A stretch of 64,000 nucleotides of DNA, taken from positions 930,001-994,000 of the forward strand of contig NC_135771.1 in NCBI RefSeq assembly GCF_052425735.1, in the 5' to 3' direction. Positions 1 through 64,000 of this stretch are shown here, one piece after another (the first letter of the stretch is position 1; every line of letters starts with the position of its first letter). Both the position numbers and the translations under genes were made by a program. The notes under the pieces are model-generated. The model did not search any database and had not been told where the DNA came from. It was given only the letters and a program-made list of their open reading frames with translations. This DNA comes from Oculina patagonica (lineage: Eukaryota).

Positions 1-1804
1 GCGCAAGCAAGTTGCACCTTTCTGTCCACTGTTTGTCACTGACTGCATCCATTCAAATGATAATTATTCATTCATTCATTCGTTCATTCATTCTTTCATT
101 TCTTTCTTTCTTTCTTTATTTATTGTTTTATTAATATCTATTTTTTAACGTGCTTGAAGATTTTAAAATGACATATTATTGACATATTATTTTCCACGTT
201 AGATCAAGTTTTGTCTGTTTAGGCCTCCTACAATGGTGAAAAATTGCTCTGGGAATATTTTTTAAATAATTTTTTAAAAAGAGAGGCCGAGGAGGCAAGG
301 TTTTCCTCGGTTATTGCCTGTCAAGATATCTGTTATTTATTTAATTATTTATTTATTTATTTATCTAGGGGCAACCGCACAAACAAGATAGTGACAATCA
401 TTTTTTTTTTCGTGGTCGGTTATAACATTAAAACTTTATTTCACTGTTATCGACTCTCCGAGATCATCCGTTTACATGTAGTTAAAAAACACCATGAACG
501 CCACATCCATGGAAGAGGAAGAGTAGAGCAGTACTACTTCTTCGGGGAGTGTCAAGCACATAAGACCCTCGCCCTGAATGACACATAAATTGCAGACAAT
601 AGGCTACCCTAATACCAAACTCTGTAGTAGCTCGATCATGGAGACTATACGGAGCGGGATATCCTCTTTGACCATGTCAATGAGACGTGTGCCCGTGTAA
701 ATGTCATATTTTGAAAGAAACATCTTCAAACTGATAATGGATACAGAGTGTCCGAAGCAAGTCTTCGAAATTTAAAAGTATGTTTTTTTCAAATGTTTAA
801 TTTCGCCCATACTTTTAAGAAATCTCGCTAATATTTTGAAAGGTACGATTTTCTTTAACTTCCTAAACATGCACGACAGTGACCATACACCACTTATATA
901 TCAAACAACGTAGCTCCTAGCTTCCTAGTCAACAAAGGAATTGTATTGTGTAGAATTGTTGCTGGACGCACACAGTTGGCGTTTTGCCCAGCAAACTAGT
1001 ACTAATTAAGATAAAGATATACAAACGAGAATTTCGCTCGCATAGCGACCCCTTACTCCCTCAACGAAACAACTCAATGTAAACAATAAAAGTAAGTTAG
1101 ACTTTTGATGCATTTAACCAACAATTTAAGCAATGAGATGTGCCCGCACACACTCAAGATAAATAAACTGAACTCTTGCCGATCAAAATAAATGTTAGCA
1201 AGTTTTAAGAAAATATATAAGCAAGACGTTTGCTCGTACACGCTCGAGATAATTTAAAAGTAATTTTCGCCCAAAAGAGCAAGCGAGACTTTTACTCGTA
1301 ATGAAAAAAAAAAAGGAAAAAGAAAAAAAAAATGAGTTCCGTCCAGATTTGAACCAACGACCGGGACATACAGCATGTGGAACTGCTCTCTCCCAAATGA
1401 GCTATTGTAACGTTTTACGGTACAGAAATTTTTTTGGATTATTTATATATTATATTTGAACAAGCTTTAAAAAATCGTTAATTGTTCAGCCATGAGTAAA
1501 CAAATTGCTTTAAACGAATGCCTCTATTTTAGCCAGTCATACAGAGATAATGTCCACCAAATGTCGTTAATATTGAATGGGAGCGAATTATTTATATATA
1601 TGCAAAAAAATTAGTTTCACCTGGGGCATAACAGCTTGATTTCTCGGTGGTGTTTTTTTTTTTCTACACTACAAACGTTCCAATTCTATCGACGGCTGAA
1701 GTCTCTCTGAAATAGCCGGCGTTCGAACTCAACATACTGAAACATCAAAATTTACTGTTGCGTTTGTTAAAATAAAACGGCATACTCAGAAAAAAAAAGA
1801 TTAT

Positions 1805-1885
1805 AGCATCCGTTTGCATTTGAACCAACGACCAAGGCATACACAACTTCCGTAGAAGTGTTCTCTACCAACTGAGCTATCGTAA
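1805..1885 (-). repeat. Degenerate tRNA-derived segment (related copies ~1334-1405 and ~3948-4025)
   Basis: Minus strand has an A-box-like TAGCTCAGTTGG and a B-box-like GGTTCAAAT; no intact cloverleaf. Confidence 0.55.
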
Positions 1886-2089
1886 CTTTGCATGGTACAA
1901 ACTATTTTGTTTTGTATATTTGAAAATTATATTGGACGCGCTTGGAAAAAAAATGTTTAACTACTCGGTTATGATTAAACAAAACCCGAAAAAACGCTTT
2001 GTTTTAGCTTGTTGTACAGAGAGAATTTCCACTCAATTTCTGCTCTGCATGTCGCAATAATATTCAAGCGCAGCAAATGATTGAAATAT

Positions 2090-3170
2090 ATGCAATTACA
2101 GAGCATGTATGGGCACGTTGCACAGAATTGCTAATTTCTTGACTCTTGAAAGATCAACACCAAAAACCAAAATGTAGTGATATTAAGAGTCGTACAGAGA
2201 AACTTCATGCCAGATTTTAGAATGAAAGGTGAAATATTCGAGCCGTAGAATTATTTAATCACAAAGATGATTTACATAATTACAGAGCAATGTATAGGAA
2301 CATCACAGAATCGCAAATTTCTCAACTCTTGAAAGATTTTTATCAAAAACAAAAATGTAGGGTTATTAAGAGTCGTACAGAGATACTTCATGCCAGATTT
2401 TAGACTGAAAGGTGCAATATTCGAGCCGTAGAATTATTTAATCACAAAGATGATTTACATAATTACAGAGTAATGTATAGGAACATCACAGAATCGCAAA
2501 TTTCTCAACACTTGAAAGATTTTTATCAAAAACAAAAATGTAGGGTTATTAAGAGTCAAACAGAGATACTTCATGCCAAATTTTAGACTGAAAGGTGTAA
2601 TATTCGAGCCGTAGAATTATTTAATGGCATTTATTTAATTTTTACAGAGCAATGTATAGGCACTTTGAACACAATTGCTAATATCTCGGCACTCGAAACA
2701 TTTTCATCCAAAACAAAAATGTAGGGTTATAAAGAGTCATACAGAGATCCTTCATGCCAAATTTAAGACTGAAAGGTGCAATATTCGAGCCGTAGAATTA
2801 TTTAATGGCATTTATTTAATTTTTACAGAGCAATGTATGGGCACATTGAACAGAATTGCTAATTTCTCGGCACTCGAAAAATTTTCATCCAAAACAAAAA
2901 GGTAAGGTTATAAAGAGTCATATAGAGATACTTCATGCCAAATTTAAGACTGAAAGGTGCAATATTCGAGCCGTAGAATTATTTAATGGCATTTATTTAA
3001 TTTTTACAGAGCAATGTATGGGCACATTGAACAGAATTGCTAATTTCTCGGCACTCGAAAAATTTTCATCCAAAACAAAAAGGTAGGGTTATAAAGAGTC
3101 ATATAGAGATACTTCATGCCAAATTTTAGACCGATAGGTGTAATATTCGAGCCGTAGAATTATTTAATCG
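2090..3170. repeat. 181-bp tandem repeat array, about 6 units
   Basis: Recurring ACAGAGCAATGTATGGGCAC...ATATTCGAGCCGTAGAATTATTTAAT; repeated ORFs at 2675 and 2856 are offset by 181. Confidence 0.9.
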
Positions 3171-4234
3171 ACTTAATTATTTAATTTTATTTATTTTATA
3201 TCTTGTTTGTGTAATTATCTGGGGCAACCGCACAAACAAGATAGTGACAATCATTTTTTTGTGATTTTCGTGGTCGGTTATAACATTTAACATTATTTCA
3301 CTGTTATTGACTCTCCGAGATCATCCGTTTACATGTAGTTAGAAAATACCATGAACGCCACATCCATGAAAGAGGAAAAGTAGAGCGGTACTACTTATTC
3401 GGGGAGTGTCACGGAGGCAATACGGAGCGGGATATCCTCTTTGAGACGTGTACCAGTGTAAATGTCAAATTTTGAAAGAAACATCTTCAAACTGATAATG
3501 GATACGGAGTGTCCGAAACATGTCTTTGAAATTTAGAAGTGTGTTTATTTTTTTTAAATGTTTAATTTCGCTCATACTTTTATGAAATTTCGCTAATATT
3601 CATTTGAAAGGTGCGATAGTCTTTAACTTTCTAAATAGTGGTCCTTCACCACTTATATATCAAACAACGTAGCTCCTAGCTTCCTAGTCAGCAAAGGAAT
3701 CAAATTGTGTACAATTTTTGCTGGACGCACACTCTTGGGACATTTGCCCAGCAAAATTAAGATAAAGATATACGAACGAACATTTCGCTCGCATTGCTTG
3801 ATTTCTCGGTGGTGTTTTTTTTTCTATACTACAAGCGTTCCAATTCTATTGACATCAGCGGTTGAAGTCTCACTGAAATAGCCGGCGTTCGATCTCATCA
3901 TACTGAAATATAAAAATTTACTGTCGCGTTTGTTCAGCCTTTAACTTTCCATTTGGATTTGAACCAACGACCAAGGCATACACAACTTCTGTAGAAGTGT
4001 TCTCTACCAACTGAGCTATCGTAACTTTGTATGGTACAGAATATTTTGTTTTGTATATTTTAACTGATATTATATTTGTACGCGCTTTAAAAAAACATGT
4101 TTAATTACTCGGTTATGAGTAAGCAAAACACTAAAAAATCGCTTTCTTTTAGTTTGTCGTACAGAGATAATTTCCACCAAATTTCTGCATTGCATGTTGC
4201 AATAATATTCAAGCGTAGCGAATGATTTAAATGT

Positions 4235-4960
4235 ATGCAATTACAGAGCAATGTATGGGCACGTTGCACAGAATTGCTTATTTCTCGACTCTTGAAAGAT
4301 CCACACCAAAAAGAAAAATGTAGGTTATTAAGAGTCATACAAAGATACTTCATACCAATTTTTAGAATGAAAGGTTTAATATTCGAGCGAGAATTGTTAT
4401 TTTAATCACAGAGATGATTTACATAATTACAGAGCAATGTATAGGTATATCACAGAATCGCAAATTTCTCAACTCTTAAAGATTGTTATCAAAAATCAAA
4501 ACGTAGGGTTATTAAGAGTCAAACAGAGATACTTCATGTCAAATTTTAGACTGAAAGATGTTATATTCAAGCCGTAGAATTATTTAATGGTACTTATTTC
4601 ATCATTAATTACAGAGCAATGTGTGGGCACGTTGCACAGAATCGCAAATTTCTCAACTCTTGAAAGATTTTTGTCAAAAATCAAAACGTAGGGTTATTAA
4701 GAGTCAAACAGAGATACTTCGTGCCAAATTTTAGACTGAAAGGTGTAATATTCAAGCCGTAGAATTATTTAATGGTACTTATTTCATTATTAATTACAGA
4801 GCAATGTATGGGCACGTTGAACAGAATTGCTAATTTCTCGGCTCTCGAAAGATTTTCATCAAAAACAAAAATGTAGGGTTATAAAGAGTCACACAGAGAT
4901 GTTTCATGCCAAATTTTAGACTAAAAGCTGTAATATTCTAGCCGTAGAATTATTTAATCG
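4235..4960. repeat. Second array of the ~181-bp repeat, about 4 units
   Basis: Same unit sequence as 2090-3170. Confidence 0.88.
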
Positions 4961-6286
4961 TACTTAATTATTTAATTATTTAATTTTATTTATTATTATA
5001 TCTTGTTTGTGTAATTAAAGTGTTTCATTCATTTATTGAAATAAAGTCACACCTGAAGCCTTCGTGCATAACCATTGGGCCACCATTGGGGCAACAGCCC
5101 ATCAAAATATCAGGTGATCAATAAAAAGTGTTTTATTGAATGTAAGTGTCAATATATGACCATGTGATCTAAAAACTTGAGAGCAATTGCCACGTTAATA
5201 TTGATATTGATAAGTATATTGATATTGATATCGATCGTTGTCAAATAAAAAAGTTCTTACTTGCGTTTCAGCAACCGTGCAATCTTTTGGCAGAAGCTTT
5301 TATGTTTATGAGCTAAATAAATTGGAGGCATGTTTAACGAAACGGCTTTTAATACATGACGTTTAAACGTTTGCGTGAATGTAGTATAACCATTAGATAA
5401 GACGTAGATAAAAACAAATGGGAAATTATTAGTAATTTTAAGTTTTTTTTAAATTATGTATTAATCAGATACGACACACAAAGACGTTTATATAAAATGC
5501 AATCGAATCACAATCTTAATTCTTACTTGCCCCCAGTCGTCTTTAATTTTGTGAGCAAATTATAAGATGCCGACCCCTACTTCTTAAAATTTTCTTCCAG
5601 GCACGATTGGTTATCCGAACAAGTCATCTGATTAGCAATTAACGCTTAGAAAGTTGGTTGATAATTAAGTAAATAATATCAGAAACATTAAGGACATCAG
5701 ACTTCGTGCTCCGAAGAACGTGTCACAGCTATCAAATGTGGCGGTTATATTGATGGCTTCGACGGAAATCAAATTTAAGACAAACAGGTCACAATAAGAA
5801 GCAATATATTTTGTTTTATAATCGACACTCTACGATCACCGTAGGAAATGAAACTCATAAAAATTTGAAAAAATATATTTTTTGTAGGTAAATAAAAAGG
5901 AGGTCAATATGTCTAAAAGTAAAAAACTTTTGATGCGTGCATGAGTGACTAAAAACAAGCGTGATTTTCATAATAAAATCCACAACCTTGGTGGGGAATG
6001 TATAATAAATGACATGAATTATAAATTTATATCAATAATTCAACCGATGTTTTACGTGGGTAAATAATAAACGCTTTATTGGAGACTTTCTAAAGAGCAA
6101 TACCTGATGGGATATATTGTAAACAACTGAAAATAACTTGATGGCATAATTATTTAGAAAAGGCAACAGGCGCAAACAAGCAGATTCACCTGTGCACCAT
6201 TGATCTAGCGGTTTGATGCAGAGCCGCCAGCCTTTTTTTACTCTGGAAAGACAACGTGTAAAGGAGCTTTTTTTGAATGCACTAAA

Positions 6287-9200
6287 ATGAGTGTAGGTCT
6301 CAGAGTTGTATTTGGTGTGATAGGATCACTTGCCATCATCAACAACTCCCTTTTGCTGGTAGTTATTATCCAGAACAGGTCTATGCTGAAGACGCCATAC
6401 AACACATTGGTGTTAAGCTTGGCCATCACTGACTTAATTTCAGGTTGGTAAAAGGGTTTGCTTTCATCTCTGTCTGAACAAACAACATCCGCAAGATATT
6501 AGCGGTTCTGTAAAAGTTGTGTTGATCGGCGAGCTGCTACAGTTTTCAGATACTTTTTACAATTAGAAAGGAGGAGATTCAATGATAACACTTTTATATT
6601 AGCTTTAAATGCATAAGTTTCTTGGAGAGAGTCAGGTTTAATAACAGCCTCCCAATTTTATAAAAAAAACCTAGCGACATATACAGGGCTTTTGACAACA
6701 GTATTAGAAAAGAAAAGTAAAAGTTTGTCTACGTTTGTGATCAAAACAATTTTTTATTTCTCTCAAAACCCTTCTTTTTCACGCTTTATATTTAAAGTAC
6801 GTACTTCGTTTATCTTTTAAAAAACCTTTATTTAATACGCTCATATCAAAGTCCTGAGTTGCTACTTCAACTCTTACCGAAATTTCTTTTCGATTCCAAA
6901 ATCCCATCAATTATTAACGACTGGTGGAGTATCATCGGCTATTCTGTTCTTTTCTTCCATACTTTTGAGCAGAGAAGGGTGCGTATTTCCGATTCTGAAT
7001 TTAAAAATTAAAGAAGAAATAGAATGGAAACTAAAGAAAAACGCTGAATAATAACTATTTATCTTTAATTTTTGTCTGTTGATTTTATCGTATTGGAGAG
7101 TGAAGGTATAGCAGACAGTTAAGATTGACATTTGCCAAATGGCAAACATGTCAGAATGCAAAGGGCATGTTTCAGGATTCGGAATGGAACTGTGTAACTG
7201 TTTTACGCGTATGATAAATGACCGTCTCTTACAACATAATTTACAAATTAATTGCTTAACCCGAAATTCTCACCGTGGATTTTTATTTTTCATTCCGCAA
7301 GTCATGGAAAAAAACACTCCTTGTTTTTAGATTTGAAACGCACGTCTTCCTAACTGGCAGACTGCTTTTGAATTTTTTTTGCGTTAGTTTCGCTAAATCA
7401 CTTTGTAAGGCATCCAAATTTGAGAGAAACGAAGCAATCCTTCATTTAATTGGAATAGCATTTCTTGCTCTAGGTGATAAATTTTCCATCTAAATGCGGC
7501 TTTCTTTAACACCTCGAGATAAATTTGTTTGCTTATACTCGGTGAATTCGATGGGCGGGTCCGTCCAGTGGGAAACATTCCAAGTACCAGCGGTGCACTC
7601 TTTACATAAGCCACAGGATATTATTATGTTCACCCATGCAACCTTTCTCAATGGCTCAAGTTCTAATGGCAAAACTTGCTTTAGGCAATATTGAACATGT
7701 TAAGCAAACTTGTCAATTTTTTAACAGAAAGCTTTTTTTAACTCATTATTTTATGATACAGCATGGATTAAAAATTAAGCTTAAGAACATCTTGCCCTTT
7801 ACTGGCCTTTTTTTTTAAAAAAAAAGAAGTGAAACATTTTAAATTTCTATTTTACACTTCGCGGGACTACTTTGGCACGGCTCTGTTAAAATTAAATACT
7901 TAAATTGTATGGTTATCAGTTATAGGTAAAATTGTTATTAGAACGTTTTTTATCTAAGCCGAACTATCGCAGCGATGAACCTCGAAAGGTTTATTTTTTT
8001 TCTTCCCTTAATGTAAGAAAATTTACTCCTTCACAGATGTGTACATATAACTTTTAAACAACAAACAGGTCTTGGTGATATGTAACTTACGTTATAACGA
8101 CGTTAAGTATTTTTTAGTTTGTTTCAGTTTAATATAACAACGTTAAGTATTTTTTAGTTCGTTTCAGTTTAATCAAGGTTTCTTTTTTAAAACAGGCAAC
8201 ATATCATCTGATATACGCGCTGACAAAAACGTTTTTAAAGCTATTTAGCAACACCGTGGGTGTGCCAAGTATATGATATAAATGTTTAATTAATCTGTTA
8301 AGTGCACTTGAGACATAAAAATTACGCAAAATTTAATTTCTCCAGCTTTGCCGCCGCCACGATCTCAAAGGTTTTTTATATTTCCATAGATACGCTATTA
8401 TTTGGAGTTTTAAGATATCAACATGGCGGGGGTGACATAATATAGGGGAATTCGAAAGTTTCTATTCGTGATTGCCTCAGGCTTCGTTTACGAAAAGCGC
8501 ACGTCCATTTGCAAAGTCATGATAATCGCCACGTTAACAACGTCTTATGTGAAACAAATACCGCACAATTCCGGTTATAAGCCTTGGGCTTATACAACTT
8601 CATAAGGGTTTTGGGATGGACTAATAATTGGAGCAGGTTATACCCGGGAGGGCTTATAAACGAAACGAGCCACGGGAGTGTTGATCGGTTTTAAGTTAAA
8701 AACGAAAAGCAACATTTAGCCTTGTTCAGTACTGTCATCCGGCAGAGGGGGCTTATATCCGGGGGGGCCTTATAATCGGATGAATTTTTTGTTTCCAAGT
8801 AGATGGGCCTATAACTGGGGGGAGGGGGCTTATAACCGGAATTTTACGGTATACGATGGTAGCGCGCCGTTATATGACCAAGCTATTATGAAAAACAATT
8901 GATAACAATATAGTAGTGAAACTTATTTTAATATTTTTCACATATATTTTTTAATATGTATTCTTTTCAATTTAAAGGAATTGGTATTTTAGTTACCCCT
9001 GTGTACGTAATTGGGTCTGACTCAGTCACAGTTCCGCCCGGAGGTTTTGGCCAGTTTTTCTGCCGAATGATTTTTTCTCAGTACCTCGTGTTTACGCTGG
9101 GTATCGTGTCAGTGTACACAGTCACATGCATGGCAATGGACAGATGGCTCGCTGTAGCTCGCCCGACCAATTACAAAACAATTTTAACGAAGCCGCGAGT

Positions 9201-9825
9201 TAACATTTGTGTGCTGTGCATCTGGGTGCTGTCGGTTCTTTTGAACACTCCACACCTGTTTGAAATGAAAGCTACAACTGGCCCAGACAACAAAGCGCAG
9301 TGTGAGTGGGTTGTTCTCACCCAAGGAACAACAAGAAGAGTTGTGGCTATTTTGGAATTTTGTGGAAAGTTTTTCCTTCCCCTTCTCACGACTACCGTTA
9401 CTATGGTAAGTCTCAACAATCACGTCAAGTCGTCACCAGCCCTCTTTCAAACGAATAGAGGCAAGGCAGGGCTGCGTTTACTGCGCATGTGCATGTTAAC
9501 AGCGATCGTGCTTGGAGTGTGTTGGTTTCCTAACCAATTGTATTATATGTTGTTTAAGTATGACATCACTCAACTGGACACGCCCATGCACCATTTCACT
9601 GGGGTGCTATGCATGTTCAACTCGTGCGTCAATCCTTTGATTTACTGCATCAGTAACAAGACATACCGAAGGCAGTTTTCACTTGTCTTGTGTCCATGGT
9701 ACAGGGTAAGGGTTATGGCGAAGGAGCAGACTGGAAGTGATCCTGGAAGCGTGGCAAACGAGCTAAGAATCTCTAAGGTGAATGGACCAGCTACAATAAG
9801 CGTTACAAACATCACAAATGCTTAA
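6287..9825 (+). CDS. Rhodopsin-like (class A) GPCR 1, orphan peptide-receptor-like, 334 aa; exons 6287-6443, 8978-9825
   Basis: TM1-2 exon MSVGLRVVFG...LAITDLISG|gttggt joined in phase 1 to aag|GAATT; FCR, MDRW, CWFP and NSCVNPLIY motifs. Confidence 0.9.
8561..8849. mobile_element. MITE with TA target duplication (CCGTA-type termini, Tc1/mariner-pogo class)
   Basis: TIR CCGCACAATTCCGGTTATAAGCC / GGCTTATAACCGGAATTTTACGG flanked by TA; absent from copy 2. Confidence 0.85.
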
Positions 9826-10642
9826 GTTATCGACATCGATGGACAACAAGACATGACTTTCCAAGAAACAAACATGTTTATTTTGAAAGTAGTGAGAAAC
9901 TTTAACTAGCATTTTGTTTGTCAAGTGAGTGGTATATTGAATAGGAGTTCATCAATGTCTGTGACAGTTTTTTTTTTTCCGGTACGCAATGGTTTTTTCT
10001 TTACATGACAAAATGGGAAGGTATGAAAACGCTGATACATTGTTATGGTAGACGCTATTAAAAGTTCCAGTCCGAAACTTACAATTTTATGTATTTATAA
10101 GAGAAACGCTCGTTCGATCGTGTTCTATCAACGAACACAAAGCAATGGAAGAACCGTTGAGATTCGCGAGTTTCCAGTAGATAACTCTAATGTTATCATG
10201 GTTATACTAGTTAGAATTCGAAATATTTATGCTAGTAAAAAATAAAACATTTTATCTCTAATTTCTCCCCGAAAGCTTTATACATAATAAATGAAATGAA
10301 TAAAACTTTCAACTTAGCTGAGAAACCAGTCATGATACACGATTAAATTCTCCCAAGCAGTACCAAGAGACATTATTGAGATCTAAAAGGAGAATGTGTT
10401 AATTGATCTCATTGTTTTAAAGGTTCACATACTGAGTTATCCTTCGGGTCATTCACTGAGTTATTTATAGCTTTGGGCGTAGTCGAATGTTTGCAGAAAC
10501 CGACACAATCGATTATTGTAAATATAATGTTCTGTATGAAGTATGTTTAGGATGGAACTGTATGTGGAGTGCACGTTTTTTCACCAATATTATTTTATAA
10601 ATATCAGTGTCAAAGCATTAGTTGTATTTACTGTAAAATCAG

Positions 10643-11043
10643 GTATGTGTTGCTGTGGAGGGTATGGTTTTCAAGCAGTTTAGGTTGAATAGGGTATAGA
10701 AATCAGCGAATTTTGGTCTAGAAAAGGGTATCATTTGCCGGAAAACTGATCAGTAGTACGAGGAATTAAGTCCAGAATAGAAATAGAAACTCGGAAGAGG
10801 AAAAGGGCCTTTTTAAACGTAAATCAAATCATCGTGTCAACGTTGTTGACAGATGGTTTTTCATTGAAAACACAAATAGTGATACAGTTCTGAAAACGGC
10901 AAGTCTGGGATAGGGTGGCGATTTTCGATGTTTTGTCCAGTAAAGGGTTGCGAAATCAGCTGAACAGGGTCTAGTATAGGGTAAGGGTTTCAGAGTTTCC
11001 CAGTGGCACACCCCCACCCAGAAATATATAGAGTACCCCCGGG
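10643..11043. mobile_element. Non-autonomous TE fragment ending ...GAGTACCCCCGGG (also ~19949-20349)
   Basis: GC-rich terminus, flanked on both sides by AAAATCAG. Present in both duplicate copies, so it predates the duplication. Confidence 0.5.
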
Positions 11044-11280
11044 AAAATCAGCGGTTCATTATAGAGAAAACATCAAGCTTCTCCTTGAATATGCATGAAA
11101 ACACAGTGATTACAGATAAACTATTATTCTTAAGCTGTATATTCTGACAAAATAAAATAAACTAATACGCAGATCACTGTAGTCTTTATTTGATCTTAAA
11201 TTTAGATCAGTTGCAAACGTATTTTAATTTCACAAGCTGGTATGACTTCTCTCACTAAGCTGAGTCAGTGTTGATTATTA

Positions 11281-11612
11281 ATGTTCTGCCAGATTCTGTT
11301 TTATGGCAGTGGTTGTCCTGTTCGTTCAAACTCTCTCTGATTATCTATGTTTATCTATGATTATTGATTATCTGATTTATTTATGTTTATCTATGATTAT
11401 TGATTATCTGATTTATTTATGTTTATCTATGATTATTGATTATCTGATTTATTTATGTTCTGCCAGATTCTGTTTTATGGCAGTGGTTGTCCTGTTCGTT
11501 CAAACTCTCTCTGATTATCTATGTTTATCTATGATTATTGATTATCTGATTTATTTATGTTCTGCTAGATTTTGTTTTATGGCAGTGGTTGTCCTGTTTG
11601 TTTAAACTCTCT
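11281..11612. repeat. Compound minisatellite in the 3' end of the small secreted gene (copy 1)
   Basis: ~60-bp block ATGTTCTGCCAGATTC...CAAACTCTCT x3, interleaved with ~39-bp TTATCTATGATTATTGATTATC units. Confidence 0.85.
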
Positions 11613-13163
11613 TTTTAGTTCCTCCCATTGCTCGGCAGTCATCATTATGTCATCTTCAAATGCGTCAAGACCATTTTCTACAAGAAATTTTATTATTTAA
11701 AGCCGGAATTTAAAATTAGAAGATTAACTAGCTCTGTGCTCACATTCATTGAAATTAGTATTTTGCCCTTCCTAAACTACATTGTTTTCCTAATTTTCAA
11801 GAAGTAATCGAGTAAAAAATTCGAACAGAAGGTACAGAAATATTTCCTAGTATTTGCTTATCGGATCTAGATAGCAAAGAACAAAAATAATATATAGGTA
11901 ATATCCTCTATATTCCACCCTATTGTCAACTCCCTCCGTTTATTTTTGCATGAGAACTCATAACTAACCCTAACTAAGCCCTTCTATGGATCATTGCTCG
12001 TCACAAGTATACTTAGCAATTGATGTTATAAAGAAATTAATGCTATAATAAAGCGTTCCTGAAATATAGTCAGATCCTGTATTTTGGGAAATATCTCGTA
12101 TGTTAGGCCTAGAGGTAGATTGCATCAACTGAGGTCCTAGTAACCTTTCACTTTTTAAGGAAAATGCCTGACAAGGAAGACTTTATGTGTGTAATGGCTC
12201 CCCAAGTTGTTGTTGTTGTTTTTTTCAGCTAGTTAACCTTTGGGCGATTAACTACTTTATATACTTACTCTGGTTAACTTCAACTTCATCGAGTTCCTCA
12301 TCCTCTTGTGGGTCTCCTTCTGTTAGAGGAACGCCTTCCTCGTGTTGATCATCTTGTGAGGAGGAAATCACATCAATTGCCCGTCAGCACTTTAACTCTA
12401 ATTTTTTTTCGTTCTTTGTTTATGTAAGATATTGTAAATTACTTGAATAAAGAAAACTGAAAACTGTAGTGTGAACAGTACACAAAGAAAATATTTAGAA
12501 GAAAAATGTTTAGCTATTGAGGAGAAATATATGAATATATATATTTCATGCTATATACCTTCGGAAGTTTGGGAGGTAAAAGAAATATTGAGAGTAATCA
12601 CGATGTTAATGACTTAACATCAATCTAGCTATCTAGACAGTAGGCTGAATTGAATGTGGAGGTGAAAAAGAATTTTTTTAGAAAAATTTCAAAATTTCCT
12701 AAAAGAAACGTATTTAGTATATTTGGTTAATGTTCAGTGCAGTGCATTGTGTTTTTTTTTTTTGTGTATCTGACATTGAGCTAGCTGGTTGACTGACGCA
12801 AAATGGACACAACACGAAAGCTTTTAGATATAAAGAACCCAAGCCTTTGGTAGATATTATTTTCGAGTACTGAACGAGTAAGGCTTTCTTTTTATTTATT
12901 TCGAGGTCATTTTGTGATTGAACGTGCTTTGAAGTGAATAAATTTTCATCTGAAACTTTATAGCTAAGCTAACTTCGGAGACATTAATTTTTTTGAACAA
13001 ACAAAAATTTTGTCTACCAGTCATCATGTATATTTATTATTTTTAGTTGAAAAGACTCATTTATAAACTATCACTATACCTTTATCAGGCGGATTGTTTT
13101 CTATAAGGCAGTGGTCACTTGAGGAAGCCAGATCAAAAGTATCAGAATGGGAATAACGTTCAT
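11577..13163 (-). pseudogene. Frameshifted duplicate of the astacin-propeptide-like gene; exons 13163-13080, 12352-12269, 11677-11577
   Basis: Exon 1 is 84 nt versus 82 in copy 2: an extra TA gives TTA TAG right after the signal peptide. Motif reads FEDDI instead of FEGDI. Splice sites are retained. Confidence 0.7.
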
Positions 13164-13431
13164 GTTTCTGTAGAGCTGTTTCAAACGGATAAATTCATAA
13201 ATTTTAAATAACACGTTTGAATGAGGACATGGCGGGTGCACCGATTGAATCAGCTGTATTTTCTGAATATGTGTTTTGAGCATTAAACCAATCAGATTTG
13301 GTGTAGTAAAGAAAATTTAAATAGTAATAATGGGTTTTACGCAGCATGTTTACTTAACAAGATCATGGACCATGGCTACACGTTTTTCACAAACACGAAA
13401 AGATCAGTATTGAAATAACAATAAATGTTCA

Positions 13432-14366
13432 TGTAAATAATAAAGATGGTAGATTTTAAGCTCGGTGATAAATAGTGAAGAATATTATTCTACATGACAC
13501 GAGCGTGGGACAAAGAAAAAATCTGAGTCCCCGACGGGAATCGAACCCATGGCCTCCCAGATACCGGTTGGGCGCTCTAACCAACTGAGCTACGTGAGAC
13601 TCGCTGTGAGCTGGGCCATTTACTAGGTTGATATGTGACACGCGTCCTGCATACTGCTAGGATCAGCAATGTCGAAATCATCAAATTTGTTGTAAATAAT
13701 AAAGATGGTAGATTTTAAGCTCGGTGATAAATAGTGAAGAATATTATTTCACATGACACGAGCATGGGACAAAGAAAAAATCTGAGTCCCCGACGGGAAT
13801 CGAACCCATGGCCTCCCAGATACCGGTTGGGCGCTCTAACCAACTGAGCTACGTGAGACTCGCTGTGAGCTGGGCCATTTACTAGGTTGATATGTGACAC
13901 GCGTCCTGCATACTGCTAGGATCAGCAATGTCGAAATCATCAAATTTGTTGTAAATAATAAAGATGGTAGATTTTAAGCTCGGTGATAAATAGTGAAGAA
14001 TATTATTCCACATGACACGAGCATGGGACAAAGACAAAATCTGAGTCCCCGACGGGAATCGAACCCATGGCCTCCCAGATACCGGTTGGGCGCTCTAACC
14101 AACTGAGCTACGTGAGACTCGCTGTGAGCTGGGCCATTTACTAGGTTGATATGTGACACGCGTCCTGCATACTGCTAGGATCAGCAATGTCGAAATCATC
14201 AAATTTGTTGTAAATAATAAAGATGGTAGATTTTAAGCTCGGTGATAAATAGTGAAGAATATTATTGTACATGACACGAGCGTGGGACAAAGACAAAATC
14301 TGAGTCCCCGACGGGAATCGAACCCATGGCCTCCCAGATACCGGTTGGGCGCTCTAACCAACTGAG
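13432..14366 (-). repeat. Tandem array of ~3.6 x 259-bp tRNA-derived (SINE-like) units
   Basis: Near-identical units with period 259. Each has a minus-strand tRNA-like core (13525-13602) with A box TAGCTCAGTTGG and B box GGTTCGATTCC. Confidence 0.9.
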
Positions 14367-14615
14367 TGTCAATATATAACCATGTGATCTAAAAACTTGA
14401 GAGCAATTGCCACATTGATATTGATGTTGAAAATTTTATTGATATTGATATCGATCGTTGTCAAATAAAAAAGTTCTTACTTGCGTTTCAGCAACCGTGC
14501 AATCTTTTGGCAGAAGCTTTTATGTTTATGAGCTAAATAAATTGGAGGCATTTTTAACGAAACGGCTTTTAATACATGACGTTTAAACGTTTGCGTGAAT
14601 GTAGTATAACCATTA

Positions 14616-14855
14616 AGCGGCCTTCACACGACAAACTATTGGCCAACTCGTGTTGGCAAACTCGAGTTGGTGTGTGTGAACGACGCAGCAACGGCAAACA
14701 CGTTGGCAAACTGTTGGCGACAAAACAGAACTTGTCTCTATTCTGACCATCAGTTTGCCAACTTTTTTGCCGACTGTTGTTGTGTCGTTCACATACACCA
14801 ACTTGAGTTTGCCAACATGAGTTTGCCAATTTTAGTTTGTCGTGTGAAGGCCGCT
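14616..14855. mobile_element. MITE, PIF/Harbinger-like (TTA target duplication)
   Basis: TIR AGCGGCCTTCACACGACAAACT / AGTTTGTCGTGTGAAGGCCGCT; the empty site CATTAGATAA is visible in copy 1 (~5391). Confidence 0.9.
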
Positions 14856-15748
14856 TTAGATAAGACGTAGATAAAAACAAATGGAAAATTATTAATTTTA
14901 ATTTTAAGTTTTTTTAATTATGTATTAATCAGATACGACACGCAACGACGTTTATATAAAATGCAATCGACTCACAATCTTAATTCTTACTTGCCCCCAG
15001 TCGTCTTTAATTTTGTGAGCAAATTGTAAGATGCGGACCCCTACTTCTTAAAATTTTCTTCCAAGGGACGATTGGTTATCCGAACAAGTCATCTGACTAG
15101 CAATTAACGCTCAGAAAGTAGGTAAATAGTTAAGTAAATACTATCAGAAACATCACGAACATCAGACTTCGTGCTCCGAAGAACGTGTCACAGCTATCAA
15201 ATGTGGCGGCTTTATTGATGGCTTCGACGGAAATCAAATTTAAGACAAACAGGTCACAATAAGAAGCAATATATTTTGTTTTATAATTGACACTCTACGA
15301 TCACCGTAGGAAATGAAACTCATAAAAATTTGAAAAAATATATTTTTTGTAGGTAAATAAAAAGGAGGTAAATATGCCTAAAAGGAGAAAACTTTTGATG
15401 CGTGCAGGAGTAATCCATTAAAACAAGTGACTGATTTTCACAGTAAAATCCACAACAATGGCGGGCAATGTATAATAGATGACATGAACTATAAATTTAT
15501 ATCAATAATTCAACTGATGTTTTACGTGGGTAAATAATAAACGCTTTATCGGAGACTTTCTAAAGAGCAATACCTGATGGGATATATTGTAAACAACTGA
15601 AAATAACATTGGCAACAGGCGCAAACAAGCAGAATCACCTGTGCACCATTACCCTAGCGGTTTGATGCAGAGCCACCAGGCTTGGGAAAAATCCCATTTT
15701 TTACTCTGGAAAGACAACGTGTAAAGGAGCTTTTTTGAATGCACTAAA

Positions 15749-18700
15749 ATGACTGTTGGTCTCAGAGTTGTATTTGGTGTGATAGGATCACTTGCCATCA
15801 TCAACAACACCCTTTTGCTGGTAGTTATTATCCAGAACAGGTCTATGCTGAAGACGCCATACAACACATTGGTGTTAAGCTTGGCCATCACTGACTTAAT
15901 TTCAGGTTGGTGCAAGGGTTTGCTTTCATCTCTGTATGAACAAACAACATCCGTAAGACATTAGCGGTTCTGTAAAAGTTGTGCTGATCTGATCAGCAAA
16001 CTGCTCAGGTTTTTAGATACGTTTTACAATAAGAAACGAGGAGATGCAATGCGACTCCATGTTTGATCACAGTTTTAGCTATAAATGCATAGTTTCTAGA
16101 AGAGCGTCCCAATTTTATAAAAAAACGAGCGACAAATACAAGGCTTTTGACAGCAGTATTAGAAAAGAAAAGTAAATGTTTGTTTACATTTGTGATCAAA
16201 ACAATTTTTTATTTCTCTAAAAACCCTTCTTTTTCAAGCTTTTTATTTAAGATCGTACTTCGTTTATCTTTTAAAGAAACCTTTATTTAATACGCTCATA
16301 TCAAAGTTCTGAGTTGCTACTTCAACTCTTACCGAAATTTCTTTTCGATTCCTAAATCGCATCAATTATTAACGACTGGTGGAGTATCATCGGCTATTCT
16401 GTTCTTTTTTTCCATACTTTTGAGCAGAGAAGGGTGCGTATTTCCGATTCTGAATTTATAAAAATGAAAGAAGAAATAGAATGGAAACTAAAGAAAGAAA
16501 AAAACCCAAGCACAAAAAACACTGAATAATAACTATTTACCTTTAATTTTTGTCTGTTGATTTTATCGTATTGGAGAGTGAAGGTAGAGCAGACAGTTAA
16601 GATTGACATTTGCCAAATGGCAAACATATCAGAATGCAAAGTGCATGTCTTATTCGGAACGGACGCGTTTGATAGGCAATGTTGAACATGTTAAGCAAAC
16701 TTGTCAATTTTTTTAACAGAAAGCTTTTTTCAACTCATTATTTTATGTGAAAATATTGAAGGACCGCAGCCAGGATACAACATATTATAAAATTTAAAAC
16801 GATCTCTGGCTTAAAAACTTTAAAAATGCAAGCTTTCGGCTGTTTGAACTACAGCCTTCGACGGGTAAAATGTAAAAAGGTAAAAATATGCAATGTGTGA
16901 AGCTGCGAAATAAAAATGCTAATAACTAAGAATATTTGTGAAAAAGAATGTTGTACTGTCCAGGTAGAGGACAGGAATTGTTATCCGCATTGGGAGTTAG
17001 CTTCGAATGCCACGCTTCCAATAAAACGCTTCCTTGTTCCTTCCTTGTTCACGCTTCCTTGTTCTTTATGGTACAGCATGGATTTAAAATTAAGCCAAAG
17101 AACACCTTGTCCTTAACTGTTTCTTTTTTCTCTTCTTTAAAACTGAAAACTTTTAAATGTCTATTTTACACTCCGCGGGACTATTTTCGCACGTTTCGTC
17201 TTTAGCGATTCAGTGGAATTCAGCGGAACTTCAAAATGTGTTTTCGATGTGTGGTGTTGTTAGAAAAGCTTTCTTTCGATAAGATATTTGAAGCAGTAAC
17301 ACAAAAGCTTGCAATCAGGTGTAAATAGTTTTGGTACATAATTTTGTCCAATAACTACTCGAAGTCCTGGCGGATTTCCTCTTAAAGCTATTTAGCAACA
17401 CTGTGGGTGTGCCAAGTACATGATATAAATGTTTTATTAATCTGTTAAGTTCACGTGAGACATAAAAATTACGCAAAATTTAATTCCTCCAGCTTTGCAG
17501 ATGCCACGATCTCCAAGGATTTTTATATTTCCATAAATACGCTATTATTTGAAGTTTTAAGATATAGAACATGGCGCGTGACATAATTGAGGGGAATTCG
17601 AAAGTTTCTATTCGTGATTGCCTCTGGCCTCGTTAACTAAAAGCGCACGTCCGTTTTCAACGTCATGATAATCGCCACGTTAACAACGTCTGATGTAAAT
17701 CGAATACCTTAAGGTTACTATTGTTAGCGGCTACTAATTTTAGCGATTTTAGCGAATTGGGCCAAAATCGCTTAATTAAGTACTCGCTAAAATTTGTCTC
17801 GGTCAAATTTAATACACGTTAATTTAATACCCCCTCACGCCAGAGGAACACAAAATTAAATACAGTGGCCCCTTTCAACTATATGACAACGTTTGAAGTT
17901 AGGGCAACAATTACGAAGGGTTGGGAGAAAGCTGGGATCGCCGGCATCGTGGAAAATATGTCCGATTTCTCTGACGAGGACGACTTTCTAACATTTGCAA
18001 TTCACTTTGTTTTTTCCGACAATGGTAATGTTTGTTCAATTTTAAGTGACTTTGTTCTATTACTGAACATTTATTTCCATCTTAGCTATATATTAAAATT
18101 GTTTTTTTTTTCAGTTTTCGGAAAATCGCTTAATTTAATAGTCGCTAAAAATAATAACCTTAAGGTATACGGTGGTAGCGCGCCGTTATATGACCAAGCT
18201 ATTATAAAAACAATTGATAAAAATATAGTAGTGAAACTTCTTTTTAATAATTTTTAAATCTATGTTCTTTTTAATTCAAAGGAATTGGTATTTTAATCAC
18301 CCCTGTGTACGTAATTGGGCCTGACTCAGTCACAGTTCCACCCGGAGATTTTGGTCAGTTTTTCTGCCGAATGATTTTTTCTCAGTACCTCGTGTTTACG
18401 CTGGGTATCGTGTCAGTGTACACAGTCACATGCATGGCAATGGACAGATGGCTCGCTGTAGCTCGCCCGACCAAGTACAAAACAACTTTAACGAAGCCGC
18501 GAGTTAACATTTGTGTGCTGTGCATCTGGGTGCTTTCGATTCTTTTGAACACTCCGCACCTGTTTGAAATGAAAGCTACAACTGGCCCAGATAACAAAGC
18601 GCAGTGTGAGTGGGTTGTTCTCACCCAGGGAACAACAAGAAGAGTTGTTGCTATTTTGGAATTTTGTGGAAAGTTTTTCCTTCCCCTTCTCACGACTACG

Positions 18701-19129
18701 GTTACCATGGTGAGTCTCAACAATCACGTCAAGTCGTCACCAGCCCTCTTTCAAACGAATAGAGGCAAGGCAGGGCTGCGTTTACTGCGCATGTGCATGT
18801 TAACAGCGATCGTGCTTGGAGTGTGTTGGTTTCCTAACCAATTGTATTATATGTTGTTTAAGTATGACATCACTCAACTGGACACGCCCATGCACCATTT
18901 CACTGTGGTGCTGTGCATGTTTAACTCGTGCGTCAATCCTTTGATTTACTGCATCAGTAACAAGACATACCGAAGGCACTTTTCACTTGTCTTGTGTCCA
19001 TGGTACAGGGTAAGGATTGTGGCAATGGAGCAGACTGGAAGTGATCCTGGAAGCGTGGCAAACGAACTAAGAATCTCTAAGGTGAATGGACCGGCTGCAA
19101 AAAGCGTTACAAATATCACAAATGCTTAA
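15749..19129 (+). CDS. Rhodopsin-like GPCR 2, recent duplicate of GPCR 1, 334 aa; exons 15749-15905, 18282-19129
   Basis: Same structure and motifs as GPCR 1; roughly 95% amino-acid identity by eye. Confidence 0.9.
16748..17064. mobile_element. 317-bp insertion with a 6-bp target duplication (TTTATG); possible Penelope-like retroelement remnant
   Basis: Absent from copy 1 (~7750). Ends in tandem CTTCCTTGTTC repeats and carries a degenerate hammerhead-like motif on the minus strand. Confidence 0.55.
17707..18165. mobile_element. MITE or internally deleted pogo-like element, TA target duplication
   Basis: TIR CCTTAAGGTTA / TAACCTTAAGG flanked by TA. Internal ITKGWEKAGI resembles a pogo/Tigger transposase C-terminus. 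Sister copy at 61597-62018. Confidence 0.8.
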
Positions 19130-20589
19130 GTTATCGACATCGATGGACAACAAGACATGACTTTCCAAGAAACAAAAATGGTTATTTTGAAAGTAGTGAG
19201 AAACTTTAACTAGCATTTTGTTTGTCAAGTGAGTGGTATATTGAATAGGAGTTCATCAATGTCTGTGACAGTTTTCTTTTTTTTTTCCTGTACGCAATGG
19301 CTTTTTCTTTACATGACAAAATGGGAAGGTATGAAAACGCTGATACATTGTTATGGTAGACGCTATTAAAAGTTCCAGTCCAAAACTTACAATTTTTATG
19401 TATTTATAAGAGAAACGCTCGTTCGATCGTGTTCTATCAACGAACACAAAGCAATGGAAGAACCGTTGAGATTCGCGAGTTTCCAGTAGATAACTCTAAT
19501 GTTATCATGGTTATACTATTTAGAATTCGAAATATTTATGCTAGTAAGAAATAAAACATTTTATCTCTAATTTCTCTCCGAAAGCTTTATACATAATAAA
19601 TGAAATGAAAAAAAATTTTAACTTAGCTGAGAAACCAGTCATGATACACGATTAAATTCTCCCAAGCAGTACCAAGAGACATTATTGAGATCTAAAAGGA
19701 GAATTTGTTAATTGATGTCATTGTTTAAAAGGTTCACATACTGAGTTATCCTTCGGGTCATTCACTGAGTTATTTATAGCTTTGGGCGTAGTCGAATGTT
19801 TGCAGAAACCGACAAAATCGATTATTGTAAATAAAATGTTCTGTATGAAGTATGTTTAGGATGGAACTGTATGTGGAGTGCACGTGTTTTCACCAATATT
19901 ATTTTATAAATATCAGTGTCAAAACAGTTGTATTTACTGTAAAATCAGGTATGTGCCGCTGTGGAGGGTATGGTTTTCAAGCAGTTTAGGTTGGGATAGG
20001 GTATAGAAATCAGCGAATTTTGGTCTAGAAAAGGGTATCATTTGCCGGAAAACTGATCAGTAGTATGAGGAATTAAGTCCAGAATAGAAATAGAAACTCG
20101 GAAGAGAAAAAGGCCTTTTTAAACGTAAATAAAATCATCGTGGCAACGTTGTTGACAGATGGTTTTTCATTGAAAACACAAATATTGATACAGTTCTGAA
20201 AACGGCAAGTCTGGGATAGAGTAGCGATTTTCGGGGTTTTGTCCAGTAAAGGGTTGCGAAATCAGCTGAACAGGGTCTAGTATAGGGTAAGGGTTTCAGA
20301 GTTTCCCAGTGGCACACCCCCACCCAGAAATATATAGAGTACCCCCGGGAAAATCAGCGGTTCATTATAGAGAAAACATCAAGCTTCTCCTTGAATATGC
20401 ATGAAAACACAGTGATTACAGATAAACTATTATTCCTAAGCTATATATTCTGACAAAATAAAATAAACTATAACGCAGATCATTGTAGTCTTTATTTGAT
20501 GTAGAATTTAGATCAGTTGCAAACGTATTCAAATATTTCACAAGTTGGTATGACGTCTCTGACTAAGCTGAGTCAGTATTGATTATTAA

Positions 20590-20780
20590 TGTTCTGCCAG
20601 ATTCTGTTTTATGGCAGTGGTTGTCCTGTTCGTTCAAACTCTCTCTGATCATCTATGTTTATCTATGATTATTGATTATCTGATTATCTATGTTTATCTA
20701 TGATTGTTGATTATCTGATTATCTATGTTCTGCCAGATTCTGTTTTATGGCAGTGGTTGTCCTGTTCGTTTAAACTCTCT
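20590..20780. repeat. Compound minisatellite in the 3' end of the small secreted gene (copy 2)
   Basis: Same units as 11281-11612, fewer copies. Confidence 0.8.
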
Positions 20781-22705
20781 CTTTAGTTCCTCCCATTGCT
20801 CCGCAGTCATCATTATGTCACCTTCAAATGCGTCAAGACCATTTCCTACAATAAATTTTATTATTTAAAGGGAATTATTAGAAGATTATGTAGCGCTAAG
20901 TTCACATCCCTTGAAATTATTTCGCCCTCCCTTATAAAATACATTGTTATTCTCTTTTTGTTTTCGAGTAAAGAATTCGAACAAAAGGTATAGGAATCAT
21001 TTTCTAGTATTTGCTTATTGGATCTAGATCTCAAAGTACAAAAAGATCATTTAGGTAATATCCTTTATATTCCACCCTATCGTCAACTCCTTTCGTTTAC
21101 TGATTTTGCGTGATGTCTTATAACTTAAAGCTAAGCCATGCTATGGATTATTGCTTGTCACGAGTATACTGTGCAACTGATGTTATAAAGAAAACTTATG
21201 CTATAAGAAAGTGTTCCTAAAATATAGTCAGATCCTGTATTTTAGAAAACCTCTCGTATGTTAGGACCTAAGGGTAGATTGCATCAATTGAGGTCCGTTG
21301 TAACCTTTCACTTTTTTTCAGGTTAATGCCTGACAAGGGAGGCTTCAAGCAACAATATCTAAGTTGTCCCTTTATAAGGGTTAATGGCACCTAAAGTTGT
21401 TGCTTTTTTTAGCTAGTTCACGAATCAGGGGCACCCAACAGACCGTTTCGGTGAATATTTCAGTGTTCGAAAGACCAATAATCGCCTACGATTTTTGTAT
21501 TAAAGTGTGATGAAAAACTGAAGATTTCTTTAGCTCAAACTTTCGTGACATGGGCAAAGTAACGCCTGTTGTTTTCGGAGATAGAAAAATGTCGTTTTGG
21601 GTACAAAAAACGGTCAGCTACGATTTTCGAGAAGGTAACAATGGCGCGTAAATTCGGTTAATTATATTTCGTTCCCTAAATTTTTTGAAGTTTGAAGGTT
21701 AAGCTAGCGTATCCGAAAGGTTACGCTTTTCTTAGAATTTGAAAAGAAGTCTTTAAACTGCACAAATAGGACAAGTAAAAACGGTATTCCGACACCTATA
21801 GTAAAAATGTCTCGTTGGGTGTCCCTGACAAATTGGAGATTAAGAACTTTACTTACTCTGGTTAACTTTAACTTCATCGAGCTCCTCATCCTCTTGTAGG
21901 TCTCCTTCTGTTAGAGGAAGGCCTTCCTCGTGTTGATCATCTTGTGAAGAAGGAAATCACATCAATTGCCTGTCAGCACTTTAACTCTAATTCTATTTCG
22001 TTCTTTGTTTGTGTAAGATATTCTGAATTACTTGAATAGCGAAAACTGCACTGTAAACAGTTCCCAAGCTCCAGAAGAAAGTATTTAGCTATCGAGGAGA
22101 AAAAATAAAAATATTTATTCCACGCTTTGGGAAGTTTGGGAAGCAAAAGAAATAGTAATCACAATGTTGATGACCTAGCATCAGTCTAGCTATCTAGTCA
22201 GTAGGCAGAATTAAGGGTGGAGGTGAAAAAGAATAATCTTAGAAAACATTTCAAATTTCTAAAAGGAGCGTATTAAGTATGTTTGATTAATATTCAGTGC
22301 AATGCATTTATCTGACATTGAGCTAGCTGGTTGGCTGACGAGAAATGGACACATAACGAAAGCTTTAAGATATAAAAAACCCAAGCGTTCGGTAGATATT
22401 ATTTTAAAGCACTAAATGTGTAAGGCATTCTTTTTATTTATTCCGAGGTCATTTCGTCATTGAACGTGCTTTGAAGTGAATAAATTTTCATCTGAAACTT
22501 TATAGCTAAGCTAACGTCGGAGACATTTAATTTTTTTGAACAAACATAAATTTTGTCTACCCGTCATCATGCATATTTATTGTTTTTAGTTGATATGACT
22601 CATTTACGGAATTATCACTATACCTTTATCGGGGGGATTGTCTTCTAAGGCAGTGGTCAGTTGAGGAAGCCAGATCAAAAGTAGCAGAATTGGAATAACG
22701 TTCAT
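20745..22705 (-). CDS. Small secreted astacin-propeptide-like protein, 88 aa, no catalytic domain; exons 22705-22624, 21940-21857, 20845-20745
   Basis: GT-AG phase-1 introns give MNVIPILLLLIWLPQLTTALEDNPPDK-D-DQHEEGLPLTEGDLQEDEELDEVKVNQ-R-NGLDAFEGDIMMTAEQWEELKREFKRTGQPLP*. Signal peptide plus FEGDI motif; AATAAA on the minus strand at 20491-20496. Confidence 0.78.
21426..21827. mobile_element. MITE with CAGGG termini (hAT-like termini) in intron 2 of the small gene
   Basis: TIR CAGGGGCACCCAAC / GTTGGGTGTCCCTG; absent from copy 1; target duplication unclear. Confidence 0.7.
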
Positions 22706-23645
22706 GTTTCTGTTAAGATGTTTCCAGAGGATAAGTTCATAAATTTTGAATAACACGTTCGAATGAGGACATTGCGGGTGCACCGATTGAATCAGCTGTT
22801 TTTTTCTGGATACTGTGTTTTGAGCATTAAACCAATCAGTTTTGGAGTCAGTTAAAACAATTTAAATAATAATAATGGGTTTCACCCAGCGTGTTTACTT
22901 AACAAGACCATGAACCATGGCTACACGTTTTGCACAAACACGAAAAGATCAGTAATAAAATAACAATAATTGTTTATGGTGTTCCTAGTACAATGAAATA
23001 ATCTTATACCAGTAATTTCCATTGGGAAAACCATATTGAATGAATATTCTCAGCATTGATCATGTATCTGAGTTTGCTGGGAACGTGTTTTTTGTTTCTT
23101 AGTTTTTCCCCAAGCCATCTGTGTTTGCGTTCTTCTGATCCACAAATTGCGTGTCGTGGGCTTGAAAGTAGCAGGTTTGGAATAACGTTCATGTTTCTGT
23201 AGAGCTTTTTTCATCCAATAATTGCCTTAATTTTAGATACACTTTAGAATGAGGACTTGCCCGGCGCGCCGATTGAGTCAGCTGTATTTTCTAGATTTGT
23301 TTTTCAAGCATTAAGCCAATCAGATTTGGTCTAGTTAAAACAATTTAAATAATAATAATGGTTTAACGCAGCGTGTTTACTTAACAAGATCATGGACCAT
23401 AGCTACGCGTTTTGCACAAACACGAAAAGAGAGGTAATAAAATAACAATTATTGTTTATGTTGTTTCCAATACAACGACGTCAAATATTATACTGGTAAT
23501 TCGTATTGGGAAAACTTTATTCTCAGTATAGATCATGTATCTGGGTTGATTGGGAACCTGTTTTTCATTTTTTTTAGTCTTTCCCCAACCCATCTGTGTT
23601 TGTGTTCTTGTGATAAACAAAGTGCATACCGTGGGCTTGAAAGAT
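22680..23645. repeat. Local tandem duplication of the promoter and start of the small minus-strand gene
   Basis: 22680-22990 recurs at ~23166-23460, including ATGAACGTTATTCC and a CCAATC box; ~22990-23170 recurs at ~23470-23645. Confidence 0.8.
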
Positions 23646-23851
23646 ACCTCGTTCAAATGTCACTGAAATCGAACACATTTCGACCAATCCGCGAGCAGTT
23701 CGTTTTAGGTGTAGATTTGTTCAGCTTTAATTTTTCAGTGACGAGTTATGATTTGATTGGGTGCTGACTGAATTTAACCCAACACCCTGGTAGATGAGCT
23801 GCATTTGAGGTCGATCGTTGTCTGAAGTTAACCTAAGTTCCTACGTTCAAG

Positions 23852-26800
23852 ATGAAGTTGCTGTTTTTGCTTGCGTTCACTCTCCTTGCCGTCAACGTTT
23901 TCAGTGCTGCCACCGACGAGGAAGAAGATGGTAAGTTTGCTTGATATTTCGTTTTGTATTCTATCCTGACCCCTTCTTTCTTCTCTCTTTTTCCTCTTCC
24001 CCCCTGGGGCTTTTTGGGCTTTTTTTTTGCCCCCCCCCTCACCCCTTTTTCCCCCCCGTTTTCGCCCCCCCCCCCCCCCTTTTTCTCCCCCCCAAGCTGG
24101 GATTATAACACATTTTTTCAGTTCCTTTCCGTACCAATTCTGCAATTTGTTTTAGTTACAAAAACGACACGGAATCCGCCTCTTCCCAAAATTCACAGAA
24201 ATTTACAACCTTCGCCAAACAGTTTTATGAACGTTGATCACATGCCCAGTAAGACAGCATAGACACTGATCCTACACACCTCTCGGTTTAGGGACATGTG
24301 TTATTTTTACACAATGGATAGCGGTGCGTTTTATAGAGTGAAGGATCAATCTTCAATTCCCCTTTTTTGTATTCATTGATAGCTTTGACTGATTCTGTTA
24401 ACAATTGTTTAAGATGAGAAAAGAAGAAAGAAGAAGCGAACCGGTTGTTTAGTCACAGAAGGCTCGAGTATACTGCGCGTCAGTGAAACCTATCGTTTTA
24501 CCAAATTTACTGTTCATAATTAACGTAAACGATTTTGATTGTTGATAAAACCTAATATACGAAAGATGTGCTTTTCTCCTTTAGGAAAGCTGAGTGAATG
24601 GCTACAACCATTTAACAGTTATGTGACTGAATCAATTTTCGTAACCGTCGCGCACTTTTCTTCGATTTTGATGCACATTACGACTGGGATTAAAAACTCA
24701 AAAAATCATATAGTTAGATAAAGTTAATGGCTGTATTCGTGCCGTGGAAAACACAGTTTGGGTTGTTTAATGAAATGTATGAACAGGTGCCATCAAGCAA
24801 AAAGGTTTTGAGAATGATAGACAGCTGTGTCAACAAAAACTTGTTAAAAATCGAACAGTTATTTTGATTCTTAAAAGTCTCGGTAAACTTTTCCTAAAAG
24901 CTTGATCAAATAATTTTGATTTTGTTCTACCGAACAAGCTTTTAACTCTCGTAAACACGTTCGGCTTTAACTTTTCAAGTCTCATTGCGTGATGAAATTG
25001 CCTGGTTAACGTAAAATTTTCTGACTCTTAGGTTCTAATTTTGCATTTTCTGTAGTATGGGTATATAAGATATCAACTTAAAACATTTTATCTGCGTTTA
25101 GTTTATTTACCATGATTTGCTGTGCTTTTAAAACGCAAACTTATATTGATTTAATATAATGGAGTGCCTATGGAAAAATAAACAATGATTAAAATCTAAT
25201 ATTTGTAGAATTCGGATGAAAAATAGAAAGCTTTTAACTTCAATGTTTTTGCTAGATTTCAAAATTATCAAACGTTACAAAAATAATATATTACGTGAAT
25301 AAATAAATTGGCAACGAATAAATATAAACCATACCTTACCCGCAGAATGGATGGCTCAAAATGAATGTATTCCGTCAAACAGCAAGTGGAGAAAACGCTG
25401 TTTTATCAATTTGAGTTTGATTGGAGCTAAAAACTGACCACCATTTAAGATATAAAAATTACGAAAGTTTTGTGATGGATATTCATTTGCGAGATTAAAT
25501 AATATTGTTCTCTTTGGTAATGGCAGTTAATCCACCGTTCAGACGTCTTATTCGAATTATATATTTGAATTTTGGTAAAAGAACTGTTTAACGGGATTCA
25601 GCTGCAAGTATGATTAAAATTTACACTTTACGCCTAGCAGACTGTTACAAGTGTGCACTTCTTTGCTTAAGATTGAAATAAATGGATAGCGCATTGTATG
25701 ATATTCTTTAGAAACAAAACCAAGACAATGTCTTTGAATAAAATTCATTTTCTTTTCTTTTCTTTTTTCTTTTTGCATTGCTGGATGTTTTAGTTTCATT
25801 GGAAAATCATTTCAAACGTGGGTTTAATCGTTCTGGATTGGTCTATTTTTCATGCTGTTATTGGGTCGTGTTGTACCATGTACCAATGAACAGATCCTTG
25901 GAGGAAACTATCGCATGTTTTTTAGTTTTTGTCCTTTCAGTTCGAAACTAATTCAGACGCAAAAAAAAAGTCGCAGGTATGGACAAACGTTCCCACAACA
26001 AAAGCGTCAATTGAAAATTAAAGCGTCCCAAAAAAAACATTTCCAAGACCATTTTGGCCTCAGAGTATTATGACCAAATGTTGAGTTTATAGCTGAATGT
26101 GTCGTTGGGCACAGCCAAAGTTTGAACGTCTTTTCAGTTACGTTCTATAGTCAAGTTTATCTTTAATTGAAAAGGACAATTTCCTTCTATATAAATCTGA
26201 ATAATGGACCAAAAGCAATCTGAAACGGGTAAAATTCTGCTTGAGAAGGGATCTCAGTTAGGTATTTTTGCTTAAATGTCGACACTTCGTACAATGTATC
26301 ACACGCCCTTAACTGCAAGGATTTTCTTTGCTCTCAATAGCACTCTTAAAAGAACTTTTGGAGAAAGAAAAGGAAGCCGCAGATGAACCCGAGACGGAGA
26401 AAGGTCAGAGTGTTTACGATGGCATTTTTTTCATCATTATTTCCCTGCTGAAATAAAACCTTTTTATACAGTATTATTTATATTTTTGTCGTTGTTTTTG
26501 TTCGGCCACACAGAGGAAGGCGAGTTTGAGCGGGACGAAGAGAATGAAACCGAAGACGAAGATGCGAAGACTGAGCCGATTGAAAACGACGAGCCCGAAT
26601 GTAAATATGTTTTATTAATCAAACTAATGTCATGATTACAGTAATATTTTATTACGAAACGACTGATAAGTGAGGCATTTTTACTTGGTATATTAAACAT
26701 TTTCAATCAATACTTTAAACAATATTGACATCGTCTGTATTTTATATCAAAAATAATTGAATTGCAACAAAACGCTGCTTCCTTTTGCAAATTATACACA

Positions 26801-26965
26801 GATCATACTACTATTTTTGAAGAGGTTTAAAAACGTTTAGATCAGCTTTTAATTTTTTTTTCCTTCAATTGTTTTTTAGTAATGGACGCAGAGAAAGTTC
26901 CTTTTGACCCCGAGGAAACTTTTGACGACGAAGAAGAAATGAAAGAAGTTGAAATCAAAGAGTAA
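23852..26965 (+). CDS. Small secreted Glu/Asp-rich protein, 104 aa; exons 23852-23930, 26341-26403, 26514-26600, 26880-26965
   Basis: All introns are GT-AG and phase 1, and the frame is continuous: MKLLFLLAFTLLAVNVFSAATDEEED-ALLKELLEKEKEAADEPETEK-EEGEFERDEENETEDEDAKTEPIENDEPE-LMDAEKVPFDPEETFDDEEEMKEVEIKE*. AATAAA at 26984. Confidence 0.8.
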
Positions 26966-27578
26966 TCAGGTCCTCTAAACTTTAATAAAAGGAAATCCGA
27001 TCTGTTATATTAAAAGTTGACTTTGTCACCGTATGATTAACAATGGGACTTCTTTAGTCTCTTTGAAATAAAGTAGAATAAATCTGAGTATTCTGCCTCG
27101 TGTCTTGACTATCATCCCCCTGCCTCCCTTCTCTGTACGTTATGAGTATAATGTAAAAAATGGAAAAATCGATACAAACTTCAAAGTTATGAAGTGAGTT
27201 TTGCTCACATAATTTTTCATGAAATCTTTGATCAAAAACCTTAATTTTTTCGGCTATTGGTGCACCTTTCATAGCAAAGCTATAAGCCGGTCATATCGAA
27301 AATAATTCGACACTGTACTACCCATATACCCCATCAATGTTTTTATTTGCGCATTTAAATTAAAATTCTCAATATGCGCCTACATGATTAAAATAGTAAA
27401 GTTTTACTGAAGAGCTTGACCTGAATATGATCACACACACAAACAAAACGAGGATTACTATCATGTACTTTTGATGGCCGTGTGAAGGATGAAAGGTACA
27501 CATTATACGATGCATAGTTTGGCTTCATTTGCGCATCCTTGTGAGAGTTTCTTTGTGTACCCCTTCTGTGGGAGGTAT

Positions 27579-30500
27579 TTATATACGAATTTCTGAGGCA
27601 CTACGTGAATGATACCCGTCGTTCCTTGAGATATTTGTCATCCGAGGGATAGTATGCGCATGAACCGGTACCATGGTACTGCTGCTCATCCTGTGAGCCC
27701 GCTTATCTTCAGATGTAGCAGATGGGGCCTCTGGTATACTATACCCTGACTTCCAAGGACAAATAAATCCAACAAAATACTTCCTGTAAAATGGATTGGT
27801 TACACAATAAATGAATGGGTTTAAGGTGGAATTTCCCATGCACATCACCACAGTCACTTGATGCGCCGCTGTGTCCATCTGAGTGATGTCAAACTTGAAC
27901 AACAGGTAATAAACTTGATTAGGAAACCAACAAATCGCCAGAACCACTGCAATGATTGCACACATGCGCAAAAGACGTACACCGGCTTTGCCTTTATTTG
28001 TTTGAAAGAGTGCTGGTGAATCTTTTACTTTCACCCAGAGGCTCAGAAAAGACAAACATGTGATAATAAGTGGTATCAAAAACTTTCCAAGAAACTCAAC
28101 CAAAGCAACTGCTTTTCTGATATTGCCTTCGGTGAGGGACACCCACACGCAATGGTTATCAGGCGCCAGTTTCATCTCAAAAAGGTGAGGAGCGTTAAAT
28201 AAAAAAGACACGAGCCATACCGCTAGCACCATGACATATATTCTGTAACTTTTGAAACCTGCTCTGTACTGCGCAGGTTTAGCGACTGCAAACCATCGCT
28301 CAAGAGATAAACACGTGATTGTATAGACTGAAACAATGCCAAGTGTAAACACAAGATAGTATGACACTACTATTCGGCAAAACAGCTCTCCTGCTAGGCC
28401 TCCTGGGATTGGAAAGTTCTTTGTTCCTATGATATATGCTGGTGTCAGAATTAGGCCAATACCTATGAAAATAAAAACAAATGATATGTTAGATTCTATT
28501 TAAGATAAATATTGGATTAATTCTTGTTATCTTTGTATCGAAATGCGATTTCAGGAATTACTGCTATGTATCAATGTTTAGCACATCTGATAAAAACTGC
28601 AATGATATGGATGTTAACGTTGAGTGTTTTGCCGGATGCTGTCTTACAAAAATAGCCAAAAAGATGAAATAGTGTTAGTATAGGATTTTGTGCGTAGAGT
28701 TTATCCCTTTTAAAAGAGCAATGCCACGGTATTTCAAGTCCGCATTTTTCTGATCAGTTTCGAATTAAAGGAAACCTCATAATAACAGTTTTCAAACGTA
28801 AAAATACCAAAGGGGTAATAAAACCCCAAGAATAAACAAGGATAGTTTCGACTGCCAAAGAGTGAGACAGATTGCGAATGACAAACTTGAAAAAATTTGG
28901 CAATTTTTTCAAGTTAGTTGTCCGTGACCTAGCTCCTTTAAGAAAAGCAAGAAATTAGGGAAGCGAGTAGAATACGTGAGACAACAAGCATGCAAGGTTA
29001 AAAATATGGAGGAAATGGCAGCATTATAAAAACACGAAATTCATAAAACTTGTATTGCCCAACTTTTTGTCTGATTGGTCTTTCTTAGCTGCCAGAGTCT
29101 CTCAGTATTAATAAGTCAGTCATCGTAGTTTTATCAAAACAGCACTCAGGGCAGATCGACCGACTGATGATATATCATTTCCTGAATATCCAATATAATG
29201 GACTCAAACCTTAGGTTATTATAATTTCTTAATCTAATTGATCTTGGGGACTATTTTGCTTGACGTCACACAAAAGATTAAAAAAAAATAGACAAAAACC
29301 TCAAATAAATCGTACATATCAATTTAAAAAAAAATAAAAAGCTAGCATTAGTTTTACTCAAAAGTGCTAATTTGAATGTCCTCACATCAACAAACTTGTA
29401 AGTTACAACCACATAATTGACTCGAAGTTTGTCTGTGGGGGGTGATGGAGTCAAAGAGCCAAAATATGTGTGTGAAAAAAAAAATGAAATCAGAAAAACA
29501 AATAGGAACGCATTAACATCAACCCAACTGGGCCAACCTTGTTATTGCGTACCAAGGTAAACATTGGCACAGCCAAACAGGATCGTGCTATTAGACCTAT
29601 TATCTTTGGGCTCATTTCGCTATTTATTTCGTTGAAGATCTGCTTTTACGCGGCTTGCTTTAATCAAATGAAAGTGAAAAATTTAAATATTGGCAGTAAT
29701 AATTTCGTGCAAGCAACTAAAGATGATTGATTTTAGTGTATTGTTTTTATTCCCGCCTAAAGATCTTATCAAAACACTCTCACACAATGATTGCGAGCCA
29801 AGCAAACGCTTCAACGGGTCTTGGTGGCGCTAATTTGTAGCTTTCAATATTCATTCATTGTGTTTATTCGGAAATTGAAGTACCAGTAATAGTTAAAGGT
29901 TGAGATCACAACCAAACATACACAGGACGAGACAAGGCATAAAATAAAACTTGTCTTGTTGAACGCCACATGTATCTTGTATCTTAAGGCAAATAAGACG
30001 TTAATTTCTACGACATGTCGGGCCAACCTTATAATAAGCCAAACTGATAACGAAAATAAATAATAGAATAAATTAACTCGTGTCAAAGTTTTCTTCAAGA
30101 TAGTACTAAACTTTTTTAATTTAACGGAACTGTGTCACGGATTTTAGCCAAATTTAGGCATGGGAAATCAAATTCGGTGAAATATAAAAAATAACCTCTT
30201 AAAACAGTGAAGGAGCATTTTAATAACACAGCAAATACAAAAGTAGGTACGGATGGGCAAAAGTGACGAAGATTGAAACAAATTGCAATATTCGGTTTCT
30301 GAAATATTTTTGGGCGTAATAGTTTTCAAAGTTAATCTCTTCAAAAAGTAAGTTTCATAGCGGGTATTTGGCAAAACACAATAAAACTCAGGCGTGGGAC
30401 AGGTTACCTGTTGTCATGTCAGTCACAGCCAGGCTTAAGATCAACACATTGTATGAGCTTCGTAAGAGAGATCGATTGCGGAGCAGCACCAAGATTAAAA

Positions 30501-30624
30501 GACTATTGCTACAAATGGAAAGAACAGCTATGATTCCCATAGACACTCGTAACGCCAGGTTCAGCTCGCTCGAATCTTGATCCATGTCCAGGTCAGATCC
30601 GGCGGTAGAAGAGTTGGAGGTCAT
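27579..30624 (-). CDS. Rhodopsin-like GPCR 3, ~366 aa; exons 30624-30408, 28462-27579
   Basis: LAVTDMTTG| phase-1 intron; LERW, LLRMC, CWFPNQ, NPFIY. Closest by eye to GPCR 1/2 (LFQTNKGKAG). Confidence 0.92.
28714..28937. mobile_element. TTAA-flanked MITE (Kolobok-like)
   Basis: TTAA|AAGAGCAATGCCACGG ... CCGTGACCTAGCTCCT|TTAA. Confidence 0.6.
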
Positions 30625-33600
30625 GTTGTATTAACTGTATCAAAAGAACAGAATATAAAATAATTTATCAAAATATCCTGATTGAAAGTTTAAAGAACGC
30701 TTACATTACCTTGTATATCCGTGCATACAGCTAGCTTTTATTCAGCCTACCTGCAAACCCTTAGAAGTTTGGTTAAAATTGAAAATGAAATATATACGTA
30801 TTTTTTATGCGATTGATTGGATAGGACGAATAGGTTGAATTGATAGTTTCTTACTTATTTTAAAGAGCACATGTAGCATGCAAGGCACTCGTTATTAGAA
30901 TATTACACTCTTGTTAGAAATAAGGTGAAGGAATATTTATTAAAATATCAATTTTCGATACTTTAACTAAAACGGCTCTGAACCACTAAAGTAACAATGA
31001 ATTATTAAATCAAAAGATTCTTCGCTGGATCTCGGAAGAAGCATATTTATTAAGCAATGATAAAAAAAACTATTCCTATTTTGTATTTGTAACGCCTACC
31101 TGTGTTCTCTAATCCACTATTTCAGCTATTTTGTAGTCGTTTCTTTCGGCGATTGTTAATTTTCTGGGCTTTAAGTCGTATCTGCGACGGCGGAAATGCC
31201 GGCTAAAAACCTATATTAGATTCTTGACGTTACCTGCCAATCAAGCGATTTTTACTTCTATGAATTAATCTGAACGGAAAACCACAATTTCGGTCTCGGT
31301 TCCTGAAAGCTTAGCCTTCGTATAAATATTGGGAGCAATAAGTATGAGTTTGCACGATTTGCTAACAGCTCCTTTATAGATTTGGATCCTCATGAACATA
31401 ATATAAAAGCACTCTAAACCCTAAGCAATAAGAGTTGCCTTAATAAAAACAACCCAAAATAACCAAGACGTGAGATTATGGCAAGAGAACTGTCATCAAC
31501 ATATTTTGGGCAATTTACATCCCAAAAGTAGAAAGCGAAATAATCTACTAGGTTCCTCATCTCACTATATTTTCTTGACTTACAAAAAAGGATCATCCCA
31601 TACAATAAACGTGTAATTCATCAGGTAATAGACAATAACTTAAACTAATACTTGAAATTTTTGTGGCTGGTAATTACTATTAATTGTAACACAACAATAT
31701 CACAAATTTTTTTTTAAATCGGCAGCGTTTTAATTAGATATCAAAGTTTAAATTAGCATTTTATGTATAGGAGTGCCTGAGAAAGTCGAATTTGTGTTCC
31801 TTCCCTACCAAAACAAACAATATACCAATATTTTAATTAAGCGTTGTAAATTACCCAGTATGTTAATTCCGTAAACGAAACCAAAATATCAACTTACGAA
31901 AATCAAACTAAGAATTGATCGAGTTGTTTCAATGTGTTTTTCCATATCTTTTATTGGTAGCTAAAACTACAAACGTAGACAAAAGTAGTTGACACATTGA
32001 CTTCGCTTTGCAGATTTTATGGCAAATTTACCACTAGTTATTAAATTTCATCACACTCTGCTTAAATACCCCCCTCCCCCCATCCACTGTTGTATGATTG
32101 TAGCAAAGGGATCCCAAAAACAAACCTTAACATTGATAGGGGGAGGGGGGTTAAAAAAGTGGGGCGAAAGGGTAAAATTAGACCAAATTACTATAAAATA
32201 GGGCCTAAAATGACAATGTGTCAACAGTTTTGTCACTTATTGTAGGTTAGCTTTATGGAAGGGTATACAATGCGTCGTTAACATCCAAGTTAATTATTGG
32301 TGTTTTTACAGGATATTTCAACCGTATTTCGCAGTTGCAGTTGCATGCATGGTCAGCATGACTTGTTTTTGCGTTTCTGTTTCTTGTCAATCTGACAAGA
32401 AATTTAACTGGTACTTTTTTCCTGCTCTCGATTACTAAGGAATTATTGAAAGAAATCAAATTAAATTGAAAAGTCAAGTTTGCATGTCCTAAAATTAATA
32501 TTGTACCAAATTAATCAGCCATCTTTATTTGGCATCGCATACCCCTTTCTTACAAATGACGTCAAATATATTGCCTCTTATTGACCTCGGAGCACGCCAA
32601 ACCAAGTTCAACAAAAATATAGCCAGCTTGGAAACTTTTAATATTTATTTATACACCAAAACTAGTTTCTTAGGTAATCAATATACTGTCTCACAAGCTT
32701 AGTTTAGTCATATCCTTGGGAAAACCAAGGATCAGTACATATTTCGTTAGGTAAGTGAAAGCCACTCGAAAACCGCGTAAATCCGGCCACAACTCTTCTT
32801 GTGTTCCACCAACATCTGTATCGTGCGTGGTTTGTTTTTCATGCACACCCATATAAATGTATATTGGTATTTCTTTAAAGGAAATGAAAACTTCGAGCTA
32901 CTCTGAGCTATATGAGACTTTCGACACATCTGACCAAGGCTATTCAAGTCAAACGTTGCAGCACAGAATATATTCAAAATTAAGTTGATTGCTAGCCGAG
33001 ATGTTACAAACTGCTACTGTTTAAAGGAGCTATGTTACGGACAACGAAGGAGCTATGTCAGAGACAATGCATCTTAAAAAATTGGCAGGTTTTTTAAAGT
33101 TTGACGTTCGTTATCCATTTTAATCTTCGTCAGTTCAAAACATCCTTGGTTAATTTCACGGTTTTCATTGCTCCTTCGAGTTAGTAGTGGCAGTTTTATT
33201 ATTATTTAAAGAAGTAGCAACAAAATATGCCGAGTTTACGGTGTCATTAAGTTATCTTTTGATGTAACTGATGTAAAAGGTCTAGTTGATGTATTTCAGT
33301 AACAAATGTAAGCATTGAATGCGATGATTCCGCATAATTTGCTTTAAGAGTAAACAAAGCACGTGTTTTTGTTATATAATAGATGATAACTAAAGATAAC
33401 TTCAGGCTTAATTGATGTTATGATCAATTTTTGTTAGTCGCTTGGGAAATTAAAAAAGTCGGAGGGGTCTGAGGTATTTTTATTTTTGTGCATAATGAAA
33501 AGAACATCTTATATTCGGTTTTCACATGGAGTGATATTAGACAAAGATGGTTTTTGAAACTTTTCTTTTTCTGTACATCATGCAATCGTCCTATGACCAA

Positions 33601-34149
33601 ATTTTATTAGTGAGTAGTATTGCGGTCTATAAACTTCTGTTTTTTTGTAAGTTACTATGGCAACAAACAACAAACAATGTGTTACCTTCACAACAGTTTT
33701 TAAGAACCAATCGTAAGAACCACTGTTGGCTCTTATTCTGCGAACATAATGCACGAATGCTTGACAGATTGATTGATTGGTTCATTAAAAACGTACATTA
33801 GTTGAAAAGAGGGAAAGCAAGAGTGTGCCCCACTTAACACTTAACGGTATTTTCCATTTTCATTGAATTTAAAATTGGTTAACACTTAGCTACTAATTAG
33901 GTCAAGTAGTAAACCTTATTTACATACAGAGTTCTATTGATAGTTTTTCTCTAGCTTCATGTCTTACACGTGATTGATTGCTAAGCGGTGGCTAACTCTA
34001 ACAAAATTCTTTATTTATACACGTTAAAGCAGACGCAGTCTAAAGTTCCTCGTTCAAAAGTGTCTCAGCTTTTACAACTGATTTTGTAATTTAGTGTTTC
34101 CTTTGATTTTGAAGGTTAATCTGAACATCGCAAAATATTTATGACTTCT

Positions 34150-36987
34150 TTAACTGGTGGAATAAGAAGTTAAATCAATGTCGACTTTTTCGTCAATGGT
34201 CACACCAGTGTTTATGTATTGAAAGCGTAATACTTGCAATACTCCATCAAAGGCATAGTTTTCCCCGGCAATGGAGGAGAAGCGACTCTGGCGAGAATGC
34301 ATTTTCTTGCAACCGAAACATAGCAGTCGTCTGAATCCAGCCTTGTAATCTCGATTGGTAAAGCAGCAAATCCAGGGATTTACACAGGAGTTAAACATAG
34401 CAAGAACTATGGTAAAATGATGTAGTGGTGTTTCCGCCTTAGTGATATCAAACGCGGAGAGGGTGTAGAAGACTTGATTTGGTAGCCAGCACGTAGTTAA
34501 TAAGAATGCTACTATAGCACACATCCGTGTAAGTTTTTTTCGAGTGTTACGAAATCGTACATTTTGTTCTGCTGGTGATCTTTTGAGGACACTAGCAACA
34601 TGAAGAAATGACAGCCAAGTTATCGCTGTTGGTATGAAGAATGTTAGTGCTGTATAACTTGGAATAAATATTTCCTTCGGGTACGAAATGTTACTCCATG
34701 TGCATCGTAAAGACGATTCGTTAAGTCTGGCTTTAACTGGTTTTGATCCATTAGCAATACCGCTTATCAGCCAGATAATGGCAATGTACACATAAATACG
34801 CTTTCTCGTGAATTTTATTTTATAGTCGATTGGCTTAACAACTGAATACCATCGCTCCAGAGCCAAGGCTACTATTGTCAGAACGGACACTTTACCAAAC
34901 ACAAATACGAAGTACTGGGTACTAATCAAGCGGCAGAACAATTCCCCGCCTATGCCGCGAGGGGCTGGGTACGAACCGAGTTCGATGATGAAACCAGGCG
35001 TTGCAACGATGAAGAGACCTGCAAAAAAATAAAAACTTCAGTTGCTTTTCATAATCAATGAAACGTTAAAAAAAATCATCGTTTCGTAAATAGCTGAATC
35101 GCTACAAAATCGTACGATGAACAACAATGAATGACTATGCGAATTGAAATTATGTATACACCTAAATGCAATATGGTTGTCATAGAAAAAAGGTCAAAGG
35201 AAAAAGTCAAACAGGAATTAATTAGGCGAATGCATGAAATTTATTCGTACAAATGGCCTTATAGCATAAAAACGTGGACTTAAAGTGTGTAGATAAAAAC
35301 TCGTGAGTTTTCTGTATATGCTACCAGTTATGAAACTACGCTATTGGTCAATAAAATTCCTATTTACCTTTGTTCTATTTTCTTTTTTTATGACAACGTT
35401 ATTGCAATTAGGTGTACTTCTACAATAACAACACTTTCGCTAGTTTTCTTTTATTTCTCATTAGAAGTGGCCAATTCGTAGACCAGAATTGCTTGTAAAT
35501 TTCACAACTTTCCTGCTTCGGATTCATCCAGTCTTCGTTCAAAAACAAAACAAAAATAAAATAAAAATACAGTCGTCTGCGTTGACGTTTAACACGTTTA
35601 ACGTAAACAAAAAGTTAACACATGTTATTATCCTCTATTATCGCTGAAAGTCGATTTTATTTTCCATTAATTTTGTTAAAATCACCTTATGTCACTTTAA
35701 GTCGCTCTGCGTTTGCCATTAATTGCGCTTACAATGTTTAACGTCGCTCTTAATCGCCCAAAGCTATATTTGAATTTTCCATTTACTTTGCTCAACTCGC
35801 CCACCACGACGATTTCATTATAACGTGAGGCAAGTTCTCAGATTTTAAAAATCGCTTCTTTGCTTTTTCTTACAGTCCAACTGCACGACGAATAACATTG
35901 ATAAAATCAAGTATTGTAGTTTGTCATAGACTGTAGCTCAGAGCTAGGAGACGTTTACAAAAGGAATGATGTCCGCCCCGCGGTAAGAAATTTAGTACGT
36001 GCCCAACGTTCATCGCTTCTTTACCTTAACTTCCCGCATTCCTCAAAATTACCACAAAAACAGCACGTCTCAAACAACATCTGATGATTATTTTTTGGTT
36101 AATTACAAATTTTAACATTGTTTATTCATTCTGCGCTGTAAATTTTCACTTTTTCCGTCTTACTTTTTGATTTTTATCGTCTACTTCCTTTTTTTAATTA
36201 AATTTTCCAGCAGACAGTTAATTTAGGACGTGCATATATACATTAATTCATGCAATGGAGCTGTTGTTCCTGAAATCATTGTATCCCAGCACACTACTGT
36301 CACCGTGCTGACAGTGCATGTTAACTGAATTTTTTAGCGGTTAAAGTAGCTATGTCACGGGGATTTCGCAGATTTTTGGTCTAGACTGTTCTGGAATTAG
36401 TAGTAGGCAACTTAACCTTAAATTGCAGATAGAAATCAAGCTACAGCTATAAATATCGATTTTTTTTTTTGAAGACGCGCGGAAGTAACTTAAAAAAGTA
36501 AGCCTTGCTTTTCCAAGTTGCAATCCGTTTCCTCGTCGTCGATGCTCGTCAACAGTTTCAGTGCTCTAATATAGCAAGTTTTAATACAAATGTACTATTA
36601 TGTTTAGATTTCCTGCGACACAAATATAAATTTTTGCTGTTCAAAAAACTTGGTAAAATCCTTGACATAGTCCCTTTAAGTGTAAAGAAAACTTGCTAAA
36701 CATGCCAGGTCGAATATTTTCTGGTAGTTCATGTTGTACTTACCAGTTAGCATGTCAGTGACACCCAAACTGAAAATAAGGAGGTTGTACGACGACCTAA
36801 GGAATCGGCGACGACGGAGTATTACAACACACAACAAACCATTACCGCAAAACGCCAGCACTGCAATGACACTAAAAAGCGCTTGAAGTATTAAATGTGG
36901 CTTGTCTTCAGTGTCTTGGCTTGAGCTGTTCTCTTCCAGTTTGTTTGTTGGCCAGGTTGTTCTATTGATGCGAGTTGTGTTGTTCAT
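34150..36987 (-). CDS. Rhodopsin-like GPCR 4, ~370 aa; exons 36987-36744, 35018-34150
   Basis: N-terminal NxT sequons, GN in TM1, TDMLTG|gtaagt, LERW, CWLPNQ, NPWIC. Confidence 0.92.
36345..36675. mobile_element. TTAA-flanked MITE (Kolobok-like); inverted relative at 50341-50731
   Basis: TTAA|AGTAGCTATGTCACGG ... TTGACATAGTCCCT|TTAA; internal similarity to 50341-50731. Confidence 0.65.
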
Positions 36988-38675
36988 GATGGCTGTCTGC
37001 AGCAAGCAATGAAGGTCTTCTCTTATCTGTTTAATACATTAACAAACATGCTTCAATATAACTCCGTAATCCATATTTAAAACCCATTTGCATTTAAATA
37101 ATTCTTTTTATAGATTTCACCTTCAGGAGTTTCAGGTGGCAGATGCAATTTGTGCACATTGTGTGTGGCACAAACAAATTGACTGCTAATTGATATTGGA
37201 AAACTGACCAAAAATTTTAAGCATTGTTTGTGTAATTGATGCTTTGCTGGATGCTTGCCGGTTAAGCTTTAAAGTTTCGCTCCACTTTCATTCCATTTCG
37301 TAGCTTTAAAAGTGCACTTCGGTAAACAATATAAGAACTGACTACTCATTCTTCTGGACATGAAAGCAACACTTTAAAATGCATTTGCCTTTAGGTTGGG
37401 CTTATAATTGTCTGCATACATAGACTATGAACAATAATTTGGAGGATTTTTCTAATGGTTTGCTCGACAGCGTACTTTCTTGGAAACCGGTCAAGAATAC
37501 AAGCAGGAAATCATTGGCAAAAAGTGGTTAAAGGTACACGCTGACTGGCAACCAATTTTTTCTCTGACTTATTGTATTAAAAAATAAACTCATCTTGGTT
37601 CCCCTCTTCCCCTTTTTGGAAAACTTTGTTTTATCTCTCTCGTTCGTGGATCCCGTTAAACTCGTGCATGCTTGTGTTAGTTAACTTATATACACCTTCA
37701 ATGTCATATCTTTACAAGATGGGGCAGGGGGTGAGTAGGCCTTAAAACACACACGGATTGCAGATTTTTTGCGACACATTGAGCGGATTCGCGGACTTCC
37801 AAAATACAGCGGATCGCGGATTAGCTGAGATTTTGTGCGCGGATCCGGAATCTTCATGTCAGGAAGCTCTGATCGTGGATACTAAAACGAAGTCCGGATC
37901 ACTTTGGTCGGTCTTCGTCGTTATGTTGGCGAAATTGTCCCAAAAACAAGCAATTGAACGAGACTTCTTTAAAAAAATTGGCATTATAAAACAAGATCTA
38001 CTGTCCGTTGCATTGAAACTCTACATCCATATTTTTCAAGTTATGTGGATTTGGATTTGAACGAAAATATATAGAAAATATTAAGGATTCTTAACACAAA
38101 ATAGTAAACGAAACCGGAGGTAGTAAATTTCTGTCGATCACCTAAGAAACAATAGAAAGAACGTCTTATGGATATTTCCAAATGAGCTGTCTCAAGCATT
38201 AAAATGTTATAAGCTGCAGTAATATAGACAGTCCTTAAAAGATAACCTGTACACCTATTCATTTGCATCAGAAATCGCTGCGATATAAACGTAAAACCGT
38301 GCTCGGTACTACAAACCTAAACTCGGGAAACGATTTTCTTTTACAAAATATTACCTGGTGTAGAATAAACAATTTAATCCGACTTCGAAAGAGTAATAGC
38401 AAAACAGCAAGAAATGCGTGGTCTTAAGTAAGAAAAAACACCCACTACATTCATTTTAAGCAGAATTTGTTACATCCTAGGGAATTAACTACAAATAAGC
38501 GAAAAGTCGTTGTACGTAAAATTTTGTAAATGAATATAAAACCGAAGTTGTCAAGTAACTCTACAGTAATTCTACAGTGTTGTAGATCCTAGCGCTTTGG
38601 TAATACAACCTAGTGCAAAATTGGTAAATTTTCACCACTAGCACTATAAGAAAAAAGTGTTCCGGCTTCGTAATA

Positions 38676-39050
38676 CGCTCTTTTTTATATATAAGAACGT
38701 CTAATTTTTCGGCCGAGGCTAAACGTTCTTAACTTTTTTCGAAGATTTGAGCCTAAAATGTTCTTAAAATGTTTATATTTTTTAAATTTGAAAAACAAAG
38801 TGGTATTGCAGTAAATTCATTCCTAACCATGTTCACGTCAACAATGAGTTATGACAATGTTGGTTACTGGTCAGGATTTGAATGAAGATGTATTCAGTCT
38901 ATTCATTTCGTACATATATTTGTCACTTAGAACAAAGAGGAAAATAAAAAAATTTCTTAACCAAATTTCAGCCGTTCTTAGGATGTTCTTAAATTTTGGC
39001 CTTTTTTCAGCCTCGACGTTCTTATAAAAAAGGTTCTTATAGAAAAAGTG
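38676..39050. mobile_element. TA-flanked MITE
   Basis: Imperfect TIR CGCTCTTTTTTATATATAAGAAC / GTTCTTATAGAAAAAGTG with internal repeats. Confidence 0.6.
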
Positions 39051-40049
39051 TAATTCGTATCTTGACAGAAAAGGATGACAGTAATATATGTACAAACACA
39101 AACGCGAGATAGGCTGATGTAAGTTAAAGGGCGCCAATTGACGCTTTCGTAGACTAGGAAATAAATGTGTTTTTTTTTCTATAAATTGCACAGCCTACCT
39201 TTAAAAACGAATTACGATAACAATTTTCAGAATTCGCGATCAGTTAGCTCTGAGAACTTGCACTATGTGAGTATAGCGAAAGCAAAGACGCCGATCCAGG
39301 GGCTCGAAATTCTCAATACTGCTTCTATTCAGCTGCTTCTATGACTGCTTCTGATCGCTTTGCTCATTAGTTTCCTTTTTCATTTAAAATAGCTTAAAGT
39401 TCATTTCCAGTTGGATTACCGTAAAAGCGTTGACAAAATGAGATGGAATGATTAATGTAGTGATCTACGAAATGACATGGCAACTTTCATTGGCATAAAA
39501 AAAATCCTTTTATCAGTTTCGGTGCTATGAATTGTTGTAGCACTTACTGGCCACCATCAGTCAAAATTGATCTTTACAAGTGAAGACTACATGAGTGACG
39601 ACCTCAATGGAGGTAACATTAATAAGCTATGAAATGACAACCAAGAATGACAACGACCTCTTAACATTGAAATGATCGCGAATTGATTTCATGCGTTAAT
39701 CCAATGGATTAACAAAAGTTCAATCTCTCTTTTTCAATTTTGAAATGGAAGCAGCTTGTTTTACCATCACATTACGCTTTTGCATACATTAAAAAAAAAA
39801 AAACTGAATATTGCCAGGATATGCTATTTTTTTAATTTTTTTATGATAATATTAAAACATCGACACATCATAAAGCCCTTCTTGACAGATTTATTACAAA
39901 ATATTTAATGGCGCAGATAAGGTATACAGAAAATGAAACAAATTAGAAAATACGAGGCACGTAACAATAGCTGAAGATAATCGACTTAAAAATGAAAACG
40001 AAAATCCTTGCGCAACTGTAAAGCAGTCTTACAGTTAACGTAGCTATGC

Positions 40050-40226
40050 GTGGCTGTCTGACAAATACAGACTGCAGACTTACTGACGTCCACTCCGGTT
40101 AGCCTGAATAACACTCCAGATAGTCTCAAAACACTCCTGTTAGCCCGTTTACTGTTAGCTTTCAATAATGGTAATGGTAACAGGATATATACTTTTAGTC
40201 TGCAGTCTACAAAATTCAGACACCGC
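40050..40226. mobile_element. Small MITE-like inverted-repeat element
   Basis: TGTCTGA..CAGACTGCAGACT / AGTCTGCAGTCT..TCAGACA. Confidence 0.5.
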
Positions 40227-40357
40227 TTACCGTAAGCTTCGCCTAAAGGACGACAAGATAATTTTATCCCCCTCCCCTAAAATAAATAAATAAATACTTT
40301 ACATTTTACTGCTTCTCGAAATACGGATTAAAACTTAACTAAATTCAGAATAAATCA

Positions 40358-40510
40358 ACCTAGTAAATGGACCAGCTGACCACGAGTCTCTCGAAGCGCA
40401 GTTGGTTAGGGCAACCGATATCTTGAAGGCCATGGGTTCGATTCCCTTCGGGGACTCAGAATTTTTCTTTGTCCCATGTTCGTGTTATTGTTGAAAAATA
40501 CATCTTTACT
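40358..40510 (+). mobile_element. Solo diverged copy of the 259-bp tRNA-derived unit
   Basis: CCTAGTAAATGG..GAGTCTC..GGTTCGATTCCC..GGGGACTCAGA..CTTTGTCCCA is the reverse complement of the 13432-14366 unit. Confidence 0.8.
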
Positions 40511-41280
40511 TAATAAATTCATTTTTGTAACTTTAATTGCTTTTTTTGGTACTTTGTAGTCATTACCATTTATTTGTCACTGGCTATTGTAATTTTAAAC
40601 AGAAACCTATCTTGCTATTACGGAGTTTACTCTTTTGAAGTCCATTTAAACCCACAAAAACTGAAAGGCCTCCATTGATAAATAAATTTATTCTTTATTG
40701 ATCTCACAATTCGAGTTACACAGACAAGAGTTATATCAATCCTTTCTATTGGCAGCTATAACTTTATTTTTTGGTTATAATTTATTTTTCAAAGTTCAAT
40801 ACAATTTTTTGTTTTAGTTTGATTAATTCAAATTTTATAGCCAAGCGAAAACCTTAACTGTCTTTTGTAAGATAAAAACAATTAGCTGTTTTGGTTGAAA
40901 ACTGTCTTGAGGAATTCACTGATATTTCGGATGTTTAGAAACTGTTTAGTCAGTTAAGCATGGCTTAAAAATGTCTTGTTTTCTAAGGTTTATTGAATTA
41001 ACAGTTTCCATAATGAAAACATCACGGTCAGCTTATTTTTAATCCGAAGTAAGGCTATCTGTCAATTTAATTTTTAAAATCTTGGTTTAATATAACCAAG
41101 TATCTCTCGCTGGTGCTGATGGCGCAGAAGTCCACTGTTTTCGACATGTTCACAATCCTGTTGACGAGGGCTTGAACCGACAACTCGTCTAGTGTTCGTG
41201 TTTATTCGGGTATATCTCCGAAGATTTCCGAATGACAGCGGTTGCTCCCCGACTGTATGACTGAATGACTATAAAGGATA

Positions 41281-41290
41281 TGATGATGAT

Positions 41291-41364
<74 letters not shown>
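41281..41364. repeat. (GAT/GAC)n compound microsatellite abutting the GPCR 5 stop codon
   Basis: 28 triplets, directly visible. Confidence 0.95.
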
Positions 41365-41366
<2 letters not shown>

Positions 41367-43915
41367 ATGGTATTCTGTTTAAGGCGTCAAAAGCGCTCGC
41401 CTCCTTTAATTCGTGTTCGGACTGGATGTTAACCTGTCGAGTAAGAACCACTGAAGGCGATTTAACTGTAGTCATACCTTTGTTAAAGGTAGTAGTTCGA
41501 TTGACTTGCTTTCTCTTTTTCACTGTAACTAGGCTAAGGAAAGCTCTTCTGTATTCCTGATTATATAAAAAGTAAACCCAAGGATTGAAACAAGAGTTGG
41601 ACATTGCAAGCATGTCTGTAAACTGATAGAAGCTTAAAGAAAGCCTAACAACATTGAATTCCTTTAAAATGAAAAACATTTCCGCCGGAAACCAACAGAC
41701 TGTTAGCAGAAGTGCAGTCAATGCGCACATGCGTATAAGCTTCTGTTTGGCACGCTCGTAGTTACTCAAGTGCGCGCGATGATGAATCGCTGTACGTACG
41801 TGAAGCCACACATGCGCAAAGGTAACCCACGTGACAATACTTGGAACAAAGAAAGTTGCTAAGATATGCAGCAGTGTCAGTAGCTTTTCAGTTTTCTCGC
41901 CGTAAGGAGGAGTTCTCTTTTCACAGGTTCCGTGTGAGGGTTTCATGATAAAAAGTTCGTTGATCTGTGTAAAGCAGCTGAAGGCCCATATTATGGCAAT
42001 ATACAACAGCAATCTTCCTCTCTTGAATGCGTATTTGTACTTTAATGGCTTCACAACTGAAAACCACCTTTCAATAGCGAGGCACATGACTGTCAAGGTG
42101 GAACCTTTGCCAAACAAGAACAGAAAATACGTGGAACCAATCAGGCGACAGAACACCTCACCAGCAATGTTTTCATTCACCGAAAGATGCTTTTGCCCAA
42201 GAACATAGTCTGGTGTCACTGTTATAAAAACTCCTGCAAACAAAACATGTAAAACACAGTCATAACTGACAGAAATTTTGCTATTTGGCTATCGATACTG
42301 CTATCGGTCAGCGTCAACAAGTAAATCAAAGCAAAAACTTGGGTGTTTGTCATGTAACCTAATACACTTATACCTGATGAAAAACCATTCTGGATAATGT
42401 GGTGTGCGCAGTGGTTGAGTTTGTTGTTGTTTCTCGTCCTTGCTCTTAATAGCTTAGGGTTTCCTTCGTGTTCTTCAGTTTTCCTTCCTCCACAAAAATG
42501 AACACTTCCAAAATTTTATTCGACAAGTCCCCACAATCTTAACTGTCTAAATACTACCGTGTCGAAATAAAGACATCTTATTTTTATTTAACTTTTTTAA
42601 AATTAATAAATTTCAGAACTGACTGTATTGTTTACTGTTGCTTTTCCTTGCAATGAAATAGTATGTTGTTGTACATATTGGTTTTATCTCACATTTTTAA
42701 GTAATCGAACATCCCATTGCTGATCGCCTTACTCGGAGTGCCTTTGACTTATCAGTACTTTAGAAGTCTTTCCATCTTTCTGTCTACTTGCCAGATGTGA
42801 TAACATTGGTTCAGTGTCTAAAGTATGTGACGTAAGTTGCTCAAAAATTTGCGAGGGAGGATACTGCTAGAGCGTCACAAAAGTCAAACCAAGAATTTAA
42901 TTTTAATGTCGCTAGGAAGCTGAACTTCAATTTGATGCAACAAGTTATTCTGTCGAGGCTCAGGAGACACAAAGATAGGAAACTAATAAACATGGTTGTC
43001 TTATTTCCTTTCTTGGTGTCGCCTGGGCTTTGCTACCTAAGTTGAATTTTAAAATATCGAAAGCAAACTTTTCTGTTATAAATGCTTCTTTTTTGTGCTA
43101 ATTCTTTTCTTGTGATACTTTGGATATGAAAATCTCCACTGTATCAGTCGTTTTGATATTCAAAGCACAAACAAAGTTCATAGCATGATGAGTTTTCACT
43201 ATCCTTACGGTAATTTAAGCTTTGATCGAATCTGCAGAAAAAATCGACCATTGTCGATTTTGTTTTCGTCCTCTACCCAACCGGGGAGCCTGTTCGCAGG
43301 CTAATCAATATGGACGTGGAGTATGCGGGCGGTGATTCATGGCTTTGCTGTGTAATGGTAAAATTTCTTGTATAGTGGATTTCAGAAAGCTCAATGCGCT
43401 TCACAGTTAGCGTTACGGGGCGAGATCAGACATCAGCATATCAGGCGCCTTGGGCAGTCGCTATCCTTCTATCTATGTGGTCTCGTCCAACAACCCAGTC
43501 CATGGATTTATGTGAATAGCCCAGAGAGAACTACACTGGGAATCCTGTGCCTTACTCTTTGTGTTTGCGATCTTAGAAGAAAATTAATTCTGGATTAAGG
43601 GCGGATGATTGCTTAAAGTAAAATTAAAATTCTAGTCTACATGATGAAAATGAAATAGTCAGGCTCACCTGTTAACATGTCTGTAACAGCCAAGTTGAAT
43701 ATCAGAACATTGTAAGGCTTGGTTAACATTGTTCTTCTTTTCAAGATAACAATGCACAGCAGGAGGTTACCAGTGAAAGAAAACAAAGCGATGGACGCAC
43801 AAATGGCCGTCATAACTTGGCTGTGTTCATTTGATCTGATTATTCCACTCTTATCCTTCATGACATTTGAATTTGCATCGTCGGATATTAAAGAAAAATT
43901 TGAACTTGAGTTCAT
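41365..43915 (-). CDS. Rhodopsin-like GPCR 5, ~371 aa; exons 43915-43669, 42233-41365
   Basis: TDMLTG|gtgag intron; IERW, LIRMC, CWFPAE, NPWVY. Confidence 0.92.
42398..42530 (+). mobile_element. Degenerate SINE core fragment
   Basis: GGTTGAGTTTGTTGTTG..CTCGTCCTTGCTC..TTTTCCTTCCTCCACAAAAA..ACACTTCCAAA resembles a common anthozoan SINE (recognised from memory, not searched). Confidence 0.45.
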
Positions 43916-46900
43916 TTTGCCAACGTTTCACAACCTCGCGACTACGTTTCAGATGAAGCTTATATTCTATGGTCATGTAAAATCTTCAATAATCAGGTCT
44001 GGGCGAAACAACCTTTTTCAGTAAAATAAATTTGCGCATAAAGATATCGTTTTTATCGCCTGATTGGTCAAATCCACCTGCTCTAAAAGACGGAACTATT
44101 TTTCTTACTTGACAGTTCCATTTAACTCTGTAAATATCCAAGAAAAGGTGTTTCTCCCGCTTATGTCTTAATTTTTGAATTTTACTCGAAATCGATAAAT
44201 AGAAAAGGACCATTTTAAAAGAAGTCGTTTGGGTGTTATCTAACTGTAATTGTGAATGATTATTTCTGTCTTTTTTGTCCAAATAACGATATTCTTGGTC
44301 TCTTGTTTACTTGATCATGTTTTGTGAAGCGTTTTCTTCTTTCAACAAACTGGGAAAAACGACGGATACGACGTCATGACAAATTATAAGCTATCCCGTA
44401 ATTATTTTATTTCTCAAACAATCATTTTTTAAAAAAACAATCTTTAGGCTTGTTTTTGACATAAACAGGCTTTAGGCTCGCACAAAGACAATGCCTAAGC
44501 CAGGATGGCGTCCATTTTTAATAAACGTTTCATTACAACAATTTCTCATTACTCAAAACAATTTTCAATGAAGTTACACGAAGCAATGTTTTCAAATTGA
44601 ATAACATCGTCTGCAAGGTCTTCGAAATCTCAACCTAGTTTCGTTTCGGTTGTCTCCCCGTTAAGTATTCAAGTAGCCACACATACAATGTTTAATTTGT
44701 TATTGTGATTTTAGAAATTACAAGAAATTTAACAGAAATTTATATTTTCCCTTCATAGGCTTTGGATCCAGTAAGTAAGATATTTTTAATCAAAATGTTT
44801 CCGCTTGTTGACTTTTTTAAATGTGGTGTCGGTCAAAAATAAAAAAATTCTGCGGAGCTATTGGTCTGAATAATAACAGTGTGTAAAATATGTGCATTCA
44901 ATGTTTTATTTTAACTTAATAATTGCATTTCAAATTTACGTTGTTTCATTAAGTTATCGAGTTTCGTTTGATTCAGCCACTGAGATTTAATTTGATTTTA
45001 TCACCATTCCGGATCAAGAATTAAATTTCCTTAGTATTATCCCGTAAAGCGTAAAAGCTTGAAATCAATACGGCGTCCGAGACTAATATGATGACAGCTC
45101 GTTTTGCTGAGTGTCAAATTCAGTCCAAACATTCAGATATCATTAAAACATATGTTGGTTCGGCTGCAACTGTATTTACTTCAGTTATTTGGAAGAACAG
45201 ACCGCTGAATCGAATTCATATTTGTGGCGGTAACCGCCGAAGACAAATGAAATCAAACTATAACCTTACCTAACTCCTTAATTCGCGCATATAACTCTAG
45301 GAGGACTGCATCTTGCCCACTATGCCTGTATCAGTGTTTTTCAGCTGTTTCTGAAAAAGAATGCCAGATTATAGCTAAAACCGTTTACAAAGAGAATATG
45401 TTTGTTGTTAGTTATGTAAGGTAATTGTGCGCGTAAACTTAAGGTAGCTGAATGTTTTTAGTTAGAAGATGACCACGTAAAAAAAAACACGCACCGTAAA
45501 AAAATAAATAAATAAGTACCTCATAAAGAAAGCGATTTAGTTTACATATCAGAGGACTGCATCCACAATATTCCGCACAAAAATAAGGGAAAAAAAGCCG
45601 TTGAGATGTTTGCCAGCTGACTGTTTTTGTTTTTCTCGCTCAAAACAACTTAAAAAGGACAGAATGTGCCTGGTTTGCTGGTGAGGGGTTCATACTGAGT
45701 AAAATGAGCTTTCAAGGCAACAAAATAACTTAAATTGTAAATGTTTTGTCTATTGAAAACAGTAAGCAGCCATTTTTCAATTCATACACCAGTAATGGCG
45801 CCTGTTTGCCAAATCCTTTATACAATAGAGAAATCAATTAGGCACGTTTTGATAGCTACTCTTGAGAAGGAAAATCCTAAACGATTTTCTTCATAACCCT
45901 TTATCTTTGTCCGCGGAACGCAAGGGCGTTTATTATTCGCTCACGAATTTGTTATTATATTAATAAAGGGAAAATTACAAGTTTTCTACAGCGTATATAT
46001 ATATTCCAGTGGAGACTATTATTTACTCGAGTATTCCAATTTCACTTTTTGTGGCAATGTTAATCAAAGCTTGTTTTATTGCAGCTGATGAGACATCGCA
46101 ACAACTGAACTTCGAAGGGGTTGTTTTTTTTTTAAGCCTTATTGTTGGTTCCAGCAGATATGTCGGAACCTAGAGGCGTTAATTCTTCATTCACAAATGT
46201 GTTGTAATTTACTGATAAAACGAGAAAAAATGCAACTTTTCTGTAGCCTATACAATTCTTATGGAAACTAGTTTTTTTTTTTTCAAGTATCCCAACTTCA
46301 AGTTTTGTGAGAATGCTAATCTGCAGCACAATCGATCACTGTGTTTCGACGGCGTTTTGTTTAAATTTAGCCTCAGCGGATGTCATTACCGATACTATTC
46401 TTTGCCTAGAATGATTCTGTATTATCTATGTGAGGCTTCTGTAAATATGGTGTTTTTCTCCAGGTAATGCATGATTGTTGTAGTGCAGTCAATGCAGTAA
46501 GCTGCAGTAAGAGCAAGTCAGCGTTTCAGTATAAGTTTTAGTACGTAACATGTTTTAGTCTTTGTCTGGGTGAATAGCAACTGTCTACAAAAACTAATTA
46601 ACGGAAACCACACTTACCATTCAAAGTTGAGAAAATGTTCTCTTGCAGCCAAGTTGCTTCCGATGAACAAAACAGTAGGTTTGTTTAAGCATCTGGGTGT
46701 CAGCCCAGCTCCAAACTAAGAACCGAGGAGTTCCCTTTGAATACCTGGTGGGGGATTCATCTAACACAAACAAACTGTACTGCGATATGTTGACACAGAT
46801 CAGTGAAAACAGTGTCAAAAGTCGGTGTCAAAATATGGTCCAGCTATTGAACAATGTCACAACTGAACTCCATGTCCAGCTGTTATTCAGTGTCCGTTAA

Positions 46901-46993
46901 TTAATAAGGAACTTCGTCAGCAATCAATTCTTAGCTCCTGAGAGGCGGCATATTACGTTTTTCCGCATTTCCTTAATTATCATGTTAATTTTA

Positions 46994-47001
46994 ATAATAA
47001 C

Positions 47002-47041
<40 letters not shown>
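46994..47041. repeat. (AAT)n microsatellite
   Basis: Directly visible. Confidence 0.9.
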
Positions 47042-48062
47042 GTATTCATTTCTAGAGCGCAAATTCAATTAAGGTTTTTAAATGCGCGTTACAAATATGT
47101 AAAATGAACTAAACGAGATTTCACTAATAAAAAAAATTAATAACAAACAAACCCTTATGTCTGCATAATTTTTTGAATTTCATAACCTGAAGAGAAAAAT
47201 GACTTCTTCCCTCAGTATAGCCTAGCGACGGGCAATTCCAAAAAAGGTAAACTGAGATGACTGACCTTGGTCTTTACACGTGTTGGGAATACAAGTGTTC
47301 AAAATACGCGTGGTTTGAAGAAATACGGACGTTGTACAGGACTTGTCGTTCTTGCTATTCCCCTGACCAATTCGGAATGTGCTTTATCCGTTGGTCACTT
47401 CATTCAAACATGAAAACAGCAACGGACTCATGGACTTGCTACCAGCTGTTTCTAAACAAGATTCTATGCACAAAGACTTTATGTCCTGTCAGTTTATTGT
47501 TGTTCATACGATGTCACAATGCTAGTACAGCAGACATTATAATCCATCAAATATTTTTCGCGCGCGTGATTGGTCTAAACACGTCACGTGATGCAGCCAA
47601 AACTGGAGAATATCAGAAGATATTCCTCAAGTGATATTCCCCAGTTTTCAAACTTTGCGTTTTATGTTCGCACCTTTAGTTTTCATTCCGAGTTATTGTT
47701 AAATTGGACAGAACTGAACATTTTAAACGTGAATGATATTCTGAACGCAGACAGAATTACTTCAACCGTTAGAAACGTTTGAAGAAGATCTTTCAAAATG
47801 AGCTGCCTTGTGTTAAAGTATTTGAAGGATAGTAAACACAATAGCCTCCATTTGGCGTCAAAAATATGCACTGATATTTGTCCTTGGACATTATATTTTC
47901 TTTGAAGACCACAGTTTTCCGAAAACAAAGCTGTAGGAAAACTGTTAGCTTCTTGGAACAGATAATGTTCGCGGACAAAAATCAGGGCATAATTTTTCTT
48001 TTAATGGAGGTTATTGTTTATGTATTGCATAGATAAACGTGTCTTAATTGCCCAAACGTCAT

Positions 48063-50004
48063 TTAGATACTAGTGTTCATTTGACCGCTTTGTTCAAGTG
48101 CCTCACAACCTTGGTTAATGTAGCGAAACTGCAGAAGCACTCCACCGTCAAATTTTTCCGCATCAAAATCTCTGCTTCTTCTCTCCCATCGCGGTTCTTT
48201 GGTAATAGTCACACTTTGCCGTCTTCTCCAGTAAAAACAATTGAAAAGCGGACACAGTATAGAGAGAAAGCCTCTCCTGTATTCCTGATTAGTGTAGCAA
48301 TAAATCATTGGATTGGTACATGAATTAAACATGGAGAGAACTATAGTAAAGTGGTGGAAAGGTGTCTCTAGTTTAACGAGTTCATACGAGGACAGAGCAT
48401 AATAAAGCTGATTCGGAAACCAGCACACTGTTAGCAGTAACGCAACTATAATGCACATGCGCAGAAGCTTGAATCGTGTTAGCGTGACGCGCTTGTTGTG
48501 TCTTCCAGGAAAACTCTTTAATGATAACGAAATATGCAAATATGTCACCCACATAACGACAGTCGGGATAAAAAATGTTACAACTGTGTAAGTTATTATG
48601 ACAAATTCTATCGGATAATCCACTGAAATCCAAATGCATCGGAGATTGTCTTGGTTGAGCGTCATTCCAAATGGCATAGCAACATGTGAAAGAAGGCAGA
48701 TGAGCCATATGATAGCAAGATAAGTGAAAACTCGTCGTCTTTTAAACGTTAACTTGTATTTAACGGGTTTAACCACAGAGTACCACCGCTCCAAAGCGAG
48801 GCTCGTGACTGTCAAGACAGACACTTTACCTAACAGGAATACAAAGTACTGGGAACCAATGATTTTGCAAAAGACCACACCGAGCATGCCGCTAGGAGCC
48901 TGGTACGCGTCAAGGGCGATGAGGTAATTTGGTGTTATTCCAAGAAAGATTCCTTCAAATATAAAAACAGCTAATTAATTATTTTAAAACTAACAGTTCA
49001 AGTCCTGTTAGTATGGGACAATCGTGTAATTCACAGACAGATGAAGGTTTTAGAGCGGTTTTCACTTGAGCGTCGAAAGTAATTTGCGTTTGCTTTGGTT
49101 TTGCATTACTATGCTTAATGATTTGTTTAAAAATCTCGCGCCACTTTCTTAGCCAATTAGAACTTATACCAAATCCAATCGTGACTCGCTTGCGCACGTT
49201 TTCCCGCGCTTTGTGCCGGCCACGTGTATTTGCTTCGAGTTTTGATTGGTTCACTGGATTGTCTGTGTACTTTGTAATTGGCCAGAGTAATTACTTTGCT
49301 TTTGGTTTTACGACACGCAATTGAAAGCTGCTCTTAAAATGAAATGTGATGTTACTTTTCCTGCTTTACAGAACAATTTAAAGATGAATTCCAGTCCGTA
49401 CTGCGCAATCTCGGCTGCATGGTTTATGTGAGCCCACACGAAGGGAATGTTTACAAGCAAAACTAAAAATTCCGCGACAAACTTACCTTTTTCTTCATTA
49501 TTAACGCCAGATATCCTTGCAGAACAAATAATAACGAGTAGAAGAACCTTGACGCTATTTCAAACCGACGTTTTAGCTCATCGGAACTTCCTGAACGAAA
49601 CGAACTGTAATGGCGGACTAAAAAACGTCATGTATGCTGTCACCGAAGTGTAACGTTTCAACGAATTCAAAACAAAAACGTAAACAAACCCCGAGTCTGC
49701 GCAGTACGGACTGGAAATCATCTTTAAGTCTTAAAATCTAAAGAACAGGTGATTTAATATTTTATATAGCTAAAGTACCTGTCAGCAAATCTGTAACAGC
49801 CAGGCTAAATATCAGCAAGTTATAGGCTGATCTGAGCATCTTACGGTTTTTTAGTATAACCACACAAAGAAGTCCGTTGCTAACAAAAGCCATCAGCGCG
49901 ATAATACCAAACGCTACTCGCAGAAGATAGGAATAAGCTAGAGCCGTAGGCTGGGGAGTGGTCTGAAGATTCGACACCGAGCTATTGGTGGAATTTGTTG
50001 ACAT
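48063..50004 (-). CDS. Rhodopsin-like GPCR 6, ~371 aa; exons 50004 (or 50019)-49779, 48952-48063
   Basis: TDLLTG|gt intron; LERW, LLRMC, CWFPNQ, NPMIY. Closest by eye to GPCR 4 (FDGxLQ..FxYIN tail). Confidence 0.92.
49053..49333. mobile_element. MITE, PIF/Harbinger-like (TTA target duplication)
   Basis: TTA|GAGCGGTTTTCACTTGAGCGTCG ... CGACACGCAATTGAAAGCTGCTC|TTA. Confidence 0.8.
49382..49723. mobile_element. TTAA-flanked MITE (Kolobok-like AG terminus)
   Basis: TTAA|AGATGAATTCCAGTCCGTACTGCGCA ... TGCGCAGTACGGACTGGAAATCATCT|TTAA. Confidence 0.85.
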
Positions 50005-50340
50005 CTTCGTGTGTAACATCTAAAATGAAAAGTCAAAAATAGGTTATGCTTCAGAAAGTTCTTTCGTCGTGTTCTAGAATTCAAGATGGCCCGGCGGAAC
50101 ATGCCTGACGAGGCTGAGATTTCAGCAAAATTTATAGCAGTAAACAAAGATATTTTTAATATTTTAACTCCAAAATCGTGCGTTCAAAGAATAGCAAAGA
50201 CAGAGAATGTCAAGAAATTACCGAAAAAACGCTGGGCTTATAGAAAAACGCTGTGTTTTGAATTTTCATTTCAAATGAAAAACTGTTTTCCTCAACTGAT
50301 GATTCTCATTTATTAAAAAAATCAGTTTGCTTGTGCTTAA

Positions 50341-50731
50341 AAGGGCTTTGTCACGGATTTTACCAGATTTTTTAACAGCAAAAATTTATATTTGTGTCAC
50401 AGGAAACCTTAAAATAATAGTCCATTTTTATTAAAAAAAAAATTGCTATATTAGAGCACTGAAACTGTTAACGAGCGTCTTTGGCTGCGGATGGCTAGGA
50501 TGAAACTTGAAAAAATAAGGCTTACCGGTAACTTTTTTAGTTGTTTCCGCACGTCTTCAAAATAATCGATATTTATAGCCGTAGCTTTATTTATATCCGA
50601 AAATAACTAAGATTATATTTTCCTTTAGATGCTCAAAGATACTGTTTTTATGGGTTTTAAAATTGCCTACCACTAATTTCAGAACAGTTTACACCAAAAA
50701 TCTGGGAAATCCCCGTGACGTAGCAGCTCCT
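50341..50731. mobile_element. TTAA-flanked MITE (Kolobok-like)
   Basis: TTAA flanks; GTCACGG/CCGTGAC subterminal inverted motif; similar to 36345-36675. Confidence 0.6.
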
Positions 50732-52174
50732 TTAACCAGAATCTTAAACTCATGTTGATATCATTTCAGTATAAATTTTGTGCATTTATTCTTATGGTAG
50801 AACGCGATAATATCTCGACCGCCTAGACAATGATTTCTATTATTCGAGTTTCTTGTCTGTTTGCCATGTATTCAATATGCAACATAAAGTTGGATGTTGA
50901 ACGTCTCTGAAGAAAGTCTGTCGTGAACAAAAGAAACGCTTTAGACATAAATATGAATCTGGTTATAAAGCTAAGTTCAAAGTTGCTTGGAGCACTCGTG
51001 GCCTGAAATTCACTAATCCTGTCTCTTGGAGAAGGGAAAATTATCTGTTTTGTTGTTTGTCACCGTCGATACAAATTGAAAAGTTTTAAAAAAATTGATT
51101 CTACGCAATGATATGTACAACTCTTTACATTCTGTTACGTTATTCTCCCACTTTGAAACTACAGTCACTACACTTACGTAAACGAGAACAGAAAGTGAAA
51201 GGCAGTTAGGAGCCGGGTATTAAAGAAATGATTCTTTGGAAGTGTCACTGGCCCTGAGCTATCTTCTTAAGCGCATCCGTCAGATATATTTTAGAGGATC
51301 TTTATGACATAACAGCAGCTGCTTTCGCCGAAAATCTATAAAGGTCGTGCCTTCCCGTTTTATAATTACACTTGGGAACTTTTGACTTATGCAATGTACA
51401 AAATCAAACGTTAAAGTCTTGCTAGTTTGACCTTATTTTAAGTTTTCATGAGCATGGGTTTTTAAAATAATATATTTATTCAGATCGATATTTGGTACTC
51501 GATAGGTTTATACCTCCCCAAAGCAATTAGCTTTAGTTTGTTTACAAGGGCAAAGGACGATTAAGATACCAAACTTTTCTTTTTGCGATAAGGTTCGATT
51601 TGTTTGTTACTAAAAGTAACCTTTTAATGCTTGTCAAACTTCAGAATAAAGCATTACTTACCGAGTTATGGACTTACTTTATGTAAGGCAGTCCGACTCA
51701 CCGTAATAGCTCTTTAGGTATCAATGACAGTATCGTTCTGCTGCTTCTTGTGTACAATAAAAATTTACAAGCGAAGGTATGTTCATCTTCCTCAAGTGCT
51801 TTTCATTGATAATTTGTTAAGAAATCCGCCCTTTGAACAAAATGGTTTTAACCGCCAGAAACGGATGCGCAACAAACACTATCGCTCGCCAAATTGCGTT
51901 TCCTCGAGTAATGTATTTTTTCTGTTTACACAAACTTTTCAAGAAGGAAGCTAGCGCTCATTTCCCACTTTGTTATGCTAATTTTGTAGAAAAACCATAA
52001 TAAACTTGATCGTTGATACCGAAATTAGAAAATTTAATTTAATGGTCGGCGTTACTTTCTAAGTCGGTAGTTATCACCGGAACCTATTGGGTTTCTTTTG
52101 GTGATTGTCAACGATTCGACAAAACTGTATTTATTTTGTTGACCAAAATAAATGCGGGGGCTGTGCTAGGGTTG

Positions 52175-52436
52175 TATTCAGATTGTTTAAAAAGAAAATT
52201 GTGATTGCTTCCACAATATTTTACTGACTTGGCTGGCAGCTGTGTGTTTTGGTCGTTTTCAATGCATCTTTGTAACTCTCGTACTCATTGTCATGTGTTT
52301 CTTGTAATGTGTTTATTCAGATTGTGTAAAAGGAAAATTGTGATTGCTTCCAAAACATTTTACTGACTCGGCAGGCAGCTGTGTGTTTTGGTCGTTTTCA
52401 ATGCGTCTTTGTAACTCTCGTACTCAATGTCATGTA
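52175..52436. repeat. 139-bp direct tandem duplication
   Basis: TATTCAGATTG..GTACTCA occurs twice (52175, 52314). Confidence 0.85.
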
Positions 52437-53574
52437 CTGTGTTTATTGTATGTTTGAAATTATAGTTTTTGTTAGTTATATATATAATTTTGATATCGAA
52501 CAGTGCGATCGAAGTGCGAATTTGTTCTACTACCTTTTTTTAGATCACATCATTTTGCTTTATTAAGAACAATGGAAAAAACAAATTAGTGACAAAATGT
52601 GAAATCCAGTTATTAAAATCCATTGTTAAACCCAGCAATTATTTTCTGTCGCCTTTACAGTAAGGAAGTGTTCTTTGCAAGAAGTTGATAATTGACATTT
52701 GTTGGCCCACAAATAATAAAGCTTATGCACTTAAGAAAGCCAGCGGGTCATGAATAAATGATTCAGAAGAGCGACCTTGCTTTGACTACGAAAACTTGAG
52801 TTATTTTTTAAGTCTCTCTGTTCGGAGGCCGAACATTCAGAATGCAGTGTTACCATGTTAAACAAACGTGCTTTGTACAAAAAATATGTGTCCTTTGTCT
52901 TCGATATTCATCACAAACATTATTCGCTTATGGCCGAGTTTTTCATTTGTTTTTGGCATAATTGTAACGTTGACATCGATCTTTCTGTTTTACCATAGTT
53001 TTATTTACCAACGCCGCGACGGAGAAATGTTTTATATAACGGAAACTCCAAGCATCTATCGATTCTGCTTTCTTTATTAACTTGAAATTTCGTAAAAACT
53101 GAAATACAATAGGCGAAATAAAGGCTATTACTAGTAAATCTAAGCTTAATTAAAACGATCTTAACTCGAGCACGTGGGGCGTACATAATGACAATTCTAA
53201 ACAACATAAATTTGTATGAGCGTAATAAATCTACTTTCGATGTAATTCATTTCGATTCATTTTATGATCCTTAGATATTACAATAGCAACAAAGATCACA
53301 TACCTCTTTCCCCTCTCTTACATTCGGTTTTACAACGATCCTTCGATCAGTCAATTCTTCTTGTCTTGTCTTGTGGATCGAAAGAACGAACTAACTCTTT
53401 CCGTTTGTGGCTACAGAGGTATGTTCTCGAAAACAAAGAGGTATAAAATCGACATAATAATGACGTGAATCACGCAAACAAAACTTTTTAATAGCGTTCG
53501 TTACAATAATTTTTTTAAGTTTAAAAGCAGTATTTACTGATAATCAACCAGTTAAAATCTGCCAATCAGGCCAT

Positions 53575-53850
53575 ACAATACAATACAATACAATACAATA
53601 ATGATAATGATAATGCATTTATATAGCGCATTTTCCATATGTTATTTAAATGCGCTCTACATATACTGTAATTTGAAGATACAATTGTAAAGGCCAGACC
53701 ACAACACCCGGAGCTTCGTGCCCTACTCTTTGCAAATAGTGTGTGGGTTCTTTAACGTCCCCGGTTAGAAGACTGAAGATACAGGAGAAGGGACCTACGG
53801 TTTATCGTCCTTTTCCGAGAGGACTAAAATGCAATACAATACAATACAAT
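53575..53850 (-). mobile_element. SINE-like fragment between (CAATA)n tracts
   Basis: GTGGGTTCTTTAACGTCC and GGGACCTACGGTTTATCGTCCTT motifs plus microsatellite tails; recognised by eye only. Confidence 0.45.
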
Positions 53851-54571
53851 TTTATTGTCCATACGTGGGACGAGGTCTCCCTCAATGTCCGAGCCAGAGG
53901 CTCATGTATAAAACGTAGGACTTAAAATTAAGTATATGCTATGTTTTGTGAAAAATATAAATTTATTAGCCATGGCGTTTCGTATTTTCTAGCAATCCAC
54001 CGTCAATAAGCACAGAACTATGCACTCAGCAGGAATTGGAACCCGATTCCAAGTCCAAGCATTTGAAATATACAGTCTCTCTCTTTCTTCACGCGTTCAT
54101 TCCCCCGCCCCCCGCCTCCCCATGAAAGATGTCTGAGATTCTACCGAAAGAACTCCATGCTGGTGTCAGGCATCTAAAGAGAGATGAAGTTATCCCAGAT
54201 TAACACTGGTGATTCCATTTCCGGGTAATCCATACAATGACCGAGAATCTATTAGCACCTTGTTTAATGTTAGTTAGGTTATTACACTTTTTATGCCACC
54301 TTGATTTGATGTTCCTTTCCATCGGCGGACGCTTTATCTAATAAGGGTTCTTGAGCTAACAAATATCAACTAGATTTATTGGCCATAGTCAGTTTACTTT
54401 ATCCTGACAAAGTAGCTCAATGTAACTTATATGGGTAAAGGACATGTAATATAATACATTCAAACTAATTACTATAGGTAAACTGAGTTGACAAGCTTTT
54501 GCACGTGCGCAGTGATACTTAGTTAGAACATTAAGATTGAAAATAGAGGAGTAACCAGACTTAAACATATA

Positions 54572-54716
54572 AACAAATTTAAAAACGTTCTCTGGTTAAA
54601 AAGATTTTTAAAAAAGATAAACTTTCGGCTACAAGTCCGTCAAATTCTACAGACTAGTAGCCAAAGGCTAATCTTTTAAAATCTTTTTAACCCGAGAACG
54701 TTTTTTAAATTGTTTG
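54572..54716. repeat. ~145-bp imperfect palindrome (hairpin)
   Basis: AACAAATTTAAAAACGTTCTC..TTAAAAAGATTTT is mirrored by AAAATCTTTTTAA..GAGAACGTTTTTTAAATTGTT. Confidence 0.75.
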
Positions 54717-54778
54717 ACATTACGATTGTCTCTACGTACAAAGTACACGCATTTTAATAATAATAATGTTTTGCATTA

Positions 54779-55205
54779 CCGTATTTACTCGAATAAGCGC
54801 CGCCCCCGAATAAGCGCCGCAGTCCCGATGCGGCGCTTATTTGAGAAATTCCGTTTAACTCAAAACGGCACTACAAAGCAACTTTTAAACAAACTTGGAC
54901 ATTTCTTTCCATAAAAAGCGATGTTTTGTGGTTCAAAGTGATTGTTTTACCGCTCGCCCATTTGTTTTCTATCCAACATTCTTAAATGTTGTGAAGGCCG
55001 CAAACTTTGCCACGACAGCTAGCGCCACTTCTCTCTTCAGCAAGAGACTAATACTGAAACTCAAAAGACGCTATTTTCGATAACTGCAAAATATTAGATT
55101 CTTTGTGGCGTCCAAATTTTAAATAAGCGCCGCCCTCGAATAAGCGCCGCACTGGAGGTGCGAAAAATTTAATAAGCGCCGCGGCGCTTATTTGAGTAAA
55201 TACGG
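54779..55205. mobile_element. MITE with CCGTA termini and TA target duplication (pogo/Tc2-like)
   Basis: TA|CCGTATTTACTCGAATAAGCGCCG ... CGGCGCTTATTTGAGTAAATACGG|TA; internal AATAAGCGCCGC repeats. Confidence 0.88.
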
Positions 55206-55364
55206 TATATTTCTATACCGTTTAACACCAGCTAGAATCGCAATGGCCCTTGGTTCTTTCAGTACATGGGTAAATTCTTTTCAATTATCAGTCCGTAGAC
55301 AAATGTAAGTCGCCGGCCGCTCAACATGTACCAGCTAGGAATCGTCTCAATGTCGATATACACA

Positions 55365-56865
55365 CTATGTTCGACTGGCTGGCTTCGTCAAGTGCATAAA
55401 ATCCATTAATACTCGCCTGTACTTTCTGTTCGATAGAACATAAATCCAAGGATTTACAAAGGAATTTGCCAAAGCGAGCGCCACGGTGAAGTCCCGAAAT
55501 GGAGTGCCAAAGTTTAGAATGGGGAAACTATACTGATTCAATATATAGGAGACCTCTGTGGGGAACCAACACACCGTTAGCATCGCGGAAGTGATTGCAC
55601 ACATTCTGAGTAGCAGACGTTTTTCTAGCTTACCTCGATTCACTCGCAGAGCACTTAACTTGTTAATTCTCACAAATATGTGAAGGAAGGCGGCCCAGGT
55701 GATGGCCGTAGGAAGGAAATATGTAAAGGAAACATAAACGATGACGACTGCAGTTTCTGTGTTCTTCTCAACGGGCAAAGGAATGAATGAGCAAGAATGC
55801 TGAAAATATCTCACATAAAAAAATTTATAACTTTGCAGACACATGCAACTCAGCCATATAAAGCCAATGCATTTATAGAGTTTCCGCTGGGAAAAGGTTG
55901 TTTGGTAGTTCCAAGGTCTTATTAGAAAAAGCCATCGTTCAACAGCCAAGCATGCGATGGTGAGGACAGAGCCTTTGCCAAATGTGAAAATGAAGAATTT
56001 AGAAAATATCAACCGGCAGAACATTTCGCCCGCCATGCCGCCCGGTATTTGATACGAAGACATGTTTATGACGTAGTTCGGGGTAATGATTATAAATAGA
56101 CCTGAAAAATTAAGCAAAACAACGATCGTGTTTAGTTTTGTTAAGGTGTGCAATTTGCAAAAATTGACATTTAAGGTAAATCCTATTTAAAAATCTTATA
56201 AATTCTATTTAATCACATAGAAGAGGATACTAAGGTAGGAAAACAACGATGAGATATCATGTTAAACTAAAAAAGGAACGAGGATGGGCTCCTGGGATGG
56301 GTAAGATCGAGGAAGATTTAGAAGGATTACGAAAAACGAATTTGAAAAAAACACTGCCATATTTTGCAAAAGGTGCCATTCCTAACAAGTCTCCTTTAAC
56401 TCCTGTGTCCGTTAAGTGACACGACTACGAGCATTTTACTCTCCTTAGAAGGTAAACTCTCGCTGCTTTGTTCAGAGATGCCCCTAAGAATTGACTGGTA
56501 CCTATTTATACGCAAAAGGTGTGAGGTAGTATACTAGTAGTAGTGCCTAATCAAAGGCCTGTTTAAAACGTTTACTGTTTCTGGATTGACTGGTTCTAAA
56601 GACACAACACAATTATTTACTTACCCGTTAACATATCAGCGATCGCTAAGCTATAGATAAGTAAGTCGTGAGAGGTATGCAAAGTTTTTCGTTTCCTTTT
56701 CATAGCCAAACAAAACACCAAGTTACTTGCGAAAGCGAGCACTGCAATTATTCCGTAAATCACGTTAATTTCCATTTCTCTCTCAGCGATCTCGTTATCC
56801 TTTCTTAGCATACGATCTTTATAGGTGCGGTTGTTCTCTTGAAGAGCAAGAGTATTGTTTGGCAT
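55365..56865 (-). CDS. Rhodopsin-like GPCR 7, ~325 aa with a short C-tail; exons 56865-56625, 56101-55365
   Basis: ADMLTG|gtaagt; VERW, LLRMC, CWFPTE, NPWIY. Confidence 0.9.
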
Positions 56866-57257
56866 TTTGCTGAAATTTGGTATTCAACCATGAAAGATCC
56901 TTCCTTTTGTCACCTGATGTTTTAAATGCGTAAACTGGAAGGCAAGCAAATTTTAAAAAATCCGACTATATAAGAACAGTGACGTGCGTTGCATTAAAGA
57001 CGCAACATGACTAAAAGCAACACAAAGCCTGTGTTTGAATTCAAGTAAACAGGATGTTAAGACCTCTTGCTAAATATATTGTTCACTGTAAGATTTAAAA
57101 GGCCATTGACGCACATAACACACTTTTATTAGGTTAATATGTCTGGTATTGCACATACCGGAGAAAACATCTGCAGGGTGCTAAAAGTTTTTACAGTTTA
57201 GGAGGTTGCCTGTTTGTACACAAACACTTCGCGTACGAGGAGGGATTTTATCTATAA

Positions 57258-57625
57258 GGGAGCTTTAGCAATGACGACGGCGACGCCGAGGACAACGCCA
57301 AGTGCAAAATGATTTTATATTTTACTCGAGAATCTCGCGATTATCAAGAAGTATTCAGTGTATCTATTAGTTTAGGAACTAGCCCAAGCTGAATATATGT
57401 AAAGAAAGCGTCCATTCCCAAATAAAAATACGGAAATTTAGCTGTCATTGTTCACGTTCTCCAATATACGCAGAACTTAGTCATTTTACGTTGTTGTTTC
57501 GCAGAGAACGACCAAGAAATGTACAAGGATTGAAAACGCACGTGCAGAGTTATTGTTTTGCTCATTAAACCTTTTGTTTGGTGTCGTTCTCGTTCACGTT
57601 GCCGTCGTGGTTTGCTAAAGCTCCC
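57258..57625. mobile_element. MITE, PIF/Harbinger-like (TAA target duplication)
   Basis: TAA|GGGAGCTTTAGCAA ... TTGCTAAAGCTCCC|TAA. Confidence 0.85.
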
Positions 57626-58598
57626 TAAACGAACAGGGATCATGTTTTTTACTGATATAGTCTATAAAATATTCAGTGTGATTAGAATGTCTTTACTTAG
57701 AAACTGCGTTGCTTCCCAGTTGTCATACTTTATATCAAAGCCATTATATACTTAACATATTACTATTAAAATAAAAAGAGCTCTTATTTTTCGATTGCAT
57801 GTGAAACATCAACATGACCTCTAACGTTTATTTGCAGATAAAGCAACCTATCACTTTTTATTTTTAAAAGAATATTTAAAAAATGCTAAAGCTCACACTT
57901 ATCAAAGGATTGTAAGTTTTTAGTTTTCCAAATACTTAAAGAAAAGTAAGCCCAATATCTTATCTTTCATTTAAACACATGATTATACACTTAAATTGAT
58001 TTCACTTTAACCTTTTAACTCTGGAAGTGAAAGGGTTAAAAGCTAACGGAAGCGCAAAATAGAAACTGAATGCAAAGCAGAATTTCACTATAAGTATAAA
58101 AGAATAAATAGGAAACTTTGTACAATAAATGGTTAAGGATCTAAAACTAAACTCCTGTGTTTTGGTGAATGACGAATCAACAAATTTCAAGTAAAAATCA
58201 TGACAATTCCCACTTCTCAGAAAAGAAAAACTGAGAGTGCACTCGCTGGTTGTAGGTGTTTGGTTTTCCGGTGACAGGTGTTTCTTGCTTTGCGTGCGAA
58301 TCAAGCAGTTTGGTATCGCACTTTGTTGCCCTACAGGCACGAGACGAAAAATAGAAACCTCTTGTGCCTCGGCCTCTACTATAATTACCCTTTCTAAACC
58401 GCGTGTCCCATGGGCAATATTTTAATAATAATCCTTCTTAGACAGGGTCGCCATGGAAGGTTGAAAGTTAAAAGACCATTACCAGTCACTGGCTAGGCCA
58501 TAAGTTTGACTTTCTTCGTGGTAACCAGTATAACAAAACAAAAAGCTCCCTATTATACGTTTTAAGCGGCTTGTCTACAAACTAATACAATTACATAC

Positions 58599-58909
58599 TA
58601 GTTATGCAACGCTTTCGAGTGGTATACTATGGAATATCCCACGAGTCACTTGTATTTTCTTGGTATACACACGAGCCTTTAAGCGAGTGTGTATACCAAG
58701 AAAATACAAGTGACAAGTGGGATATTCCATAGTATACCACGAGAAAGTGTTGTGTAACTATTTTATACCATGTCATAGAAAATACGCTTACTAAATTTCG
58801 TCGAGAATACAGTCGCAGCGCACTATGGGAAGGTTGGGTTGAATACCGTCGAATATACAACGGCTTTCCCGTATTCTGATTGGCTGTATTTTCTATGGCA
58901 TGGTATAAA
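58599..58909. mobile_element. Double-hairpin non-autonomous element
   Basis: Long palindrome 58599-58760 followed directly by a second inverted repeat 58762-58909 (TTTATACCATG..CATGGTATAAA). Confidence 0.65.
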
Positions 58910-59924
58910 TCTTAATACGAACTGCAGCTAACACTGAACGCCTGATGGTGTATTTTAGTAAAGTCTGCGAAACAGCTACCTACATTATCAAGAAGGTTAG
59001 TTCAAGCCAATCATAAGCAGGCATTAAAATAGAGTACACTTGGCAGCGTTAAATTGATAAATTAAAGAAATACAGAACTGACAATACTGCCACAGAAAAT
59101 ACTCGTATCTGATTGGTTAAAGCAAATCAGTTTATTTTCAAATGTATTCAATAACGAATAAACAATTATGTCGATCAGCTCAGAGTTTCGCCGCGCCAAA
59201 CTCTACTCATTTTTTAGTCCGTTTTCGCGCCTCTGCAAAAAAGACTGAATAAACCATTTGACACCGATGCCAGTAGGATCAAAGAAAGGCATTCACGTTG
59301 GGTGACAAGAAGTTTTACTTTAAAAAAGCTTAATTTCAAAGCATAAACTAGCAAAATAACGCGGTGAGAAATGTCCGTCCTTTTTTCCTGAAAATGTACC
59401 CTTTTCCGGAACAGAAGCTCATATATTACGGTAGCAGTTTTATTGAAAAAAAATTGACCTGTGAACAGAGTCAGGGAAGGACACGTATGGTTATAGATTT
59501 CAGTACTAAACAAATAATAATAATAATAATAACGGGTCAGAAATGTTTAGCTAAGAGGAATAGTTCCCTCTACTAACTGTTTGTGGACACCAATCCAAAA
59601 CCTAACTAAAACTTAATTACAACTATTTCATAAACAATTAAACATTATAAAAAAATTTACTCACCGATATGGTGTACTATAAAGGTCTGGTTATAATACG
59701 GAGATTGTATATTTATATAATTCACAAATCGCCAAAGTCATGGTCTCAAAAGTAAAGTCTTTGATGTCTTCAAAAGAACGCTGGTCAAGCGACGTTTCAT
59801 GGTTTTCAGTTCCTCGTACTAAAAAGTAATTGTTATTCCACGCATGTTGCAGTCGTCAGTAGCGTCTCACAATCATGCTCAGGGTCTTAAATATTGCACA
59901 ACCGATCAAAGAAATGTTCAGTGG

Positions 59925-60601
59925 TTTTTGTTTTTCCTCCCGCAGAACTGTTTAGAGGTGGCCACTGTTGTTTGTTGGCTTTTATGCATGACTGTCTATT
60001 GACTCTAATGCTCATGATTTGCCATCACGCGGCAGTCAGAGTGTCCCTATTAAGATAACTGCTGCAGGGGCAAGGACACAACTACAAATCGTTTAGTGTT
60101 CGCATTATTCACTACACTACAGGACTGCTTGGTACCTTTTCTGTTTCCTTCTTGTTTCCTCCCGCAGTACTGTTTAGAGATGGCCACTGCAGTTTGTTGG
60201 CTTTTATCCATGACTGTGTATTGCTCATTTTCTCGCTATCAGGGAAGTCCGAGTCAGTGCCACTACTAAAATAGCTGCTGCAGGGGCGAGTGTTCCAAGA
60301 AAGGACACAACTACAAATCGTTTAGTGTTCGCATTATCCACTACACTACAGGACTGCTTGGTACCTTTTCTGTTTCTTTCTTGTTTCCTCCCGCAGTACT
60401 GTTTAGAGATGGCCACTGCAGTTTGTTGGCTTTTATCCATGACTGTGTATTGCTCATTTACTTGCCATCAGCGCCGTCCAAGTGCCACTATTAACTGATA
60501 ACTGCTGTATAGGCAAGTGTTCCACGTAAGGACACAACTTCAAATCGTTGTTGTCGCGTTATACCACCTGGCACTGCAGGACTGCATGGCACCTCTTCTG
60601 T
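59925..60601. repeat. ~229-bp diverged tandem repeat (about 3 units) in the GPCR 8 3' region
   Basis: AAGGACACAACT(A/T)CAAATCGTT at ~60072, 60301 and 60528. Confidence 0.85.
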
Positions 60602-62966
60602 TTAATTGGCTTCGGAGCAAGCTATGTTGCTAAAAGAAGTCATGGTCGACAAGCTTAAACTTGAGGCTTGTGGCATCTGACGAAGTCTAAGAACATACGA
60701 ACCGTCAACTTGATTGACATTTATGCTTGTTTGGTCAACATCAGATGAAAACGAATATCGTGATCTCCGTTTTCGCACCAAACCAAAGCACAAACTACCG
60801 ATCCTGGAGCTTCCCACGTTGAATTTTATGCAGCAAAGAAGACGGACAAATTCTCTTCTGTATTCCCTGTTACTGAGGCAATAAATCCACGGATTGAGGC
60901 AGGAGTTAGACATGGCCAAAATGCTTGTAAATAAGTTCACTTCAAAAGGAAGTTCCAAAATTTTAAACTTAAACAGAATAAAAAAGGTTTCGGTTGGAAA
61001 CCAACATACTGTCAAAAAGAAGGCTGCCAATGCACACATGCGCAGTAGTCGTTTAGTGGCTTTGTTATTGTCCAAATGGCGACGAATGTTAGGTTGGCGC
61101 ATGTGCATCCAGATATGTCCAAAGGTCACCCACGTGACAATGCTTGGTATGTAGAACGTGATGACCACGTGAAGCAGAATAAGGATCCGCTCAGCCTCTG
61201 CTCCATAAAATGGTGTAACGAATGTGCAAAGACCATCTACAGTCACTTCAGTGATGAAGAGTTCGTTGATCTGAGTTATTGCAGCAGAGGCCCATATCAA
61301 AGTGATGTACATATACAGACGCCGCTTGCTGAAGGCTGTTTTGTAGCGGATAGGTTTGACAATGGAGTACCAACGATCTATAGCCAAGCACATTATGGTG
61401 GACGTGGAAGCTTTGCCAAAAATAAACAAGATGTAGGTTGAGCCAATCAAGCGACAGTAAACCTCCCCTGCCAGTCCACTGAGATAAGGAAATTGTTTTC
61501 TGTCGATTAAGTAATCCGGTGTAGCAACAAGGAATATTCCTGATTATTGAAAAAAGAAAACAATGTTACTTAGAGTTTCCTATTTTTAATGATATAACTT
61601 AAGGTTACTATTGTAAGCGGCTACTTATTTTAGCGATTTTAGCGAGTTGGGTGAAAATCGCTAAATTTAGTAGTTGCTAAAATGTGTCTTGGTCAAATTT
61701 AATACTCGTTATATTTAAGTACCCCCGCCCCAAAGAAAAACGAAATTGAACAAAGTCAACTTAAAAAATTCTTTTTAAACTGGATGCCGGTAACTTTGTT
61801 CTTTCTTGCAATGCAAATGTTCGTTCAATTTCAAGTGAGTTTGTTCTTTTACTGAACATTTATTTCCATCATAGCTATATGTTCATTAAAAACTGGTTTA
61901 CACGATACCACTATTTTTTTTAAAAATTTTCGGAAAATCGCTAAATTAAATAGTCGCTAAATCTTGCTTAGAAAAAAATCGCTAAAATTAGTAGCCGCTA
62001 ACAGAAGTAACCTCAAGGTAGATAAATATAATTGCTTTCCATGGCCTGTTTACAAAATTATAGATTCCAAAGAACAATTCCTGCACTGATGTCAAACGCA
62101 GTGTTTCTGTGCTGAATGAACGCAACTTCCGGCAAAATGATTTTCAAATCGATCTCTGATTTATCTTTTTGATATTTCTTAGAATCCGGTCTAAACATAA
62201 TTTGTTCACGGTATAAGCCATAAAAGAACAGACACATTTAGCGAAAAATTTAAATAAGCTATTAAACTTGATCGACGTTTCCAGTTGTCTGAAGTGCTCT
62301 GTTACATTTTAAACCTTGAATTTTTGAAGTATGAACTTTGAAATTATACTGAAAGTGCGGTCACCTAGTGTGGATTACCAGGATTTTCTAGCGTTTAGTA
62401 TTCATCACATACAGTGTCTTATGGTTTATTCACCTGCCAAGATGCTTTGCTGAACAAATTTTCGGGTCAACAAAGCTAACAGATATATGACATAAAAGAA
62501 AAAAGAAAAGAAAAGACATGCAAAATGATGGGTAAAATTTGAAAACCTTACTCTGCAGAAAGGAAACAAAGGCATTGATAATACTATTGTATATTATTTA
62601 TAACTATTTTTGGCATAGTAGTGCTACAATTTGCACAATGAGCCGCGTTTTTTATTAATGCAAAGTTGTGTGAAACACAAGTACGTCAAGTAGTTATCAC
62701 ATAATCTCGTAAAGCATACCTGTAAGCATATCAGTAATAGCCAGGCTGCAAATAAGCATGTTGTATGGCTTATTTAACATCGACCGTTTCATAAATATCA
62801 CCAAACAAAGAAGTAAGTTGCCAAAAAATGAAAGAGTAGCGATAATTCCAAACGAAGTCTTCATCACAACTCCGTAGTCTTTAGCATCAGTCTCATTTCC
62901 AACATTATTAGGAACAGTTACGTTATCTCCAAAAAAATCAAGTGCATTTGTAGAGTTGTTCATCAT
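60602..62966 (-). CDS. Rhodopsin-like GPCR 8, ~394 aa; exons 62966-62720, 61539-60602
   Basis: TDMLTG|gtatg; IDRW, LLRMC, CWFPTE, NPWIY. Closest by eye to GPCR 5 (TQINELFI). Confidence 0.92.
61597..62018. mobile_element. TA-flanked MITE, same family as 17707-18165
   Basis: CTTAAGGTTACTATTGTAAGCGGCTAC / GTAGCCGCTAACAGAAGTAACCTCAAGG. Confidence 0.85.
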
Positions 62967-64000
62967 TCTCAATTTCGTCGGCAGCAAAAGGTAATTCAAT
63001 TTATCTCAAGGATATTCCGTAACAAACGTCGTTACGAAGTTGGTCGGCAAATACTTCTTCAATATCTTATATTTGCAAAGGTGCCAACTGCTTTGTAAGC
63101 TTTACGATGATTGGTCCAGAAGAACTTTGCTTTCTGGCGTATGTCAAAATCCGTGATAAAAATCTGTTCTTTTGTACATAAAGTTATAGAAATGACAAAA
63201 TTCTGTCGACAGCATTTCCCTTGAGCCAGTATAAATACTATTTACTTTTGGAAGCAAACTTTCTTCGGATAAAAATTATTGATGTGCAATGAGAGAAATC
63301 CTGCCCTGGAATGACAAATTGCCTTTGAAAAAAGTTATCGTGATGAATGAAATGGCGTTGTTCAATATGTAACGAGGGAAATTAATAAAGTACGAAAGTG
63401 GGTGATTCCGTCAAGTTTGTCAAATGAACTAAACATATTCTCTGGTACACAAAGTGAATGAATAGCCAATACATGTCTGAGTTCTTGCCCTTGAGCAAGA
63501 TGTTTCTAAGAAAAGTTATTTCGAATGGTTATTTATTTCTGTTTGTTTTATTGTTGTGGTGGCGTTTTTTGGCGTCCCACGTTTACATTTTCGTATAATC
63601 TGTTCAGATCTTCTATATGTTGTTATGACTTAGAGATGATTGATTTAATTAAAACTGCCACATGCGTGGCCAATTTTCTCCAAGTCGTGTGTATTGTTGA
63701 GTTTTAACCTTCTCAACCCTTCGAAGTATCTTATTCAAGCAAAGCTCGCGTCAAAGGTCGTTTTTTCTAGGAACATGCATCGATATAAAGTTACTGATTT
63801 TTGTTAAGAAAATTGAGTTGTTTTCTCCTTAACTGAATTTATTTGCCAGCAGATCACTATTATATACAAAATGTTCCTTTAAGCTACAGACATTTATTTT
63901 GGCGAAACTCTTAAATGATGCATGTTATGAAAAAGGGGACTGAATCCGTTTGGGGTAATTTAGTAACACTGGTGATTCTAAACGTATATCCCAAGTGTTA

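Follow-up and report, generated by a model that had tools for sequence, protein, structure and literature searches.

A stony-coral gene for a free-standing protein resembling astacin prosegments, a candidate trans-acting inhibitor of extracellular astacins

The stretch of DNA that was analysed (the window) comprises 64,000 nucleotides of Oculina patagonica (contig NC_135771.1, positions 930,001 to 994,000). On its minus strand, three exons with GT-AG junctions in phase 1/1 encode a protein of 88 amino acid residues (copy A). The splice reconstruction reproduced exactly the gene model of the original prediction. Exon 1 (22624–22705) begins with the ATG at 22705 and encodes the signal peptide and the first mature residues; it ends in phase 1 at the donor G/GTATAG, and this boundary agrees with the RNA contigs of relatives (L001/L015/L018). 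Exon 2 (21857–21940, 84 nt) is flanked by phase-1 introns on both sides, with the acceptor ...cacaag and the donor A/GTAAGT, and encodes the acidic stretch with the end VNQ. The coding part of exon 3, including the TAA stop (20745–20845), encodes a conserved block of 32 residues, which comprises FEGDI (residues 62–66), a stretch predicted to be helical, and the TGQPLP tail. As had been described, the stop follows six codons past KREFKR. Spliced RNA contigs of orthologues mapped onto the window in three blocks, the ends of which coincide with the exon boundaries of copy A. The gene had been called hidden, which is correct for a prokaryote-style list of open reading frames, but not for the genome annotation: the product is identical to P0028, the GenBank entry "hypothetical protein ACROYT_G042757 [Oculina patagonica]". 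The gene is thus already annotated, without an assigned function.

The AF2 model of the copy A protein is mostly disordered, with one confidently predicted helix near the C-terminus (residues 70–83, pLDDT ~89); a helix was also predicted at residues 4–12. A hydrophobic N-terminal stretch, by sequence a signal peptide, is present in all full-length members of the family, and the Porites evermanni orthologue carries the UniProt name 'Secreted protein'.

Several duplicates surround this gene, all on the minus strand. The 3' UTR of copy A, which aligns to L001/L015/L018 as far as about 20465, contains a 67-nt duplicate of the exon-3 end (20580–20646), with a GATAATCA-type microsatellite between the original and the duplicate. 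Relatives have a single copy of this 67-nt segment, and the tandem duplication is therefore lineage-specific. A candidate AATAAA polyadenylation signal (20491–20496) lies inside the 3' UTR stretch shared with relatives. Upstream, at 23165–23643, a degenerate tandem duplicate of the promoter and exon-1 region was found (~80% identity), with an open reading frame that decays past MNVIPNLLL. Copy B, a tandem paralogue of copy A at 11577–13163, is broken in the signal-peptide exon. In its exon 1 (13080–13163), a 2-nt insertion leads to an in-frame TAG after codon 20, with loss of the signal peptide, and the annotated product P0031 (ACROYT_G042755) accordingly has none. Copy B exon 2 lies at 12269–12352. 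Exon 3 (11577–11677) encodes FEDDI for FEGDI and KQ for KR, with the TGQPLP stop unchanged; copy B is the sole family sequence in which the Gly of FEGDI is altered.

A rhodopsin-class orphan GPCR gene lies on the plus strand at 15749–19129 (exon 1 about 15749–15964; exon 2 open reading frame 18305–19129). It is convergent with copy A, and its end at 19129 agrees with the distance of 1.6 kb downstream given for it originally. The small gene and the GPCR gene were duplicated in the window as a single 9.2-kb unit, and the same convergent arrangement occurs in L001, L003-7, L008, L012, and L019-23.

An exon for the astacin catalytic motif had been reported as missing, and HExxHxxGxxH was indeed not found in any of the six frames of the window. 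Nor did tblastn with the catalytic exons of an astacin gene (L010) return a match in the window, and the copy A product had no Pfam match to the astacin catalytic domain (PF01400). Since, in addition, the orthologous mRNAs end after an open reading frame of 78–94 codons, the copy A product is not an astacin peptidase. Onward splicing from exon 3 was considered and rejected, since no GT occurs from the KREFKR codons to the stop and since, in this segment, the mRNAs of orthologues run collinear with the genomic sequence. No catalytic exon is present in the spliced RNA-seq contigs of relatives, which run through the full open reading frame to the same stop codon and on into a 3' UTR; this goes against transcripts that continue into a catalytic domain. 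KREFKR was also rejected as a conserved furin-type activation site. In the family alignment, the dibasic pair is not kept: where copy A has KR in front of TGQPLP, relatives have EQ, ER, QR, or KE. An activation-type cleavage site at this position is therefore unlikely.

Orthologues of 78–94 residues with the same C-terminal end were found in three Porites species (Porites lobata, P. evermanni, and P. harrisoni), in Pocillopora meandrina, and in further corals. Annotated and transcribed orthologues come from at least four coral genera. All family members terminate with TGQP(L/V/M)P followed by 0–2 residues. In the alignment, FEGDI is invariant at F, E, D, and I and nearly so at G, and conservation in the family peaks exactly at this motif. 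Two long repeat proteins (P0002, P0010) that appeared as relatives were artefacts of multiple weak repeat matches, and two bacterial proteins that were cluster members (P0014, P0015) were spurious. Between copies A and B in the window, conservation of the exons did not clearly exceed that of some intronic and flanking stretches. Because this comparison gave no clear exon-specific constraint, dN/dS was taken across species (Nei-Gojobori; Oculina, Porites, and Pocillopora). It was 0.05–0.16 for the C-terminal 32-residue block, with synonymous sites near saturation, and 0.2–0.76 for the N-terminal part. Judged from these alignments, copy A is a conserved gene under purifying selection across stony corals and not a neutral truncation. 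Orthologues with the same early stop and dN/dS below 1 had been anticipated, and the conserved short reading frames contradict the converse case, in which the orthologous loci would be full-length astacins.

The motif FXGDI is the aspartate-switch motif of astacin prosegments (PMC9848320), and its presence as FEGDI in the copy A product bears out the original identification. The pattern F.GD[ILMV] alone had one match in about 128,000 six-frame positions of the window, which is not above the rough chance estimate of 1–2, so the weight rests on context and conservation. The best matches of the family profile outside the family were two astacin-type N-termini. One of them (P0056) is exon 1 of L010, which is confirmed as astacin-encoding by its next exon with a match to crayfish astacin at 6.6e-12; the other (P0055) is the N-terminus from the astacin gene L011, and both genes are uncharacterised. 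Both came from a word-seeded search with the family itself and their similarity is thus partly selected, which applies to the 14/18 identities of P0055 (E 5e-7) and the 11/19 identities of P0056 in BLASTP, and to the hhalign match of the family to both N-termini (96.1% probability, E 2.9e-9, 45 columns including the acidic spacer). When the sequences were anchored at FEGDI and the flanks were compared with shuffles, P0055 was above chance downstream (p about 1e-4), and P0056 was also above chance (p about 0.007). The human meprin beta propeptide (sequence from PMC13680589), a comparison sequence not picked by similarity search, was above chance upstream (p about 0.002). The crayfish astacin prosegment had no flank similarity to the family outside the motif (p about 0.55). 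By eye, the length from the Asp of FEGDI to the mature N-terminus of P0055 is similar to that from the same Asp to the stop in the family.

Searches of Pfam, of PDB (phmmer/hmmsearch), and of the ESM atlas with the family gave no astacin match. The genuine astacin N-terminus P0056 also misses the PDB zymogens, and the PDB negative for the family is therefore weak. A search with residues 1–70 of P0055 returned only P0055 itself. In L010 and L011 the pre-pro region is free of introns, but the small-gene family has two there, so exon-level descent from astacin genes does not follow from these structures. Taken together, the BLASTP, profile, and anchored flank comparisons, the crayfish negative notwithstanding, support the proposal that the conserved block is homologous to astacin pre-pro regions beyond FEGDI.

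These observations suggest that the copy A protein is probably a natural trans-acting regulator of proteases. The more specific reading, that copy A is a functional member of a stony-coral family in which a free astacin prosegment acts in trans as an inhibitor or buffer of extracellular astacins, has in our view about an even chance of being correct. In each family protein, the signal peptide leads through a variable acidic spacer to the strongly conserved 32-residue prosegment-like block. Once secreted, the mostly disordered peptide would bind to one or several cognate astacins and lie in reverse orientation in the active-site cleft, as prosegments do in known zymogen structures. The Asp of FEGDI would displace the zinc-bound water, and the helix after FEGDI and the TGQPLP tail could provide the contacts that determine specificity. 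The net effect would be competitive inhibition in trans, or buffering, of extracellular astacin activity. Astacin prosegments are largely unstructured and run backwards through the cleft, with the Asp on the zinc (PMC9848320). Trans inhibition of meprin beta by its own propeptide, supplied as a synthetic peptide, has been reported with an IC50 of 1.35 uM (PMC13680589, Armbrust et al. 2026), which makes it plausible that the coral protein inhibits astacins through the aspartate switch or acts as a chaperone for them.

Other explanations of the locus were weighed against this one. The gene could be what is left, at the 5' end, of an astacin gene after loss of the catalytic exons, decaying under neutral drift. 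Copy B, with its frame broken and its FEGDI changed, speaks for such decay, and the lack of a clear exon advantage between the two copies points the same way. However, the same short reading frame and C-terminus are retained in Oculina, Pocillopora, Porites, and others, the dN/dS of the conserved block is far below 1 with synonymous sites saturated, and spliced transcripts are present in several related species. Decay is thus extremely improbable, and for copy A and the family we regard it as refuted by these comparisons. It is also conceivable that the protein has nothing to do with astacins and carries astacin-like FEGDI and flanks by chance or convergence; it would then be some other conserved secreted protein, small and acidic, such as a matrix or calcium-binding protein. 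No database model (Pfam, PDB, ESM atlas) recognises the family, and FxGDI alone is expected roughly once per window by chance. The look-elsewhere effect adds to this, as very many windows have been scanned; profile scores can be inflated by acidic composition, and the crayfish prosegment has nothing in common with the family past the motif. Against coincidence, the residues that the family conserves most are precisely this motif, and the flanks of three astacin pro-regions, including the independently chosen meprin beta, are above chance in a fixed register. The profile match to astacin-type N-termini reaches 96% probability, and P0056 shares with the family the order of signal peptide, acidic spacer, FEGDI, and LT-x-EQ. 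We consider this reading unlikely.

The neighbouring GPCR raises a further alternative, namely that the coral protein is secreted for signalling, as a peptide or pro-hormone, perhaps recruited from a protease prosegment, with the 32-residue block as a possible ligand of the adjacent receptor. A convergent 7tm_1 GPCR gene lies 1.4–2.2 kb past exon 3 at all genomic loci examined (copies A and B, L008, L019-L023), the two genes are joined via their 3' ends in RNA contigs from three lineages, and in the window they were duplicated together. Moreover, the receptor falls in cnidarian-specific orphan clusters, and in all spliced family members the conserved block comes after a basic residue (R/K). 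The family nevertheless does not have the hallmarks of cnidarian neuropeptide precursors (repeated copies, a conserved dibasic site, a C-terminal amidation Gly), and a ligand role would leave the invariant core, an astacin FEGDI with astacin-like flanks, without explanation. Overlapping 3' UTRs can hold two genes together without a functional link, and in coral genomes, which rearrange slowly, two genes with a 2-kb spacer between them should by default stay neighbours. A signalling peptide is therefore quite unlikely. Very unlikely is the version in which a freed astacin prosegment was recruited for signalling, with the block as a ligand or protease-gated modulator of the tail-to-tail orphan GPCR; the two genes, overlapping in their 3' UTRs, would then have been passed on as a unit, and also duplicated as such in Oculina.

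The astacins include meprins, BMP1/tolloids, hatching enzymes, and many cnidarian enzymes with roles in patterning, matrix, and venom. Control of their activity rests chiefly on zymogen activation and on a small number of unrelated inhibitors. If the inhibitor reading is correct, the coral protein would be without a reported natural precedent as a propeptide-type inhibitor of astacins and, in the literature searched, of any metzincin. It would then be a natural counterpart to the synthetic meprin beta propeptide inhibitor of 2026 and, being short and a product of natural evolution, would serve as a specificity scaffold in the design of selective astacin inhibitors. A new level at which reef-building corals control extracellular proteases would be indicated as well.

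The coral protein and the astacin (MEROPS M12A) zymogens have in common the order of signal peptide, acidic stretch, and invariant FEGDI. The shared residues are GLD-x-FEGDI with human pro-meprin beta, and DAFEGDI-xx-TAEQ-x-E-x-LK with P0055, which is also similar in length past the motif. M12A prosegments are largely disordered chains, as is predicted for the coral protein. In contrast to the zymogens, the coral reading frame stops after the conserved TGQPLP tail, with no catalytic domain, and its pre-pro region is interrupted by two phase-1 introns that L010 and L011 do not have. In being a free-standing, secreted, and maintained homologue of a propeptide, the coral gene resembles CTLA-2, crammer, and BCPI (MEROPS I29), the I9 inhibitors, and the SUB1 propeptide-like protein. 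CTLA-2, crammer, and BCPI act on papain-like cysteine proteases, and the I9 inhibitors act on subtilases. The SUB1 propeptide-like protein of Plasmodium is a free-standing propeptide-like inhibitor for subtilases (PMC6993865). All of these are folded prodomains directed at cysteine or serine proteases, whereas the coral protein is short and mostly unstructured and would target a zinc metzincin through metal coordination. No natural propeptide-type inhibitor of astacins or of any metzincin was found in the literature searched. A further counterpart is the synthetic meprin beta propeptide (PMC13680589), a free FEGDI prosegment of about 35–40 residues that is competitive, micromolar, and subfamily-specific; it is man-made, whereas the coral protein is genetically encoded, with a longer C-terminal helix and tail. 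The endogenous astacin inhibitors fetuin-B, sizzled/sFRPs, and PCPE-2 (PMC10696041) are likewise secreted and hold astacin-family proteases in check, which is the role proposed here for the coral protein. These inhibitors have cystatin-like, Frizzled/NTR, and CUB/NTR folds, and none of them is derived from the prosegment of the protease itself.

The small minus-strand gene (copy A) was resolved into the same three exons with GT-AG junctions and the same 88-aa product as in the original prediction. Exon 1 extends from the ATG at 22705 to 22624 and ends at the donor G/GTATAG, exon 2 (21940-21857, 84 nt) lies between the acceptor ...cacaag and the donor A/GTAAGT, and exon 3 runs from 20845, after ...ttattgtag, to the TAA at 20747-20745. 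Both introns are in phase 1. The 267-nt coding sequence encodes, in order, a hydrophobic N-terminus, an acidic stretch, NGLDAFEGDIMMTAEQWEELKREFKR and a TGQPLP tail before the stop. The pattern F.GD[ILMV] matched once in the 128,000 six-frame positions of the window, where ~1-2 matches are expected by rough estimate; because this is about chance level, the motif alone is no proof. The end of exon 3 is duplicated in tandem (136 nt, 20580-20782), with a GATAATCA-type microsatellite separating the copies, and has a counterpart at 11272-11612 in copy B, the paralogue of the gene. As the orthologous transcripts L001, L015, and L018 lack this duplication, it was dated to the Oculina lineage, before the duplication that produced copies A and B.

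Self-comparison of the window revealed a tandem segmental duplication of ~9.2 kb (5145-13433 and 14365-22978), each unit of which contains a GPCR gene on the plus strand and the small propeptide gene on the minus strand. Nucleotide identity between the units varies along their length from 81% to 96%. GPCR exon 2 is intact in both, with 96% amino acid identity. Copy B (minus-strand exons 13163-13080, 12352-12269, and 11677-11577) carries a 2-nt insertion that creates a TAG after codon 20, as well as KQ for KR and FEDDI for FEGDI; this frameshifted copy is the only family sequence in which the motif Gly is broken. Its GenBank model, P0031 (ACROYT_G042755), has no signal peptide. Conservation between copies A and B is not clearly higher in the exons than in some non-coding stretches, so that this comparison gives no information on constraint. 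About 450 nt of copy A intron 2 (21400-21850) have no counterpart in copy B; either A gained this stretch or B lost it, and it may be a mobile element. Directly upstream of copy B lies a 259-bp satellite (13432-14366, ~3.6 copies, 98-99% identity), to which a 160-nt piece on the opposite strand at 40354-40510 is related. Tandem-repeat arrays with a ~183-bp unit (76-91% between copies) occupy 2094-3188 and 4156-4980.

When exon 3 (32 aa) was used as a phmmer query against 1.84 billion representatives, nine short proteins with the same end point were returned, and profile searches added more. One of them, P0028 (hypothetical protein ACROYT_G042757 [Oculina patagonica]), is identical to the copy A product residue for residue; the gene model is thus already in GenBank, with no function assigned. 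Named orthologues of 89 aa occur in Porites lobata, P. evermanni, and P. harrisoni, together with a partial protein in Pocillopora meandrina, and further full-length members of 78-94 aa (P0012, P0025, P0027, P0032, and P0026) came from RNA-seq assemblies. The entire ORF is present, intron-free, in the Logan contigs L001/L002, L003-L007, L012-L014, and L015-L018, whose alignments to the window are interrupted precisely at these exon boundaries, three in all. Past the stop, the orthologue RNA contigs continue into a 3' UTR collinear with the genome, and no catalytic-domain exon follows; onward splicing to such an exon, named beforehand as grounds for rejecting a stand-alone propeptide, is thus not seen in the orthologues. 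In the window, HExxHxxGxxH is absent from all six frames, and the catalytic exons of L010, a genuine astacin gene, gave no tblastn match, in line with the earlier description. P0009 (L019-L021), a family member from another coral genome, has HEFEGDI where DAFEGDI is usual and runs 13 residues past the lost stop; a pseudogene or a diverging paralogue is possible.

Orthologues with the same early stop and a dN/dS below 1, proposed as a test in the original prediction, were found. Nei-Gojobori estimates from six coding sequences gave a dN/dS of 0.05-0.16 for the C-terminal 32 codons and 0.2-0.76 for the signal peptide and acidic spacer, with synonymous sites between Oculina, Porites, and Pocillopora at or near saturation. 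The F, E, D, and I of FEGDI, N-G-x-D-A upstream, M-T-x-E-Q downstream, and the T, Q, and final P of the tail vary little or not at all, and the stop shifts by at most 2 codons among intact members. The low dN/dS of the C-terminal codons and the retained stop position refute a neutral truncation for copy A. The suggested cleavage site KREFKR found no support, as relatives have EQ, ER, QR, or KE before TGQ; the conserved TGQP-x-P tail presumably contributes to the putative binding.

The convergent receptor noted downstream of copy A is present: a plus-strand rhodopsin-class GPCR ends at 19129. A convergent 7tm_1 GPCR lies 1.4-2.2 kb downstream of exon 3 at every genomic locus examined (copies A and B, L008, and L019-L023 from further ENA assemblies). 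The receptors are orthologous (87%, 73%, 72%, and 64% amino acid identity to the copy in the window) and belong to cnidarian orphan clusters. In RNA contigs of three lineages (among L001, L003-L007, and L012), the two genes appear together in spliced form, on opposite strands and linked via their 3' ends, probably because their transcripts overlap tail to tail or because unstranded assembly merged them. This constant proximity would suit a ligand of the neighboring receptor, but the precursor has no neuropeptide hallmarks, and staying adjacent over a distance of 2 kb is nearly the default for genes in corals, which makes such a role improbable. A further rhodopsin-class GPCR exon at 27579-28367 (minus strand) is a paralogue of the 18305-19129 receptor, and the window amounts to a small cluster of GPCRs.

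Searches of the family against Pfam, the PDB (phmmer and profile), and the protein atlas returned only noise as astacin matches. This was expected, since the Pfam Astacin model also failed to register the genuine astacin pre-pro N-terminus P0056, which likewise found no match among PDB zymogens. The best non-family matches of the family profile were P0055 and P0056. P0056 forms the first exon of L010, and the exons that follow it encode ...TCVRFV...HEL and ...SIMHY and match crayfish astacin at 6.6e-12; P0055, a putative astacin N-terminus, runs on into the typical mature N-terminus WPNNVLPYVID. BLASTP of P0028 gave 14/18 identities with P0055 (DAFEGDI..TAEQ.E.LK, E 5e-7) and 11/19 with P0056 (E 0.003), and hhalign aligned the family with both N-termini at 96.1% probability (E 2.9e-9) over 45 columns covering the acidic spacer, FEGDI, and the subsequent helix. 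With FEGDI fixed as anchor and the flanks shuffled, similarity exceeded chance downstream for P0055 (p ~1e-4) and P0056 (p ~0.007), both retrieved by a word-seeded search starting from the family. It also exceeded chance for the human meprin beta propeptide (p ~0.002 upstream, ~5e-4 overall), whose sequence came from Table 1 of PMC13680589, independently of any similarity search; meprin beta shares (I/V)N...GLD.FEGDI with the family. The crayfish prosegment (verified against 3LQ0) showed no flank similarity (p ~0.55), so the likeness is confined to some astacin subfamilies. The closest prosegments found belong to the astacin-type metagenomic genes L010 (JGI metagenome 3300050194) and L011 (ENA ERZ508587); in the pre-pro region these are intron-free, compared with two introns in the coral family. 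Descent of the family from an astacin pre-pro region is likely.

In solved astacin zymogens, the mostly unstructured prosegment traverses the cleft opposite to the substrate direction, and the motif Asp takes the place of the zinc-bound water (PMC9848320). As an inhibitor of meprin beta, its free synthetic propeptide has an IC50 of 1.35 uM, or 0.68 uM once trimmed C-terminally; ovastacin is partly affected, but meprin alpha, BMP-1, ADAMs, and MMPs are spared (PMC13680589). AF2 with the family alignment predicted a disordered chain with FEGDI in coil and a single confident helix (70-83, pLDDT ~89), a model compatible with zymogen-like binding without discriminating for it. The most likely function of the copy A protein, to which we give about even odds, would be to inhibit or buffer coral astacins in trans after its secretion, in a subfamily-specific manner.

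Papain-like proteases have known stand-alone inhibitors that resemble propeptides (CTLA-2 and crammer), and so do subtilases (I9). A further subtilase example is the Plasmodium SUB1 propeptide-like protein (PMC6993865). No naturally occurring astacin prosegment that stands alone emerged when full texts were searched for the motif and for propeptide inhibitors of astacins, and the endogenous astacin inhibitors fetuin-B and PCPE-2 have unrelated folds (PMC10696041). The family, its conservation, and its astacin-prosegment homology therefore appear undescribed, although the gene model itself is not new. In contrast to CTLA-2, crammer, I9, and the SUB1 propeptide-like protein, which target papain-like proteases or subtilases, the putative targets of the coral family are astacins.
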